DNA from: a virus
Taxonomy: Duplodnaviria > Caudoviricetes
Length of the DNA stretch: 55,495 nt
Reading direction: 5' to 3' (one strand)
Virus record (IMG/VR): IMGVR_UViG_3300009071_000002
Span: 1-55,495 of that record
Position 1 is the first letter of the stretch; the number at the start of each line of letters is the position of its first letter. Position numbers and translations under genes: made by a program. Below are positions 1 through 55,495 of this stretch, in pieces. The notes under the pieces were generated by a model, which worked only from the letters and a program-made list of their open reading frames with translations, did not search any database and had not been told where the DNA came from.

Positions 1-123
1 ACATTTGCATCAATAACAGGTTGCATAATTGTTAAACCAAACATGGAGTAGCAAATTAAAAACGTTGATAGTGCATACAGAAAGATAATCATATTACCAA
101 CCTCTTTGTATTATTAGTTTTAA
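1..123. repeat. Terminal 123-bp direct repeat (identical to 55373-55495); circular-assembly overlap
   Basis: Exact identity of the first and last 123 nt; it cuts through ORFs, so it is an assembly overlap rather than a biological terminal repeat. Confidence 0.95.
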
Positions 124-348
124 TTGTTTAATTACGTTGTTCTCTCCTGATACTACGCCCAGATTAAATAACGCTTTATCACTGCCAGAGAAAGTATTGC
201 CTATATCCTTTGCTACAAAACTACTTACATTAGCTTTATAGACAGCAAAGTATAAATCATATACTGCCTGTTGTTGTTCTGGTTTCAGTGCCTTAAAAAA
301 CAGTTCTGCGTCTGGTGTGGTCGGTGGTGTTTTTTTATCTTGTGTCAT
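94..348 (-). CDS. Hypothetical early protein (84 aa)
   Basis: ORF with AGGAG RBS upstream; same orientation as the early cluster. Confidence 0.75.
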   Translation of the reverse strand: MTQDKKTPPTTPDAELFFKALKPEQQQAVYDLYFAVYKANVSSFVAKDIGNTFSGSDKALFNLGVVSGENNVIKQLKLIIQRGW

Positions 349-372
349 AATTAGGTTCTCCTGTATTAGGTT

Positions 373-408
373 AAAAAAAAAGTTAGCTACATTATATAAC
401 TAACTTTT
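373..408 (-). terminator. Probable intrinsic terminator
   Basis: AAGTTAG...CTAACTT inverted repeat followed by a T-run on the minus strand, downstream of 549..1580; AT-rich stem. Confidence 0.5.
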
Positions 409-420
409 CCTTTCTGTCTA
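391..420 (-). promoter_or_regulatory. Sigma70-type promoter TAGACA-N18-TATAAT
   Basis: Minus-strand hexamers upstream of ORF 94..348, overlapping the hairpin. Confidence 0.55.
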
Positions 421-548
421 CAATAATATTAATATTACATTACAGCTCCAATTATTAGTAGTAATAGTATAATTATTAAAAAAGACCTTATAGTACTTAA
501 AAGCATGACTTCGCCTTGTGTATTAGATGTTACGTATTTATTCATGTG

Positions 549-1580
549 CTATACTGCCAATGATTCTAGAGTTTGCCATGCCTGACTATCCAATGCGTTG
601 CGGACTAGGATTTCCCTATCCTTTTGGACATTAGCTTTCTGGCTACCTTTTCTACCCATGCTAATTGACTTTAATTCGCCCTTATCATTGACAGACTCAT
701 AGCTTTCATCAGTGTGCGTTGACCAATGTGTTAAAGCATTATATAACGCCCAGATTGTCTTGCCTAGACTAGCTTGCTCCTGTTCATATCTGTACAGCAA
801 GTAATCTGATAATCTGGTATTAACTAGCTTAGTATCTATGACAGTTGGACTAACAATATCACCAAGAGTTTCTACAGTTTTACTATCTTTTCTACAGATA
901 GAATGCGCCAGAAATAATGCCACTTGTTTATCGGTTAATTTAGCATTGCTCCACAATTGGAACTTCTCGGTTTGATTGGTAAAAACATCAAGTGTACTAG
1001 ATATTTTAGACAAGGCGGAATTGACGTTTAATCCAGAAGTGTGTTTTCTCCTCTCGTGGTAAAACTTTTGACCTCCGAACACTAGCGTATTTAAACAAAG
1101 ACTACGGTATGCACCTGTAAAGGTCTGGAATGACCAAGCACCATCTATAGAGTTAAAGATATCGGAACGTAGACAAACTTCATCACCATCTTTGACTTTC
1201 ATAGTGTGGTCTAGAAAATGCACTGTTCTCCTAGTCTTTGCACCCTTATCCCAGAGTTGGTCTATGACTTGAACATTGGACTGCCCTATATCACTAGTTA
1301 GAAGTTTTTCCGTGTGTTTCCTGTACAAGTCAATATGCGGAACTAACTTATACTTGTTAGAGTGGTTTCCCATAAAGTCCCCTGTATCAGAGCGAATGAC
1401 TGCCATTTTGCCATCTACTCTATGTTGCATATCATTATGAAAGTAATGCATACTCACAGGCTCAACTCCAAAGTCAAATAGACTCATGTCATTCAAATCA
1501 TTGTGTTCATACATTTCTGGCAAGATATGACCAGACTCCATAGCAATATCCGCTTTTGGTTTCATTAAATCGTAAGGCAT
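549..1580 (-). CDS. DUF932-family (phage/plasmid early) protein
   Basis: Motifs SNKYKLVPH, NSIDG..F....G.YR..C.N and TIWALYNALTHWSTH resemble DUF932/DUF945 proteins. Confidence 0.7.
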   Translation of the reverse strand: MPYDLMKPKADIAMESGHILPEMYEHNDLNDMSLFDFGVEPVSMHYFHNDMQHRVDGKMAVIRSDTGDFMGNHSNKYKLVPHIDLYRKHTEKLLTSDIGQSNVQVIDQLWDKGAKTRRTVHFLDHTMKVKDGDEVCLRSDIFNSIDGAWSFQTFTGAYRSLCLNTLVFGGQKFYHERRKHTSGLNVNSALSKISSTLDVFTNQTEKFQLWSNAKLTDKQVALFLAHSICRKDSKTVETLGDIVSPTVIDTKLVNTRLSDYLLYRYEQEQASLGKTIWALYNALTHWSTHTDESYESVNDKGELKSISMGRKGSQKANVQKDREILVRNALDSQAWQTLESLAV

Positions 1581-1671
1581 GTTTTTTCTCCCGTTGTGTT
1601 AAGTTATTATAAAAAGTGGTTCTCCACTGTACTTATAGTTTCATAGATATTATGTACATGCAAACTATTTA

Positions 1672-1848
1672 TTATTTATTTTTTTTATTGTTATTCTGTA
1701 CAGAAACAGATGCGTGAGAAAGATTTGCGTGGGAAATTAAATTATCCTCTACAACAACCTGCCTAGCTACACTATCTTCCTGTACAATAACAATACGTTT
1801 TTTAATGGGTTTGGCTGACATTATTTTAGCTGACAATTTCTTACTCAT
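1672..1848 (-). CDS. Hypothetical protein
   Basis: ORF; likely start MSKKL at 1848 overlapping the stop of the upstream gene. Confidence 0.55.
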   Translation of the reverse strand: MSKKLSAKIMSAKPIKKRIVIVQEDSVARQVVVEDNLISHANLSHASVSVQNNNKKNK

Positions 1849-2059
1849 AATATCTAGTCCACGTTTCCTGTACAAGGTCGTACACACTATTCTCACTATA
1901 CTCATCGTTTAGCTTTAAATCCTTGTACTTATTGGTTGACAAAAGTTCAATAGCTAAAGAGTAAATGTCAGAAAAATCCCTCTCTTGCTTGACAAGTTCC
2001 TCTACCTCACATTGAAAATCTGTTTCCATGTCCAGAATATCATTGGTTAGTTTGTTCAT
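1841..2059 (-). CDS. Hypothetical acidic protein
   Basis: ORF; AGGAGG RBS before MNKLT at 2059. Confidence 0.7.
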   Translation of the reverse strand: MNKLTNDILDMETDFQCEVEELVKQERDFSDIYSLAIELLSTNKYKDLKLNDEYSENSVYDLVQETWTRYYE

Positions 2060-2588
2060 GGTGTTCCTCCTGTACAACCTTGTAAGACTCTTTTAAATAC
2101 CACATTGGCATAGGCCTTGACTTTTCCCATTTAGCTATGTTTTTCTTATCGTTGACGTAGTAGCATCTGTATGCCCTAACAGCATTGTTATGTATACGCA
2201 AATGGCTACATTTATATTCGTCTGGCATACACTGTGGGTGGGGTGTACCACTGTTATGTACAGAGTCAAACATAGTGGCATGTACCTTATCCAAATCCAT
2301 TATAACCTGCTGACATTTATGTATTTTGTTATACCTCCTAGTGTACTCAAAGCATAACTCCATACCATGATGCCAAAGCCACTCATAGTTTTCTGCACTA
2401 TCTCCTGTCCATAGTGTACAGGGGTGGTTTTTGTGTGCTTCTCTATAGGGTACTTTATCTCCTAGTCCATACCTGTGCCAAACAGAGCAAAGCATTTGTG
2501 CCGTCTCTAGTGGCATCTTGACAACATGCTTATCACACTGCATTTGTGCTGATATTATAGGGCATTCGTCTAGTACGAATATGTTCAT
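2040..2588 (-). CDS. Pyrimidine-dimer DNA glycosylase-like protein (T4 endonuclease V related)
   Basis: N-terminal MNIF.LD..P..SA..CDKHVVKM.LE.AQML and H.NHPC..W motifs typical of this marine phage family. Confidence 0.7.
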   Translation of the reverse strand: MNIFVLDECPIISAQMQCDKHVVKMPLETAQMLCSVWHRYGLGDKVPYREAHKNHPCTLWTGDSAENYEWLWHHGMELCFEYTRRYNKIHKCQQVIMDLDKVHATMFDSVHNSGTPHPQCMPDEYKCSHLRIHNNAVRAYRCYYVNDKKNIAKWEKSRPMPMWYLKESYKVVQEEHHEQTNQ

Positions 2589-2872
2589 CTGTACAGCACT
2601 CCCAATTTAGACAACACATCTAATTCTTTTTCTGTCATCTCTTGTACTTTATGTACTGTTATCCAATCATTATTATAATCTTCATAGGTATTAGTATCTT
2701 CGTTAAAGTTTTCTTCCATGTAATCATCTTCACCTGTATACGTTTCAAGTATCATATCTTTATCCGTAATAGACTTAGCATCTTCATAGTGTGCTATACT
2801 ATAGTTATTAAACCATGAATGCTCAAAATATTCAGAGTCCCCAGATTTTATTTTAAATGTTACAAATAGCAT
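2585..2872 (-). CDS. Hypothetical protein (95 aa)
   Basis: ORF with GAGG RBS, coupled to neighbours. Confidence 0.7.
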   Translation of the reverse strand: MLFVTFKIKSGDSEYFEHSWFNNYSIAHYEDAKSITDKDMILETYTGEDDYMEENFNEDTNTYEDYNNDWITVHKVQEMTEKELDVLSKLGVLYR

Positions 2873-2873
2873 A

Positions 2874-3038
2874 TCAATGTCCTCTCGGTGGTTGTAAGTT
2901 ATCTTTTTCTTTTAGTACAGCAAAGTCTACTGTGTATATCCACGTTGCACTATCCTCTTGTACTCCATGTATACTTCTATGTTCTACTACAGGGCAAGTG
3001 TCAAGCCAATCCATAAATGTTTTCTGTACATCTTCCAT
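2874..3038 (-). CDS. Hypothetical protein (54 aa, not in ORF track): MEDVQKTFMDWLDTCPVVEH...
   Basis: Read by hand; fills the gap between neighbours, TAATG start/stop overlap, GAGGAG RBS. Confidence 0.7.
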   Translation of the reverse strand: MEDVQKTFMDWLDTCPVVEHRSIHGVQEDSATWIYTVDFAVLKEKDNLQPPRGH

Positions 3039-3214
3039 TAGCTATTCTCCTCTTCTTCTATTTCTTGAAGCCATTGATTAAAAGAATTTTCTATATCACT
3101 ATCCATTTCATGATTTAACTGTACCATTTTAGGATTATCACTCCACTCTGCATATATTTTATAGCTTACTATATGTCGTGGCACTGTCGGTATGGTGTTT
3201 ATATCTCTACTCAT
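3038..3214 (-). CDS. Hypothetical protein
   Basis: ORF; GGAGGAG RBS before MSRDIN. Confidence 0.7.
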   Translation of the reverse strand: MSRDINTIPTVPRHIVSYKIYAEWSDNPKMVQLNHEMDSDIENSFNQWLQEIEEEENS

Positions 3215-3602
3215 TGTCGTACTCCTCCCCTTCACTATAGGATTGATTGTCTAGGTCTTCTGTCTGTACAGTAGTAAGATGGTCTTTTAGTTCCTGTATA
3301 GCTTCGTCAATCTTATCATAGGCTTTCATTGCACTTTGCGGTGATAGCGGAATATGCAGTTTAGCATCTGTTAAAATACTTATTACTAAATCTATCACTG
3401 TGGCACTATTTACTTTAGGTTTGGTTTTCTTATAAAAAGATGCTTCTGTAGATGGGGCATCTCCTGTATAGATAGTTTCGTTATCTCTATGACCATACCA
3501 CTCAACATCCCCTCCTGACTCTACAATACAGCCCATAGGTGCTTCATCACAGTTTGGCCAAGAAGGACACCCTAAGTGTTTATCAATATGTTTGCCCATC
3601 AT
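3207..3602 (-). CDS. Hypothetical protein with Cys-containing N-terminus (HLGCPSWPNCD..P.GC)
   Basis: ORF coupled to neighbours. Confidence 0.7.
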   Translation of the reverse strand: MMGKHIDKHLGCPSWPNCDEAPMGCIVESGGDVEWYGHRDNETIYTGDAPSTEASFYKKTKPKVNSATVIDLVISILTDAKLHIPLSPQSAMKAYDKIDEAIQELKDHLTTVQTEDLDNQSYSEGEEYDNE

Positions 3603-3760
3603 ACCTTCCTCTTCTGTTCGGTTATATGTACAGAACCATTCTTTATATTAACGTCTATTCTTTTTCCTTTACCTAAGTAGTAGCCAATTCTTTTGTTCAT
3701 CTTAATCATATCCTGTTCAGTTTGTACAGCAATGACTTCATGTATTTTAGTTTTTTTCAT
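3599..3760 (-). CDS. Hypothetical basic protein
   Basis: AAGGAGG RBS before MKKTK at 3760; TTGACA on the minus strand at 3806-3811. Confidence 0.65.
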   Translation of the reverse strand: MKKTKIHEVIAVQTEQDMIKMNKRIGYYLGKGKRIDVNIKNGSVHITEQKRKV

Positions 3761-3821
3761 GGTGTCCTCCTTTTCTACAATAACTCTTTCACAGTTATAA
3801 AACATTGTCAACCCCTTAGAC

Positions 3822-3859
3822 AAAAAAAAAAGAGCAGTCTAATTAAAGACTACCCTTTT
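3822..3859 (-). terminator. Intrinsic terminator
   Basis: Minus strand AGGGTAGTCT-TTAATT-AGACTGCTCT stem (with G:U pairs) followed by a long T-run. Confidence 0.75.
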
Positions 3860-4034
3860 ATATATAGGCTAGAACTCGGACTCTAAAGCTGTTCAGTTCT
3901 AATTAAGTGTATTTACCTAGAATTTCCTAACACACCTATAATATTATTCTGTACAGGTAACTTATCGGAAAGTAGCTACCTTTCAAGGATATTATTTAAT
4001 TGACAATCCTTATCTTTCATCAACCCTGTACAAG

Positions 4035-4346
4035 TTATAATGAAGAAACAGGTATATCTCTGTCTAAATCTGCTGACAAAGGTGTTTCTCCGTACTCTCC
4101 TTCTTCTAGTCGGTAGTGATAGACACCACCTAGCCATTTTCCAATGACATTTTTTTTACCATAGTTTTTCTTTCGCAAAGTTCTTATACCCGCTGACGTT
4201 CCTGTTTCAAGATAGCCAATTCTTTTTGACACTTCTTGTACAGAATGCCAATATCCGTCTGACAATACGTCAAGTATTCTCTCTGACATTCCTCTGCGTT
4301 TGTGGTAATTCTTTTTCTCTTCCTGTACATCTTCAGTCATCATCAT
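4035..4346 (-). CDS. Winged helix-turn-helix DNA-binding protein
   Basis: ILDVLSDGYWHSVQEVSKRIG...TSAGIRTLRK...YHYRL fits a wHTH pattern. Confidence 0.65.
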   Translation of the reverse strand: MMMTEDVQEEKKNYHKRRGMSERILDVLSDGYWHSVQEVSKRIGYLETGTSAGIRTLRKKNYGKKNVIGKWLGGVYHYRLEEGEYGETPLSADLDRDIPVSSL

Positions 4347-4686
4347 TTCCTTTCCAAACATTTGGATTATCTGCCCTAACTAACCCTTTGTACCAAGCCT
4401 TTATAATACTTCCTTTGTCCTCTCCATAATCTACTTTATGCTGTTGATGTTTTAGATTAGACTCTTCCACTACAGCATCATAAGCCTTATCTAATTTGGT
4501 AATATCAGAATAAGTAATGTGTTCTACTCCACTATCATTAATGTCTGATACAAGACTTTTTACTTGATTGACAAGTGTTAGTTGTGCATCTGTTATTATA
4601 GGGATTTCTTTCTCTTTCTTTTTCGCCATGTCTTCCTCCTCCTTTAATTTTAGTTCTTTGTTAATCCACTCTGAAAAAGTGTTCAT
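4333..4686 (-). CDS. Hypothetical protein
   Basis: ORF with AGGAG RBS; alternative internal start MAKKK. Confidence 0.7.
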   Translation of the reverse strand: MNTFSEWINKELKLKEEEDMAKKKEKEIPIITDAQLTLVNQVKSLVSDINDSGVEHITYSDITKLDKAYDAVVEESNLKHQQHKVDYGEDKGSIIKAWYKGLVRADNPNVWKGNDDD

Positions 4687-4722
4687 ACTTTATGCTCCTG
4701 TTATTTATAGTTGTCAAGTTAT

Positions 4723-4977
4723 TTATGTAGCTTCACCCCACACTTCGTACTTAGCAATGTCTTCATCTGTTAACATATCTTGCTCAATACAAAGCCTACT
4801 AATACTTCTGATAGCTATTCGTGGGTGCAATCTCTTTTCCTGTTCCGTCATTTTTTCAAGAGTAATTATACATTCATCATGTACCATAGGAGTTAAGTTT
4901 ATATATTTTTCCATATCATCTACAGTGCTACAAACTTTTAAACAGTAGCCAATAATGGCATAATAAAATATTTCCAT
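4723..4977 (-). CDS. Hypothetical protein (84 aa)
   Basis: ORF, TAATG coupling. Confidence 0.65.
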   Translation of the reverse strand: MEIFYYAIIGYCLKVCSTVDDMEKYINLTPMVHDECIITLEKMTEQEKRLHPRIAIRSISRLCIEQDMLTDEDIAKYEVWGEAT

Positions 4978-5318
4978 TATTTTAAATCCACAAGATTATA
5001 AATGTTTCCTGTATTGCCAACAAATCTTTTTATGAGTTGGTTGCCACAGCTTATCTCTACAATGGTATTAAGATTTATGTTCCTGTATCCCTGACTTTTC
5101 ATATCATATACTGTTAAGTACCTATCTTTATTGTTAACATTTATGCCATCTTTTAAATGTTTCTTGACTCCAAGTTTACAATTCATTTCCCTAACTTCGC
5201 CATTCTTTTTGACAAACTTAGCTTTAAATATTTTTTGGCCTACCATGTTTTTAATTACAGGGGATACCAGTGCTTCAGTGTATAGTTTCATCGTCATCTT
5301 CCTCCCATTCAAGTTCAC
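4977..5318 (-). CDS. SH3/Sm-like fold phage protein
   Basis: F.KKNGE.R.M....G...L and V.D.....YR.INL motifs of phage SH3-fold proteins; true start probably near 5291. Confidence 0.55.
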   Translation of the reverse strand: MNLNGRKMTMKLYTEALVSPVIKNMVGQKIFKAKFVKKNGEVREMNCKLGVKKHLKDGINVNNKDRYLTVYDMKSQGYRNINLNTIVEISCGNQLIKRFVGNTGNIYNLVDLK

Positions 5319-5466
5319 TAGCCATTGTCATGTACAGACCGACTAATGTATTTAACATTATTCCTATCATATCTAATTTAGGTAAACCTAATAACATATA
5401 CTTACTATATACTTCAAGTAATTCTTTAATAAAACTTTCAGTTGCTTTTATATTAGTGTTTTCCAT
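5275..5466 (-). CDS. Hypothetical protein (63 aa), first gene of the leftward operon
   Basis: ORF with AAGGG RBS just downstream of a promoter. Confidence 0.6.
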   Translation of the reverse strand: MENTNIKATESFIKELLEVYSKYMLLGLPKLDMIGIMLNTLVGLYMTMASELEWEEDDDETIH

Positions 5467-5490
5467 ATATGTTCCCTTTAAGTTTAACTA

Positions 5491-5519
5491 AAGGTAATAC
5501 TTATAATTTTTTCTGTCAA
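5491..5519 (-). promoter_or_regulatory. Leftward sigma70 promoter TTGACA-N17-TACCTT
   Basis: Perfect -35, 17-nt spacer, at the divergence point. Confidence 0.65.
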
Positions 5520-5532
5520 GTACTTTTTTTTG

Positions 5533-5561
5533 TTGACATAGTTTTTATAAAAAGTTAGTAG
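5533..5561 (+). promoter_or_regulatory. Rightward sigma70 promoter TTGACA-N17-TAGTAG for the replication operon
   Basis: Perfect -35, 17-nt spacer, upstream of AAGGAG RBS and primase. Confidence 0.6.
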
Positions 5562-5586
5562 TGGTAGAGAGAAGGAGAAAAATACT

Positions 5587-6369
5587 ATGGTTGGAGAAAC
5601 TGATGTTGCTACATTTGTTAAGGCACTATCTATACCCACTGATGAAACTTACAGAGGCGATTGTCCTGTTTGTCATCGTAAAAATACTTTCAATGTTACT
5701 AATACTACTGGCAGGCTGTTGTATAATTGTTACCATGCTGACTGTACAGTTGGGGGCACTACAAAAACAGGCGACCTTATACAGACATCGTCTAGTACAA
5801 AAAATCAAAAACCTCAACGAGTAGACCTTTCTGTATATAACAAGCAGTGGGTGGGGCTAGACCGTAGCCAAAGAGTTGTTGATTACTTAAAGTCTGTACA
5901 GGCTTACCATGCTTACCAAAATAAATTTGCTGACATTCGTTATGATGTAAAGGAAGACCGTTGTGTGTTTCTTGTGTACAAGGACAAGACATTGGTTGAT
6001 GCAGTTGGTAGGTCGCTGACAAATTCTAAACCAAAATGGAAAAGGTATGCATCTTCCCGTATTCCTTTTGTGACAAAAAACCAGAGTGACAATCTTGTCA
6101 TTGTAGAGGATTGTGCTTCGGCTTGTGCGTTGACAATATCTGGAGTTAGGGGCATGGCTTTGATGGGTACGAATCTCTTGACAGAATATTTAAAATATTG
6201 TAAGGGGTATAATCGGGTCACCATTGCATTAGACAAAGACGCATCAAAAAAAGCAATGAAGATGGTACACGAATTATCTATTCATGTACGGACAAAGTTG
6301 GTGCTGTTAGAACGAGATGTAAAAAGGTGGAGTACAGAACAAATAAGGGAGAAGTTCAATGTCACTTGA
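5587..6369 (+). CDS. DNA primase (zinc ribbon + TOPRIM)
   Basis: CPVC...CYHADC zinc finger; VIVED and IALDKD TOPRIM motifs. Confidence 0.9.
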   Translation: MVGETDVATFVKALSIPTDETYRGDCPVCHRKNTFNVTNTTGRLLYNCYHADCTVGGTTKTGDLIQTSSSTKNQKPQRVDLSVYNKQWVGLDRSQRVVDYLKSVQAYHAYQNKFADIRYDVKEDRCVFLVYKDKTLVDAVGRSLTNSKPKWKRYASSRIPFVTKNQSDNLVIVEDCASACALTISGVRGMALMGTNLLTEYLKYCKGYNRVTIALDKDASKKAMKMVHELSIHVRTKLVLLERDVKRWSTEQIREKFNVT

Positions 6370-7570
6370 GAAACAAATACTATCAGCGTGTTTATCCAAT
6401 GAGTTTTATAAAGATACAGCAGAGGTTGTGTCTACAGAGATGTTTGCCAATGGTGTGGGAACAATTTTTGACACCATCAGTTTTGCACAACAGAAGTACG
6501 AGAGTGATTTAGATGTAAACACTTTGATACAGCTACACAGGAATAAATATCCTGCACTACCAGAATCATCAAGAGAGCCTATAGAGGAAGTTATAAAAGA
6601 CCTCAGTAAGTTTATGCCAAGCAACAAGATTATACTAAAAGATTTAATCATTGACTTTTGGAAGAAAGACAAGGCACATAAGATTAGTGACTTATCCGCT
6701 GACATTTGGTTAGGCAACAGTGACGACTTTACTGTACTGAGAACTTTAGTTGACACGGCTATAGAGAAAGCACCAGAAGATGAAGGGAACTTCCAAGAAG
6801 TGAAAGATGACATAAAAGATTACATAGATGGTTGGGATCAAGGTTTTGAATTTAAGTTTGAGTTGCAATCATTGGCTGACAAAATCAGTGGTGCGGGTAG
6901 AGGAAACTTAGGGATTATATTTGCTAGACCAGAGACAGGGAAGACAACCTTCTGTACATACATGGTTGCAGAATATATCCGACAAGGATTTAAGGTAGCC
7001 TATTTTGCTAACGAAGAACCCGGAAGATTGGTTAAAGGCAGAGTGTTCTCCGCATATCTTAAACGATCTATTGATGAGATGAAGAAGAACTTAGATAATT
7101 CTATGACTGTGTACAAGAACGAGATAGAACCAAACCTAAAGTTATTGGAAGGTAGAGGTATTACTTTATCAGAAATAGAAAAATTTATTGACATACATAA
7201 ACCTGATGTGGTAATGGTGGATCAGTTAGACAAAGTAGTCATCAACGGTAACTTTGCTAGGACAGATGAAAAGTTACGGGCATTGTATGAGGGGGCAAGA
7301 ACGATAGCTAAAAAACAACAAGTATTATTTTGGTCAGTGTCTCAAGCATCCTACGATGCACAGGGTAGACAAGAGGTAGACTTTAGTATGTTGGAAAATA
7401 GTAGGACAGGTAAGGCTGCAGAAGCTGACATCATTGTAGGTATAGGAAAGAATTACGGTGAGGAGGAAGATTACATTCGTCATCTTTGTGTATCTAAGAA
7501 TAAACTTAACGGGTGGCATGGGACAGTAACATGTTCTATTGATATACACAGGGCGAGATACGAGTTATGA
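6359..7570 (+). CDS. DnaB-like (SF4) replicative helicase
   Basis: Walker A ARPETGKTT, VVMVDQLD, SQ and AEADIIVG motifs. Confidence 0.93.
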   Translation: MSLEKQILSACLSNEFYKDTAEVVSTEMFANGVGTIFDTISFAQQKYESDLDVNTLIQLHRNKYPALPESSREPIEEVIKDLSKFMPSNKIILKDLIIDFWKKDKAHKISDLSADIWLGNSDDFTVLRTLVDTAIEKAPEDEGNFQEVKDDIKDYIDGWDQGFEFKFELQSLADKISGAGRGNLGIIFARPETGKTTFCTYMVAEYIRQGFKVAYFANEEPGRLVKGRVFSAYLKRSIDEMKKNLDNSMTVYKNEIEPNLKLLEGRGITLSEIEKFIDIHKPDVVMVDQLDKVVINGNFARTDEKLRALYEGARTIAKKQQVLFWSVSQASYDAQGRQEVDFSMLENSRTGKAAEADIIVGIGKNYGEEEDYIRHLCVSKNKLNGWHGTVTCSIDIHRARYEL

Positions 7571-7797
7571 TATTAAAAGCTGACGGATTTGATGATGCGA
7601 TATTGGGCTTAGGCCGAAGATGTTCACAACCTGATCTGTTAGTTTATGATGTTGACAAATGTGTAGCCATACTTATGAAAGATGGAATGACAGACGAAGA
7701 AGCTATGGAATATTTTGAGTACAACGTGGTAGGATCATGTATGGGTGAAGGAACACCTATCTTTCTGTACAGAGGAGTGGAGGATATAGAACTATGA
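7567..7797 (+). CDS. Conserved phage hypothetical protein
   Basis: ADGFDDAILG...EA.EYFEYNVVG...GTP motif familiar from marine phages. Confidence 0.75.
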   Translation: MILKADGFDDAILGLGRRCSQPDLLVYDVDKCVAILMKDGMTDEEAMEYFEYNVVGSCMGEGTPIFLYRGVEDIEL

Positions 7798-8012
7798 AAA
7801 AAAGAATACACGTAAATCAGCACGTTATAAGAAGCAACAAAAAGAACAACGAGAATAACCCTGTAATAACTGTTAAAACTTACCAAGACAATACCTATGG
7901 TCACGAAGTAAGCATATTAGGAAACAGCAAGGTTGTGTACAGGCCAGATAAACCCCTGTCTTGTGGGGCAAAAGTATGGATAGAAACGGATGCGGAAGTG
8001 GTGGTGAAATGA
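7794..8012 (+). CDS. Conserved phage hypothetical protein
   Basis: IHVNQHVIR.N.K...KPLSCGAKVWIET motif; ATGA coupling. Confidence 0.75.
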   Translation: MKKRIHVNQHVIRSNKKNNENNPVITVKTYQDNTYGHEVSILGNSKVVYRPDKPLSCGAKVWIETDAEVVVK

Positions 8013-8323
8013 CAAAAAAAAAGACGGGCTATAGGTATTTTAAAACTAATCGTAAAGGAGAGCCTGTATTTAGAAGAAATACGGATCAAACTTTATGTGA
8101 GGTAGAAACATACTTAAAAGAATCTAATATTAATTACGAATATAGATTAGGAGCTACTGCATTAAAAATTTATAATAAAGAAGAGATACCCTTTATATAT
8201 TATTTTACTACTGGAAGATGGAAGCGGTACAATGGGAGAAAGTTTCCCCACTACCACAGCAACTCTGTACAAGATTTTGCTATAAAATATTTAAATAGGA
8301 AGTTTGATGATAACCGTTCTTGA
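8009..8323 (+). CDS. Hypothetical protein
   Basis: ORF; ATGA-coupled start MTKKK at 8009. Confidence 0.65.
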   Translation: MTKKKTGYRYFKTNRKGEPVFRRNTDQTLCEVETYLKESNINYEYRLGATALKIYNKEEIPFIYYFTTGRWKRYNGRKFPHYHSNSVQDFAIKYLNRKFDDNRS

Positions 8324-10406
8324 CATAGAAACAACATATAAAAAAGATGAGGCAGGTAAGCTAGACCTTGATCCTTATACAGGAAACATGTTAGTGTCTG
8401 TGGGGTACAGTGCTGTAGGTTCTGATATAATAGCTCCCTTTACAGAGAAAAAGATTTATCGCCCTGACAGTGAGGGCTACCTCTGTTTTACCCACACAGA
8501 AAAAGAACCGACAGAGGATGGCTTTGCTGTACTGCAGAAAGTTCTGGATAATACGGAAGTTTTAGTGGGCCATAACATTAAGTTTGACTTGAAGTGGCTC
8601 CTTGCTTGTAACTTTACCTATACAGGAAAGCTATACGACACGATGATAGCTGAGTATGTTATACACGGTGGAGATAAAGTTGCTCTGTCTTTGTCTGAGT
8701 CCGCTAAGAGATATGATTTAGATGAGAAACGTACCGATTTAACTGCACAGTACATGAGAGATGGGGTATCTTTTGACTATATACCTTGGGATATTGTAGA
8801 AGAGTATGGCAGGGCTGATGTAGAAGTAACAAAACAATTGTATCTTGCACAGCAAGAGGCAGTAAAAGATGGGCTTGCACCCACTGTAATTTTAATGAAT
8901 GAGATGTGTCAGGTTCTTACCGAGATGGAAAACACAGGTATGAAAGTTGATGTGGATTCTCTCACTAAAATTAGAGAAGAATATAAGAATGAATACAATG
9001 AGTTACATGAATTTCTTGATGGAGAAGTTAAACGTACTATGGGGGATACTCCTATAAATTTAGACAGCCCAGAGGACAGGTCTAAAGTTTTATACAGCAG
9101 AGCAGTGACTGATAAAAAATTCTGGGCGAGTACATTCAATTTAGGATATGAACAGTATGGTAGTACAAAGAGAAAGAAAAGAGTTCGCAAGTTAGGTAAA
9201 GATGATTTTGTTAGGAAGGTAAGAACTTATACAAAAATAGTTCCCCACACAGAGTCCCACCAATGCGGTTCCTGTAAAGGGAGGGGATACTTTAACCCAC
9301 TAAAGAAAGATGGCACAACAGGTAAGGCTAAAAGAATTTGTAAAACTTGTAATTCTGATGGCATAGTATTTAAGTCTACAGGAGAAGTTGGTGGCTTTAA
9401 ACTTGTGCCGAGAGATGCTTATGATGTCAGTACACACGGCTTTAAAACAGACAGACCAACATTAGAGAACTTATCTATGTCTGCCAATGACGAGCAAAAG
9501 AAATTTATCAGTGCCTATATAAAATACAATGCTATAGGTACATACTTGAGAACATTTGTTGATGGTATAGAGAAGGGATTAGATAGTAAAGGTTTTATAC
9601 ACCCTCACTATATGCAATGCGTTACGGCTACAGGAAGACTATCTTCTCGTAATCCAAACTTTCAGAACATGCCAAGAGGTACAACTTTCCCTGTGAGGGC
9701 TTGTGTTGTATCACGATGGGAGGGAGGAAAGATATTGGAGGGAGACTACAGTCAATTAGAATTTAGAGTTGCAGGCTTTCTTGCACAGGACAAACAGGTG
9801 TATGCTGATGTGAGGAAAGGTTTTGATGTGCATAGCTTTTCTGCAGAAGCATTGGGTGTATCTAGACAGGAAGCAAAAGCACACACATTTAAACCACTAT
9901 ACGGAGGTACATATGGAACAGAAAAAGAAGTTGCGTACTACGACCTTTTCAAGGCCAGATATTCAGATGTTGCTAAATGGCACGTCTCTTTACAAAACGA
10001 AGCGATTAAGACGAAAAAGATCACCCTTCCTTCTGGTAGGATTTATCATTTTCCTCATGTTCGTAGGAACTTTCATGGCGGTTCTACACACGCTACCGCC
10101 ATAAAAAACTATCCTGTACAAGGATTTGCTACCGCAGATCTGCTCCCGCTTGCTCTTATAAATTTAAGACAAATTTTGTTTGACAGCGACATGCAGTCTG
10201 TGGTATGTAACACAGTACATGATTCAATTGTCCTTGATGTTTTTCCAAGCGAGGAGAAAAAGGCAATTGAAATTTTAACGGAATCCATGTTGAGTATCAA
10301 GGATGAAGCTATGAAACGATACAATATTGACTATGACATGCCGGTGGGTATTGAATTAAAAGTAGGTAAAGACTGGCTTGACATGGATGAAGTTTTAACA
10401 CTATAA
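8304..10406 (+). CDS. polA: Family A DNA polymerase with 3'-5' exonuclease and inserted DnaJ-type zinc finger
   Basis: Exo motifs LDIET and GHNIKFD; pol motifs TATGRLSS, DYSQLEFR, AKAHTFKPLYG, VHDS; insert CGSCKGRG...CKTCNSDG. Confidence 0.96.
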   Translation: MMITVLDIETTYKKDEAGKLDLDPYTGNMLVSVGYSAVGSDIIAPFTEKKIYRPDSEGYLCFTHTEKEPTEDGFAVLQKVLDNTEVLVGHNIKFDLKWLLACNFTYTGKLYDTMIAEYVIHGGDKVALSLSESAKRYDLDEKRTDLTAQYMRDGVSFDYIPWDIVEEYGRADVEVTKQLYLAQQEAVKDGLAPTVILMNEMCQVLTEMENTGMKVDVDSLTKIREEYKNEYNELHEFLDGEVKRTMGDTPINLDSPEDRSKVLYSRAVTDKKFWASTFNLGYEQYGSTKRKKRVRKLGKDDFVRKVRTYTKIVPHTESHQCGSCKGRGYFNPLKKDGTTGKAKRICKTCNSDGIVFKSTGEVGGFKLVPRDAYDVSTHGFKTDRPTLENLSMSANDEQKKFISAYIKYNAIGTYLRTFVDGIEKGLDSKGFIHPHYMQCVTATGRLSSRNPNFQNMPRGTTFPVRACVVSRWEGGKILEGDYSQLEFRVAGFLAQDKQVYADVRKGFDVHSFSAEALGVSRQEAKAHTFKPLYGGTYGTEKEVAYYDLFKARYSDVAKWHVSLQNEAIKTKKITLPSGRIYHFPHVRRNFHGGSTHATAIKNYPVQGFATADLLPLALINLRQILFDSDMQSVVCNTVHDSIVLDVFPSEEKKAIEILTESMLSIKDEAMKRYNIDYDMPVGIELKVGKDWLDMDEVLTL

Positions 10407-10421
10407 ACCGAAGGAGAAATT

Positions 10422-11279
10422 ATGATGTCAAATGATGTTGTAACGAATACACCAAGTGTAGTGCCGTCACTAAAGAACATGTCAGTGGCAGAAATTGCGG
10501 CATTGACTGGGCAAGAAGTAAGTAGTAATGAAAGTCAGAGCCTTCCTCGCTTTGCCATTAATCATGGTGAAGAAGACAATGAAGGTAGGAGCATTCCTCG
10601 TGGGGAGTTCTCTTTAAAATTACCTGACGGTGTTACTGCCTATGCAAAGGAAGCTCATCTACGAATATTTTTTAGGTTGTTTACCTACAGTAGGTGGGAT
10701 GCAGAGCAGGGAACTTTTGGTAGCCAAACTATACAGGCACCAAATTTAAGTGCTGACTTTTATGATACAGAAGGTGGTATCCGGTGTGGGAGGCTGACCA
10801 AAGATCAAGCCGATGGTTTAGCTAAAGACAGTCCAGAAATGATGTTACACAAAAGTGTGAAGTGTAATCAGATTCTGTACAACACAGTGCAGTTGGTTAA
10901 TCCTGTAGATGCAGACGGTAACAAAGTAGATATGCCTGATGAAGTACCTTCCGTTTGGTATGTTAGAGGCTCTGGTTTTATGCCTGTCAGTGACCATATA
11001 AAAATGATTGACAGACAGAAAAAGATTATGTGTACGTCTGTTAACAAAGTAACTACCTCAAGAAAGAAGATGGGTGGTAATTCTTACTATGTCCCAGTTA
11101 TGTCTACACTTAAATACGTGGACATAAAAGATAGTGATCAAGAATTAATCGCTAAGTTTTTTGAGACCAAAGAAGCCATCAATAATAAAGTGATGGGCCA
11201 GTGGAGAGAACAAAAAGAGAAGAAAGCTAAATTAGGAGACTTGTCCGATTTTGGTGAAGTTCTTAATGCTACAGGATAG
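10422..11279 (+). CDS. Probable single-stranded DNA-binding protein
   Basis: Position after polA, size and strong RBS; function inferred from synteny only. Confidence 0.5.
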   Translation: MMSNDVVTNTPSVVPSLKNMSVAEIAALTGQEVSSNESQSLPRFAINHGEEDNEGRSIPRGEFSLKLPDGVTAYAKEAHLRIFFRLFTYSRWDAEQGTFGSQTIQAPNLSADFYDTEGGIRCGRLTKDQADGLAKDSPEMMLHKSVKCNQILYNTVQLVNPVDADGNKVDMPDEVPSVWYVRGSGFMPVSDHIKMIDRQKKIMCTSVNKVTTSRKKMGGNSYYVPVMSTLKYVDIKDSDQELIAKFFETKEAINNKVMGQWREQKEKKAKLGDLSDFGEVLNATG

Positions 11280-11284
11280 ATAGT

Positions 11285-12190
11285 TTGTCTAATCCTATCT
11301 TAATGAAAGTACAGGGATTACTAGATCGTGCCATGAAAGAAGGTATTGATCTAGACCCTGAACTTTTAGAAAACTTTAAAAATGATTGTGGTGATGCCTT
11401 AGTCAAACAACTGTCTCGTGGTAAAAGTGATTACTCGTTACGGATGAGTGGCTTGGGCAAACCCATGTGCCAACAATGGCATGACAAAAACGAATCACCT
11501 AAAGAGACACAATATAATTCTATCATGCGGTTTTTATTTGGTGACATCATAGAAGCTATAGCTATGGTAGTTTTAAAATCAGCTAACGTAAATATAGAAT
11601 CAGAACAAGAGAGAGTTAATTTAGATTTAGATGTGTGTGAACTTAACGGTACATTAGATGTTGTTATTGATGGCAAAGTGTGGGACATAAAATCTGCATC
11701 CCCGTATGCTTTCTCTAAGAAATTTGGTGGAGAGTTTGGTGGATACAACAAAGTAAAACAAGATGATACCTTTGGGTATTTGATGCAAGGATACCTGTAC
11801 AGCAAAGCAAAGAACATGGACTTTGGTGGGTGGATTGTTGTAGACAAAGCTTCTGGTGAATGGGCAGTATGTGAAGCACCAGATTACCAAGAGGAAGACT
11901 CTGTAGAGCAGTTGGCTAAGGCAAAATCTAATGCAAAAACAATGTTACAAGACAAACCATTAAAGAAAGAATTTAAAGATAAAGAAGAAACATTCCGTGT
12001 ACAGCACGGGAAAAGAAAAGGTGAGATAATTGCTACAGGAAACAGAGTTATGCACACGGTGTGTGGCTATTGTGATTATAAAGCACAGTGTTGGCCTACT
12101 GCACAACTACATAAAAAGGTAGGAACACAGGCAACGCAACGACCTCTTGTTTGGTATACAAAATTAAAGAAGAGAGAAATAGAGGTATGA
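11285..12190 (+). CDS. PD-(D/E)XK (Cas4/RecB-like) exonuclease
   Basis: LRMS.LG..C, G.LD....VWDIKS, Q..LY and C.YC..K..CW motifs. Confidence 0.85.
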   Translation: MSNPILMKVQGLLDRAMKEGIDLDPELLENFKNDCGDALVKQLSRGKSDYSLRMSGLGKPMCQQWHDKNESPKETQYNSIMRFLFGDIIEAIAMVVLKSANVNIESEQERVNLDLDVCELNGTLDVVIDGKVWDIKSASPYAFSKKFGGEFGGYNKVKQDDTFGYLMQGYLYSKAKNMDFGGWIVVDKASGEWAVCEAPDYQEEDSVEQLAKAKSNAKTMLQDKPLKKEFKDKEETFRVQHGKRKGEIIATGNRVMHTVCGYCDYKAQCWPTAQLHKKVGTQATQRPLVWYTKLKKREIEV

Positions 12191-12579
12191 TTTATTTATC
12201 TACAGAAGTAACCATAGGAGATAGCTACATCAACGAAGGTGTATACTTTGGTTACCAAGAGTGTGATAAAACATTTGGTGGTGATAGTATTGTAAAAGAA
12301 CTACGCAACAGACCCAATGGCATACCAATCCGAATGACTAAAACATTTGATCTTGATGAACCTTGGGGTGATGATAGATTTGAAGAACATAAGGAGAAGA
12401 TAGATCATGATTTAGATATATTGGCTGTACAAGCAAAAGCAAGAAACAGTCTAGTAGTATTACACTGGACAGGCATAGAAGAACAACGAGGCATTCTACG
12501 GGAGAATGCACCTAAAACTTTTAAGTACTTTAACGATAAGTTTGAGGATATAATACATAAAAACATGCCGAGGGTATAA
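12187..12579 (+). CDS. Hypothetical protein
   Basis: ORF; ATGA-coupled start at 12187. Confidence 0.7.
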   Translation: MIYLSTEVTIGDSYINEGVYFGYQECDKTFGGDSIVKELRNRPNGIPIRMTKTFDLDEPWGDDRFEEHKEKIDHDLDILAVQAKARNSLVVLHWTGIEEQRGILRENAPKTFKYFNDKFEDIIHKNMPRV

Positions 12580-12950
12580 TGGTACTAAGACATCATGGCT
12601 ACCGATCAGACTTTGAATTGTCTATCGCTGTAGCTTTAAATAGAAAAAATGTAAAATTTCAATATGAATCGGAGAAAATAGATTATGTTAGGCATTCTAC
12701 TTATAATCCTGACTTTGTTATAGAGGGAAAGAACTTCTATATAGAAGCAAAAGGACTTTTTACTACAGCAGATAGGGGTAAACATCTGTTAATTAAAAAA
12801 CAACACCCCGAAATTGATCTAAGATTTTTGTTTATGAGAGCAAGTAATAAACTTTATAAAGGTTCTAAAACTACTTACGCTGGGTGGTGTGAACGCTATG
12901 GTTTTAAATGGTGTGAAGGTTTTTTACCACAGGAATGGTTAGATGAATAA
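12579..12950 (+). CDS. T7 endonuclease I-like Holliday junction resolvase
   Basis: YRS..E, Y.PDF, IEAKG, DR.KHL.IK.QHP..D.RF and KTTYA.W motifs. Confidence 0.92.
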   Translation: MVLRHHGYRSDFELSIAVALNRKNVKFQYESEKIDYVRHSTYNPDFVIEGKNFYIEAKGLFTTADRGKHLLIKKQHPEIDLRFLFMRASNKLYKGSKTTYAGWCERYGFKWCEGFLPQEWLDE

Positions 12951-13296
12951 GGAAGATTTAAACGGTTACAGAAAGAAGCTCCCTTTAGGTATGTATGTTA
13001 TACTGCTTAAACCTGATGGGGAGGATGGTGTTAGTCTTGCTGTAATAGATACACATAATATTGGTGATAATCATGTTGATCTATCATACATTCTTTCTAG
13101 GGGTGTACTGTCTTTACTGGCCAATGATATGGATATGATAAAGGAAAGAGGGCAGAGTGTTATATTGGAGGAGATGAGAAACGAAACGAAACTCCCAATA
13201 ATTGATAGCCTTATGGACAGAACAAAACCTACCGCACGTGTACAGAAAGATAATATTGTGTCTATATTTGGGGAGGATACAGATGATAAGCAGTGA
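12943..13296 (+). CDS. Hypothetical protein
   Basis: ORF coupled to neighbours. Confidence 0.7.
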   Translation: MNKEDLNGYRKKLPLGMYVILLKPDGEDGVSLAVIDTHNIGDNHVDLSYILSRGVLSLLANDMDMIKERGQSVILEEMRNETKLPIIDSLMDRTKPTARVQKDNIVSIFGEDTDDKQ

Positions 13297-13588
13297 TAGT
13301 ATACCAGAAGGACTGGAGTATAAGATGAAAAAAAGACAACAGTATGATTCACATGATGATATGATAAAACAATCTGTAAAAGGAAAAAATAGACAGGTAG
13401 GTGGCAATCACTACATAGATTTTGAGATTATGCCTATAGAATATATTTCTAAAAATAAACTTGACTTCCTAGAGGGAAATATTATAAAGTATATCTCTCG
13501 TCATAAAAAGAAAAACGGGGCAGAAGATATAAAAAAAGTTATACATTACGCAGAATTAATATTAGAATTAGAATATGGAGAAAATTAG
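13283..13588 (+). CDS. DUF3310 (SaV-like) protein
   Basis: QVGG.HY....I.P.EY...F.EGN.IKY..R..K.G.ED..K..HY motif. Confidence 0.85.
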   Translation: MISSDSIPEGLEYKMKKRQQYDSHDDMIKQSVKGKNRQVGGNHYIDFEIMPIEYISKNKLDFLEGNIIKYISRHKKKNGAEDIKKVIHYAELILELEYGEN

Positions 13589-15511
13589 ATGGCATCATTA
13601 TTAGGGGGAAATTATTTACCAACAGAATATCAGGCGTTTATACATATGTCTAGATACTCTCGGTGGCTAGAGAAAGAAGGAAGAAGAGAAAGTTGGGGGG
13701 AAACAGTAGATAGACTTATATCTTTTTTTCGCCAAAACGTAGAAGGAATAGATGAAAAGTCTTGGGAGGACATGGAGGAAGCTGTACTGTCATTATCAGT
13801 TATGCCTTCTATGAGAGCATTGATGACCGCAGGTAAAGCTTTAGAGAGAGAAAACATTGCTGGCTATAACTGTTCGTATATACCGATAGATAGCCCAAGG
13901 GCTTTTGATGAAGTCCTGTACATACTGATGAATGGTACAGGAGTAGGGTTCTCTGTAGAGAGACAGTATGTTGATAAGTTGCCTACTGTGCCAGATGTAG
14001 AGTTTGAACATACAGAGGATGTGGTGTCTGTTGTAGATTCTAAAGAAGGTTGGGCAAAGGGGTTTAGAGATTTAGTATCTTATCTGTATACAGGAAGAGT
14101 TCCTAAAATTAATGTGTCAAAGATACGACCTGCAGGTACAAGACTTAAAACATTTGGTGGTAGAGCCAGTGGTCCACAACCGTTGGTAGACCTATTTGAC
14201 TTTACTGTAGAGAAATTTAAAGGTGCCAGAGGTAGAAAACTCTCCTCTATGGAGTGTCATGATATAGTTTGTAAGACAGGAGAGGTAGTAGTAGTGGGTG
14301 GTGTACGTAGATCAGCCCTCATCTCTTTGTCAAACTTATCCGACCAACGAGTGCGTGCGGCTAAATCTGGTGCTTGGTGGGAAACAAATCCAGAGAGAGC
14401 ACTGGCTAATAACTCTGTTGCTTATACAGAGAAACCAGACGCAGGTATCTTTATGAAAGAATGGCTGTCTTTGTACGAGAGTAAATCTGGTGAGAGGGGT
14501 ATCTTTAGCAGAGCTTCTGCACAGGCAAAGGCTGCTGAGAATGGTAGAAGAGATGCCAGTTGGGATTTTGGTACTAATCCATGTAGTGAAATTATACTAC
14601 GGCCTAATCAATTTTGTAATCTTACAGAGGTCGTGGTACGTGCCGGTGATACGGTGGCTACTCTCAGTAAGAAAATACAGATTGCTACATTGTTAGGCAC
14701 AATACAATCTACCTTTACTAACTTTGGCTACCTAAGAAAAAGATGGCAAGACAATACAGAAGAAGAGAGATTACTCGGTGTATCTCTTACAGGTATTATG
14801 GATAGCACACTGTTAAATGGCAAAGAAGGTGGGTTAGAAAAAAGATTAGAAACTTTAAGGGGTGTTGCTGTAGAGGCTAATAAATATTGGGCAGATAAAT
14901 TTGGTATAAACCAAAGCACAGCTATTACTTGTGTCAAACCTTCTGGTACGGTTAGTCAATTGGTAGACAGTGCCAGCGGTATACATGCAAGACACAACCC
15001 TTATTATATAAGAACAGTACGGGGAGATAATAAAGATCCCCTCACTGAATTTTTAATTAACTCTGGTATACCTAGTGAGCCAGATGTTATGAAACCAGAA
15101 CATACTACAGTATTCTCCTTTCCGATGAAAGCACCTATAGGTTCTGTTTGTAGAAACGATATGTCTGCAATAGAACAGCTTGAGTTATGGAAGATTTATG
15201 CAAAACACTGGTGTGAGCATAAGCCTTCTGTTACCATTTCGGTAAAGGAAAATGAGTGGGTACCTGTTGGTGCGTGGTGTTGGGAAAATTTTGAATACCT
15301 TAGTGGTGTCTCCTTTCTCCCCTTTTCCGATCACACGTATCAGCAGGCTCCCTATCAAGATATAGATGAGAAAGAATACAAGAAACTTGTAAAAAAAATG
15401 CCAGCAACTTTAGACTGGCGTAAATTACAGGACTTTGAAAAAGAAGATAACACAAAGGGGTCACAGGAATTAGCCTGTACTGCCGGAGTGTGTGAGTTAG
15501 TAGACATATAG
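13589..15511 (+). CDS. nrdJ: Class II adenosylcobalamin-dependent ribonucleotide reductase
   Basis: YNCS, GTGVGFS, VVVGGVRRSA, TNPCSEI, TCVKPSGT and C-terminal C.AG.CE; no NrdB partner in the genome. Confidence 0.93.
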   Translation: MASLLGGNYLPTEYQAFIHMSRYSRWLEKEGRRESWGETVDRLISFFRQNVEGIDEKSWEDMEEAVLSLSVMPSMRALMTAGKALERENIAGYNCSYIPIDSPRAFDEVLYILMNGTGVGFSVERQYVDKLPTVPDVEFEHTEDVVSVVDSKEGWAKGFRDLVSYLYTGRVPKINVSKIRPAGTRLKTFGGRASGPQPLVDLFDFTVEKFKGARGRKLSSMECHDIVCKTGEVVVVGGVRRSALISLSNLSDQRVRAAKSGAWWETNPERALANNSVAYTEKPDAGIFMKEWLSLYESKSGERGIFSRASAQAKAAENGRRDASWDFGTNPCSEIILRPNQFCNLTEVVVRAGDTVATLSKKIQIATLLGTIQSTFTNFGYLRKRWQDNTEEERLLGVSLTGIMDSTLLNGKEGGLEKRLETLRGVAVEANKYWADKFGINQSTAITCVKPSGTVSQLVDSASGIHARHNPYYIRTVRGDNKDPLTEFLINSGIPSEPDVMKPEHTTVFSFPMKAPIGSVCRNDMSAIEQLELWKIYAKHWCEHKPSVTISVKENEWVPVGAWCWENFEYLSGVSFLPFSDHTYQQAPYQDIDEKEYKKLVKKMPATLDWRKLQDFEKEDNTKGSQELACTAGVCELVDI

Positions 15512-15663
15512 TGAAGTGTGCTAAACCTATAATAGCTCTAGAGGATGCTGGGTTAATAAGAAAAGTTATAGCTTATTACATAAAGTATGCATCGCCCCCA
15601 GATAAAGAAGTAGAAGAAAAACTTCTAAATCTATTTCACAGATTAGGAAGATTGGAAAAGTAA
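15511..15663 (+). CDS. Hypothetical protein (50 aa, GTG start, not in ORF track)
   Basis: Read by hand; fills the gap between nrdJ and 15665. Confidence 0.55.
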   Translation: MKCAKPIIALEDAGLIRKVIAYYIKYASPPDKEVEEKLLNLFHRLGRLEK

Positions 15664-15664
15664 G

Positions 15665-15883
15665 ATGGCGGAAGCAAGTCTGTTTGAACTATCTGTAAAG
15701 GTAAACTCAGACGGCAAAATTATTACACAAGTAAATTACATAGAAAAAGAAACTTTGATTACTGCCCTAGATGGGTGGAAGAAAGATTACCCTAACACCC
15801 ATGTACTAGGAGCCGTAGTAGAACACTTGAAAAAGATAGGCTCTTCTGTAGAGGAAGATGTAGCTAAACTTTGTAGGTCTTAG
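15665..15883 (+). CDS. Hypothetical protein, last gene of the rightward block
   Basis: ORF; converges on the late block. Confidence 0.7.
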   Translation: MAEASLFELSVKVNSDGKIITQVNYIEKETLITALDGWKKDYPNTHVLGAVVEHLKKIGSSVEEDVAKLCRS

Positions 15884-16830
15884 TAATTGTAGGAGGTTAC
15901 TTTACCACCACCTGCTAGTTTTTTCTTCTTCTTTTTTTTCTTTACAGCTCCACCATATACAAAAGGGCCACCCCCTTGACCTAACTGTCTAAGATCATCG
16001 TCTACAAGCGGAGCAAATTGTTGGGATGCCGTGTAAGCTTTATTTTTATCTTCATCTACACCTCCTAACATGCCGTAGCTGCGGGCATCCTGTGCTCTAG
16101 ATACATTCATTGCAGCTTCTGGTACCATCCCCCTTTGTTGAGGTTTAGCATAGGGGCTGTACTTTAATGGTTGGGGTCTCTCTGGCTGTGCAGGCACCCT
16201 CTGCGGGCTTTCCATATTTGCAAAATCTGGAGCAGCATTAGGGTTTTCACCAAATGGTAACTCAACAGGAGGTCTACGTGAGGCTGTTCTGTTTGGTACT
16301 GTTGGTCCACCAGATCTTCCGGCCTCTGCTCTGCCTCGTTCTAACATGGGGTTGATTGGTGATCCCCCTTGTATAGCTTCAGAATCTACCATATTATCTA
16401 CACCAAAATCATTGGTAGAAATAATGTTATCTCCTGCTAATCCCATATTTCTAGGTTCTATCATGTTTTGTCTCATTGTGTCAAATCTGCTAGGACTTAG
16501 TTTAGCCATTTTTTCTTTAGCAGCATCTCCTGCCATTCCACTTACAGCATTATAATACCCTGTAACTTTTTCGTTAGCTCTTTCTCTTAAAATTTCTTTT
16601 TCATTTTGAGCAATTGCTTTTTTACCTTTTATTACTTTAATATCATCATTTCCACCAATAAAACTTAACAAATCTCTTATACTACCATTGCCAACTTTTA
16701 TCTGTGTTACAGGGGAAGACTCTATTCCTCTATGTGGTGGCATTGGTGTTTTTCTTCTGTTCTTTTTAGGAACGGTACCATCTTTATTTAACTTAATACC
16801 TTTTCCTGTTTCTGCTCCTCTTACTGCCAT
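15880..16830 (-). CDS. Low-complexity late protein with poly-Lys and GG motifs
   Basis: AGGAG RBS; C-terminal YGGAVKKKKKKKKLAGGG. Confidence 0.75.
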   Translation of the reverse strand: MAVRGAETGKGIKLNKDGTVPKKNRRKTPMPPHRGIESSPVTQIKVGNGSIRDLLSFIGGNDDIKVIKGKKAIAQNEKEILRERANEKVTGYYNAVSGMAGDAAKEKMAKLSPSRFDTMRQNMIEPRNMGLAGDNIISTNDFGVDNMVDSEAIQGGSPINPMLERGRAEAGRSGGPTVPNRTASRRPPVELPFGENPNAAPDFANMESPQRVPAQPERPQPLKYSPYAKPQQRGMVPEAAMNVSRAQDARSYGMLGGVDEDKNKAYTASQQFAPLVDDDLRQLGQGGGPFVYGGAVKKKKKKKKLAGGGKVTSYNY

Positions 16831-16832
16831 GC

Positions 16833-17069
16833 TTAACTCCTCACCTTTCTAGGTCCGTTGCTGTACATAATACTTCCACCATATTTCATTTGTCTTTTGT
16901 TAGGGTATTGTTTAACATTTAACGGTGCTACATTGGATAACTCTGTTGCATCTGTCATTGGTGTAGGCATTTCTACTCGGCCTGTTTCTAGTTTTGCTAT
17001 ATCTGGTTTAGCAGACATGTCAGCCCTACCTCCTTCAGCCATATATTTATACATGTGTTTACCCGGCAT
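16833..17069 (-). CDS. Small late protein with two GG motifs
   Basis: AAGGAG RBS; MAEGG and MKYGG. Confidence 0.75.
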   Translation of the reverse strand: MPGKHMYKYMAEGGRADMSAKPDIAKLETGRVEMPTPMTDATELSNVAPLNVKQYPNKRQMKYGGSIMYSNGPRKVRS

Positions 17070-17084
17070 TTTATTCTCCTTATT

Positions 17085-20000
17085 TTAAAAAAACAATTCA
17101 TCTAGTTGTTCTTGGGTTGCTTTATCTTCCATTTTAATATTTTGTAAACTATCTATTTTAGATGTGTCAGAATCTGTAAAATCAAAATTATGTTCTAATT
17201 CAAAATTTATATAATTATCACCCCACAAATTAGACGAAGCTCCTGCAGCTCTTAAACCTGTAGCACCTTCCCAATACGTTTTTAACGCAGAATCATTTAT
17301 TTTACCTGTAGTAAAAACACCGTGCATTAAATCTGTTAATCTTGGATCTCTTGCCATAAGCATAAATATATCAAGATTTTTACCTCTCAATTCTCTAACC
17401 CATATTGATCCACCAATCCACCAAGGAGAAACAACCCTTCTTAAATAAGACATAGTATTTGCCATGTGTTGATTAGTAGTATTAGGTGTAGGTAAATCTT
17501 GTAATCTAACCTCAGCTGACATCTTGTTTGCCCAAGAAGAATTATCTATACCTAAATCTTTCATAGTGTGCATTTCAGTATTTATGTATATAGATCGTGC
17601 TTTTTCCATATGTGAAGCATCTTTAAATAAACCAAATCTTGAGTCTTGTAATAAATTAGGAATCCTGTCCATTTCTGCAACAGCTCTTTCAGTTACAGGC
17701 ATAGTAACATATTCTTTTCTAACTCTGTTACTTCCATCTGGCATAACACTGCCTGTAGTGTAACTTCCATCAGGACTAATAATTCTTACACTGGTACGGT
17801 CTTTAAAACCTTTTTCTAAAACACGATTTATAAAATTGTAAGCATCTTTAACTCCTTTTTCACCATTTAATTTTTTTGCGTATTGTATATACTGCCCAAT
17901 GTATTTTCCGTCTTCAGATGTTAAAAAATCATATGCTTCGTAAAATCTAAATGGTCTTTTCTGTCCAGAAGTATCTATAGCCATTGCTTTTGTAAAAGAT
18001 TGAAAATCAGTTATTTGACTTTTAACTTTATTTTTTCTTCCTTTTATTTCGTTTACAATTTTTCGGTCTGCACGTTTAATTGTAGTCATGTATTGTGTAT
18101 AAGCACGCCTTGTTGCAGCATCGTTGTTTACAAGAGTTCTAATAACTGCATCCGTATTACCGATGCTGTTCATACCACTAAAATTAGTAGTTGCCATTTC
18201 ATCTGTAATAGTTAGCATAGTACCCGTTTTAAGATTTAATTTATCTATGTGCTCATATGTGCCACCCGCCATATTAAACAATGACATTTCATCAGAAAAA
18301 TTTTGAATATTATCTAAAATTGTAGTAAAATCTTGTATAGTTGCTTTTTTAACTGTTGCTGATTTAAAACCGGGCCCCTTTTTAGCTGCTCCTAATATAC
18401 CAACACCTTCTACAGCAATGTCAGCATACTCTCCTTCAGCAACCCTTTCTAAAATACTGGTCGTTCTTTTATCAAAATAAAGTCTATTGTTTATTTTCCA
18501 ATCTATTAACGCTGAAAGTTTACTAGCACTTTCTGGATCTACAATTCTTCGTGTAGTTGCTTCAGTTCCTACTGAAAAACTGTTGGTAACCATAGCCGTA
18601 CCTTTTGCTTTGTCCATAGGTAAAGTTATTATTTCACCAAATCTTTCGTTTAGCATAGAGGCTGCTTGGCTTGTTTTTCCGTCAAAAATCATGTCTACAA
18701 CAGTATCTAACCATTTTTCAGGAGGAGTAGTATACATTTTATTACTTGGATTATCTATACTTTTTTGAAATCCTTTAACTCTAGAATCTACTCCTGTATA
18801 CCTAGCTAATGAATTTGCAAACGCCCCAGATTTTGATGCATGAAAATGATTACCATAAATTTCTCCAGCACGAAGTATTTTTTGCAACACAGCACCATTA
18901 CCACTTGATAATTCTTTTTGTAAAATATCTATAGTTTTACCATATGCTTCAAATATAGGATTTCCTTTTTCTCCAAAACTTCTTCTACTTCCCGATAAAG
19001 TTTTATGTATATTTAACACTCTATCTGCAGGTATTCTAAATCCTTGTTTAAGAAGTTGTGGCACATACTCATTTAAAATATCTCTAACAGCTTCTCCTTC
19101 ATTTGAATCTTGAAGTATAACACGGTATAAATTTGTAAAATCATCGTATTTTTGAAGTGCACCTACTCCTGACTCCTCTATAAGAAGTTGTCTAATATCT
19201 TTATAATCTTGTGGAGTTGTATTTTTCTTTAAAGTTTGCATTAATTGAAGTTCAACAACTTCACCAATTATATTACTTATGTTTGCAGCATCTTTTGGTC
19301 TAATTGTAGCTTCACTTTGGTTTACTTTAAAAAACGACTGATCTAAAGTTTCAAAGATAGAACTTAATTTTACAGGTTTATTTTTTAAATCGCTTTTTAC
19401 TTCTTTATATATGTCGTCTGCATATTTATTTATCTGTCCTGCACGTTGCTCATCCAATTGTTGAAACTCTGCACCAGCACTTTTATCGGTCCAACTATTT
19501 GGATTTTCTCTTAATCTCCCTACAGTTGCTGTAAGATTTTTATTATTTTTTATTCTAGTGTCTAATATTAATTTAGAAATTTCTTCTTTTTCTACGCCTA
19601 TTAGTTTTTTAACAGCTATCCTTGCGTCAAGTATTTGTTCACTAATATTATTATTTCCTATACGGTCAAGAGCGTGTGGCGAAGTTAGAAGTTCTTGTTC
19701 TAAAGCTAATACAGTATCTAATTCTCCCAACTGTGCATCAGCTCTTTTTATTTCAAGATTTCCATTTCTAGACATTTGATTTAGGTGCGTTTTAATATTT
19801 CTATATTCTTCTCCATCAGGTAATGCTTTAAATAAAGGTTCTAAAGCTCTTAACAATTTCATAGAACTTTCTCTTCTTGCTTCAATATGTTCTGCAGCTT
19901 TTAAAGCCTTTTTAGCATCTACACTAAATCCTAAATTAGCTGCCTCCCCCACAATGTTATCCATTGCTTTTAAACCTACCAAACCTTCTAGTTCTACCAT

Positions 20001-22214
20001 AGCTAAATTATAATTATCTTTAAATGTATCTGGTAAATTATTCAAATCTTTTATAAACTGTCTACCATTTTCAATTTCTTGCACAATTTGTTGTGTAGTT
20101 CCAGACTTAACTGCTTGAGCTTTTGCAGCAATTATAACATTAGCCATATTTATTTTATGTTTTTTAGGTATAGATCTCCCATTTATAACATCAGGAATTT
20201 TTTCAGCAACTTGAAATGCAGTAACAGATGTATCACTGTAGCCTCCAAATTTTCCTCCAGTAAATGCAAATCTCATTACATCATACAAAGCTTCTGGTCC
20301 TGATAACAGAGCAATACCAGTTTGTGGCACAGCTTTAAGAGTAGAACTAATAGGTCTTTTTAAAGATAAAGTATTGTTCATAATACCTTGCTGTACACCT
20401 GTAGTAGAAATAGTGTAAGCTGTAGGTAATCCAAATATTAAGGCACCAATAAGATAGGGTATAACGGGTTCTTCAGTATTAGTATAATCTGTAAGAGGCA
20501 CTCCATAACCTCCTACGGCATCTGGAAAAGTCATACGTTCTCTCCCACTAAAAAATCCTTGAAAAGTTAAACCACCTACAGCCGATGTACTTGATGTACC
20601 TATATTTAACCTATCGCTAAGTTTCATGTTTTTAGCTTGGGCTATTCGGCCTCTATCTAAAAAGTTAGTAAGTTCAGGAAGGTATTTATTTTTATTATTA
20701 TTTAAATAATTTTTTGTAGCTGCTGTATAATAATCTTCTTTAATATATATGTCATCTTTTGGTATTTGATTCCATTTAATTTTTTTAGTAGGATCATTGT
20801 TAAATAATTCTTCAGCGTCTTTTTGCACTTGTCCCCAAAGTTTTTTCCCCCGTGGTGTACCAAAACCAAAAACTTTTCCACCTACTCTATCTAAAGTTCT
20901 CCATCCGGCAATCATACCAAGTATTTCTTGTCCGTATTTTACAGAGGTAGCTCTCCCTTCTCCGGCAATAATATTTCCAATTTCACCGTTTGCTAATATA
21001 CTTCTACCCATTATTGCATCACTTATTTTTTCAGGCGGAGTTATAAGAGCAGTAGTAAGTGGTACAGAATAAAATGGGGCTATTTTAGAAGATAAATCTC
21101 TTGTTAAATCATAAAATGTTGTTTTAGGAAATGGTATTGCTTTTTTTATTTCTTTCTTTTGTTTAAAATCAAAAAACCCAACTCCCGCAGTATCTTTTGT
21201 AGTTTCATAAAGAAAAGCATGGGAAGAAAACGCATTATCATTATTTTTTCCTACTACTACAGGTTGATTATCTACTATTTCTATATCAAGATTTGATAAC
21301 ATTCCAATTTTATGTAAACCTATGTAAGTTGCTTCTTTAACTGTTTGCTGTGCTGACCCCGCTCCTCGTATAGCTAAATCCAAAGAACCGGGAATTATAT
21401 CATATGAGAATCCACCGTAATGTGCTAACGCTTGAGCAGCCATAAGGTCTCCTACTGGCACATCGTACTCTGTTGGTGTTCCAAGTTTGTTTGGTTTAAA
21501 TTTAAAACTAGAACGATTTTTATTCCAAATAAATGCTTGCCCTAACCAAGTATTATCAATAAGATATGGTGCACCTGTTATCTCTCTACCGTCTTCATCT
21601 ACATCAAATTCTAATGCCCCACCTTGTGTGTGGTCAGATTTACCTGCAAGATACTTTAGTGTATCTATACCAAAGTTTTTTCTATCTTTAATTCCAGATG
21701 CCCACCCGTACATAATGTCGTTTATTTGATTGGTGGTTTTATCTTCCATTTTAAATATAAGACCATTTTGATCTACTATATTTCCGCTGTATAACATTTC
21801 CCCCTGTTCGTTTTGTCCTACAGGTAACCAGTTAGAAACATCTTCCATAGCACGTGCTTTATTTACATCTTTTGTATAAGTATTCCACTTAGGACTCCCC
21901 TCTGAAAAATATTCGTAAACAGGAATAGGAACTTGCGTCTCTGGATCTACTTCCATTCCTTTAAAACCACGATAAATTTTACTTCCCCACAGAGCATCCA
22001 CAGGTGTTCCTTTTAAATCTGGAGGAGCTTCGTTACCTTGACGATAAATAGGTTTCATTTCTGGATAATAGTATTGAGCTATGTTTACATCTTCTGTAGG
22101 CACATTTAATGCTTCTCCTAATTTTACTTTATAATTAGAAAACATTTCATCAAGAGCAACTTTACTTTCTGGGTTTACAAAATATTCTTTTTTATCTTCA
22201 GATATACCTACCAT
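17085..22214 (-). CDS. Very large probable internal virion (ejection) protein, 1709 aa
   Basis: Size and position in the late block; hydrophobic segments mid-protein; function by synteny. Confidence 0.6.
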   Translation of the reverse strand: MVGISEDKKEYFVNPESKVALDEMFSNYKVKLGEALNVPTEDVNIAQYYYPEMKPIYRQGNEAPPDLKGTPVDALWGSKIYRGFKGMEVDPETQVPIPVYEYFSEGSPKWNTYTKDVNKARAMEDVSNWLPVGQNEQGEMLYSGNIVDQNGLIFKMEDKTTNQINDIMYGWASGIKDRKNFGIDTLKYLAGKSDHTQGGALEFDVDEDGREITGAPYLIDNTWLGQAFIWNKNRSSFKFKPNKLGTPTEYDVPVGDLMAAQALAHYGGFSYDIIPGSLDLAIRGAGSAQQTVKEATYIGLHKIGMLSNLDIEIVDNQPVVVGKNNDNAFSSHAFLYETTKDTAGVGFFDFKQKKEIKKAIPFPKTTFYDLTRDLSSKIAPFYSVPLTTALITPPEKISDAIMGRSILANGEIGNIIAGEGRATSVKYGQEILGMIAGWRTLDRVGGKVFGFGTPRGKKLWGQVQKDAEELFNNDPTKKIKWNQIPKDDIYIKEDYYTAATKNYLNNNKNKYLPELTNFLDRGRIAQAKNMKLSDRLNIGTSSTSAVGGLTFQGFFSGRERMTFPDAVGGYGVPLTDYTNTEEPVIPYLIGALIFGLPTAYTISTTGVQQGIMNNTLSLKRPISSTLKAVPQTGIALLSGPEALYDVMRFAFTGGKFGGYSDTSVTAFQVAEKIPDVINGRSIPKKHKINMANVIIAAKAQAVKSGTTQQIVQEIENGRQFIKDLNNLPDTFKDNYNLAMVELEGLVGLKAMDNIVGEAANLGFSVDAKKALKAAEHIEARRESSMKLLRALEPLFKALPDGEEYRNIKTHLNQMSRNGNLEIKRADAQLGELDTVLALEQELLTSPHALDRIGNNNISEQILDARIAVKKLIGVEKEEISKLILDTRIKNNKNLTATVGRLRENPNSWTDKSAGAEFQQLDEQRAGQINKYADDIYKEVKSDLKNKPVKLSSIFETLDQSFFKVNQSEATIRPKDAANISNIIGEVVELQLMQTLKKNTTPQDYKDIRQLLIEESGVGALQKYDDFTNLYRVILQDSNEGEAVRDILNEYVPQLLKQGFRIPADRVLNIHKTLSGSRRSFGEKGNPIFEAYGKTIDILQKELSSGNGAVLQKILRAGEIYGNHFHASKSGAFANSLARYTGVDSRVKGFQKSIDNPSNKMYTTPPEKWLDTVVDMIFDGKTSQAASMLNERFGEIITLPMDKAKGTAMVTNSFSVGTEATTRRIVDPESASKLSALIDWKINNRLYFDKRTTSILERVAEGEYADIAVEGVGILGAAKKGPGFKSATVKKATIQDFTTILDNIQNFSDEMSLFNMAGGTYEHIDKLNLKTGTMLTITDEMATTNFSGMNSIGNTDAVIRTLVNNDAATRRAYTQYMTTIKRADRKIVNEIKGRKNKVKSQITDFQSFTKAMAIDTSGQKRPFRFYEAYDFLTSEDGKYIGQYIQYAKKLNGEKGVKDAYNFINRVLEKGFKDRTSVRIISPDGSYTTGSVMPDGSNRVRKEYVTMPVTERAVAEMDRIPNLLQDSRFGLFKDASHMEKARSIYINTEMHTMKDLGIDNSSWANKMSAEVRLQDLPTPNTTNQHMANTMSYLRRVVSPWWIGGSIWVRELRGKNLDIFMLMARDPRLTDLMHGVFTTGKINDSALKTYWEGATGLRAAGASSNLWGDNYINFELEHNFDFTDSDTSKIDSLQNIKMEDKATQEQLDELFF

Positions 22215-24509
22215 TTAATATTCCAATTCATTAGTGTCTGCAAAAATCTGTAATTTCTTTTGGTCGGTTGGTAAAATTGCTCCAACAGTTACGGCTTCTT
22301 TACTTAACAAGAATCCTAAAGATTTTTTTGTTTGGGCAGTTTGGTTAAGAAAATTATTCATTTTAGTTGTTTGTTTTGAAACCGTAATTTCATTTTCGGA
22401 TGGTTCTCGCTGCCCACCATCATTTAAATTTGTATTTTCACGAATATTTTCAGGCACCTGCGCTCTCCAAATTTGAGCATTAGGTAGTTTTTCTCTATCT
22501 AAAGAATTACTACTATCATTTAACATTGGATAAACACTGGTATAATTTAAAGCAGCCCATTTTTGTTGAATGTTACCATTGCCAATTCTTTCTGCTCTCC
22601 CCACAATAGAAGCCATACCTAAATCAAATTCATCAAGAGCAGCCAAAGCTTGTTCTTTTGTAGTAAATGGACTAACAGCTAAAGCCCTTGTTACCAACTC
22701 TCTATCACCATCGGAAATAGCTTTACCACCCTCTCCTTGGAATATAGCTGCAGCGTAGAATACAAGACCTCCTCGTAAAAGAGCTAACCTTGCAACTTGA
22801 ATAGCTTTTGTTTTGTTTTCATCGTCTTTATAATCATCAAGCTTTAAATACGCATCATTCATGTCTATACCAAGATATGTGTCCTTTAACTTGTTAAGCA
22901 TACTCTTAGTTGCTTCTAAATTTTTTAATCGTGTTTCAAGATCAGTTTTTGTAACACCTGTAGCACTACCTATTTGGGTTGTTAACTCGCCCATTTGAAC
23001 TTCTATTCCAGATACTTGCCCATCTATTTTTTCATTCATTAGATCCGTATTAAACTGCCCAGTATCAACGGCACCAGTAAGCATACTAACTACATCTTTT
23101 CCTGCTGTTGTAACTTGTTCATAAAGAGATATAGCCCCTGTTAAAAACGTGCCACCAAGATTTAATTTATCTATTAATTCTTTTTGTCTTCTTGTATTAT
23201 CTAATGCTAATTCACCTTGACGTGCCAACTCTCTGTAACCCTTTATAAGAGTTGGAGTAAGGGCAAAATTCTCTTCTAAAAATGAAGTCCCGTCTGCATA
23301 CGCTGGAAGTAATCCATACCCTTGATCTTTTCCAGTAGCAACAAAACTCCCGGGAAGATCATAGGGACCTGCAACTGATGCAAGTGCATCTATTTGGTAG
23401 TACACAGTATCTAGATAATTAAAATGGTAACCTTCTTTTCTTAACGTGTGCAAGGTTGACCCCGGAGTTAATTTACTATCTGCATATTTGTATGCTTCAT
23501 TTGTTACATAATTAGCAGCGTTTTTTAAATTTGGGTGTGAAAAAGGACTGTCGTAAATACCTTTAGCTCGCACATCGGTTAGCATACCTTTGTTATCATA
23601 CACTTTATCAAGCATAATTGGTGCAAATTGTGTAAAACCTACAGATTGTATAGGATGAGCTTGCATCCAAAGTTTTCCATTAGCATTTGAAATATTATCT
23701 CTTTGATTTAAATTTTCTTTTTGTGGCAATGGTGTTTGAAATAAAGCAACTTCCATGCTTACATTTGAAAAATATTCGTTAGCTTGTTTTTTATCTACTT
23801 TAGAATCGTAAGAATTGTTTTTTGTTACAAACGCCCAACTGTCAGCTATAGATAATGGAATTTCTTTTGGTGGTTGTTGAAGAACATTATCACTATTAAA
23901 AACTTTATTAGTTTCGTTTTCAATATTTCCTACAATCGTACCCCGTATCCAAGAATTGTAATCTCCAAATAATAATTGGCTGTTTAAAGCTCCCTCTGCC
24001 ATTCCTGATTCAGTTTGTCTCATATCTGTGTCAATTAAACTTACTCTTCCTTTAATTCCAGCTTTAATTCTATTAGCTTGATTTGGATACGTATTATTTA
24101 TGTAAGTCCATTCATCATCAGAAATATTATTTAACTGACTAATCCAATTAAAAGCTTTACCACTTGCATTTGCCCCGTCAGTAGTGGCTTTAATACCCCA
24201 CAATTTTGTACGAATACCTAAATCATACATAAATTCTGGCCCTTGTTTGTTTAAAAAATTAGTTACGTTTGGCCCACCCATATTAATAGGCAATAAATCC
24301 GTGGTAAACTCGGTAAACATGCTGGTGCCACCTTTTTTTATAAATTCTAATTGTCTAGCGTTAGTAAACTCCATGTTTTTTAAATTTACTTGTTGGCCGT
24401 ATTCATAATCTGCAACACTTTTAGCTGCTTCAGCAGCCTCAGACTTTGTTTTTCTTGCTGCTAAGTTGGACAACATACCAACTACAAACGGTACAATTGG
24501 AGCTACCAT
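22215..24509 (-). CDS. Probable internal virion (ejection) protein
   Basis: Large ORF; GGAG RBS before MVAPIVPF; coiled-coil segment. Confidence 0.6.
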   Translation of the reverse strand: MVAPIVPFVVGMLSNLAARKTKSEAAEAAKSVADYEYGQQVNLKNMEFTNARQLEFIKKGGTSMFTEFTTDLLPINMGGPNVTNFLNKQGPEFMYDLGIRTKLWGIKATTDGANASGKAFNWISQLNNISDDEWTYINNTYPNQANRIKAGIKGRVSLIDTDMRQTESGMAEGALNSQLLFGDYNSWIRGTIVGNIENETNKVFNSDNVLQQPPKEIPLSIADSWAFVTKNNSYDSKVDKKQANEYFSNVSMEVALFQTPLPQKENLNQRDNISNANGKLWMQAHPIQSVGFTQFAPIMLDKVYDNKGMLTDVRAKGIYDSPFSHPNLKNAANYVTNEAYKYADSKLTPGSTLHTLRKEGYHFNYLDTVYYQIDALASVAGPYDLPGSFVATGKDQGYGLLPAYADGTSFLEENFALTPTLIKGYRELARQGELALDNTRRQKELIDKLNLGGTFLTGAISLYEQVTTAGKDVVSMLTGAVDTGQFNTDLMNEKIDGQVSGIEVQMGELTTQIGSATGVTKTDLETRLKNLEATKSMLNKLKDTYLGIDMNDAYLKLDDYKDDENKTKAIQVARLALLRGGLVFYAAAIFQGEGGKAISDGDRELVTRALAVSPFTTKEQALAALDEFDLGMASIVGRAERIGNGNIQQKWAALNYTSVYPMLNDSSNSLDREKLPNAQIWRAQVPENIRENTNLNDGGQREPSENEITVSKQTTKMNNFLNQTAQTKKSLGFLLSKEAVTVGAILPTDQKKLQIFADTNELEY

Positions 24510-24510
24510 A

Positions 24511-25125
24511 TTATATTTCTCCCATAGGTATTGCCGGTTCTTCAACAGGCGGTGTTAATTCTTCTGGCATCATTTCTTGTTCACCACCGGATGGAGGTGG
24601 TGCTAAAAATCCTTGGTTTTGCATTTCCATATCTTGCTGCTCCATATTAGCTGCTTCTTGTAATTGAGCAAATGCTTCTGGGTTTCTATCAGCCATAAGA
24701 GAAAGCACCTGATTATCTGGAACTCCATCGTCTGTTAATTCACCCGGATTGTTAAACACTTTGTACGGAATATCATATTCATTTGCGTAAGATATAAAGA
24801 AAGCCATAAGAGGTGGTTTAATAATTTCTGCTACATCAACAGTCCATTTCCCTTCCATAAAACCACCAAATGATATTGTGTTCACAATACTTTCAATTGG
24901 TAATCCTCCGAGCATAAGTTTAGAATACGCAGACTGTGTTTTTTTATTATCCTCAAATTTATCCACCACAAATAAAACTGCCTCATCTGGATCAGTTATA
25001 TCTGGTGTTCCTTCCCATGCCCATCTCCCCGGTTCATCTGTCAAAGACTGGCCCGGCACTGGTCCATCAAATGGTCTTTTAGCTATTTCGTTGTCTTGAG
25101 TTTGTACTTCTTGAAAACGTGGCAT
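24511..25125 (-). CDS. Conserved late hypothetical protein
   Basis: FDGPVPGQSLT.EP..W.WE motif familiar from related podophages. Confidence 0.7.
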   Translation of the reverse strand: MPRFQEVQTQDNEIAKRPFDGPVPGQSLTDEPGRWAWEGTPDITDPDEAVLFVVDKFEDNKKTQSAYSKLMLGGLPIESIVNTISFGGFMEGKWTVDVAEIIKPPLMAFFISYANEYDIPYKVFNNPGELTDDGVPDNQVLSLMADRNPEAFAQLQEAANMEQQDMEMQNQGFLAPPPSGGEQEMMPEELTPPVEEPAIPMGEI

Positions 25126-25138
25126 TTTTTGTTACTTT

Positions 25139-25759
25139 CTATGTAGGTTTAGCACTGGTTAAACTTCCGTAGGCTGATCGGTAAGGGTTACGTACTGCGA
25201 TAGAACCTAATGATGCTTTAGGAGATAAATTTACATTAGATGATGAGTACGGATTAAATCCAACTCCACTAACCTCTGTATTGATTCTTTCTGTTATTTT
25301 AGAATCTCCTCGTATGTTTTCTATCATTCCATAACTTCTAGGAATATTCTGTCCTTGTCCTCTTCTTGTTGGTCTAAAACCACTTATGTTTGGATTAGAA
25401 CGGTAGCCTCCCCGTTTTGTTGATTGTGGCAATGGTATATCTGCTACTGGAGTACCAGCACCTTTTTCTTTTAATTTATTAATGTATTTCATAGTTTCTT
25501 TAAAGGTGTCACTTTTAATTACATCGCCACCCCACCTAACAACATCTTTTCCAGCATCGTATACATCACGAGCATAGTCCATAAAACTTCCACTGTAGTT
25601 TCCGCCACCACCACCGCTGCCTGTGACTCTTCCCATATTTTGAAAAGACCCACGACTGGTTTCTTTTGTTACATAATTATATGCATCACTGATTGCATCG
25701 CCTACATAGGATGCTGTATCTGAGACATAATCCCAAAAAGATGTTGTTCCGTTTGCCAT
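25139..25759 (-). CDS. Gly/Ser-rich probable internal virion protein
   Basis: ORF with AAGG RBS in the ejection-protein cluster. Confidence 0.6.
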   Translation of the reverse strand: MANGTTSFWDYVSDTASYVGDAISDAYNYVTKETSRGSFQNMGRVTGSGGGGGNYSGSFMDYARDVYDAGKDVVRWGGDVIKSDTFKETMKYINKLKEKGAGTPVADIPLPQSTKRGGYRSNPNISGFRPTRRGQGQNIPRSYGMIENIRGDSKITERINTEVSGVGFNPYSSSNVNLSPKASLGSIAVRNPYRSAYGSLTSAKPT

Positions 25760-25776
25760 GTTTTTATTTCCTTAAG

Positions 25777-27207
25777 TTATTTAGTTGCATCTGGGGTTGG
25801 AGGCACTATGCCAGCCACATTACTAACTATATCAAATATCCCATCCAACGTACTACTTCCTAGCTGTGCATACATTGTATTTTTAAATTGGGAATCATAC
25901 ATTGCTTTATCATATCCTGCTTGTTGAGATATTTCTGCCATACTATGTGCACGATCTGCTGCATTCTCCACAACTTGTACAAGAAAAGATGCCTCGTCTC
26001 TGTATCTTTGCCATAGTTGTTCTTGCGATGATGTAGAAAGACCTAGTAATGCTTGTGCGTTAATTCGGTTTACTTCGTTTTGTCTTGCAGTGTTCTCTGT
26101 ATTTATTTGTCTACGCCAATTTGCATTTGCTTGATTAATTTGTGCAGACATATTTGAATTAAATTTATCTCGGCTGTCTTCCATCTGTGATTTAAATTTT
26201 AGTACAGAATTTTCTTCACTAGCGTTAAACTGCCTCATAGCTGATACACGAGTAGCATTGGCGTTGTCTATTTGTACACCCAACTCTGAAAAAAACTCCA
26301 TAGTTTGTTGGTTAGATTTTGCGTTAAACTGCCTAGATGCATTTTCTTGTGACTGATCAGATAGCAGAGTTTGTATTTTTGCTTGAGCATTTAATATGTT
26401 AGTTTTTTGGTTTGCATCTAAATTTGCCATATCCATAGATAAAAAGCTTTTTGCGTTGTTTACAGCAGATTGTAATCTAGAGTTAAGGTTTGCTTTATCC
26501 ATAGCTGCATAAGTCATAGCATTTTGTAAAGCAGTTTGTTGTTCATTAGTAAGATTAGCCAAATCCATAGTAGCATATGTTTTAGCATCCGTAGCAGCAA
26601 TAGGAACACCGGCTTCATAAACAGCTTGCGTTATTGCAGCAGCTGCCATAGAAGAGGCACCAAGACCTCGTTTTTGCATAATAGCAGAAGCAGCTCTTAC
26701 AGGGCCAGCTGCCCATGCGGGAAGTTCTTCGCCTTCTTTAATACTATCAAACAGTTGTCCCAGCTGGTATTTAACCGTTGCCTTTTCACTAACAGTACCT
26801 TGAGCAGCTTGTGCTTTTGCTTCAGTTGAAACAGTACCTAATACATCACCTAAAATTGCTTCTTGGGATAAATTTCCTTGAGCTGCAATTGCTTCTGGTG
26901 TATTTTGGTTTACAAAGTAATTACTGTACTGTGCAGCAACTTGAGCATTAGAACTAGGAATTTCTATTCCAGTGGTGCTGGCTTGGGCTGTTGTCATTGT
27001 TGGATCAGCCCCTAACTGTACATCTGTACCAGATAAAATTTCTCCCGGTTGTTCTGTTAAACTGGCTACGGCAGGTTGTTCCCCCGTTTGTAGTGTTGTT
27101 TTCTGTTCAGGAGGAGTTGTAGCATATGCTAATGCTGTTTCAGTGCTACCCCCATCTGCAAACCCTCTACGATTTATGTCTCTTATTACTTTTGGTAACT
27201 TTGCCAT
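25777..27207 (-). CDS. Ala/Gln/Asn-rich helical probable ejection (pilot-like) protein
   Basis: Repetitive QxNA/RQFNA helical pattern; N-terminal FADGG. Confidence 0.6.
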   Translation of the reverse strand: MAKLPKVIRDINRRGFADGGSTETALAYATTPPEQKTTLQTGEQPAVASLTEQPGEILSGTDVQLGADPTMTTAQASTTGIEIPSSNAQVAAQYSNYFVNQNTPEAIAAQGNLSQEAILGDVLGTVSTEAKAQAAQGTVSEKATVKYQLGQLFDSIKEGEELPAWAAGPVRAASAIMQKRGLGASSMAAAAITQAVYEAGVPIAATDAKTYATMDLANLTNEQQTALQNAMTYAAMDKANLNSRLQSAVNNAKSFLSMDMANLDANQKTNILNAQAKIQTLLSDQSQENASRQFNAKSNQQTMEFFSELGVQIDNANATRVSAMRQFNASEENSVLKFKSQMEDSRDKFNSNMSAQINQANANWRRQINTENTARQNEVNRINAQALLGLSTSSQEQLWQRYRDEASFLVQVVENAADRAHSMAEISQQAGYDKAMYDSQFKNTMYAQLGSSTLDGIFDIVSNVAGIVPPTPDATK

Positions 27208-27210
27208 TTT

Positions 27211-27408
27211 TTAAAACCACTTATTCATTATTGTTGATATTGCTGCTCCAGCTCCACTTGCTACAAGGAGTATGCCTATAAATAAGCCCTTGCCTTTGTC
27301 CAGCTGGCTCTCTAACGAGTCTAATCTTTTGGACAGTCGGTCTACGTCTTTGGAAAGTGTCTGTACAGCTTGTATGAGCTTTCCCATTTCAATTGCATCG
27401 GTTGCCAT
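27211..27408 (-). CDS. Small coiled-coil + C-terminal transmembrane protein
   Basis: Heptad pattern followed by GLFIGILLVASGAGAAI. Confidence 0.7.
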   Translation of the reverse strand: MATDAIEMGKLIQAVQTLSKDVDRLSKRLDSLESQLDKGKGLFIGILLVASGAGAAISTIMNKWF

Positions 27409-28056
27409 CTATCTACGGCTCCCCTTGACTCCATAGTCATCGGGCCAGTCTTGTACTTTAGCTATAGTTTTTAACGTGCCATCATCGTTGTACACGTTGT
27501 TGTGAAGAGCTATAAATGCTGCCATGTCACTAGCATTATCTATGGCTGTACAGATAGAGGCATGTGCTGTTCTCACGGCTGCAATGTAGGTCAGTATATC
27601 AGAGGGGATGTCTGTATCGTGAGTTACTTTTCTTTGGATGAGCCAGTCAAAACCTTTGATGTACCCATCTGCAGCTACGTTTGCTTTGTGTTTAGCTTGA
27701 GATTTTAACCCTAGTGTTACTACCTGATTATCATGGTCGTCAAGAATTGGTTCGTCATCTTCATCTACAGCATCAACATCAGCAAGAGCTCTATCAGCTG
27801 CCTTAACACCAATTGTTCTAACTACACTAGCCTTATCATCTGCTATAGCATAGGCTTCATCTACTTCTATATAGTAAGCTGTATTCAGATGTGAACCAGT
27901 AGTTGTTACAGGAACTATTCCAATAGCTTTTCTTTCTGCATCTGTCCAAAGGGTAAACAAAGTTCTAGGATGATTTACTCCTGCAACCGTCATATTTTTT
28001 GGATTAGATATTATCTCTACTATAGCATCTTCTGCGTCATTTAGTAAAGCCCACAT
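27409..28056 (-). CDS. Tail fibre-associated / assembly protein
   Basis: Directly after fibre genes; DW...RK....IP and C-terminal WP motifs. Confidence 0.55.
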   Translation of the reverse strand: MWALLNDAEDAIVEIISNPKNMTVAGVNHPRTLFTLWTDAERKAIGIVPVTTTGSHLNTAYYIEVDEAYAIADDKASVVRTIGVKAADRALADVDAVDEDDEPILDDHDNQVVTLGLKSQAKHKANVAADGYIKGFDWLIQRKVTHDTDIPSDILTYIAAVRTAHASICTAIDNASDMAAFIALHNNVYNDDGTLKTIAKVQDWPDDYGVKGSRR

Positions 28057-28077
28057 GTTGTTGTTCTCCTTTGTTAA

Positions 28078-30546
28078 TTACCTTGCTGTTGCGTATTTAA
28101 ATGGATTTTTTGCAAATGCTAAGTATATATACGTGTTACCATTTGTACCTAAATCTCCATCTGCATCTCGTATTTTAAAACCATTACTAAGCATATCTAT
28201 ATTATAATTACTTAACTCTGCACTTGCTGTATTTGCTTGAAGAGCAGTACTAGCAACATTAAAAGGAGAAGTTGCATTATCATGAAGATTCCATCCAGTT
28301 CCATCTGCATCTATACCTTTTATTAGTATAAATGCAGGTTTAAATCCTGTGTAGATAAATGCACCATCTACATTTCCATTGCCTTCGTATGATCCTGATT
28401 TAATATAGCCTTCTGTATCTGCAAAACAATAAGCAACATAATTTCTACCAGAACCATGTGTTTGAGTATAAGCACCTAAATAAACAAGAGTGCTTGATGG
28501 AGTTGTATTACCCCACATATTATCAGTACCGAAACCAGAAGTACTTTCTAAGAAACCATACTTTGTAGCAGCTGCACCTTTAGCATATACTGCCCAATTA
28601 TGAGTACCATTAGTTTGTTTAACTATTACAAAAGTTGGAGCAGAGCTTAAACCATGTCCAATAGTTGGTGTTCCATCTGTACCAGAATAAGTAGATATAG
28701 AGAATCCACCACTAGGATCAACTTGTTGTGTTACACTTATTGAACCTGAAGAATTTGTAGATGTTGTTCCACCATTTGCTCTCCAATTCCAAGAAACATA
28801 TGCTCTAGCATTTTGATTATAATATTGACCCATAGTATAACCATCAGTATCAAAAGAAGTTAAACCAGAAGAAGTTCCCTCTGCATTAGTATTATCAGAA
28901 TTTAATACTTTACTTGTTCCTCTACTACTATCAAATAACCCATGACTTTGACCACCACCTCTCCATTTAACCCATACCCAATCAGGTTGAAATCCTAAAC
29001 CAGTATAGCTATCTCCACCACTTGCAGTATAAGTTAAAGGATTAAACAATTTCTGTGGATAATCATCATCAGTTTGTGCAGGGTCTACTGCATCTGCTAT
29101 TGGGAGATTACCAGAACATAGTGCTAAAAATCCTGCTGGTACATCATATTTAAAATTGCCATAGCCTGTGTCATCTGCATTTCCACCTGCTGTTATAGCT
29201 CCTCCAAAAGTACCTTCTTGTCCACAGTTCATTACTATTTCTGCAACAGGATTAGCCCAAGAAAGAGTAAAAGGAAATTTATGATCTGTATAATTTGCAA
29301 TAGTCCAAGTTGCACTAGCATTTGCACCAGTAGCAGGGTTTCCTGTTCCAGAACCTATATCTCCCCATACACCATTAATACCCCACCAACACTTACCTGC
29401 ATCATTATCTATAGCACACATTATAACATCACCAGTAGTAGGAGCACCTTGATTAGTAAATGAAGCATGAGCAACTTGTGGATCACCTACTCCAGTATTT
29501 CCAAAGTTAGTAATATAAACATTATTACCAGTAAAATAACCCATATATTGCATATTACCTGCATAGCCATTATCACCAGTAAAATTAGTTAGACCATCTC
29601 CATGATGCCACCCTACAGACCATGAAGGATAACCTGCAGCTTTAATATACCATTCTATATACCATTTACCAGTTTTAACACCCATGTTTCCTATAATTTG
29701 ATGATATTTATCATTAGTTGTTGATTCTACCTGAAGATTACCTTCACTTAAAGCCATTAATTTTTGTGCAGTACCTTGTTCTTGTAAAGGATTATAAGTA
29801 CAAAAATTACCACCATTAGAACTAGAGTTGAAGGTTGGAGTATCTAGCATTTGATCGTGTGTTGCTAATGAATTATTTGTCCAATCATTATTGTTTCCAC
29901 TTACATCATTGCCAGGATCACTTGCTGAAGCAAAATCTAAATGGTATCCTTGAGAACCAAAGGTTAATCCTGAAACATCTTTGGGAATCCACACTCCATT
30001 TTTTGTTTCAGCAAAATCATCTGGATCATGTGCAGTTCCATCAATAAAAACTACCTCTGCCATATATCCAAGAAATCTACTAGATGTATCTGTAGAATTA
30101 TCAATTCCTATTCTATGTTGTACAGTATTACTCATAGCAGTATTACCAGAAACAGAATAAGAAGAAGCTAAAGTGCCATTAACATATTGATAAGAAGTAC
30201 CACCTGTTAATTTCCATACTACATGTTGCCATGCTGATGTATCACGATATAATGCTGTACTAGCATTAAAATTAGCATTTGCTGATGAAGCACTTAATTT
30301 ATTATCATACCAATACATTCTAATTCTACTATCTTGATCACCACCTGAACCTGCATCTAGTATATGCATATATACGTTTTGAGTTTTTTTAACCCAACAA
30401 CTAAAAGTCCATGTCTGCCTATTACCTGCACTACTAGGAGTTCTTTGTAAATATCCAGAATCAAATCTAAAACTATTAGCTATTTGATGGGTATAGAAAT
30501 CACCACCACCTGCTAGGGGTGCCTGCCATAATTCACTATTTAACAT
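28078..30546 (-). CDS. Tail fibre / receptor-binding protein with ConA-like lectin (LamG) and SPRY-like domains
   Basis: TWTFSCWVK, WQHVV, LSEGNL, TGKWYIEW and GFQPDWVWVK motifs. Confidence 0.8.
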   Translation of the reverse strand: MLNSELWQAPLAGGGDFYTHQIANSFRFDSGYLQRTPSSAGNRQTWTFSCWVKKTQNVYMHILDAGSGGDQDSRIRMYWYDNKLSASSANANFNASTALYRDTSAWQHVVWKLTGGTSYQYVNGTLASSYSVSGNTAMSNTVQHRIGIDNSTDTSSRFLGYMAEVVFIDGTAHDPDDFAETKNGVWIPKDVSGLTFGSQGYHLDFASASDPGNDVSGNNNDWTNNSLATHDQMLDTPTFNSSSNGGNFCTYNPLQEQGTAQKLMALSEGNLQVESTTNDKYHQIIGNMGVKTGKWYIEWYIKAAGYPSWSVGWHHGDGLTNFTGDNGYAGNMQYMGYFTGNNVYITNFGNTGVGDPQVAHASFTNQGAPTTGDVIMCAIDNDAGKCWWGINGVWGDIGSGTGNPATGANASATWTIANYTDHKFPFTLSWANPVAEIVMNCGQEGTFGGAITAGGNADDTGYGNFKYDVPAGFLALCSGNLPIADAVDPAQTDDDYPQKLFNPLTYTASGGDSYTGLGFQPDWVWVKWRGGGQSHGLFDSSRGTSKVLNSDNTNAEGTSSGLTSFDTDGYTMGQYYNQNARAYVSWNWRANGGTTSTNSSGSISVTQQVDPSGGFSISTYSGTDGTPTIGHGLSSAPTFVIVKQTNGTHNWAVYAKGAAATKYGFLESTSGFGTDNMWGNTTPSSTLVYLGAYTQTHGSGRNYVAYCFADTEGYIKSGSYEGNGNVDGAFIYTGFKPAFILIKGIDADGTGWNLHDNATSPFNVASTALQANTASAELSNYNIDMLSNGFKIRDADGDLGTNGNTYIYLAFAKNPFKYATAR

Positions 30547-30554
30547 ATATTATC

Positions 30555-33164
30555 CTATCCAAATGCAATTTGTGCTGCTCCTAATTTAATAGAATTTGCT
30601 GCTGATACAAAATAAGGTATCACATCAATTGAGTTTGCTGCTGTACTAATCGTCAATGCAGCTGCTGCCGGAGTTTCATAGTCTGTTCCTGTACTTAAAG
30701 TTCTACTACCAGTGCCATCTTGAATAAATACTATAATACCAGACTGTCCTACTGCTTCTGTAGAAGGGTTTACTAAAGTTACATTACCTGTTGCTGTAAG
30801 CACAAAGTTTTGATTTGCGTTAAAATCTAATGTTACATTACCAGTTTGTGATCCTGCTGTCAAGGTCTTTCCACGAGCAGCAGCACCAAAGGTTGATACT
30901 AAGTTTTCATCTATGGATATTGCTGGGGTTGTTCCTAGTGCAGAACCTAAGCCTATCACAAGGTCATCGGCAGAGTCATCTAATCCTATATAGAAGTCTT
31001 GAGCATTGCCGTCAAACACAATCTTTGCATCCTCTGCACCAGCATCTCCAATTGTTAATGTTGGAGTACCTCCAGTTATAGTCACATCTCCGTCTATTGT
31101 CAATAGGCTATCGGCTACAGTAATCAGATCTGTATCATCGGTGTGGCCTATTGTTGTTCCGTTGATTAAAACATTATCAATATCTAGTGAACCACCAGAG
31201 ATAAGTCCTGTAGTTGTAATTGTAGAAGAGCCAGTGTCTATAGTTCCAAACCCAGAAGTAATTGAACCAGAATTTAGTGCACCTGTTGTAACGATACCTG
31301 ATCCACCAGCTATTGGACTCAATACAGAAGCTATTGCTGTACCATTAATTGTTATAACGTCAGCTTCTAACGTGCCATCTATATCAACATTCCCAGAGAT
31401 ATCTAATTCTGTAGCAATAATTTTATCGTTAAAAGTTGCAGCTCCAGCAGCACTACCATCTATTGTTAAGAATGTTGTGTCAGCACCTCCGTCTGTTCCT
31501 TTAAATACAATATCACTGTCATTAGCTGCAGCATCTATAACTATGTTACCAGAAGATGTTGTAAGAGTTACAGCTGCATCCCCAGCAGCTATGTCATCGG
31601 CAGCTACACTAGATCCTATGTATGTTTTAATTCTAGAAGCTGCAACTTTTCTATTTGTACCACCAGCAGCATCATCAATAATAAATAAATCTGCATCGGC
31701 TATGTCTGCCCCTATGTCCGTACCACCGTCTATATCTATGGCAGCAAGTGGTAAAGTTCCTGTATCTCCAGAACCTATTAAGTTACCTGTTGCTGTAGGC
31801 AATGTTAACACTGCTGAACTACCTGCAGAATGTGCAGGTCCTTTTAGCTGTACACCATGTGAGTTGTTTTCACAGTTAAACTGGATTGTACCCGGATTGG
31901 TATTACCCAATACAGATACATGTCCTGTACCTTTGGCAGTCAAATTAAGATCTATATTAGAATCATCACCTGTTGCAGATAATAGTGGAGCACTACCAGA
32001 TGCAGCATTAGTTATATCAAATTGATTAACAGCAGAGCCAGTTGTTTGGAATATAATTTGTTCATTACCACTTTCGTCTGCAATAAAATGTGCATCGTCT
32101 ATTAATATGTTTTGAGAATTAGTGTCTAAGTTGCCACCTAATTGTGGGGATGTATCTTCTACTACGTTAGCTAAATCTCCACTTGAACCGGTGCCAGCAA
32201 TAACCGTAGCTCTTGTTATTTTTTTAAGACCACCACCGGATGCATCAACAGCTAAAAGAACATCACCAGATGCAGCAGTGCTAATTTCTGATAAATCTGT
32301 AACAGCTACAGGATTAAAGTTAGTTCCATCTGCAACAAGTATGTGCCCTGCAGTGTTTGTTCCCATAACAAGATCGTCACCAGTTATTGTAAGGTCTCCA
32401 CTTACAACTACGTTACCTGCTACTGTTAGTGAACCATCAGCTAAAGTCATTAAATCTGTATCGTCTGTGTGGCCTATTGTTGTTCCGTTGATTAGTACGT
32501 TGTCAATATCCAACGATCCACCGGAGATAAGCCCTGTAGTTGTAATAGTAGATGATCCTGTATCAATAGTTCCAAAACCCGAGGTAATAGAACCCGAGTT
32601 CAAAGCACCAGTTGTTACAATGCTAGAACTGCCGGCTATAGCACTATATATAGAACCAATGGCTGTACCACCTATTGTTATAGCATCGGCTTCCATTGTC
32701 CCATCTATGTCTGCATTACCAGATATATCTAATGTTGCAGCATCTAACTCACCGGATAGAGTAATGTTAGTTGCCCCTGTAATAGCACCATTTAAAGCAA
32801 CGGCACCGTTTATGTCTATGGTTGTGGCAGCTATTTGTATTTCTGTGTCGGCTACTATGTCAAGTTGCCCATCAGTAGAAGAGTTGATGTACAGACCAGT
32901 GTCTCTAAATTGTATTTTTTCATTAGTTGCTAAGAGTAAATCATCGGAGAACAAAAAGTAATCTTCATCTTCCATCCATGTAAGAACACCATCGTTGGTC
33001 TCTCCGTCAAATGTTAGTACAATGTCTGCACCTGCTGTACCTACTCCAAATGTTGGTGCAAGGAATGCTGCTGCTAATTGGTCAAATTCATTGTTTAAAT
33101 CAACTGCTTCAATAACACCCCCGTCTACTATTGCTGATGAACTCTGTCTAGTATAAACAGCCAT
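30555..33164 (-). CDS. Tail fibre protein with internal duplication
   Basis: N-terminal A.DLN.EF..L attachment motif; Gly/Thr/Asp-rich repeats; C-terminal QDGTGSRT. Confidence 0.8.
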   Translation of the reverse strand: MAVYTRQSSSAIVDGGVIEAVDLNNEFDQLAAAFLAPTFGVGTAGADIVLTFDGETNDGVLTWMEDEDYFLFSDDLLLATNEKIQFRDTGLYINSSTDGQLDIVADTEIQIAATTIDINGAVALNGAITGATNITLSGELDAATLDISGNADIDGTMEADAITIGGTAIGSIYSAIAGSSSIVTTGALNSGSITSGFGTIDTGSSTITTTGLISGGSLDIDNVLINGTTIGHTDDTDLMTLADGSLTVAGNVVVSGDLTITGDDLVMGTNTAGHILVADGTNFNPVAVTDLSEISTAASGDVLLAVDASGGGLKKITRATVIAGTGSSGDLANVVEDTSPQLGGNLDTNSQNILIDDAHFIADESGNEQIIFQTTGSAVNQFDITNAASGSAPLLSATGDDSNIDLNLTAKGTGHVSVLGNTNPGTIQFNCENNSHGVQLKGPAHSAGSSAVLTLPTATGNLIGSGDTGTLPLAAIDIDGGTDIGADIADADLFIIDDAAGGTNRKVAASRIKTYIGSSVAADDIAAGDAAVTLTTSSGNIVIDAAANDSDIVFKGTDGGADTTFLTIDGSAAGAATFNDKIIATELDISGNVDIDGTLEADVITINGTAIASVLSPIAGGSGIVTTGALNSGSITSGFGTIDTGSSTITTTGLISGGSLDIDNVLINGTTIGHTDDTDLITVADSLLTIDGDVTITGGTPTLTIGDAGAEDAKIVFDGNAQDFYIGLDDSADDLVIGLGSALGTTPAISIDENLVSTFGAAARGKTLTAGSQTGNVTLDFNANQNFVLTATGNVTLVNPSTEAVGQSGIIVFIQDGTGSRTLSTGTDYETPAAAALTISTAANSIDVIPYFVSAANSIKLGAAQIAFG

Positions 33165-34703
33165 TTATCTTCTCCCTCCCGGTGTAAATTCTAATTCAAA
33201 ACCTTTTATGGAAAAAGGAATGTTGTTACTTGTGTCTGTTATTTTTAATGCTACAGCAAAGCCTGAACCTTCTACAGCTTGTCGTGTTATTGGCAAGTCT
33301 CCTTGACCATATGCAGAAGTGCCAAATATGCCTGATCCAAAATTTGCCCCACCCCCTGAAGTAGTTAAAGAAAATACCGCAGGTTGAGGGGTGTTAATAT
33401 CATCATAATTATATTTTATAAACATGCTTGCATCTACAGCACCTTCGGGTTTCCAATTAAGGTTTACTTTTTGCATGTTTTTTCTAACACCCGGATCACC
33501 CATTGTTATATCTGGTGATCGGTATGTTGCGTCAATGTTACTAGAGTAACCGCCCCTTGTCCAAACATTACCTGAATCTTGTTGGTAGATGTACCCATCA
33601 TAACCACCATGTATAACTGTCTCTACGTTAGCTATATAGTCAGAATCACAGGATGATACTTTTAATCCTTTTATGTCAGCATACTCAAAACCCATTTGCT
33701 GTGCATTTGGATTCATCTTTATTGTTGCAATTATTCCTTTTTGTGAACCCTCAAAACCATCGGTAAGAGGGTAGAATATGCGATACTGAGACTTGTCTCG
33801 TATTACCAAAGAGGTAACATTATCGTAAGTGATATCATTGATTCTATCTTGGATTTGCTTAGAAACAGTTCCAAGCTCCACGTCACCAATTCTTGCTGTA
33901 CCAGCAATTGTTCTGATACCATCGGCAGATAAGAATATAATGTCACCACCTAACTCCTGTATTGAATGATTAGCTATTGAACCCACGTTCTTTGCTACCT
34001 CAGCAAGTTGAAAGTCACTTGAACTTGTTCCTGCTACTTTATATATTCTCCTTTGGCAAAATATAAATAATTCGTTACGGAAAACTTTTAGTCCTGTAAC
34101 TACGTCACCAACTTTTATTTCACCAGCACCTGTGTTAAAGTCATCTTCGGTAAATGGGCCAGAGAATATAACACTGTGTGTAGAGTTAGACATGCCACCG
34201 TAAAACATATGGTTGGCAAAAGATTTTACAAATTTAGGGTTGGTAGGGGCTGTGCCTCCACCTGTTGCATTTATTATATCTTCTGAAAAACTTGTATCTA
34301 GTGTAAAAGCTGCCGCTGCCCCTGTAGCAATTATTATTTTATCTGTGCCGTTGTAGTTATATTTATCAAAATCGTAAGTAAACGTAGTGCCTTTACTTGT
34401 AGCTCTACTTGTCCAACTACCAGTTGTTGTTCCAGTATATACTGTTCCACCCCTTGCTGCAACTATGATGTCATTGAATATTACAGACATTAACACTCTT
34501 TCGTCTGCATTTGCTACTTGGGGAACAATGTTTGTATTATATTTTGTAGTTCCGTTTAGTCTTCTATATCCACCAGTTATATCTGGCTCAAAATTAGACA
34601 GTTGTAATGCCTCACCGGGTTGCATGGTAAATACGTCTTTGTTAAGTACAAGACCCCCTGCACAACTGGCTGTAAATGGTTTTTGATATGAAGTATCAGG
34701 CAT
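33165..34703 (-). CDS. Tail tubular / nozzle (DNA stabilisation) protein
   Basis: GGL...N.EPD..GGYRR N-terminus, beta-propeller-like repeats, synteny. Confidence 0.7.
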   Translation of the reverse strand: MPDTSYQKPFTASCAGGLVLNKDVFTMQPGEALQLSNFEPDITGGYRRLNGTTKYNTNIVPQVANADERVLMSVIFNDIIVAARGGTVYTGTTTGSWTSRATSKGTTFTYDFDKYNYNGTDKIIIATGAAAAFTLDTSFSEDIINATGGGTAPTNPKFVKSFANHMFYGGMSNSTHSVIFSGPFTEDDFNTGAGEIKVGDVVTGLKVFRNELFIFCQRRIYKVAGTSSSDFQLAEVAKNVGSIANHSIQELGGDIIFLSADGIRTIAGTARIGDVELGTVSKQIQDRINDITYDNVTSLVIRDKSQYRIFYPLTDGFEGSQKGIIATIKMNPNAQQMGFEYADIKGLKVSSCDSDYIANVETVIHGGYDGYIYQQDSGNVWTRGGYSSNIDATYRSPDITMGDPGVRKNMQKVNLNWKPEGAVDASMFIKYNYDDINTPQPAVFSLTTSGGGANFGSGIFGTSAYGQGDLPITRQAVEGSGFAVALKITDTSNNIPFSIKGFELEFTPGGRR

Positions 34704-35805
34704 TCACATGTATCCTTGTATCTGTCATATATGCTTTAGTATTTATGTATTCTGTACGTATTATTTGCATTTGGTTGTTAAACTCTCCTAAAGCCATTTG
34801 TGCTGCTTGTGGATCGGATCGTAATATATATGCATAATATTTTGCTCTTGTAGTAATTACAGATTTAAACCTGTCGTCTAAATCCATAGTGTCCCCATGT
34901 GCAGATAAATCTGTGTGCACTTTCCAGTATTCATACTGTATTGCATAGTTGCTTTGATTTGGTACAGGGGATAGCCCAAACTTTTTATCTTGTGTAGCAT
35001 AGACGTAGTCAGGAACACCTAAAGAATCTTTAGAGTTAGTTAAGTCCCTTTCTAAAAAACTTTTATTCCAATCATCATAGGTTAGGTACCTTAATTTTTT
35101 TACAGGTATATCTTCGGATATTCGTATGTAATCTACATCCATATTTGTTGCTGTAGACGGATTGTTTACTGTAACAAATGTAGTCTGTGCTGTTGCTGTA
35201 AATGTAGTATCTAAAACATTGCCAGACCCAAAGTCAGACACAGTTAGTGTTGTGCTTAAATTAGTGGTGTCTTCAGCAGAAGTACCTACTTGTACTTTCA
35301 ATGCTTGCCCTGTACTGTTTGAATCAAAAACTCTTACCTGTATTCTATACGCCGTATTCTTTACTGTAGAAAATGATTGGTGAGCAGCATAGTCGTTTAA
35401 TCTTAATCTACCGTTTCCACCAGAGTTATATGCAGCACTTCCGGCACCTGCTATTGTTGTCCAGCTAGATATGTTAGAAGTAAATTCACCGTTTGTTAAC
35501 AGTTCGTTTGGTACAAGTCTAAATGTATCCCAATCCATTTTTCTATATGCAAGATCGCCACTTTGTGGTGAGGCTGAAGATGGTAGAGCATAAGTTCTTT
35601 GCCCAGCATTTGTAACTTGATGAGTAGATTTGTACAGATCTGGTATTTCGGATAGAGAATTATATACTTCATGCATAGCTTTTACTACAAATTTCTTTAC
35701 AGCAGTTTGTATTCCTCTACTACTAGAAAAGTTAGAGGATGTTAATTCTGATTCATTCAATTCGTTTAGTACGTTGTTTACTAATACTAGATATGTTGTT
35801 GCCAC
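34696..35805 (-). CDS. Tail adaptor (tubular protein A-like) with inserted carbohydrate-binding-like domain
   Basis: TYL.LVN.VL.ELNE N-terminus and G.P.Y...LSP.P C-terminus around a LLTNGEF...W beta-sandwich insert. Confidence 0.65.
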   Translation of the reverse strand: MATTYLVLVNNVLNELNESELTSSNFSSSRGIQTAVKKFVVKAMHEVYNSLSEIPDLYKSTHQVTNAGQRTYALPSSASPQSGDLAYRKMDWDTFRLVPNELLTNGEFTSNISSWTTIAGAGSAAYNSGGNGRLRLNDYAAHQSFSTVKNTAYRIQVRVFDSNSTGQALKVQVGTSAEDTTNLSTTLTVSDFGSGNVLDTTFTATAQTTFVTVNNPSTATNMDVDYIRISEDIPVKKLRYLTYDDWNKSFLERDLTNSKDSLGVPDYVYATQDKKFGLSPVPNQSNYAIQYEYWKVHTDLSAHGDTMDLDDRFKSVITTRAKYYAYILRSDPQAAQMALGEFNNQMQIIRTEYINTKAYMTDTRIHVNA

Positions 35806-35809
35806 TATT

Positions 35810-35986
35810 CTATCCCCATTGTTTTTTTGCTACAGTTTGTGCAGCTTTAGTAAGTTCTCCGTAGTGGTATAATCTTTTACTACTTTTGCTGTGTGTTTTA
35901 CCAGAATGTAATGTTCCATCAGACATTTTGTGCATGCCCCCTTTATGGACTTTACCTTGTTTAGTATAGTGATTTACACCTTTCAT
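35810..35986 (-). CDS. His/Lys-rich small protein (58 aa, not in ORF track)
   Basis: MKGVNHYTKQGKVHKGGMHKMSDGTLHSGKTHSKSSKRLYHYGELTKAAQTVAKKQWG read by hand; fills the gap exactly. Confidence 0.75.
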   Translation of the reverse strand: MKGVNHYTKQGKVHKGGMHKMSDGTLHSGKTHSKSSKRLYHYGELTKAAQTVAKKQWG

Positions 35987-36268
35987 CTAACAATTCCACT
36001 TTCTTAATGCCTTATTAATTCTTGATTTAGGATCATTTTTCTTTTTTGCCCCTGTTAATTTCTTTTTCATTCCACTCATTCTGGCACAAAAACTCTTTCT
36101 TCTACTTGCTGCCTTTGATCCTTTTTTTAATTTGGATGGCTTGGTTGTTACAGCTGTTTTTAATTTTGATCCGGGGTTAGCTTTTCTGTAGGAAGCTACT
36201 CCTTTTTTATTTAATCCGCCTGATTTAGATTTGCCTTCTTTTCTTTGCCATGCCGGTGTTCTAGCCAC
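35987..36268 (-). CDS. Conserved highly basic phage protein
   Basis: PAWQRKEGK..SGGLN.KG...RRKSFCARM.G...SRINKALRKWNC motif. Confidence 0.8.
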   Translation of the reverse strand: MARTPAWQRKEGKSKSGGLNKKGVASYRKANPGSKLKTAVTTKPSKLKKGSKAASRRKSFCARMSGMKKKLTGAKKKNDPKSRINKALRKWNC

Positions 36269-36271
36269 TAT

Positions 36272-36430
36272 CTAACCCTTAGCTCTTTTAGCTTTATTTT
36301 TTGCAGAATTTGGAAACCCTGCTTGCATATTTTTATAAGCTTTAGCTGAGATTGTGGATTTTTTCTTTGTGTTACTTGTTCCAGCTTTTTTCTTTGCGTT
36401 AATGTTTGCATACAAACCTCTTTTAGCCAT
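36272..36430 (-). CDS. Basic small protein (52 aa, not in ORF track)
   Basis: MAKRGLYANINAKKKAG... read by hand; fills the gap. Confidence 0.75.
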   Translation of the reverse strand: MAKRGLYANINAKKKAGTSNTKKKSTISAKAYKNMQAGFPNSAKNKAKRAKG

Positions 36431-36571
36431 TTAGTTATCCAATTTTTTTAAGATTAAATTTAATGTTTGTGTAATGGATTTTAAACGAATTTCCATTTCT
36501 TCTATTCTATCGTCTGCAGTTGTTTTAGGTTTATATATTTTTTGTGTAGATCTTACATCTATTGTTGCCAT
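36431..36571 (-). CDS. Small coiled-coil protein
   Basis: AAAGG RBS before MATIDV. Confidence 0.6.
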   Translation of the reverse strand: MATIDVRSTQKIYKPKTTADDRIEEMEIRLKSITQTLNLILKKLDN

Positions 36572-36589
36572 AGATTTTCCTTTACTTAA

Positions 36590-36620
36590 ATTGAGGGAGA
36601 AGAATAACCCCTCCCCCAAA
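36590..36620 (-). terminator. Possible terminator/hairpin after the capsid genes
   Basis: GGGGAGGGG...TTCTCCCTC stem on the minus strand; weak U-tract. Confidence 0.4.
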
Positions 36621-36631
36621 GTTGTTTAGTA

Positions 36632-37096
36632 CTAACTTACAGTATCATGTTGAGCGTCTGTATTTGTGTCAGTTTCAGAATTTCCTGAAACATCACACAG
36701 AACAGCAAACACTCTAATTTTACCAGCAGATGAATCTGCACCACCGATAAGTATGTCTAAAGTATCTGCAGATGCTGCTATATGTCTAGCAGTTGCAGTC
36801 AATGTACCATAACCTGTTGCGTTAGAGTCACCGTCAACATAAATGTCAACGTCTCCACCTGTAATACCCATATCCATAGTAGCAGAACTAGAAAGTGCAG
36901 TTATCACTTCTATTCCAGCTTCCATGATTAAAGTCTCTGCAGGTATGTCTAGTACTTGTAAAACGTCTGCATTGTCTGGTCCAGTGCCACCTCTAAGTTG
37001 AGATAAATCAATAGTATTCTCAACTAAATAAGGTACCCTTCCATTAGAAGGATGACCTGTTGTGCCACCGGCACCGGTTACATTTAATGTACCCAT
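36632..37096 (-). CDS. Probable capsid decoration protein
   Basis: Immediately after MCP, strong RBS, beta-rich small-residue composition. Confidence 0.55.
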   Translation of the reverse strand: MGTLNVTGAGGTTGHPSNGRVPYLVENTIDLSQLRGGTGPDNADVLQVLDIPAETLIMEAGIEVITALSSSATMDMGITGGDVDIYVDGDSNATGYGTLTATARHIAASADTLDILIGGADSSAGKIRVFAVLCDVSGNSETDTNTDAQHDTVS

Positions 37097-37117
37097 TTTA
37101 TATTAATCCTTTCTAAT

Positions 37118-38074
37118 TTATGTATTTAAATCCACTACACCAGTGAATACACCTTTGTAGCCATCACCTGAGCCACGAAGTACTTTACGACCAAATACGT
37201 GTAAACCACGAACTATGTCAGAGAAACTATCTGGATCACGTATTACTTCTGTTTTAGCAATATGTGAAGCAGTAGCTACTGCAGACATATGTCCAAACAA
37301 GACATCAGCTTCACCTGATGTTCCTGAAGGTCCAAATGTATTTGCTGCATCTGATCCTGTAGATCCAACAACCATAACATTAGTTTGATACAGAGTAAAA
37401 CCATGTATCTTTCTATCTGTTACTTGACCGTTGAATAAGTTGGATGGGCCTCCTGTTACAGAAGCATCCATAACTTTTGAGTCAGCCTGTCTTAATATTT
37501 CAAAGAACTGAGGACTGGCACAAAGCCAACGGTTTTCACCCGGAACGTCATTGTCGTCTAATACACGAGCTGCTGTACTAAGGTAGTTTGCTATTTCGTT
37601 ACCTGTATTACCAGATATAGCAGTACCTGCAACACCCAATGTGCCATCTATAGTAGCAGCACCATCGTTAATTGCGTTTAGTACGTTGAAGTCGTATGAT
37701 TTCTTCAGAGCATATGCACCTGAAGATGTTGCAAGAGCTTCCCAGTTTACGTGAGCTTGTCTTTCTTCTATATCGTCAACTTTAAACGCAAAGTAATTGC
37801 CTTGATCCACTGTTAGTGTGATTTGATCATCTGCAAGTGTTTGTGTGTTTATAGTTTGTCCACGACCATAAGAAGCCACAGTAACTGTTGGTTCTTTTAG
37901 TATGTTTACAGTATCACCGTAATTCTCAATTTCTCCGGTATAATCAGTATTTGTAATTGCTTCAGCAACCGATGCCCTACGGAAATATTTAAGAACTTTT
38001 TGACTGTAAATAGCAGGTGCCCAATTTCCAGAAGGTAAATTCTGGTAACCAGCTGCTGATCCCATTGTAGCCAT
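37118..38074 (-). CDS. Major capsid protein
   Basis: P.IYS.KV..F, ITNTDY.GEI...GDTV.I, FAFKVDDIE and F.DIVRGLHV.GRKV motifs. Confidence 0.9.
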   Translation of the reverse strand: MATMGSAAGYQNLPSGNWAPAIYSQKVLKYFRRASVAEAITNTDYTGEIENYGDTVNILKEPTVTVASYGRGQTINTQTLADDQITLTVDQGNYFAFKVDDIEERQAHVNWEALATSSGAYALKKSYDFNVLNAINDGAATIDGTLGVAGTAISGNTGNEIANYLSTAARVLDDNDVPGENRWLCASPQFFEILRQADSKVMDASVTGGPSNLFNGQVTDRKIHGFTLYQTNVMVVGSTGSDAANTFGPSGTSGEADVLFGHMSAVATASHIAKTEVIRDPDSFSDIVRGLHVFGRKVLRGSGDGYKGVFTGVVDLNT

Positions 38075-38092
38075 ATTAAGTTATCCTTAAAG

Positions 38093-39013
38093 TTATGCTG
38101 AGTGGTTGACTCTACCATCTTGCATGGCAGCATCAATCTCAGCTTCATATTTCTCAAAGTCCCAAGGTTTCATATTTTGAATTTCAGACATATTCCAAAC
38201 TTTTTTATTCCCGGAGGCTGACCTCGCAGGATTAGTTTTAGTTTTTAATACCGCCTGAGCTGCATCCAATTTACGATTTGAGACCGCTCTAGTTTTGTTT
38301 GACGAAATACCCACATCCGCTTTGTATAAGTCAACAGTGCGAATTGCCCATTTAGAATCAGTATTGTTTTTACGAATACCATCCGCTATAGTGGCAGGTT
38401 GTTCCTCAAGCCATGCTAAAAATTCAGGAGTAGCCTTGATTTCATTAAAATCAGGGTGGGCTGAATTTAGCTGCTTAAATGCAGACTGTACAATTAACTT
38501 CTGTTCTTTTTCAGTAAGCTCGTTAATTTTAGCTTTAAGATCAGCAGTTTTTTGGTCAGCCATTTCGTGAGAGATAGTTTCAACAACTTGATATACATCT
38601 GGATATTTTTCTCTAAATTGAGCCAGTTCTTCCTTAGTTTTAGGAGGAGCATACTCTTGTTCTTGTTGTACTTTTTCAGCTACATTAGCTTGGGCAGCAA
38701 GAGTTACTTTTTCTTGTTTCCATTCATTTAGTTGCTGATCGTAGTATTTCTTTAGATCGTCATATCTTTTCTTATAATCATGTTCTTGTTTTTCTGTTTG
38801 TACCTCTTCATTGTTAGGAACAGCACTTGCAGTGTTTGCATCCATAAAACCTTCAGAGTCTTGTTGGGTAGCCTCTACGGTGCCAACTTCTTCTGGAGTT
38901 TCTATATCATCTTCATATACATCGTCTTTATAAGCACCTCTAAACATAGATTCTCTACTATCGTCTTTGATTGCAGAGTCGGGCTTATTTGTAGTCTTCA
39001 GTTCTTTCGCCAT
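38093..39013 (-). CDS. Scaffolding protein
   Basis: Acidic N-terminus, coiled coil (YKKRYDDLK), C-terminal I..A..GRV; upstream of MCP. Confidence 0.75.
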   Translation of the reverse strand: MAKELKTTNKPDSAIKDDSRESMFRGAYKDDVYEDDIETPEEVGTVEATQQDSEGFMDANTASAVPNNEEVQTEKQEHDYKKRYDDLKKYYDQQLNEWKQEKVTLAAQANVAEKVQQEQEYAPPKTKEELAQFREKYPDVYQVVETISHEMADQKTADLKAKINELTEKEQKLIVQSAFKQLNSAHPDFNEIKATPEFLAWLEEQPATIADGIRKNNTDSKWAIRTVDLYKADVGISSNKTRAVSNRKLDAAQAVLKTKTNPARSASGNKKVWNMSEIQNMKPWDFEKYEAEIDAAMQDGRVNHSA

Positions 39014-39029
39014 TTTTGTTTTCCTTCAT

Positions 39030-39099
39030 GTGGGGCCTTCTTTAGGGTAGCCACTTCGGTTGTTGTATGTAGGGGCCGTTGAAGAAACGGGTAGCCTAC
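39030..39099 (-). promoter_or_regulatory. Tandem structured RNA hairpins in the scaffold gene leader
   Basis: Two stems (39030-39054, 39069-39099) with the same CUAC/CC internal loop and different but paired stems. Confidence 0.7.
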
Positions 39100-39124
39100 G
39101 CTATATTTAACCCGGAGGTTAAAA

Positions 39125-40756
39125 CTATTGTAAGTTCTCTATTACACTATTTGCATAGTTTTCTTTTTGGTCATTATCTTGATGCCCATAATAGGAACCT
39201 AAAAGTCCTTTTAAAGTACTACTTTCTTCTCTTAAAGATTTTAATTGCAATACTCTTTTGTAAATATTTTTGTACATTTTTTCTGAATTATCTGGAAGTA
39301 ATTCTGGAGGTATACCCTGTTCTTGTTTTGATTTATTACTTGGTAAAAAATACCCCTCTTTTACATATTGTATAAATTCTTGCGGGCTTATGCCTAATAC
39401 TCCCAATGCATCTCTACCTTTAGGGGATTCTCCTGTAGATACTGAACGGCTTGCACTACCGTCAAATAATTGTAAATTTATATTTAATGTTTGAGCAGCA
39501 GTTATTTTATCTACAAAACTTTTTTCAGTTTCACTAAGCAGTTTTACAAATTCTGGATCTGTTAAAGTTTTTTTAACAATCTGCACTGGCCCAAACGCTG
39601 AACTTCTTCCGGCTGGAGAAAAACCTTTACCAACTTTTACAAAACTAAATTTAGGTGTATCTCCTCGCCACTCATATTTTGCTGTAGCATCATAGAGTTG
39701 ATCAGGTGTGTAACCAAAATATGTTTGAACTTCTGTTGGTCTGTCCCCTGTTTCTTGAGGCACAAAATCTGTGGGTTCAACAGTGCTATCTGGAACATAA
39801 TTTGTTTTAGGTAGATCTTGTGTTGTTGGTTTATTTTTTTCAATTTGCCTTTGCATCAAATCTATTTGGTTTTCCCTATCTGGATTTTTTTTTTCTACGT
39901 TATCGGGTGCAGCAAGTGGTGAAGGTATGTCCGTAACTGCTGTTGAAACATCTGATCTAGATTGAACATCTAGACCCATTGCTGCCTCTTGGATAATTGG
40001 AGGCAAATTACTTTTTTGTTTAGGTTGTTCAGCTAACATTTTTTTAGTTTCTTTTGTTCCTACACCATTTATTTCTTCTAATTTATCATAGCCTATAACT
40101 GCCGCAATAACATCAGGAATAATAACTTCACCTTTAGATACAAGAATTTTTTCAGCATCTACAGGAATTTTAGAAGTGTCTAATTTTATTCCTTTTTCTT
40201 GTAGATAAGCCATAGCCTCTTCTATTAGATCATATAGTTTTCTTACACCTATTTTTCTAACAGCAGCAGCATTGATTACAAATCCATCACTTTCTGCAGG
40301 AACATCATCAGCAACACCAGATTTATCTGCCCCGGGTTGATTTACTACACCAACAGGGCCTGCTGCAACTTGACCAGCTTCTTGTTCTGGTGGTTTTTCC
40401 ATTTCTCCCCCTAAAGCTGACATTTGGGGAGCATTTTGAGGCATCTGCCCTTGTGCAGGGCTAGGAGGTACCATAGGTTGCATTTGACCTTGCTGAGCTA
40501 CATTACCACCACGCATAGCATCTAACGATACTCCTTGTGGATTTATAGAGCTTGTTTCTTCCAGATCCTGCGGATTATCTCCTGCAGCCTTCTGTAAAAG
40601 ACCCATAAATTGAGCAACTATAGGTTTTGCTTCTTCCATAAAATTTTGTTCTTCAGGACTAAGATTTTCTTGTATTAATGCTTCCAGTTTTTCACCTTCA
40701 ACGGTAGCACTTCCTTCTGTTAAAAATTCTTGGTCAAATTCTTCTATTTCAGGCAT
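39125..40756 (-). CDS. Probable virion protein with a tape-measure-type GG/GEFV-like domain and a C-terminal lysozyme-like domain
   Basis: ALGG...G.ADDVPA..DGFVINAAAVRKIG and SKGEVII; C-terminal E...SSAFGPVQI. Confidence 0.55.
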   Translation of the reverse strand: MPEIEEFDQEFLTEGSATVEGEKLEALIQENLSPEEQNFMEEAKPIVAQFMGLLQKAAGDNPQDLEETSSINPQGVSLDAMRGGNVAQQGQMQPMVPPSPAQGQMPQNAPQMSALGGEMEKPPEQEAGQVAAGPVGVVNQPGADKSGVADDVPAESDGFVINAAAVRKIGVRKLYDLIEEAMAYLQEKGIKLDTSKIPVDAEKILVSKGEVIIPDVIAAVIGYDKLEEINGVGTKETKKMLAEQPKQKSNLPPIIQEAAMGLDVQSRSDVSTAVTDIPSPLAAPDNVEKKNPDRENQIDLMQRQIEKNKPTTQDLPKTNYVPDSTVEPTDFVPQETGDRPTEVQTYFGYTPDQLYDATAKYEWRGDTPKFSFVKVGKGFSPAGRSSAFGPVQIVKKTLTDPEFVKLLSETEKSFVDKITAAQTLNINLQLFDGSASRSVSTGESPKGRDALGVLGISPQEFIQYVKEGYFLPSNKSKQEQGIPPELLPDNSEKMYKNIYKRVLQLKSLREESSTLKGLLGSYYGHQDNDQKENYANSVIENLQ

Positions 40757-41183
40757 CTTCTATTAATCCCGTTACATATTTAGCTCGTCTAGCTGTTTGT
40801 TTTGCCCACCGAGAATCTCTTGCTTCTACAGCAGCTTCTTTAAAACGATCTTCTTGCATCAAAGCTAAAGTTTTTTTAAATTTAAGAACTCCAGTCATAC
40901 CTAACTGAAATCTCATGTGCATCAACGCCATTTGTATTTTAGCTGGTTTAGATCTCCACCAAGATAGGCTGTTGTCTAAACTTGCGGAACATTCGTCTAT
41001 GTCGTTGTGTAGTAAATAGATAGCTTCGTCTTTTGTAATTTTGCCACCTTTTTCTGGGTCAATCAATCTACCTATGCCAATTGTTGCATAACCTTCGCTG
41101 TCTACGTATTGATGAAGTACCAGACCTTCGTGGTCTATCAACGAGTCTACCAATTCAGACTTACGGAATCCATCCACTATCAT
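40749..41183 (-). CDS. Endolysin, T4-type lysozyme (GH24)
   Basis: HEG...Y.DSEGY.TIGIGR catalytic motif; M.FQLG..G...F; DSRWAKQT..RA. Confidence 0.9.
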   Translation of the reverse strand: MIVDGFRKSELVDSLIDHEGLVLHQYVDSEGYATIGIGRLIDPEKGGKITKDEAIYLLHNDIDECSASLDNSLSWWRSKPAKIQMALMHMRFQLGMTGVLKFKKTLALMQEDRFKEAAVEARDSRWAKQTARRAKYVTGLIEDA

Positions 41184-41575
41184 TTTTTACCTAACATTTT
41201 AGTAGCCCAACGAATACCAAGTGATGCGGATATTGCACCGATAAATGTGTAGCTGTACCACTCTGGTGCTCTAGATACATAATCCCACCCAAGCATGACG
41301 TACTCCTGTGTCCAAGGAAGAAAAGAGCCAATGAATGGCATAGTTATTACAAGCAACGCAAACTCATCTTTGTAGCTATACTGTTGTTGTTTTAATGCCT
41401 CTACATCGTAATTTATTTCTGAGTCTGCTGTTTTTTCAATGCGTTTTATTTCTGCATCTACTTTTGCTTCTGCTATTTTTGCTTTTGATTTAATTTTAGT
41501 TGTGCGTTCTTCCATGTATGATTTTACAGGTGCACTAACTAAATTTACAATTGGTCCTAAAAATGATAATAACAT
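41180..41575 (-). CDS. Holin-like membrane protein
   Basis: S.KDEF...P TM segment and PEWY...I.AS.GIR; adjacent to endolysin. Confidence 0.6.
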   Translation of the reverse strand: MLLSFLGPIVNLVSAPVKSYMEERTTKIKSKAKIAEAKVDAEIKRIEKTADSEINYDVEALKQQQYSYKDEFALLVITMPFIGSFLPWTQEYVMLGWDYVSRAPEWYSYTFIGAISASLGIRWATKMLGKK

Positions 41576-43210
41576 TTAATAATTTGATCCTCCGTTACCT
41601 TCGTTAAACCTTCCAACTAAATTATAATATAATATGTCATATGGGTTATCTACATCCCTTACTTTTGATTGACTGGTAAGATTTCGTGTATGGCGGCCGT
41701 AATAATCTATCGGAGATGACGTATCTGGTTGCCCCGTATCAACAGTTCTATAAATTTCAGTAGGAACTCCATCTCTAGTCAATTCTTGACCTATACCCGC
41801 TTTTTTTGCATCATATAATCCGCCACGTTCCATAGCTCTTTCTCTATAGTGTTCATTAAATTGTACCATAGCAGCTTCATATTCTTTTTGTGACCCAATT
41901 TGTTTTCCATTTACTTTAGGTGATCCTTGCATAAATCCTTTTATCTCCATTATAGATCGTATCATCATAGAAGCATCTGCATAACCACTTTGATTTATAT
42001 TTTCATATCTTCCTAATCTAGAATTTTCAGCTAAAGCTTTTTTATATGCTGGCTCATAAAATTTTAACCCAAAGTAATCTTTAAACGTATTTAAATAATC
42101 CGAAACTGCTGCTGCACCCGCTTGTCCAGATTCAGTTCTGTAACCATTATAACCATACCCTGAAGTTGCTTGAAAATAGTTATTTTTAAACGCTATATCA
42201 GCTCCACCTTTTGCATATTTAGGTTTCCCCCTTCGGCTTTTTAAAAAACTTACTAATCCTTTAAAAGCTCCATACGCTACTGCTACAGGGTTTCCAGTAA
42301 ATATTGCATATGTAGCTATTGCAGCATCTACTTTACCCTCTGTAGTTTGTGGGATACCTCCTTTAAAGGTATAGTACAAAGCAGCTGCTTTAATAGCGTA
42401 TGGAGCATACTTAGATACATTAGCAGCAATTTGTTCTCCAGTTCCCGGGGGAATATACGGAGCTAACCCCGTTTGTGTTCCCATTCCACCGTAGATACCT
42501 TTTGCTGCATCAAATGCGTAAGCAGACATAACTTGTCCGGTTGTAGATAGAGTAGAGGCAAATTCTGCCCCGTATGGGCCAGAGTAGTCTAGTGCAGCTA
42601 AATTACACGGTGGAGCATCAAACCTTTCTGGTGGATCAAAAAGAGATTTTACTTCACTACCTACTTTTCTTGCTCTATTAATATCCCCAAAAGTATCTTG
42701 CAAATCTTGCATTTGTTCCTCTAACCAAGATAAATTTTCTTGCTTAGGTCCCATTTGCTCCCCACCCTCTTCTAGTGACATGCTGTCATCAGTAAGAGAA
42801 ATGTCTTCTAACATCTGTCTATCTTCTATAGTTACAGTATCACCTAATTGTGTTGCTGTAATATCCTGCTGTTCTAAAGCATTTAGATTTGCTACAGGAG
42901 TTTCTGGAAAAATGTCTCCAGCGTAGGATGTGTACTTTGATCTCTGTTTAGCTTCTTCTTCACGTTTCTTTTTTAGAGCCTCTGGACTTAGTCCTTTTAC
43001 TAAACTATCTAAGCCGTACCCTAAAAAATCTTCTCTCTTTAACGATACGGAAGGAGCGTCATCTAAGGATACACCTTCCAATGAAGCTTTTTGACTACCT
43101 TCAAGCTCTTCTTTAAATTCTTTTGAAATTTGTTCAGAAGAAGATCGTTCAAAAGCTGTGACAGTAGGGTCTTGTACTTTTTGAAATGGTGCTAACGCAT
43201 TAAGAGACAT
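41576..43210 (-). CDS. Hypothetical late protein (544 aa), probable virion/ejection protein
   Basis: Long ORF; central hydrophobic helices followed by KYAKGG. Confidence 0.6.
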   Translation of the reverse strand: MSLNALAPFQKVQDPTVTAFERSSSEQISKEFKEELEGSQKASLEGVSLDDAPSVSLKREDFLGYGLDSLVKGLSPEALKKKREEEAKQRSKYTSYAGDIFPETPVANLNALEQQDITATQLGDTVTIEDRQMLEDISLTDDSMSLEEGGEQMGPKQENLSWLEEQMQDLQDTFGDINRARKVGSEVKSLFDPPERFDAPPCNLAALDYSGPYGAEFASTLSTTGQVMSAYAFDAAKGIYGGMGTQTGLAPYIPPGTGEQIAANVSKYAPYAIKAAALYYTFKGGIPQTTEGKVDAAIATYAIFTGNPVAVAYGAFKGLVSFLKSRRGKPKYAKGGADIAFKNNYFQATSGYGYNGYRTESGQAGAAAVSDYLNTFKDYFGLKFYEPAYKKALAENSRLGRYENINQSGYADASMMIRSIMEIKGFMQGSPKVNGKQIGSQKEYEAAMVQFNEHYRERAMERGGLYDAKKAGIGQELTRDGVPTEIYRTVDTGQPDTSSPIDYYGRHTRNLTSQSKVRDVDNPYDILYYNLVGRFNEGNGGSNY

Positions 43211-43445
43211 TCTTTCTCATTTCTTTAAAATTATCCTTCAACTTGAGGAGCATTTCCAGTAAACCCGCTTTCCCCTGCAGTCGGTACACTTCCAGTTCCG
43301 ATGGTGCTACCACCAGTGCCGCTAGGGTCTGCTTGTGGAGGTTGTTGAGGTACTCCTCCAACACCTGCCATTCCAGCTTGTCTTGGCTGAGGAGCGGAGT
43401 TAGGGCCTTGAGGGGCTCCTTCCGGTTGTTCTGGTTGTTGGGCAT
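43200..43445 (-). CDS. Small conserved protein overlapping the portal 3' end
   Basis: AAAGGA RBS; E.YR.QGK...L..LL.LK motif typical of the post-portal gene. Confidence 0.65.
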   Translation of the reverse strand: MPNNQNNRKEPLKALTPLLSQDKLEWQVLEEYLNNLHKQTLAALVVAPSELEVYRLQGKAGLLEMLLKLKDNFKEMRKNVS

Positions 43446-45342
43446 CTTGTAATCCTTTAAGTATTTCAGCGTATATCTGTGCTTCGTTTACATCGTTTAC
43501 TAAGCTGTCAGGATCAATATCCTGTGATATAGCTAGTTCTTTTAACAGGTTTGGTATTTTAATAAATGGTGCAAGCATTGGATTTCCTACAGTTTGCAAC
43601 AATGCTGTTAATCTTTGTGAACGTACTTCTTTTTGCATTACAGAAGCAGCTCCTTTTGGTTTAATTTCAAGATCTCCTTCTATATCTGGGTTATCTTCAT
43701 TAAACTGCATGTTCCATTGAAACAATGCCTCTCCTACAGGTTTAAGAAGATAATCATCTAAGTTTTTAATAACTGTTTTTATAGATAATCCTGAAGAGCC
43801 TAGCAACATAGATAAACCTGCAGCAGTTCTGCCTGTACCTGTTACACCAGTTTGACCATGCATAATGCTTGGTATGCCCGTTTCTTCATCAGCAAGTTGC
43901 CTTGCTTTGTCATACATTTGTATATTTTCACCAGCGGTGCTAGGAAATTTTATAGCGTTTACAGCAGTCCCAGTAACTCCTGACTGTCTTCTAAACACTT
44001 TTCCGGGAAAAATGTCGTAATTCTGTCCGGGTACAAGGGATGTTTCATCTACATCAAATACAAGGTTGCCAGCAAGTGCTAAATTATCTATAGCCATGCG
44101 TACATGCCCATTCATTAACATCTGTGCATCTTCCATGTTTTCTGGAATACCCACACCCCATATTTGATAGGGGTTTATTTCATATGGAAATATAGAATAG
44201 GGTAATCTAGCTGGCGTAAATGGATTTATACAAGCCCTTAATATTTGACCTCCTGAAATCCAAATGTTTACTTGAACTTCATCTAAATCATCCATGTCGG
44301 CAGCTTCTTCTAATCCTATTTGTTTAGCAAAAGTAGAATCTATTGTTCCCCAGTATTCTAACACTTCGTATCTTTCACTATCTACATATGGTTGAGTTTC
44401 GTCATCACGAATTGTATCTTCAAAATACTTTTCTTCGTAATTACCACCCCCAGCAATAACTTCTCTTATTGCTTCAGGATCAAACATAGGCATATTCATA
44501 AGATTACGTAATTGGGAACGATTCATTTTATGACGTTGTATAATGTACTCACAATCATCTACATTTGTTGCAGATGGATCGGAATATACATCCCAACAAC
44601 TGACAGCTTCTAGACGAGGAACTAATTTAGGATACGGAGTGTATGTTTTTGCACCCGACTCATCTTTTTCCCATTTATGAACAGTTTTACCAAAGTTAAA
44701 TGGTCCTTTAATTATTCCTGTACCCAATAGAGCAGATTCAAATATAGCATGACGTAAAACATTTACAGCATTAGTATCTGTAAGCTGATCATGCATAACT
44801 TTTTCCATACGCAAAGCTGCTTTTTTAGCTGGAGATATTTGGGGTTCTCCCATCCTTGAAGGACCTTCTGCTAAAGGAGCGTCTGCCCCATATTTGTTAG
44901 CTAATGATCCTAAAAAATCTAAATCAGCAGTTGCTTCTGTTGCTCCCGGATTTAATTGTTTTCCGTCACCTTCAAAACCATATGGACTAGATGATATTTC
45001 ATCAGCTGGTGTTTTAAGGTGAGCAAATTCTGCAATTCCTTCTGGTACAGGAGTAGACTCTACAGTAATTGGAAATTTTTTATTAGCAAATAAAATATCT
45101 ACAATTTGACCATAAGCAGCAAGCACTTTAGTTTTAGTTATTTTTATAAATACCTTAGATTTTTCAGTACTTGTGTACTGTGTAGTAGAATCATAAATAC
45201 CCCTAAAATTTTTATACGCTTTTAACCAGCGTTGTTCATGGGTTTGTCTACCGTCTTCGGCTGCTCTCATACGTTCTTGAATTAAACCTATAAGTCCAGA
45301 GCCTTCAGCTAAGGCTTCTTTTGCATCAATTGGATCAGACAT
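43231..45342 (-). CDS. Portal protein
   Basis: S.VF.K.TKTKV.AAY, GTG..KGP, PYE..PY..WG.G and TG..RTA.G.SM motifs; between terminase and scaffold. Confidence 0.88.
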   Translation of the reverse strand: MSDPIDAKEALAEGSGLIGLIQERMRAAEDGRQTHEQRWLKAYKNFRGIYDSTTQYTSTEKSKVFIKITKTKVLAAYGQIVDILFANKKFPITVESTPVPEGIAEFAHLKTPADEISSSPYGFEGDGKQLNPGATEATADLDFLGSLANKYGADAPLAEGPSRMGEPQISPAKKAALRMEKVMHDQLTDTNAVNVLRHAIFESALLGTGIIKGPFNFGKTVHKWEKDESGAKTYTPYPKLVPRLEAVSCWDVYSDPSATNVDDCEYIIQRHKMNRSQLRNLMNMPMFDPEAIREVIAGGGNYEEKYFEDTIRDDETQPYVDSERYEVLEYWGTIDSTFAKQIGLEEAADMDDLDEVQVNIWISGGQILRACINPFTPARLPYSIFPYEINPYQIWGVGIPENMEDAQMLMNGHVRMAIDNLALAGNLVFDVDETSLVPGQNYDIFPGKVFRRQSGVTGTAVNAIKFPSTAGENIQMYDKARQLADEETGIPSIMHGQTGVTGTGRTAAGLSMLLGSSGLSIKTVIKNLDDYLLKPVGEALFQWNMQFNEDNPDIEGDLEIKPKGAASVMQKEVRSQRLTALLQTVGNPMLAPFIKIPNLLKELAISQDIDPDSLVNDVNEAQIYAEILKGLQDAQQPEQPEGAPQGPNSAPQPRQAGMAGVGGVPQQPPQADPSGTGGSTIGTGSVPTAGESGFTGNAPQVEG

Positions 45343-45357
45343 ACTGTTCCTTCTATA

Positions 45358-45603
45358 TTATGGTGTGTACTTTGAAGCACCCATTACTGTACCTAACGCA
45401 CCTGTTTGGTTTGCTGAGACAGATTTAGAGTCTTGTGTAGATTGAAATGGTCCGTTAATAGTACCGGCATTAGCACCAGCAATGCTTCCATCTAAAGCTT
45501 CACGATGTAATGAACTTTCATTAGCTTCATTCATTGCTCCTTGTTTACTCATCTGGCCCATTATGTAACCTGATTTGTAAGCTCCTGATACTCCTTGTGG
45601 CAT
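45358..45603 (-). CDS. Small late hypothetical protein
   Basis: AAGGAG RBS. Confidence 0.7.
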   Translation of the reverse strand: MPQGVSGAYKSGYIMGQMSKQGAMNEANESSLHREALDGSIAGANAGTINGPFQSTQDSKSVSANQTGALGTVMGASKYTP

Positions 45604-45630
45604 GGTAGTCTCCTTTTATAGTTGTTGTTG

Positions 45631-47721
45631 TTAAAATACTTCTTGTTTTTGTTCATCTAGATATATCAATTTACGACTATCTAAAATTTCTTTATCTTTA
45701 TCAGATAAAAAAGAACCTTCTGATTGTCTTAATTCTGCTACGTTTTCTTCTGTACTTGCAGGTTCCATCATAAGATTAGACCTAATTGTAATGTCTTTTT
45801 CTTCTGCAGATTTTAAATTTTTAGCCCGTTCTCCTGTATAATAATTTTCCGGAACTTCATTTGGAAATATTGCAAATTGAGCAAGTTGTTCTTCTACTGC
45901 TCTGTCTCCTTGTACTGCATATCTAATAGGTTCAAGAAGACCCATATATGGAAGTGCCTTTAGTCCTGCTTTTCCTATACCGTTTCTCCAAGCTTTTAAT
46001 CTTTGTTGAAATGTTCTTGGAGTTTCTTCGTTCATTCGCACAGGCCTACTGTCTTCTAACCTATTTTGTTCATCCATAATTTCTTCATCAGTTAAATTAG
46101 TACCTCTAATTGCATCTCTACTATCTTGGGCTTTTGCTCCCCTTTCCGCATCTATATTAAATTTACGTTCTGTTTTTCTTTTAATTTTTTCTTCTTCAAG
46201 AAATTTTTCGTTATTTGATATATCCTCTAAAGTTTCTTGATTTAATTTTGAAGCTTCAGCAAATCTTTTACGAGAATTAAGAAGAGCTTCCGACACTGCA
46301 TCATCAATATAGGCAGCATTGTTAGCATCTAAAGTGTGTAATCTACTGCTATTAGAATTTAAATTTTTAGCAAAATTAGTTTCGTGACTTTGCTCCCAAT
46401 CTATTAATGCAGCTTTTGGCATCCAACCCATAGCGTAAGTATGACGTAAAATTGCATCTTTTGCAGGTATTGCTGTATTATGTTTTACTTTAATTTCTGT
46501 TTCTGGTATAAGTATTTTACCACCAGTATTTTTGTACTCATTAATAACTCCATCTTTAGATAGTAAACTTTCTACAGAATTATAACCAGAGTAAGCAGTG
46601 TATTGATTATCTAAAATATCCATACCCGGAGTTATTATAGTTCTTAAAGCACCTTCAGTACTCATATATTTTATCATGGATACTGGAAGTTTTATACCAT
46701 GTGTTAAATTTTGATTATTAATAGCATTTTGAGTTATATAAAAAGGGTCTCCTTGTGGTAAATCTCCTCGTGCAAAAAGTGCACCAGATCTATCTTTAGC
46801 TAAATTTCTTATAAAAATTCTTGTTGGATTTTTTGTTTCATATTCTCCTAATCTTTCATTAAATACTTTAAATACTTTAGATGCATCTGTATTGTCAGGA
46901 ACATATGTATTTTTTAAATTATCTACTATTTCTTTATTTATTACAGCAGCATTTGGAAAAAGTTCTTTTCTACCATCTAATAGAGCTAACTGTCTGGCTC
47001 TTAAAACATAGTATCTTTCTAAATCTGTAAAATACGATAATCTACCTTTAGCAACATTTGCTTTTAAATTTTTAACTGCATCACCGCTATTATCTAATGT
47101 AGGATTATTTACATCATCAAAACTATCTACAGTTAACCTACTAAATTCAGCCGCTCTATCTCCTGTTAAAAATAGTAACCTAGCAGTAATTCTATCAATA
47201 CTACCTTTTGGATAAGTTTCTATATGGCGAGTTGTTGTAGCATATATATCATCTGGTATACTTGTAGGAACAACTCTGTCACCTTGACCACCAATCTTTA
47301 CGGCATAGCTACTATCTCCCGCAGATAATCTACTCATAGGTTTAACATCTGTATATTTTTCAAAAGTTGGGTCCATATAACCTTTTAATATTTTAGGACT
47401 ACCAAGTTTTTTATCTAATATATATTTTTGATTACTTAACTTTACATAATCTTTTGGAGACATATTAGCTATACGCATATCATTGTCAGGAAAACTATGA
47501 TTTCTATATTTTATCATAGTTGTAATCATTGCACTAACATCTGCTTTATTTAAACCTTTAGCAGCATTTACAGTGCCAGACTCTAAACTTTTTAATATTT
47601 TACTTTTCATATCAGCGGGTATAGAAGTATTCTGCATAAATGCTTCATAAGATTTTGCAGTCATTCCCGGTTGGGTTGTAAGCCTCTCAATAAAAAGATC
47701 TTCTACGGTAATATCAGCCAT
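45631..47721 (-). CDS. Large late protein with a tyrosine-recombinase-like catalytic domain
   Basis: ARLLFLTGDRAAEFSRL, K, LF, IFIR and LTH-x10-Y motifs in the expected order. Confidence 0.55.
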   Translation of the reverse strand: MADITVEDLFIERLTTQPGMTAKSYEAFMQNTSIPADMKSKILKSLESGTVNAAKGLNKADVSAMITTMIKYRNHSFPDNDMRIANMSPKDYVKLSNQKYILDKKLGSPKILKGYMDPTFEKYTDVKPMSRLSAGDSSYAVKIGGQGDRVVPTSIPDDIYATTTRHIETYPKGSIDRITARLLFLTGDRAAEFSRLTVDSFDDVNNPTLDNSGDAVKNLKANVAKGRLSYFTDLERYYVLRARQLALLDGRKELFPNAAVINKEIVDNLKNTYVPDNTDASKVFKVFNERLGEYETKNPTRIFIRNLAKDRSGALFARGDLPQGDPFYITQNAINNQNLTHGIKLPVSMIKYMSTEGALRTIITPGMDILDNQYTAYSGYNSVESLLSKDGVINEYKNTGGKILIPETEIKVKHNTAIPAKDAILRHTYAMGWMPKAALIDWEQSHETNFAKNLNSNSSRLHTLDANNAAYIDDAVSEALLNSRKRFAEASKLNQETLEDISNNEKFLEEEKIKRKTERKFNIDAERGAKAQDSRDAIRGTNLTDEEIMDEQNRLEDSRPVRMNEETPRTFQQRLKAWRNGIGKAGLKALPYMGLLEPIRYAVQGDRAVEEQLAQFAIFPNEVPENYYTGERAKNLKSAEEKDITIRSNLMMEPASTEENVAELRQSEGSFLSDKDKEILDSRKLIYLDEQKQEVF

Positions 47722-49343
47722 CAGTATCCAAATACCTCATTTTCCGGCACATATCGTTGCATCTGCCTACTAGAATAGTACGGTGTGCTTGCATTGTGCA
47801 AAGATCGCACCATCATCATATATCGTAACGCATCGTATGCGTGGTCGTCTGCTTTTGTGTCTACATCCTCTGGGTTGTGCTTAGATAGAGGCAATGTAGG
47901 GAGTGTTCTTACTAAATTTGTACAATTGTCCATAATTCTTACTCTTGGTTGTCCTCTGCTGTCACAAGCTAGTCTTCTATGTATTTCTATCTTTCCTGCT
48001 AGTCTGTTTCTGTCGGATGGTATCCATCTACAGCCTTTTCTATTCATTGTTTCTGCTATACTTGGACCTAGCCCTGTTCTGTTCCAACAACTGGCATCTA
48101 ATACAGATATTTGCATGGTTGGGTCGTTTCTTTCTAACTCTAAGATTAGTTCACCAAGAGCTTCGCCGGTTCTACCCTTTATATACAGCTCTCTATATAT
48201 CCAGATATTGTTATCCCAGTCTATAGCACCCCAAAGAATACAAGAAGGACTACTGTAGCCATAATCTCCGGCACGTACCCTAGCCCAACCATCAGGTGGG
48301 TCAAAGGATTCCACGACATGTAGCGATCTACTAAATTCTGTAAAAGCTGCTCCCTCTGCGACATCCCAGTCTCCTTCTAATAATCGTTTTCGTTCTACTT
48401 CTGGTAAGGAGAGCAACATAGCTTCGTATTGCCCATCTATAGCAAGATACGGATTGTCTGTCAACCTTGCTGGTATAAATTTTTTTAGAAATAAAGGTTG
48501 CCCTTCTTTTGTATGTCCTGCAGGATACCTTATTGTTTTCTGTGTGTCAAACTCTTTTGCCCAAAATGCTGATCCGGGTGGGGATGGGTCTATGTACATC
48601 TTCTTTACCCACCAACCTCCTACTCCACCGGGGTTAGCTGTGCACCTCATGTAGAGACCAAGCTGTGGATCGGTACTTCTAAGTCTAGATCTTAGGTAGT
48701 TCCACACGTATGGAGTAGGATACTGTGTTATTTCGTCTATTCCTATCCAATTAAACGCTTGTCCTTGGTATCTTGTTACGTCTCTGTCGTCATCTACGTA
48801 GGAAAACCATATTTTAGCCCCAGAAGGAAACTCCCATGTAGACTTTGCTTGCTTAAACACTGCCCCCGGCACTGCTTTCATGTACAATTGCCTACTTTTG
48901 TCTATAAGTTCGGTCAATTCTGGTAGAGTACGTCTTAGTAGTAGGCCTCTGTGGTTAGGGTTACCTACATCTCTTAAAACATCAGCAAGAAGTGCATATG
49001 ATTTGCCTCCTCCAGCTGCTCCCCCGTACAATACGTCTCTTTCTGGGCTTTCTAAGAACTCTGCCTGTGGTCCATCGTTAGATTTAAAGACAACTTCGTT
49101 CTCAGCAACGTGGTTTCGTACTTTTTCTGGTAAAGCTAGTAGTTCTTCCTCAGATATAGGTTCTTTTCCATGTCCTGAGAGAGCTGCGTCTATCTTACCA
49201 AGGCTTTCTTGTAGTTTATTTGCCCTGTACCGTGCATTTACGGCACGTTTTGATTCTTTTTTTGCTTTTGCTTTAGCGTTAGATAGTTTTGTTGATACGG
49301 ACTTGCGTATCGCTTTCCTATCCAGTTTGGCTTTCGCTGCCAT
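47721..49343 (-). CDS. terL: Terminase large subunit
   Basis: Walker A YGGAAGGGKS, Walker B IGIDE, TANPGG, nuclease DYG and DH.YDALRY. Confidence 0.95.
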   Translation of the reverse strand: MAAKAKLDRKAIRKSVSTKLSNAKAKAKKESKRAVNARYRANKLQESLGKIDAALSGHGKEPISEEELLALPEKVRNHVAENEVVFKSNDGPQAEFLESPERDVLYGGAAGGGKSYALLADVLRDVGNPNHRGLLLRRTLPELTELIDKSRQLYMKAVPGAVFKQAKSTWEFPSGAKIWFSYVDDDRDVTRYQGQAFNWIGIDEITQYPTPYVWNYLRSRLRSTDPQLGLYMRCTANPGGVGGWWVKKMYIDPSPPGSAFWAKEFDTQKTIRYPAGHTKEGQPLFLKKFIPARLTDNPYLAIDGQYEAMLLSLPEVERKRLLEGDWDVAEGAAFTEFSRSLHVVESFDPPDGWARVRAGDYGYSSPSCILWGAIDWDNNIWIYRELYIKGRTGEALGELILELERNDPTMQISVLDASCWNRTGLGPSIAETMNRKGCRWIPSDRNRLAGKIEIHRRLACDSRGQPRVRIMDNCTNLVRTLPTLPLSKHNPEDVDTKADDHAYDALRYMMMVRSLHNASTPYYSSRQMQRYVPENEVFGY

Positions 49344-49584
49344 CTAGGTGTGTTCCTAACTTACTGCGTTTCTTTAAACCTTCATCAGATATATATCTAT
49401 CTGTTTTTGCCAATAGCCACTGGCTTGCTTTTCGCCACCCGCAAGACTTAGCGTATGTTAACGCTTGATCCAGTGCCTGCAGTTCTTCTGGTATAGGAGA
49501 CAAGTGTTTTTCGTCTTCTGTATCTAACACATAACCAAAAGGTATGGTGCTTGTTTTTCTTCGGATTTTACCAGAGTTTTGCAT
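49318..49584 (-). CDS. Small DNA-binding protein (recombinase-domain-like IPFGY + HTH)
   Basis: STIPFGY...P.PEE...L and R.AS.WL...R.IS..GL.K motifs. Confidence 0.6.
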   Translation of the reverse strand: MQNSGKIRRKTSTIPFGYVLDTEDEKHLSPIPEELQALDQALTYAKSCGWRKASQWLLAKTDRYISDEGLKKRSKLGTHLDGSESQTG

Positions 49585-49807
49585 CAGCAAACATTTCCCT
49601 TTGTTCTTCTTCTGGAGTATCATACAATTCATCAATAGCTTCTATCTTATCTTGATTGTTTGCAATAGCTCCTATCCACTTATCCATCTCTGCTGTAACA
49701 TCAGAGTGTTCTCCAATACCTACAGCAGAATGTAATAATACATCAAGGTTAGCTTTTGCTAAACATATATTAGCCACGTACTGTGCCCTTAATGCTTGTA
49801 ACCTCAT
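49568..49807 (-). CDS. Conserved phage hypothetical protein
   Basis: AVGIGEH.D...E motif. Confidence 0.75.
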   Translation of the reverse strand: MRLQALRAQYVANICLAKANLDVLLHSAVGIGEHSDVTAEMDKWIGAIANNQDKIEAIDELYDTPEEEQREMFADAKLW

Positions 49808-49810
49808 AGT

Positions 49811-49981
49811 TTAGTCTTTCTTTTCACGTATAAAAAATCCAACAGCACCGGCTGCACCACAACAAATCATAACTACGCTTTGCCACAGGTCATTTGGTAC
49901 CATTATACCTAACATAGCAAATACACCACTGAGTGCTGCATATGATGAAGGCTCTTTAAATCTATTCATTAGTTCAACCAT
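49811..49981 (-). CDS. Small two-TM membrane protein (56 aa, not in ORF track)
   Basis: MVELMNRFKEPSSYAALSGVFAMLGI...GAVGFFIREKKD; AAGGAG RBS; holin-like layout. Confidence 0.7.
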   Translation of the reverse strand: MVELMNRFKEPSSYAALSGVFAMLGIMVPNDLWQSVVMICCGAAGAVGFFIREKKD

Positions 49982-50096
49982 TATTATCTTCTCCTTGTTT
50001 ATCAGTCATACACGCACAGGGATTTTCCTCTGAACATGTACAGTTTTCACAATCACAATCTTCTCGGTTGCAATACTTTTTATCCTCGTCTGCCAT
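49974..50096 (-). CDS. Metallothionein-like Cys-rich peptide (40 aa, not in ORF track)
   Basis: MADEDKKYCNREDCDCENCTCSEENPCACMTDKQGEDNNG; TAATG-coupled to the upstream gene. Confidence 0.65.
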   Translation of the reverse strand: MADEDKKYCNREDCDCENCTCSEENPCACMTDKQGEDNNG

Positions 50097-50722
50097 TACT
50101 GGCCAGCCAAAGGATTATCTAAAGCTCTTTGTAACATTGTACGTAACCTTTCTTCTAACTCTTTAAGTTTTGTATCAAGTGCTTCGGCTCTACGGTTTGC
50201 ATCAGATTCAATTGCAGTTCTTTTGCCATCAAATCTGTCAGATGCATGGTCAATTAGATCTCGCATGTCTTTTTCTATATTTCTAAGTTCTACTCTTACT
50301 TCTTGTCCAAGTATTCTAGACCTTCTCTCTATACCAGATATTTGATCGTGAGCTTCATGTATACTTGATCTTAAATCTGTACGAATTGTTCTTGCATCAT
50401 CTTGTGCTGCACCAACTAATTCTTTTACCGCAGACATCTCTGTTTCTATATTTGTTTTTAACGAGTCTAACTCAGTCTCTACTACCGTTTCTATGCCAGT
50501 TAATTTTTCTTCTAGCACATCAAGTTTTATAGTAAAGCCAGTAAGATCAGGAGCAACGTAGCCATCTATCTTTTTCTCCATTGCTACCCAACGTGCGTAC
50601 CCTTCAAAACCAGCCCAAAGACTTCCTCCAAGTGTACCAAGTAAAGGTAGGATTAGCAGTAACTTACTGCCTTTAACTTTAATTCCTTTATATTCTACCT
50701 CACTACTCATACTGTTGTCCAA
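50096..50722 (-). CDS. Membrane-anchored coiled-coil protein
   Basis: N-terminal TM then long heptad repeats ending ALDNPLA. Confidence 0.75.
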   Translation of the reverse strand: MDNSMSSEVEYKGIKVKGSKLLLILPLLGTLGGSLWAGFEGYARWVAMEKKIDGYVAPDLTGFTIKLDVLEEKLTGIETVVETELDSLKTNIETEMSAVKELVGAAQDDARTIRTDLRSSIHEAHDQISGIERRSRILGQEVRVELRNIEKDMRDLIDHASDRFDGKRTAIESDANRRAEALDTKLKELEERLRTMLQRALDNPLAGQ

Positions 50723-52424
50723 TCATTTTTTCTATTTGTAGATTTGATCGTACACTAAGGTAACTTCCTAGGGGGTCAGGCATAATAGAATCTGTATATA
50801 TATCTTCTGAAACATACCACGTTGGCTGTACAACTGTTGCTGCATTTTGGTATGTTGTTATGTTTGGACCAAGGGCATTAACAAGAGCAAGGGTTGTAAT
50901 CTGTGATACAGGGTCGTAGCTATTTGGTAACCCTGCTATAATTTGATTTGCTTTTTCTTGTTTCTTTTCCTGCTCTTTAGTTGGCTTTTCCTCCACTGTT
51001 TCTTTTGGTTTTTCCTCATTAACTTCCTTAGCTACAGGTTTTTCTTTTGGTTCTTCTTTTGCTACTTTTTCTTCCTTTGGTTTGTCCTGCTCTTTAACAA
51101 CTTTTTTAACTTTAACTGTATTGCTAGTAGCTGTCTCTTCTTCTGAGCTACTCTCCTCTTTAACTTCTTCTTTAACTTCCGGAGTTGTTTGCATTGGTTT
51201 ATCAGCAACTTCTACAGTCTCCTTCACTTCTTCTTGTGCAACTTCTACTGGTTTAGGTTCAGGTGCCTCTATTTTTGGTTCTTCTACTGGTTCACTCATT
51301 GGTTCTACGTTGTTTATAACAACTTCTAACTCTTGTTCTGGCATCTTGACTGCTACAGTTTCTACTTCCATACCTATATTCTGTATTTCTTCTACCATAG
51401 TTTCAACCTCTACCATCACCTCTTGCATGGACATTTCCCCCATATCCACATCCTGAAACAAACCCTCAACGACACCAACACTTAAAGTTTCAGGCATACC
51501 CTGTACATCATCCATACTACCCATAGAAATTGTAGGCTTTAAATCAAAATGCATTACCGTATCCATGTTTTGCATTTCTGTTTCCATCTCTTGCTGTTCT
51601 TCTACAGTAGCACTTTCATATGTATCCATTAGTTCTAACTGTATAGACTCTTGCATTTGCATCGGCTGGACTATTTCAATCCAAGTATTTACAACTGTTG
51701 TTATGACATTGTAGTTTACTGTATAAGATACATTGTCAAACAAAGGGCCGGTAGCAAGGTTTGTGTTATCTACCCCGCCAACTCTTACGAATACTCTATC
51801 AAGACTGTTATCAAAATCATAGGAGCCTGTATACGTAGTGGCATTGTTGTTGTTCTGTAAGTTTATTTCTCCGGTGTCCCACTGTAGTACGTTATTGGAA
51901 TACCCTTTAGTTTGGAAATATGCACTATCTTCTGTGTCATAAAAGTGCATAGATAATTCCCAATCTAGTGCACCCCCTTGTGTTATGTGAAAGTTACTTA
52001 TATCTACATACTGGTCAAAGGTAGTTAAAGTAGACCCCGTAATCTCAGCGCACTTACCAGATCCAATTTCTTGTGAGGGACAGGTACTGTGCATCTTTGC
52101 TGGTCCAATTCCTCCCCAGTCTGAATCCATGTCTCCTTCTTTGGTGTTGCCCACAAGACCCTGATCTGCGTGGAGGATGTCTCCGGTTGTTTGGTTTTCA
52201 ATAATTGTAATCGTTTGAGTAACTGTATCAATGTGGCCTTCACCTAAATGTTCTGTTTCTACTTCTTCAACGATTGTTTCGCCTTCTTCTAGTAGTTCTG
52301 CCCGTGCTACACTACAATAAAAAAAGCAACAATAACAAACTGCCACCAATGCTAAGACCAGTAGCTTCTTCTTCAGTGGGTAACCAGTCCACATCTGTAA
52401 CATTTTCTTCAACCCATTTATCAT
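50703..52424 (-). CDS. Secreted acidic protein with Glu/Pro/Lys-rich stalk
   Basis: Signal-peptide-like segment ending VARA; beta-rich domain then low-complexity region; start uncertain. Confidence 0.7.
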   Translation of the reverse strand: MINGLKKMLQMWTGYPLKKKLLVLALVAVCYCCFFYCSVARAELLEEGETIVEEVETEHLGEGHIDTVTQTITIIENQTTGDILHADQGLVGNTKEGDMDSDWGGIGPAKMHSTCPSQEIGSGKCAEITGSTLTTFDQYVDISNFHITQGGALDWELSMHFYDTEDSAYFQTKGYSNNVLQWDTGEINLQNNNNATTYTGSYDFDNSLDRVFVRVGGVDNTNLATGPLFDNVSYTVNYNVITTVVNTWIEIVQPMQMQESIQLELMDTYESATVEEQQEMETEMQNMDTVMHFDLKPTISMGSMDDVQGMPETLSVGVVEGLFQDVDMGEMSMQEVMVEVETMVEEIQNIGMEVETVAVKMPEQELEVVINNVEPMSEPVEEPKIEAPEPKPVEVAQEEVKETVEVADKPMQTTPEVKEEVKEESSSEEETATSNTVKVKKVVKEQDKPKEEKVAKEEPKEKPVAKEVNEEKPKETVEEKPTKEQEKKQEKANQIIAGLPNSYDPVSQITTLALVNALGPNITTYQNAATVVQPTWYVSEDIYTDSIMPDPLGSYLSVRSNLQIEKMIGQQYE

Positions 52425-52872
52425 AATCTGGTTTCATCTCCGGATTCTCTGCCCATGCTGTTGCAGCCTCTATTCCTATTTTTCCTCTAAATGGGCACGG
52501 GGTTCCTGCCATTTCCATCGCATTAAACACCCTTGCATCTTGGCAGAGCATAGCTACGGCTCCTACTTTCATTCCCATTCTATATAAGGCACGGCTAAGT
52601 TTTAGTCTTTCACAATTCATGTCTCTTATAGATGTGCCACCTGCTACACCTAATATTTGAGTTTGTATCGCTGCACTCGCTGCATAACTACAAACATCTT
52701 GGTTATTGTTGCCAAACGATGGGGCGTTAGCTGTGCCAACCGTTCTGTCAACCGTGGTAGTTCCCGACACGGTACTACTGGTGGATGTCACCGTATTTGT
52801 TTGTGCCCAAGATTCTTCTTGCCAGAAACCTATACAGACCACTACTAAAATAGCTAGCCACCATTTGTGCAT
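52312..52872 (-). CDS. Secreted/membrane protein with conserved Cys
   Basis: Signal peptide, D.NCERLKL...GMKV.AVA.LCQD.RV...AGTPCP motif, C-terminal hydrophobic tail. Confidence 0.75.
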   Translation of the reverse strand: MHKWWLAILVVVCIGFWQEESWAQTNTVTSTSSTVSGTTTVDRTVGTANAPSFGNNNQDVCSYAASAAIQTQILGVAGGTSIRDMNCERLKLSRALYRMGMKVGAVAMLCQDARVFNAMEMAGTPCPFRGKIGIEAATAWAENPEMKPDYDKWVEENVTDVDWLPTEEEATGLSIGGSLLLLLFLL

Positions 52873-52874
52873 TT

Positions 52875-53291
52875 CTAATCCTCACCGCTGTCAACCACCG
52901 TTGGCATTGCTGACTTGCTTGGCATAAGTACAATTCCGTGCAGTGCCTTTATGTCGTGCTCTTGTTTTTCTATTTTGCCCAGCCCTACTCTGTCTAATAG
53001 AGTTTGTGCTGCCTTTAGTCTAAGTTCTTGTCTAGGGTTTAGTCCGTCATCGTTCATGGACTCTACCACTCTTGATACGGCTGTCGCCGAATTAACGGCT
53101 AGTTCTCGTTTAGATATGTCTACGATTTCGTCTGCAAGGCTTTTAACCAACCATGTTCTAGAAGAAGGAGAGTAACCGGCTTCCTCACAGGCTAGGGCTA
53201 TGTCGCCTTTGTTTACGAAGAGACAGTTGAGAAACTTTTGTTGCTTCTCGGTAACTTCCTTTTTTTTCTCTGCTAAGAGTGCTGAAGTCAT
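52875..53291 (-). CDS. terS: Probable terminase small subunit
   Basis: TEKQ.KFL...A...AGYS HTH and AA..LLDR.G motifs. Confidence 0.7.
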   Translation of the reverse strand: MTSALLAEKKKEVTEKQQKFLNCLFVNKGDIALACEEAGYSPSSRTWLVKSLADEIVDISKRELAVNSATAVSRVVESMNDDGLNPRQELRLKAAQTLLDRVGLGKIEKQEHDIKALHGIVLMPSKSAMPTVVDSGED

Positions 53292-53455
53292 CCGTACGTC
53301 TTGGCCTTTCTCATTCCGCCACCCATAGCGTACGTCTTCTTGTGGACCTTGCCACCACCCATCATCTTTTTCTTTTTAGAAATAACACCTTTACCCATAA
53401 GGATATCCTTCTGAGTAATTTTACCGTCACCGGATAGGTCTGGAAATTTAGCCAT
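53288..53455 (-). CDS. Basic 55-aa protein with EF-hand-like loop and GG motifs (not in ORF track)
   Basis: MAKFPDLSGDGKITQKDILMGKGVISKKKKMMGGGKVHKKTYAMGGGMRKAKTYG read by hand. Confidence 0.75.
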   Translation of the reverse strand: MAKFPDLSGDGKITQKDILMGKGVISKKKKMMGGGKVHKKTYAMGGGMRKAKTYG

Positions 53456-53726
53456 ATGTTTTTGCCTTTCTTATACCACCACCCATAGCGTACGTTTTCA
53501 TTGCCTTGCCACCGTATGCCATCTTTTTCTTTTTAGCTCTGCCACCGTAGGCTTTGTTACCCGGCCCACGAGGTCCAGTTTTTCCTTTAAAGACAGCAAA
53601 GTTATTTATCAGTGCATTTGCAGCAGAATCACTCATTTTACTTAATTGGGTTTGACCAACGCCTGTTTTTTCAAGGGCTTTCATAGTGGCGGCTAAATCT
53701 ATATTGGCGGGTAATTTAAATTCCAC
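53448..53726 (-). CDS. Basic protein with three A-x-GG motifs
   Basis: KAYGG, MAYGG, YAMGG; shares its C-terminus with the downstream ORF. Confidence 0.7.
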   Translation of the reverse strand: MEFKLPANIDLAATMKALEKTGVGQTQLSKMSDSAANALINNFAVFKGKTGPRGPGNKAYGGRAKKKKMAYGGKAMKTYAMGGGIRKAKTYG

Positions 53727-53729
53727 CCT

Positions 53730-53804
53730 CTAGATCTCCGCACACGCATAACAATTAATTTCTAGTCCTACGGCTACTTCTATTATTCTTGGTGATTTCC
53801 ACAT
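53730..53804 (-). CDS. pqqA: Coenzyme PQQ precursor peptide PqqA
   Basis: MWKSPRIIEVAVGLEINCYACAEI (24 aa): W-x-x-P leader and G-x-E-x-x-x-Y core; AAAGGA RBS 8 nt upstream. Confidence 0.85.
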   Translation of the reverse strand: MWKSPRIIEVAVGLEINCYACAEI

Positions 53805-54005
53805 GGTATGTATCCTTTTATATATATATTTATTTTGATTGGGTTGTCTTGGGGGATACGGAGCATAGATGCCCCCTCCGGAGATAGTATATTAATTGTG
53901 CTACCCCCCAAGGACTTAAAATTATGTAACACAAACCGTGACCCCCTTGTGTATATATTTTGTTCTTGTGGGGGCGTGAGTGTACTTGTATTACATGTAC
54001 CTACC

Positions 54006-54033
54006 ATTATACACCGTATATAGAAACTGTCAA
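54006..54033 (-). promoter_or_regulatory. Consensus sigma70 promoter TTGACA-N16-TATAAT driving the late block
   Basis: Both hexamers perfect on the minus strand. Confidence 0.8.
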
Positions 54034-54070
54034 GGAAAAAGTGTTTTTATTATGTTTTTTTATTTTTTAC

Positions 54071-54098
54071 TTGACAAGTCTGAAATACGGTGTATACT
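54071..54098 (+). promoter_or_regulatory. Sigma70 promoter TTGACA-N16-TATACT facing a non-coding region
   Basis: Near-perfect hexamers; shares ATACGGTGTATA with the divergent promoter. Confidence 0.7.
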
Positions 54099-54520
54099 GA
54101 GGGTACTCCCGTTAAGGTAAACCACCCCGTATGTTAACTACAGGTTAACTGTTGGTTCTACTTAAAGTATGCACAGGTTTTACTGGGGAATATCCTGTAG
54201 GAATAGCCCTCTGGTTGGACTGGTGGTTGGCCCCCAAAATTACTGGTAGGGTGGTTCAAAAATATACAAAATTGATTGTGGTTGCATACACATGTACGGG
54301 TACCCCCCAGTGCCCCTATAGGGGGGATTACATTAATAATGTCCAATATTTCCAAGAGTTTACCAGACAATGACAACATAAATTAACAAACAATACTACA
54401 TAAACATTTACACCTGTCCGCACGTGGTTTACATAATGACAATTTTTTGGTTTATCTGGTTGTCAACCTTGAAGGGGGTCTATGTAGTGTATAAAAGCGT
54501 GTCTTTTCCCACCACCACCC

Positions 54521-54557
54521 AAAGAAAAACCCAGCGGTTTAAAACACTGGGTCTCTT
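54521..54557 (-). terminator. Intrinsic terminator (possibly bidirectional)
   Basis: ACCCAG...CTGGGT stem with A-run on the left (U-tract on minus) downstream of 54578..54952. Confidence 0.65.
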
Positions 54558-54577
54558 GTGGTCTATGTTGTGGTTAG

Positions 54578-54952
54578 TTAGTAGGTTTTTAAAAGATTAC
54601 CAGATGCTCCCGCCATCTTAAACAGTGGTTCTAGGTTCTCCGCCTGTTGTGGTTCAATCTGGATATCCACTCGGAAAGGGTCAGAGTTTAGGTCAACCAA
54701 TGGATACTCTCCGCTTGCAACCTTCTTCTTTACTTCCTTGTTAGGAACTCCAAGAAACATAGCAAGATATTTAGAAGTTGTTGCGGAGTAATTCCAGAAC
54801 TTAGCGTCTAGTTCTATCTTATCCGTTGCATTAATGCGCCTTGCGATTATGCTTTTGTAAGACTGAAAGTATGCATCGGAATTGTCGTTTGTTATTACGA
54901 ATTGGTTCGGAACTTCGTTCCCGTGTGGGCTAATCATATTAGAAACGTACAT
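54578..54952 (-). CDS. Conserved phage hypothetical early protein
   Basis: V.NM.S..GN.V.NQF.I...FQSY.S.I...W.YS.TT.KY motif; AGGAG RBS. Confidence 0.75.
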   Translation of the reverse strand: MYVSNMISPHGNEVPNQFVITNDNSDAYFQSYKSIIARRINATDKIELDAKFWNYSATTSKYLAMFLGVPNKEVKKKVASGEYPLVDLNSDPFRVDIQIEPQQAENLEPLFKMAGASGNLLKTY

Positions 54953-55024
54953 GTATTTTCTCCTGTTAATTAAATTAAAGTTAACTTAATATAATATTAT
55001 TCTGTACAGATTAGCAAGTAAATA

Positions 55025-55267
55025 TTATAGTTCCTCATTTTGTAAGCCCTTCACGTGGTAAAATCTTTTAACTTTCTCACGTTCTCCAAAGGTATCTATT
55101 AAAGTTATAGTTTTATAAAAGTTAGATATAAATAGCTTGTAATTATGGTCGTCTAATCTGGCTATTGCCGAATGTAAATCATCGGTAGCTTGCGCCAGAC
55201 TATCAACCCTAGTTGATGCAATACCCATATCCAATAGCATCTCTTTAAAGTATAGATTAGTTTTCAT
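55025..55267 (-). CDS. Hypothetical early protein
   Basis: AAAGGGG RBS; ATGA coupling. Confidence 0.7.
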   Translation of the reverse strand: MKTNLYFKEMLLDMGIASTRVDSLAQATDDLHSAIARLDDHNYKLFISNFYKTITLIDTFGEREKVKRFYHVKGLQNEEL

Positions 55268-55464
55268 TGGTTGCCCCTTTCGTCAGTTGTTAAAGTTAAT
55301 ATTAATAGTACACTTGAACCAACGGCAAGCAATGCCATTAGACACACAAAGTGTACAACCGCAAAATAACCTACATTTGCATCAATAACAGGTTGCATAA
55401 TTGTTAAACCAAACATGGAGTAGCAAATTAAAAACGTTGATAGTGCATACAGAAAGATAATCAT
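55264..55464 (-). CDS. Small two-TM membrane protein (spans the circular junction; 5' part also at 1..92)
   Basis: Two hydrophobic segments; AGAGG RBS. Confidence 0.65.
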   Translation of the reverse strand: MIIFLYALSTFLICYSMFGLTIMQPVIDANVGYFAVVHFVCLMALLAVGSSVLLILTLTTDERGNQ

Positions 55465-55495
55465 ATTACCAACCTCTTTGTATTATTAGTTTTAA

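Follow-up and report, generated by a model that had tools for sequence, protein, structure and literature searches.

An array of the exact palindrome TGTACA on the early arm of an HMO-2011-type marine podovirus points to a DNA signal for a protein reader

The hexamer TGTACA recurs throughout the early and primase-helicase genes of the phage studied here, and the question raised by this locus is whether the word is a by-product of coding or a signal, and if a signal, for what. The stretch of DNA analysed, called the window below (55,495 nucleotides), is a complete, circularly assembled 55.4-kb genome of an HMO-2011-type marine podovirus, with a 123-nt terminal overlap in the circular assembly of the record; its closest cultured relative is the pelagiphage HTVC033P. 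A direct search recovered every site that a first-pass annotation had listed by eye, namely 27 between positions 791 and 8266 and two more, at 55003 and 55352, across the junction (Table 1). The main arm runs from the small leftward early genes through the divergent promoter gap into the genes for primase and helicase, and site density peaks at 1653-4324 (16 sites in 2.7 kb).

The whole window holds 56 copies; in 100 shuffles that preserved dinucleotides the count averaged 22.7 ± 4.8 and never exceeded 33. The first-pass annotation was right to expect about 3 per 8.3 kb from base composition, and for the 27 sites in positions 1-8300 Markov models gave expectations of 4.2 (order 1), 6.5 (order 2) and 10.9 (order 3). 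The order-4 expectation rises to 24 because the pentamers TGTAC and GTACA are themselves enriched. Codon-aware nulls were run as 1000 shuffles of 20 curated ORFs of the early arm (7620 nt). These ORFs contain 24 sites, whereas synonymous-codon shuffling gave 7.76 ± 2.24 (at most 15 in any of the 1000) and codon permutation 3.99 ± 2.01 (at most 10). The higher mean of the synonymous shuffles (7.8 against 4.0) indicates that the protein sequences lean to dipeptides able to carry TGTACA. Overall the word is over-represented 4-7 times on the early arm. The excess is limited to the exact hexamer: its 18 one-mismatch variants together number 65, close to the 60.2 expected.

The excess is also regional, as had been claimed: the segment 54901..8300 makes up 15.8% of the circular genome but contains 29 of the 56 sites (binomial P = 5e-10), giving about 3.3 per kb on the early/replication arm and 0.58 per kb elsewhere. 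The "handful" noticed at 17-27 kb amounts to three. Beyond the main arm, the plus-strand genes at 8304-15883 contain 7 copies (2.3 by synonymous shuffle, 3.2 by codon permutation), and a patch on the late arm, consisting of three ORFs without assigned function, contains 6 (1.5 and 0.8, respectively; 0 of 400 shuffles reach 6). A patch is likewise present at the matching part of the complete genome of a relative, G001 (25446-29358). A 20-nt repeat including the hexamer occurs in two exact copies in the window where 0.01 were expected.

Table 1. Positions of TGTACA sites and neighbouring features in the window
Feature	Position	Strand	Remarks
Main TGTACA-rich arm	791..8271	.	27 exact sites
Arm sites, first part	791, 1322, 1653, 1697, 1781, 1869, 2071, 2257, 2415, 2590, 3025, 3265, 3627, 3723		
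Arm sites, second part	3950, 4027, 4237, 4324, 5331, 5743, 5895, 5975, 6953, 7110, 7766, 7936, 8266		
Arm continuation over circular junction	55003..55357	.	Sites 55003, 55352; sliding counts on circular genome
Replication genes, weaker TGTACA excess	10115..13922	.	Sites 10115, 10876, 11796, 11998, 12426, 13239, 13917
Second dense patch, late arm	25976..27552	.	Sites 25976, 26273, 27017, 27362, 27489, 27547
Exact 20-nt repeat, copy 1	3937..3956	-	Includes CTGTACAG site; between winged-helix gene and terminator
Exact 20-nt repeat, copy 2	54990..55009	-	About 40-50 nt upstream of start of ORF 54578-54952
Intrinsic-terminator-like hairpin	3828..3859	-	13 pairs then T run; ends leftward operon
Winged-helix protein, 108 aa, candidate reader	4035..4361	-	Clade-specific
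Leftward early operon, five ORFs	4035..5466	-	Three clade-restricted
Operon ORFs	5275-5466, 4977-5318, 4723-4977, 4333-4686, 4035-4361	-	
Primase (5587-6369) and DnaB-like helicase (6359-7570)	5587..7570	+	Conserved in-frame sites
Terminase genes	47721-49343		Small subunit: weak match, 52875-53291

Among the 27 arm sites, 24 lie inside ORFs and three in no curated ORF, and the main divergent promoter gap (5467-5586) contains none; both observations, together with the unenriched one-mismatch variants, speak against a classical operator array. The hexamer is read as Cys-Thr (3), Leu/Val-Tyr-X (9) and Val-Gln/His (12), a tally in which two sites in overlapping ORFs are each read in two frames. 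On the arm, C precedes the site in 17 of 27 cases and G follows it in 15, with both in 8 and neither in 3; of 58 half-sites, 34 have C at -1 and 45 have a pyrimidine at -2. This flank preference, YC-TGTACA-GR, is weak, symmetric and alike in genes of both directions. The earlier view that selection acts on the DNA and not on the protein is thus upheld by the codon-preserving nulls, by the use of all three frames and by flanks that are symmetric regardless of gene direction. Such flanks fit a symmetric reader of double-stranded DNA and not an RNA signal. A signal in RNA, in which UGUACA in early transcripts would be the target of an endoribonuclease or RNA-binding protein timing mRNA decay, as T4 RegB does at GGAG, is very improbable. 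In its favour, each of the two divergent early units has the palindrome in its transcripts, and the arm matches the extent of the presumed early and middle genes. Against it, palindromy, a property of just 64 of the 4096 hexamers, would serve no evident purpose in single-stranded RNA, and the late-arm patch and non-coding gaps carry sites too.

To the question of whether relatives share the palindrome, the answer was positive: phages with 81-100% helicase identity carry 20-24 TGTACA sites in the same 8-12 kb. Complete genomes contain 51 copies against 11 of the reversed control word (G001) and 41 against 7 (G002). In distant HMO-2011-type phages, neither TGTACA nor another palindrome is enriched; HTVC033P has one copy in 1-8500 and HMO-2011 none in 1-8300, and among the loci examined with PolA 43-58% identical no comparable excess was seen (highest 10 against 5.6 and 4 against 1.6). 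Complete sister genomes contain 16 and 23 copies. Within the clade, window sites are retained above average hexamers in 8 of 8 relatives, for example 21 of 31 against 43% in L032 (P=0.0045) and 7 of 16 against 20% in L039 (P=0.025), with three of the eight reaching only P=0.065-0.077. Site 4237 is retained in 21 of 24 unique relatives and site 5895 in 22 of 24, while all 28 unique helicase sequences preserve site 6953, with both of its synonymous third positions invariant (mean third-position entropy 0.67). Elsewhere sites turn over and losses are offset nearby (e.g. 4321 versus 4324), such that density is held at 72-85% nucleotide identity. Absence of function, with the array as a by-product of composition, codon/dipeptide usage or shared early-gene ancestry, is disfavoured to the point of being barely credible. 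While the enriched pentamers carry part of the excess and all TGTACA-rich relatives form one clade, this explanation is rejected by the codon-preserving null, by a runner-up of only 8 copies among 24 palindromic hexamers of the same composition in the 54901..8300 arm, by the density and above-background conservation just described, and by accessory inserts in relatives that also bear TGTACA.

The sites lie nearer to gene borders than chance would place them (14 of the 27 are no more than 40 nt away, where 7.3 would be expected; P=0.006), which may suggest recombination signals or microhomologies bordering exchangeable early-gene cassettes, by which the hypervariable early region would be shuffled; in T4-type phages, promoter/stem-loop cassettes have been proposed to promote such shuffling. 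Several homology breakpoints with relatives coincide with sites (1703, 1775, 2070, 2588, 3033, 3946 and 4319). In L013, about 1.1 kb replaces window 1703-1775, with TGTACA no more than about 6 nt from both breakpoints and approximately eight further copies in the insert, positions there being derived from offsets. The statistical backing, however, is weak: of 47 breakpoint clusters in the window, 7 come within 10 nt of a site (3.6 expected, P=0.065), and no relative among the nine tested gave a significant result (P 0.27-0.90). Sites are also conserved within primase and helicase, core genes that are unshuffled, and a recombinase of such specificity was not found. We regard this explanation as improbable. 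The same low standing is given to replication, priming or packaging signals, that is, preferred points at which the primase-helicase or another DNA motor would load, prime or pause. The same arm holds the genes for primase, helicase and polymerase and also a second motif, GCTGAC(A), which is strand-polar in 1-8300 (12 plus-strand and 0 minus-strand copies), independent of gene direction and conserved in relatives; these properties imply that DNA-level signals beyond transcription act on the early arm. Against this, the recognition sites of known primases are, to our knowledge, non-palindromic trinucleotides, the array peaks over accessory early genes and not at an intergenic origin-like region, and phages with homologous primase, helicase and polymerase are without the array.

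If a protein reads the sites, a candidate is encoded among them. Sites 4237 and 4324 lie within the gene at 4035-4361, with 4027 and 3950 just downstream. The earlier winged-helix call for its product agrees with an AlphaFold2 model (mean pLDDT 68.6, core 75-91) of three helices followed by a beta-hairpin, for which the best PDB fold matches were of the ArsR/SmtB type, with weak E-values of 5e-3 to 1e-2. The protein has no match in Pfam or PHROG; among 5.8 billion proteins only 19 close homologues were found (66-98% identity), and a profile search gave 423 remote ones. The remote relatives have a common recognition helix (SARLRDLRK), but where their phages show an enriched palindrome at all it is a different one, so the family as such does not predict an array. 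All 8 TGTACA-rich relatives that span the region have the gene, and none of 79 other HMO-2011-type loci does; the same holds for ORFs 4333-4686 and 5275-5466, so that the distribution of all three is identical to that of the array. This co-occurrence is a single evolutionary event. It should also be noted that these two neighbours, likewise without assigned function, share the distribution of the winged-helix gene, and that dimers of the ArsR/MarR winged-helix type tend to bind longer half-sites separated by a spacer, which counts against the 4035-4361 protein as reader. In the same operon, ORF 4977-5318 has a weak WYL_2 match under the Pfam cut-off. The hairpin that ends the operon sits just upstream of the next gene start and is covered by blastn alignments with two divergent relatives, L036 (3781-3859, 78.8%) and L039 (3820-3859, 92.5%).

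A serious rival to a protein-bound array, albeit an unlikely one, is that the sites are substrates of a restriction/modification-type enzyme, most plausibly a host (orphan) TGTACA methyltransferase. The phage would keep many sites so that methylation could tell parental from newly replicated DNA or be sensed by a methyl-sensitive factor, by analogy with Dam methylation at GATC, which exerts control in P1, in Mu and at oriC. The compact, unspaced 6-bp palindrome, which we take to be the BsrGI site, is of typical Type II format, and turnover of positions at steady density is expected if number outweighs place. Restriction pressure is evident elsewhere in the genome, where TCGA (0 against 38.5 expected), CGCG (0 against 7.8) and GAATTC (0) are avoided, as they are in G001. 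The flat one-mismatch variants are more typical of such enzymes, and fit exact, enzyme-like recognition as well as they fit a regulator. On the other side, a Pfam scan of 60 window ORFs turned up neither a methyltransferase nor a restriction enzyme, which would leave the host as the source of the enzyme; methylation alone explains neither the enrichment nor its early-arm location, and the weak YC/GR flank preference is atypical for Type II enzymes.

Taken together, the array points to a DNA signal for a protein reader. We tentatively favour a reading in which selection maintains, in this clade alone, an array of exact 6-bp palindromes with weak symmetric flanks, concentrated along the early and replication arm and recognised in duplex DNA by a twofold-symmetric protein. 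The reader would most likely be a phage protein made early, with the clade-restricted winged-helix protein as the best candidate, its gene occupying the most site-dense and best-conserved spot, and binding may mark, organise or damp the whole early arm and not single promoters. The first-pass annotation had proposed binding sites coating the first-entering DNA for protection, translocation or silencing. That interpretation is supported in part, in DNA-level selection (codon nulls), regional density (counts) and the winged helix (model), whereas protein binding, the reader's identity and the effect of binding are inferred. In the unrelated viral contigs L340 and L333/L312, TGTACA likewise forms the core of iteron-like clusters.

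Several known systems bear comparison. Temperate phages have dispersed repressor-site arrays, namely the stoperators of mycobacteriophage L5, the C1 operators of P1 and the conserved inverted repeats of phiC31. Like these, the window has tens of copies of one short motif over kilobases, presumably with one phage-encoded DNA-binding protein acting on whole gene blocks. Unlike these, with sites of 13-17 bp, its unit is an exact 6-bp palindrome, its arm sites lie largely in ORFs with no orientation to transcription, and its reader is only a candidate. The Pfam scan of 60 window ORFs revealed neither an integrase nor repressor-type lysogeny genes, so stoperator-like immunity is unlikely. The chromosome-domain marks (matS/MatP, the SlmA- and Noc-binding sites, parS/ParB and the KorB operators of RK2) are likewise short palindromes in one replicon domain, often within genes, for which the number of occupied sites matters and not single promoters. 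They are 12-16 bp long with known readers, in contrast to a domain of about 9 kb in a 55-kb phage, in which Pfam detected no ParB-, MatP-, SlmA- or Noc-like protein. The P1 pac site also repeats a palindromic hexamer as a phage DNA signal, but there TGATCA/G hexamers crowd into roughly 160 bp at the site of packaging, while the window sites extend over about 9 kb and are not clustered at the terminase genes. With Type II restriction/modification sites and Dam/GATC control the array shares the exact, unspaced palindrome and unenriched near-cognate words; phages normally avoid Type II sites, whereas TGTACA is in excess on one arm and has no cognate enzyme gene among the 60 ORFs checked against Pfam.

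The YefM-YoeB and Axe-Txe operators differ in arrangement, their sites being pairs 12 bp apart centre-to-centre at one promoter (PMC1802561), compared to a minimum of 44 nt between the closest sites in the window; no Phd/YefM-family protein was found in the phage (Pfam). The core hexamer 5'-TGTACA-3' is nonetheless identical, and it is the proven recognition unit of a small dimeric DNA binder at the YefM/YoeB operators, with extra palindromic flanks strengthening binding at the core (PMC1802561).

The first and last 123 nt of the 55,495-nt record are identical, and the sequence was therefore taken as a circular assembly. Its DNA polymerase showed 44.8% identity to that of Pelagibacter phage HTVC033P and 37–40% identity to those of HMO-2011 and the CRP roseophages, and the phage is therefore an HMO-2011-type podovirus. 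With a GC content of 37% and a ribonucleotide reductase gene, it may belong to subgroup X of Qin et al. (PMC9038755), the host of which is unknown according to that study. No RNA polymerase of the phage's own was detected among the ORFs scanned, and no tRNA or Rfam family was matched anywhere in the window. A Pfam scan of 60 ORFs detected no integrase and no known repressor family; in HMO-2011 an annotated integrase lies directly upstream of the primase gene. The phage is probably lytic.

Coordinates of genes and of GCTGAC copies in the window
Feature	Position	Strand	Remark
Plus-strand gene block	5587–15883	+	Rest of window genes on minus strand
Primase	5587–6369	+	
DnaB-type helicase	6359–7570	+	
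DNA polymerase A	8304–10406	+	
Endonuclease I	12579–12950	+	
Ribonucleotide reductase	13589–15511	+	
Small genes, mostly without known function	5466 leftwards past 94, over the junction	-	
DUF932 protein	549–1580	-	
Pyr_excise-like PHROG "DNA binding protein"	2040–2588	-	
ORF with weak WYL_2 match	4977–5318	-	Match under Pfam cut-off
Large terminase	47721–49343	-	Beyond small-gene region, with packaging/structural genes
Portal	43231–45342	-	Among packaging/structural genes
GCTGAC	1814, 1829, 2309, 4072, 4192, 5737, 5929, 6015, 6698, 6875, 7424, 7579, 10752, 10793	+	

The palindrome TGTACA was confirmed at every coordinate in the site list of the first-pass annotation. The whole window holds 56 copies against 22.7 ± 4.8 in dinucleotide-preserving shuffles, and positions 1–8300 hold 27 against 4.2, 6.5 and 10.9 expected under Markov models of order 1, 2 and 3, respectively. 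The density is non-uniform, as had been noticed by eye: 29 of the 56 copies lie within 54901..8300, the early/replication arm across the circular junction, which makes up 15.8% of the circular genome (binomial P = 5e-10), giving 3.31 sites per kb over these 8.8 kb against 0.58 per kb elsewhere. Among 24 composition-matched palindromic hexamers in the arm, the runner-up reached only 8 copies. Weaker but real excesses were found over the replication genes at 8304–15883 (7 sites, with 2.3–3.2 expected under codon nulls) and in a patch at 25777–28056 (6 sites, with 0.8–1.5 expected and 6 attained in none of the shuffles). A depletion in the structural block at 39–48 kb (1 site against 1.4–2.5 expected) was not significant.

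The excess survives codon-preserving controls, in which 20 curated ORFs (7620 nt) were subjected either to synonymous shuffling within each gene or to permutation of whole codons. The 24 sites observed compare with 7.76 ± 2.24 under synonymous shuffling (highest of 1000 shuffles, 15) and with 3.99 ± 2.01 under permutation (highest, 10). As the synonymous null is twice the permutation null, the protein sequences are biased toward dipeptides able to host the site, and this amino-acid bias is the expected product of selection on a DNA word. All three reading frames are used and 3 sites lie outside ORFs, which bears out the earlier remark that the word recurs in different frames and in intergenic DNA.

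The flanks were analyzed with the 29 arm sites read in both orientations, giving 58 half-sites. A C adjoins the core in 34/58 half-sites and a pyrimidine stands one position further out in 45/58, with no information outside these two flanking bases, and the consensus is YC-TGTACA-GR. This preference is equal on both sides of the core and equal in leftward and rightward genes, and the two flanks are mutually independent (C and G together in 8 of 27 sites, with ~9.4 expected). The 18 one-mismatch words were not enriched, numbering 65 against 60.2 expected where the exact word gave 27 against 4.2, and selection is therefore for the exact hexamer. What is selected is a DNA word, for its presence and its number on one genome arm, with symmetric flanks and irrespective of gene direction. 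These properties point to a protein of twofold symmetry that recognizes double-stranded DNA, and they speak against both a signal in RNA and an artefact of composition. In the YefM/YoeB operators, TGTACA has been proven to be the unit that a small dimeric protein recognizes (PMC1802561).

The exact word, the lack of enrichment of near-cognates and the in-gene location would also suit recognition by an enzyme, most plausibly a host methyltransferase. This explanation is made somewhat more plausible by the strong avoidance of restriction type seen in the same genome, where TCGA is absent with 38.5 copies expected; no methyltransferase or restriction enzyme was detected in the 60 ORFs scanned with Pfam, and recognition of this type is ranked second and judged unlikely. 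CGCG is also absent from the window (7.8 expected), GCGC occurs 5 times (17.2 expected), and GAATTC, ATCGAT and TTCGAA have 0 copies in the whole window, with TCGA, CGCG and GAATTC likewise missing from the 55-kb relative G001. Such absence of palindromes is typical restriction avoidance, the opposite of the TGTACA excess.

The sites are non-tandem, with the nearest pair 44 nt apart. A helical phasing of their spacing (Rayleigh p ~0.02) was not accepted, many of the 63 spacings being the same conserved pairs across relatives. ORFs contain 24 of the 27 sites, and the divergent promoter gap at 5467–5586 holds none. TGTACA was also rejected as a sigma-70 promoter element, with 33 promoter-like matches in 1–9000 against 33.5 in shuffles. 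An exact 20-nt repeat with CTGTACAG is present in two copies on the minus strand (3937–3956 and 54990–55009), both in non-coding gaps. Gene borders were found within 40 nt of 14 of the 27 sites, where 7.3 would be expected (P = 0.006). This proximity, together with the position of some breakpoints, lends anecdotal support to recombination at the sites along cassette borders. However, a crude blastn comparison of breakpoints with sites did not support the idea: in the window, 7 of 47 breakpoints lay within 10 nt with 3.6 expected (P = 0.065), nine relatives gave P values of 0.27–0.90, and such recombination is considered very improbable.

A search of IMG/VR with the helicase gave 41 loci at 81–100% amino-acid identity, and every matched locus covering the arm was found to be equally TGTACA-rich. 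Eight long loci carry 20–24 sites per 8–12 kb, with TGTACA among their top over-represented hexamers. In two whole or partial genomes from the most divergent clade members, TGTACA occurs 51 and 41 times, compared with 11 and 7 copies of the reversed control word, and the site map of the complete relative G001 (L036 + L159 + L160), with its patch at ~25–29 kb, is that of the window. Among 24 unique sequences aligned over 2.5 kb, the sites at 4237, 5895 and 6144 are kept in 21, 22 and 18 sequences, respectively, with the remaining sites confined to sub-lineages and one displaced by 3 nt between lineages. All 28 unique helicase sequences retain the site at 6953 intact, and both its synonymous positions are invariant against a mean third-position entropy of 0.67. 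Over all aligned DNA, 40–68% of window sites are intact against 20–44% of average hexamers in 8 of 8 relatives (P from 0.0045 to 0.077, the comparisons being mutually non-independent).

In the next lineage (polymerase ~57% identical), two complete genomes have 16 and 23 sites against 9 and 13 copies of the control word, and the examined loci with polymerases 43–58% identical showed no comparable excess, the highest being 10 against 5.6 and 4 against 1.6. Outside the clade, one site was counted in the first 8.5 kb of HTVC033P and none in 8.3 kb of HMO-2011, and no alternative strongly enriched palindrome was found in the same regions of these two phages. The earlier suggestion that related phages might carry a different palindrome was thus not borne out, distant relatives being without the array. 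The feature vanishes outside the clade and is an innovation of a single lineage.

With regard to the protein that may read the sites, the first-pass annotation had named a winged helix-turn-helix product, and ORF 4035–4361 (minus strand) is indeed modelled with a winged-helix fold, predicted to consist of three helices and a beta-hairpin (core pLDDT 75–91). No Pfam or PHROG match was obtained for this ORF. The best PDB neighbours of the model are ArsR/SmtB-type and other winged-helix DNA binders (2kko, NolR, SmtB and CzrA; TM ~0.5, weak E values of 5e-3 to 1e-2). Only 19 close homologues were found in 5.8 billion proteins, no relative was found in the GTDB one-genome-per-species collection, and in IMG/VR the ORF lies mostly on contigs already matched by the helicase of the TGTACA-rich clade, along with a few similar short fragments. 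Together with ORFs 4333–4686 and 5275–5466 it is present in 8 of 8 relatives covering the region and in 0 of 79 other HMO-2011-type loci. These three ORFs are part of a leftward operon that closes at a strong terminator-like hairpin (3859–3828), which is kept in the most divergent relatives, and four TGTACA sites lie within or just past the winged-helix gene. ORF 4333–4686 gave an uninformative helical model (mean pLDDT 55.9) and no usable match in the protein atlas. The co-occurrence of the winged-helix protein and the array, which represents a single evolutionary event, is suggestive of a role as reader. Because this protein is restricted to the clade, the most likely explanation for the array is a phage-encoded binder; we tentatively infer, at somewhat less than even confidence, a putative reader of this kind, whose purpose would be to act on the early arm as a whole.

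A profile search gave 423 remote homologues of the winged-helix protein, with an SARLRDLRK helix in common and most without a Pfam family; of 10 that were scanned, one had a sub-threshold match to HTH_5 and one to DprA_WH. For a palindrome test on these remote relatives, 80 IMG/VR loci with the ARLRDLRK signature were fetched, 70 of which were long enough. The best palindrome reached z >= 5 in 10 of the 70 loci and in 0 of 40 HMO-type controls, the test set being GC-rich and the controls not. The recognition helix is identical in phages enriched for CTCGAG, GGGCCC or GAGCTC. Given this identity and the lack of GC matching in the controls, the remote relatives were not accepted as support for the link between the winged-helix protein and the array. 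GGGCCC in locus L183 did not withstand the codon nulls (31 copies against 20.8 and 15.3). Some phages with such a homologue have another palindrome at high density inside genes, most clearly L178, a locus of a GC-rich phage with an integrase, where CTCGAG is present 51 times in 16.3 kb (whole locus, 16350 nt), with 41 copies in crude ORFs and in all three frames against 5.9 (synonymous) and 2.8 (permutation), and in the GC-rich L184 (579–866, 7938–9438) it is present 17 times against 3.9 and 3.4. Both loci are unrelated to the window phage, and both carry a remote winged-helix relative, as do many phages without an array. In a further locus (L173, from 10001 onwards), a remote homologue has a long fused C-terminal extension that carries four SPPY/SPPF motifs, a tetrapeptide known as motif IV of amino-methyltransferases.

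A broader reading would have a single small symmetric reader, whether the phage winged-helix protein or a host factor, act in a dose-dependent manner over the ~30 palindromes, so that the arm would be switched, compacted or positioned as one domain, as an analogue of matS/MatP or SlmA/Noc working through coding DNA and not promoters. This is regarded as quite unlikely; if it were true, the CTCGAG-dense L178 and L184 would be further instances of a general strategy not yet described.

A second motif on the same arm, GCTGAC, is strand-polar, with 12 plus-strand and 0 minus-strand copies in 1–8300 against 0.9 expected, and its copies span the gene-direction switch; nine of the 12 read GCTGACA. 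The polarity is also seen in 8 close relatives (8–12 against 0–2) and in array-less HMO-2011-type loci and the next lineage (L085 10/2, L087 12/3, L069 6/0, L089 6/0 and L102 7/1), and the related words GTTGAC and TTGACA show plus-strand enrichment in close relatives. GCTGAC could serve in priming or translocation, or in the manner of Chi. Nine of the 12 copies lie within 80 nt of TGTACA (~41% expected from a rough Poisson estimate), a weak effect. The presence of this polar motif on the arm is in favour of a replication, priming or packaging role for the TGTACA sites themselves, which is held to be highly doubtful.

Apart from these motifs, a stretch of ~0.8 kb at 53780–54600 has no convincing ORF, abundant C and G runs and no Rfam or tRNA match. 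Within it, a 36-nt inverted repeat (54005–54040/54064–54099) holds two near-perfect sigma-70-type promoters that face away from each other, the leftward one at 54033 (TTGACA-16-TATAAT) and the rightward one at 54071 (TTGACA-16-TATACT). The stretch may be a regulatory region or specify a non-coding RNA. The small adjacent minus-strand ORFs 53288–53455 and 53448–53726 have a common Gly/Lys-rich C-terminal tail (...YAMGGG.RKAKTYG), the source of which is a 55-nt direct repeat of 80% identity (53285–53339/53445–53499); they look like paralogous basic proteins, located just upstream, in the direction of transcription, of a putative small terminase. Two small early proteins encoded on the minus strand (2585–2872 and 5275–5466) have strongly acidic stretches (...GEDDYMEENFNEDTNTYEDYNND..., C-terminal EWEEDDDETIH) and no family matches. 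Acidic early proteins of such a kind are sometimes DNA mimics, and it may be speculated that these two are as well.

A scan of IMG/VR for three TGTACA copies within ~100 nt gave at least 117 stretches. Among the matches listed, the densest belong to unrelated phages, in which tblastn matched no protein of the window, and consist of tandem repeats or clusters of iterons. Locus L340 has an iteron-like cluster of about ten TGTACA-core copies in 130 nt (126–258), and L333 (2718–2860) and L312 (4012–4154) have seven such repeats each at a spacing of roughly 20–40 nt. The occurrence of these clusters in unrelated viral contigs indicates that TGTACA serves as the core of protein sites in other phages too.

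To our knowledge, nothing is known of the timing of gene expression in HMO-2011-type phages. A conserved, clade-specific DNA code in early-arm coding sequence offers a way into this subject, with the finding supplying a motif, a protein that may read it, and naturally occurring phages that have or lack the array. Phages of this type are among the most abundant viruses of the sea, according to Qin et al. (PMC9038755). Phages as a rule avoid short palindromes, and the array is a clear exception; in this genome it stands next to a complete absence of TCGA, CGCG and GAATTC, so that two kinds of selection can be compared directly. In a full-text literature search, judged on titles and the openings of abstracts, in-gene palindrome enrichment of a phage early region was not described.

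By analogy, the logic of the array resembles that of dispersed repressor-site arrays and of bacterial chromosome domain marks. The operator arrays of temperate phages (L5, P1 and phiC31) likewise consist of many dispersed copies of one motif, of which the window has 56, 29 of them on the 8.8-kb arm. Their sites, however, lie for the most part between genes or close to promoters and, in L5, follow the direction of transcription, whereas in the window 24 of 27 are in ORFs and the flanks are symmetric; they belong to temperate phages with an integrase and repressor module, neither of which is among the 60 Pfam-scanned ORFs, and have a cognate binder, for which the window offers only the candidate predicted from the ORF 4035–4361 model. 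A Type II restriction/modification target is also an exact short palindrome with unselected near-cognates, but the element encodes its cognate methyltransferase or endonuclease, absent from the same 60 ORFs. Phd/YefM operators share the TGTACA core (PMC1802561), but have paired boxes 12 bp centre-to-centre at the antitoxin promoter, compared with a minimum spacing of 44 nt in the arm of the window, and a family protein nearby, of which no match was found in the 60 ORFs (Pfam; early ORFs at E values up to 0.01–0.1). The palindromes of ParB/MatP/SlmA/Noc marks are confined to one replicon domain, as they are in the window and, with the same map, in G001, but their cognate families are present, and no such Pfam family was detected in the 60 ORFs. 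The winged-helix fold of ArsR/SmtB regulators is matched by the model of ORF 4035–4361, whereas membership of Pfam HTH_5 or similar was not found for this ORF. From the repressor-site arrays and domain marks the array differs in the length, position and orientation of its sites, in life style and in the family of the reader; what sets it apart is that a probable dispersed protein-recognition array takes the form of an exact hexamer running through coding DNA, in a marine phage that is probably lytic.

Follow-up and report, generated by a model that had tools for sequence, protein, structure and literature searches.

A divergent gene between terminase and portal of a marine podovirus, with a likely tyrosine-recombinase-type product

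The window analysed here, which is the whole stretch of 55,495 nucleotides, is the complete 55.5-kb genome of an HMO-2011-type marine podovirus. Between its genes for the terminase large subunit (terL) and the portal protein lies a gene, here called X, which is conserved together with its genomic context in related viruses, is exchanged in a mosaic manner and evolves under purifying selection. The protein likely has a tyrosine-recombinase-type fold. Our tentative reading, which we rate as somewhat short of even, is that X is a highly divergent representative of the tyrosine-recombinase superfamily that may bind DNA, would probably nick or rejoin it, and may be either linked to packaging or delivered into the cell.

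The known tasks of viral tyrosine recombinases are integration and the resolution of dimers and of telomeres. X hints at a so far undescribed step of DNA handling during the assembly of the virus or the infection. We found no description of the gene in the listed results of full-text literature searches, in Pfam, in PHROG or in the available sections of a comparative paper on HMO-2011-type phages (PMC9038755). The gene order terL-X-portal, the swappable cassette, the tail in common with a second protein and the dN/dS of 0.23 are new.

Gene X and its neighbours

The sequence-only reading had proposed an open reading frame between terL and portal. This frame is real and lies on the minus strand (Table 1). 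The proposed coupling of X to terL also holds, as judged from the overlap of stop and start codons.

Table 1. Coordinates in the window of X, its neighbours, its domains and its motifs
Feature	Coordinates	Strand	Basis or remark
Gene X, 696-aa ORF	45631..47721	(-)	Without Pfam, PHROG or PDB-sequence family
terL (terminase large subunit)	47721..49343	(-)	phrog_979 match E 1.7e-60
Portal protein (SU10-like)	43231..45342	(-)	SU10_portal E 7.5e-25; phrog_332 E 6.7e-77
Overlap TGATG of terL stop and X start	47719..47723	(-)	One base common to both codons
81-aa ORF travelling with X	45358..45603	(-)	tblastn
N-terminal domain of X (residues 1-147), helical; candidate for the core-binding domain	47281..47721	(-)	AlphaFold2 pLDDT ~70-90
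X residues 148-400, tyrosine-recombinase-like catalytic domain	46522..47280	(-)	Foldseek, hhalign, Atlas
R189 codon, box I L-T-G-x-R-x-x-E	47155..47157	(-)	16/16 relatives; pairs with lambda Int R212
K220 codon, end of first strand of predicted beta-hairpin	47062..47064	(-)	
R305 codon, P-T-R-I-F-I-R-N-L, candidate second catalytic Arg	46807..46809	(-)	16/16 relatives
Y352 codon, candidate nucleophile	46666..46668	(-)	16/16 relatives; pairs with lambda Int Y342
X residues 401-560, conserved extension (Y-A-M-G-W-M), then long charged helix	46042..46521	(-)	
X residues 561-696, conserved C-terminal tail	45634..46041	(-)	Common to X and 541-aa P0011
RITARLLFLTGDRAAEFSRL, X residues 177-196			
KNLKANVAKGR, X residues 217-227			
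ELFP, X residues 253-256			
PTRIFIRN, X residues 299-306			
LTHGIKLPVSMIKY, X residues 339-352			

The order terL-X-portal is kept in the loci L009, L010, L011, L028, L031 and L032, where the global identity of X is 26-49%, and it persists down to about 25% identity of X. The gene travels with a small neighbour: of the 17 related loci from metagenomes and viruses, 12 have a tblastn match to the 81-aa ORF (42-94% identity) beside X, and five cultured-phage loci, all of them without X, gave no match at E 1e-5. A near-identical copy of X (95% or more of the sampled words) is present in 18 seawater metagenome runs from 11 studies, dated 2014-2025, of which 6 possibly represent the source sample. 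In each of the RNA libraries X19 and X20 a single short contig falls within X, 197 nt long and free of differences in the former and 226 nt long with one difference in the latter, which is no indicator of transcription.

Among cultured phages the picture is different. A tblastn search of 50,697 phage records gave no match to X, and the terL-portal slot of HMO-2011, HTVC033P, HTVC115P, phiM6 and CHOED holds other genes or none, never X. Being missing from the cultured members examined, X is not part of the core gene set of HMO-2011-type phages. Since the gap between terL and portal in cultured relatives is a variable cargo slot, which is either empty or occupied by small ORFs, by phoH or by an SGNH hydrolase, position alone is no proof of a packaging role. 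X would be part of the module for head and packaging in a single branch of the HMO-2011-type marine podoviruses, in which it is probably made late and translationally coupled to terL.

Fold and candidate active site

Searches with X of Pfam, of PHROGs and, by sequence and by profile, of the PDB returned no family and no match. The family is small: it comprises 5 clusters in a search of 5.8 billion proteins, and an exhaustive search at E <= 0.001 gave 12 representatives, to which a profile search added none. None of 11 family members reached the curated cut-off of 27.1 bits for the tyrosine-recombinase family PF00589, and X itself had no match. Sub-threshold matches to this family in the region from box I to the hairpin were obtained for two of the 11, P0014 (16.4 bits, E 0.0082) and P0009 (14.9 bits, E 0.023).

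The comparison of predicted structures with Foldseek pointed to the same family. In BFVD the first place went, with E 0.041, a probability of 0.99 and a TM of 0.43, to an integrase, that of Pseudomonas phage Persinger, and among the best 25 matches 19 were named, 17 of which are integrases or site-specific recombinases. In the PDB, tyrosine recombinases made up 20 of the 42 rows listed for the full model and 15 of 42 for the domain model. No match in either library reached E <= 0.001, and TM scores were only 0.36-0.46. With hhalign, the X family aligned to a set of 131 integrases over 254 co-linear columns (P 0.0063, probability 5.9%), and this alignment placed R189, G342 and Y352 in the same register as R212, G332 and Y342 of lambda Int. 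Against a profile of 11 integrases box I alone was aligned, at a non-significant E of 0.089; single proteins gave no significant match either (lambda Int E 0.11, Cre E 0.11, TelN E 0.89). R189 was paired with lambda R212 in the alignments with single lambda Int and with the 11-integrase profile as well. Finally Atlas, which searches for protein-language-model neighbours, assigned residues 148-400 a score of 0.94 against named clusters, although scores of 0.9 or more also come from 4-10% of shuffled proteins; 19 of its 30 matches fall in a set whose leading cluster has PF00589 in 37% of its members.

Because five different methods, each giving a weak result, agree on one family and one register, we hold with considerable confidence that X likely has a tyrosine-recombinase-type fold. 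The DNA breaking-rejoining fold of the sequence-only reading is likely in view of the dominance of integrases in the Foldseek lists and the retention of the Arg-Lys-Arg-Tyr set; no search supported it at a conventional threshold. A chance likeness, with X being an all-new helical protein of another fold, would account for scores that all lie under the usual cut-offs, for models built on 11 sequences (mean pLDDT 65.7 and 75.9) and for the Atlas scores of shuffled proteins. It would leave as coincidence the common register of the five methods, the dominance of integrases in lists from two structure libraries and the fact that the invariant residues are exactly those that the family needs, and we regard it as quite improbable. 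The additional likeness to protelomerases and topoisomerase IB that had been suggested was not borne out, as both are poorer matches than integrase/Xer. The hhalign comparison with TelN contained no meaningful stretch, no protelomerase occurs among the listed Foldseek rows and the genome region named in the sequence-only reading lacks a long palindrome. As for topoisomerase IB, the His is missing, and integrases precede the Deinococcus enzyme (2f4q), which is ranked 29th at a probability of 0.08.

The succession of helices and strands predicted for X fits the catalytic domain of tyrosine recombinases. The AlphaFold2 model of residues 148-400 has a pLDDT of 75.9 and a pTM of 0.77; as noted, the input was limited to 11 sequences and the full model has a mean pLDDT of 65.7. 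Upstream of this domain, hhalign aligns residues 52-147 co-linearly to the N-terminal portion of integrases of the lambda type (the P of 0.006 refers to the whole match). Downstream, the structure prediction agrees with the claimed helical C-terminal tail, in that the C-terminal half is modelled as long helices, among them one at 472-538; P419 and W433 in the extension are unchanged in 15/16 relatives.

The five motif strings quoted in the sequence-only reading are all present in X and in the order given (Table 1). Conservation was counted in 16 relatives of X with identities down to about 25% and in a second alignment of 11 sequences. R189, R305, G342 and Y352 are unchanged in all 16 relatives. 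The assignment of R189, in the motif T-G-x-R-x-x-E, as the box I Arg is supported by its neighbours, with G187 conserved in 16/16 and E192 in 15/16 relatives. Likewise Y352, about 10 residues after G342, occupies the expected position of the Tyr nucleophile. K220 is unchanged in 11/11 sequences of one alignment and in 12/16 of the other, in which the remaining four have a Lys nearby. It lies at the turn of the predicted hairpin (strands 214-220 and 223-230), and hhalign sets lambda K235 three residues further on. Both K220 and Y352 fall in stretches of the models with pLDDT <50, so that the geometry of the active site is beyond checking in them.

The second catalytic Arg depends on how the motif is read. 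R305 lies at the start of the predicted helix 301-317, and its pairing with lambda R311 is a reading of P-T-x-I-x-I-R-x-L against lambda P-T-F-H-E-L-R-S-L; hhalign places the lambda H-E-L-R about eight residues downstream and leaves R305 unpaired with R311. ELFP does not correspond to the H-x-x-R motif. The first His is indeed replaced, as had been noted: position 302 is occupied by I, V, T, K or A, with I302 in 2/16 relatives only. The His of the L-G-H string is not a feature of the family, since H341 is kept in only 2/16 relatives. The residue that pairs with the second His of lambda Int (H333) is I343 and not H341, and this position, at which the superfamily has a His or Trp after the conserved Gly, is occupied by I, M, V, R or G, with a hydrophobic residue in 14/16. 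Of the expected Arg-Lys-Arg-His-Tyr set, conservation was seen for R189, for the candidate second Arg R305, for Y352 and largely for K220, and failed for the His. On these alignments the motif match in X exceeds what would be expected by chance. Because both catalytic His are missing, the activity of X is uncertain.

Divergence, cassette exchange and the C-terminal tail

X is far less conserved than its neighbours. It is 49% identical in a pair of loci in which the portal proteins are 96% identical, and 32% identical in another pair with 89% for terL and 86% for portal. The change is abrupt at the level of DNA: in the comparison with L009, identity is 93% in terL, 54-71% over most of X and 74-87% in its tail, and downstream of X it is 82-98% in 26 of 27 bins and 73% in the remaining one. 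The values of dS are 0.97-1.28 in the N-terminal parts of X, compared with 0.36 for portal and 0.44 for the tail. Identity amounts to 67-80% in the tail, as against 15-67% in the remainder of the protein. These profiles indicate that the first ~580 codons of X are a swappable, hypervariable cassette. Compared with an 87%-identical relative, X has an overall dN/dS of 0.23, which indicates a working gene under purifying selection. Among four parts of the protein the N-terminal domain has the lowest value (0.15) and the catalytic part the second-lowest (0.18).

The tail connects X with a second protein. P0011, an unrelated-looking protein of 541 aa, occupies the slot between terL and portal in the way X does, and a tail of about 110 residues is common to both; hhalign of A1 with P0011 in the tail region gave an E of 1.1e-15 over 109 columns. 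For the N-terminal 420 residues of X against P0011 the E was 0.44, and homology is not claimed. A tblastn search of the window and of all loci found the tail only in homologues of X and P0011, and the idea that it is a targeting tag of several proteins of this phage was dropped on this result. By eye, P0011 contains the strings T-A-G-L-R-Q-E and L-G-H...Y. Its box II region matched integrases only with an E of 0.091. A predicted complex of the portal protein with residues 560-696 of X scored 0.00, which is no answer and speaks neither for nor against binding.

The exchange of the cassette bears on whether X is an enzyme at all. The protein might be an exapted, catalytically dead recombinase fold that retains its phosphate-binding Arg, Lys and Tyr just to bind DNA and has a structural, DNA-organising or host-directed function (e.g. 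counter-defence), with the N-terminal part engaged in an arms race. Exchange of a cassette between phages is a pattern typical of host-interaction genes, and the loss of both His positions, a divergence far beyond that of terL and portal and the accessory cargo in the same slot of cultured relatives all agree with such a function. The strict conservation of R189, R305 and Y352 across relatives with as little as ~25% identity is hard to explain without chemistry, and the low dN/dS of the catalytic part, close to that of the N-terminal domain, also argues against a dead fold. We consider this explanation possible but doubtful.

Proposed role and comparison with known systems

According to our tentative reading of X as a divergent, DNA-handling member of the superfamily, a helical N-terminal domain would be followed by an integrase-like catalytic domain, with R189, K220, R305 and Y352 and no His, and by an extension of about 300 residues. 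In this extension a conserved block would be followed by a long charged helix and then by the conserved tail of ~110 residues. X would bind the DNA of the phage and probably nick or rejoin it through Tyr352. It may act during DNA packaging, or after it has entered the cell together with the genome. The tail would anchor the protein to a partner that is itself conserved, while DNA specificity may be set by the 580 swappable residues at the N-terminus.

A more specific version is that a tyrosine-recombinase-derived enzyme was recruited into the head and packaging machinery of abundant marine phages, as a counterpart of baculovirus VLF-1. The tail would then dock to the packaging vertex or procapsid, and the exchangeable N-terminal module would cut and rejoin the phage's own DNA during packaging or just after injection, for instance in circularising the genome or sealing its ends, with alleles swapped among co-circulating phages under diversifying selection. 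This version is, in our judgement, doubtful.

That X is not an ordinary integrase, as the sequence-only reading had it, is supported by its place in the late operon, its coupling to terL, its length of 696 aa and a genome that contains no match to PF00589 at E <= 1. It could in principle be the phage's real, very divergent lysogeny integrase, given its recombinase-like fold and the temperate members among HMO-2011-type phages mentioned in the available text of PMC9038755. The same text describes the integrase of these phages as a recognisable tyrosine integrase upstream of the replication module. X, in contrast, is a late gene with coupling to terL, and its product has twice the usual size and neither His. 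The surroundings of X, viewed without a dedicated scan, showed nothing that resembles a tRNA or an attP site. We regard a lysogeny integrase as highly improbable.

The genome ends in an exact repeat of 123 bp, and thus was assembled as a circle or concatemer. This repeat would suit a soluble late recombinase that resolves genome multimers, formed by replication or recombination, before packaging in the manner of Cre or XerCD, without a tie to the capsid and simply co-transcribed with terL. The evidence for the fold applies to it equally, and a precedent is gp143 of the virulent phage phiCbK, as far as described in the available text of PMC3556154. A podovirus that packages concatemers has no obvious need for resolution to monomers, and a homologue of T7 endonuclease I (Phage_endo_I, E 4.1e-38) is already encoded at 12579-12950. 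In addition, no candidate recombination site for X was found, and multimer resolution leaves the 300-residue extension with its tail, the fixed adjacency to terL and the swapping of alleles unexplained. We regard it as unlikely.

The endonuclease I homologue was also the reason to reject X as a junction resolvase. The palindromes at 54.1-54.5 kb, which had been suggested as a substrate, did not survive inspection, as this region has no large palindrome. The sole inverted repeat of 30 nt or more within 53000-55495 lies at 54005-54099 and corresponds to two divergent, back-to-back sigma-70-like promoters; Rfam matches near 54 kb were all below the gathering scores. The idea of a telomere site was abandoned with this promoter pair. 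Together, these results indicate that X is neither the integrase nor the junction resolvase nor the protelomerase of this phage.

Should X be an active DNA enzyme with a link to terL and portal, it would add a step to assembly or infection in a marine phage group that ranks among the most abundant. Its minimal Arg-Lys-Arg-Tyr site without histidines could be used for mechanistic study, and the sharp boundaries of the cassette make X a clear natural example of allele exchange at the level of domains in an otherwise conserved late operon.

The closest known systems are the integrase/Xer/Cre proteins (PF00589). They have the same order of motifs, with the Arg in T-G-x-R-x-x-E, a Lys in a hairpin (in X the candidate K220), a second Arg where a helix begins (in X the candidate R305) and a Gly that precedes the Tyr by ten residues, and the same succession of a helical N-terminal and a catalytic domain; they are also the best Foldseek and hhalign partners of X. 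Unlike them, X lies below the Pfam cut-off, has lost both His and reaches 696 aa with a C-terminal extension of 300 residues. It also differs in being late, coupled to terL and built around a hypervariable cassette, in a phage without lysogeny genes.

The role that we propose for X is that of VLF-1 of baculoviruses and nudiviruses, which the available text of a 2024 structural study presents as a protein of the tyrosine-recombinase superfamily that has been enlisted for the assembly of nucleocapsids and the packaging of the genome and not for integration (PMC11654684). According to that text, tyrosine recombinases had not been implicated in packaging or virion formation beyond baculo-like viruses. 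By analogy X may have a packaging role, although the two proteins have no sequence relation and belong to different virus realms; nudivirus VLF-1 models appear in the Foldseek list at ranks 42 and 45, as weak matches with probability 0.08-0.15. The small tyrosine recombinase gp143 of the virulent Caulobacter phage phiCbK, for which its authors propose a function in the processing of replicative intermediates (PMC3556154, available text), resembles X in being a recombinase-family protein of a phage without known lysogeny. It differs in that it is a recognisable catalytic core of 208 aa in the replication module, whereas X has 696 aa, is not seen by Pfam and is located in the packaging module.

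The topoisomerases IB of poxviruses and bacteria have the common fold and an Arg-Lys-Arg-(His)-Tyr site; X is without the His, and its N-terminal domain is integrase-like. Vaccinia topoisomerase IB is carried in the virion. Protelomerases such as TelN of N15 (631 aa) are large phage relatives of tyrosine recombinases with extra C-terminal domains. A functional analogy, apart from any relation of sequence or fold, may be drawn with head-internal enzymes that are delivered with the genome, such as SPP1 gp7/Mu F-type proteins, T4 internal proteins and the Dar proteins of P1. Head-internal accessory proteins of this kind are encoded in head modules and combine a short conserved targeting part, which serves as an anchor, with variable effector parts.

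Distribution and divergence of the terminase-portal slot

The 696-aa ORF under study (X) lies between the large terminase gene (terL) and the portal gene; the stop codon of terL overlaps the start codon of X in TGATG. X has no family in Pfam or PHROG, no PDB sequence relatives were found with a single sequence or a profile as query, and tblastn against 50,697 phage records matched nothing. Its family is small, with 5 clusters in a set of 5.8 billion proteins and 12 representatives in one of 1.84 billion, and a profile search of the family gained no further members. X is thus outside known families by ordinary searches. Near-identical copies (at least 95% of sampled words) occur in 18 runs of marine or seawater origin, drawn from 11 studies between 2014 and 2025; 6 of these runs may be the source sample, and in two runs the whole terL-X-portal stretch is covered by DNA contigs.

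The window portal has 44-52% identity to portals of HMO-2011-type Pelagibacter, Roseobacter and Puniceispirillum phages. The order terL-X-portal recurs in five related loci (L009, L010, L011, L031, L032), where X has 26-49% global identity, and in L028, where X is alike in the tail only. X is absent from the cultured relatives: terL adjoins the portal gene in HMO-2011 and CHOED, three or four small ORFs occupy the slot in HTVC033P and HTVC115P, and in phiM6 it contains phoH, small ORFs and an SGNH hydrolase. Because the cultured relatives vary in the occupant, the slot in the wider group is one for cargo; in one branch of the HMO-2011-type group, X occupies it stably. The 81-aa ORF between X and the portal gene, for which no Pfam or PHROG family was found, has tblastn matches (42-94% identity) in 12 of 17 related loci bearing X or the second slot protein, P0011, and none at E 1e-5 in five cultured-phage loci.

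X residues ~580-694 match the C-terminus of P0011 (hhalign E 1.1e-15); the rest of this 541-aa protein gave no significant hhalign alignment with X. Within the X relatives P0004, P0005 and P0014, conservation is likewise highest in the tail, and the C-termini of other branches (P0007-P0009, P0015, P0016) differ from it. The tail may serve in docking. By eye, P0011 has more canonical recombinase strings (T-A-G-L-R-Q-E, G-D-L-R, F-L-G-H...Y); its alignments with integrases were non-significant (E 0.091).

Divergence is far faster in X than in the genes beside it. Identity to L009 is 49% for X and 96% for the portal; the values for X, terL and portal are 32%, 89% and 86% in L011 and 28%, 74% and 75% in L028. 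DNA identity to L009 is 93% at the terL end, 54-71% over 47750-45974 and 74-87% over the tail; past the tail it is 82-98% in 26 of 27 bins and 73% in one. The first three parts of X have a dS of 0.97-1.28, compared with 0.44 for the tail and 0.36 for the portal, a contrast which indicates that an older allele was replaced by recombination, rather than fast protein evolution alone. In the comparison with L006 (87% identical), X has an overall dN/dS of 0.23 (0.15 in the N-terminal domain, 0.18 in the catalytic part, 0.24 in the middle and 0.40 in the tail); terL has 0.063 and the portal 0.10. Judged by these ratios, X is a constrained, working gene, with a constraint below that of the core genes. 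The 544-aa and 573-aa genes (35-90% and 40-83% identity between related phages, respectively) are likewise far more divergent than terL and portal.

Features of the window and of related loci
Feature	Coordinates	Strand	Basis or remark
X, 696-aa ORF	45631-47721	minus	
terL	upstream of X		phrog_979, E 1.7e-60
portal	downstream of X		SU10_portal, E 7.5e-25; phrog_332, E 6.7e-77
81-aa ORF	45358-45603	minus	polar, Gly/Ser/Ala-rich; between X and portal
544-aa gene after portal	41576-43210	minus	no family match
573-aa gene upstream of terL	50703-52424	minus	no family match
1709-aa ORF	17085-22214	minus	no Pfam or PHROG family
Phage_endo_I homologue, T7-type endonuclease I (Holliday-junction resolvase)	12579-12950	plus	E 4.1e-38
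Pyr_excise match, pyrimidine-dimer DNA glycosylase of T4 DenV type	2040-2588	minus	N-terminal 93 residues, E 1e-8
Terminal direct repeat, exact, 123 bp	1-123; 55373-55495		sequence identity
Direct repeats, 55 nt and 33 nt, ~160 nt apart	53285-53536		ACCACCACCCAT-type motifs
Near-consensus sigma-70-type promoter, TTGACA / 16 nt / TATAAT	54033-54006	minus	12/12 consensus positions
Near-consensus sigma-70-type promoter	54071-54098	plus	11/12 consensus positions
P0011, 541 aa	L028 7093-8718; L027 5542-7164		same terL-portal slot in related phages

Fold and putative active site of X

A tyrosine-recombinase fold is likely for X: five weak lines of evidence from different methods agree. This agreement speaks against the rival view that the likeness is coincidence, in favour of which stands the absence of a threshold-passing match in every search.

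The five strings that the sequence-only reading had taken for recombinase motifs are all present in X (residues 177-196, 217-227, 253-256, 299-306 and 339-352). G187, R189, R305, G342 and Y352 are unchanged in 16 of 16 relatives, down to ~25% identity. All 11 sequences of one alignment keep K220, as do 12 of 16 in another, where the rest have a Lys nearby. Conservation did not extend to the catalytic His; both positions are variable, with I302 and H341 each kept in 2 of 16.

PF00589 matches two of 11 X-family members below the cut-off (P0014, E 0.0082; P0009, E 0.023), both over the stretch from box I to the hairpin. The X-family profile aligned with an 11-integrase profile in box I alone (E 0.089) and was co-linear with a 131-integrase profile over 254 columns (X residues 52-362; P 0.0063, probability 5.9%). 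The latter alignment pairs R189, G342 and Y352 with lambda R212, G332 and Y342, and I343 with lambda H333; R305 is not paired with lambda R311, and lambda K235 falls three residues past K220.

AlphaFold2 models, built on an alignment of 11 sequences only, have a mean pLDDT of 65.7 for full-length X and 75.9 (pTM 0.77) for residues 148-400. The predicted order (helix, G-x-R, helix, beta-hairpin, two helices, a helix that begins at R305 and a short Y352 helix) fits a tyrosine-recombinase catalytic domain. Integrases dominate the Foldseek match lists, but no match reached E <= 0.001 in any library. Against the PDB, tyrosine recombinases, including XerH, Cre, lambda Int, XerD, XerA and Brujita Int, make up 20 of the 42 rows listed for the full model. 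For the domain model they make up 15 of 42 rows listed, plus one topoisomerase IB; the best among these has E 0.71, probability 0.60 and TM 0.37. The top BFVD match is an integrase (E 0.041, probability 0.99, TM 0.43), and 17 of the 19 named matches among the best 25 are integrases or site-specific recombinases. In the protein-language-model Atlas, the nearest named clusters to residues 148-400 score 0.94; 19 of 30 matches belong to a set headed by a cluster with PF00589 in 37% of members and 5 more to the Integrase_1 set. For whole X, integrase clusters score 0.82.

The putative active-site geometry is not readable from either model because K220 and Y352 lie in low-confidence stretches of both. 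Together with the variable His positions, this counts against full superfamily membership. A rival explanation makes X an inactive, exapted recombinase fold serving binding or counter-defence; the lost His positions speak for it and the invariant Arg and Tyr residues against it.

The closest partners of X are best placed among Integrase/Xer/Cre types. Likeness to protelomerases and topoisomerase IB, also named in the sequence-only reading, is weaker: N15 TelN gave E 0.89, protelomerases are absent among the PDB rows listed for both models, and topoisomerase IB stands at rank 29 among the rows listed (probability 0.08). A hidden integrase is an unlikely rival reading. PF00589 found nothing in the whole genome, in keeping with the claim that X is no ordinary integrase, and HMO-2011-type phages that have an integrase carry its gene upstream of the replication module, as an excerpt of PMC9038755 states. 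X was rejected as the phage's integrase on these two grounds.

The 54-kb region and other features

The palindromes reported at 54.1-54.5 kb are absent as such. The sole long inverted repeat nearby (54005-54040 with 54064-54099, 36 nt, imperfect, 78% complementary) consists of two divergent sigma-70-like promoters, and this back-to-back pair is probably what had caught the eye. The plus-strand promoter points into a stretch of ~600 bp (53980-54580), G+C-rich relative to this genome, with short ORFs only, which mirror one another (54152-54373 plus, 54158-54379 minus), and a C6...G6 hairpin (54303-54326) around the 12-bp palindrome CCCCTATAGGGG (54313-54324). Possible functions of the stretch are those of a non-coding RNA, an origin or a packaging site; its Rfam matches were all under gathering scores.

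The window is the complete virus record (55,495 bp, 37% G+C). Its terminal repeat, rather than being a physical one, may have arisen where the assembly of a circularly permuted or concatemeric genome overlapped itself. The Pyr_excise match suggests that this surface-ocean phage has a gene for UV repair. The 1709-aa ORF and the 776-aa ORF after it, which had no match in the PHROG search, are presumably internal-virion or tail proteins. The direct repeats extend over part of minus-strand ORF 53448-53726 and part of the gap separating it from ORF 52875-53291, and look like repeated Gly-rich coding units.

Possible role of X

X would be a late DNA-binding protein linked with the head and packaging module, and one that probably nicks and rejoins DNA. 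Its action on the phage genome may come during packaging, or once it has been delivered along with the genome; the tail would serve as anchor, and the specificity of X would come from the N-terminal 580 residues, which are exchangeable. A role as debranching enzyme was rejected, given the Phage_endo_I homologue. X could instead be a soluble Cre/Xer-like multimer resolver, though that role would leave the conserved tail unaccounted for. A role of the multimer-resolver type was proposed for phiCbK gp143 by its authors, according to an excerpt of PMC3556154.
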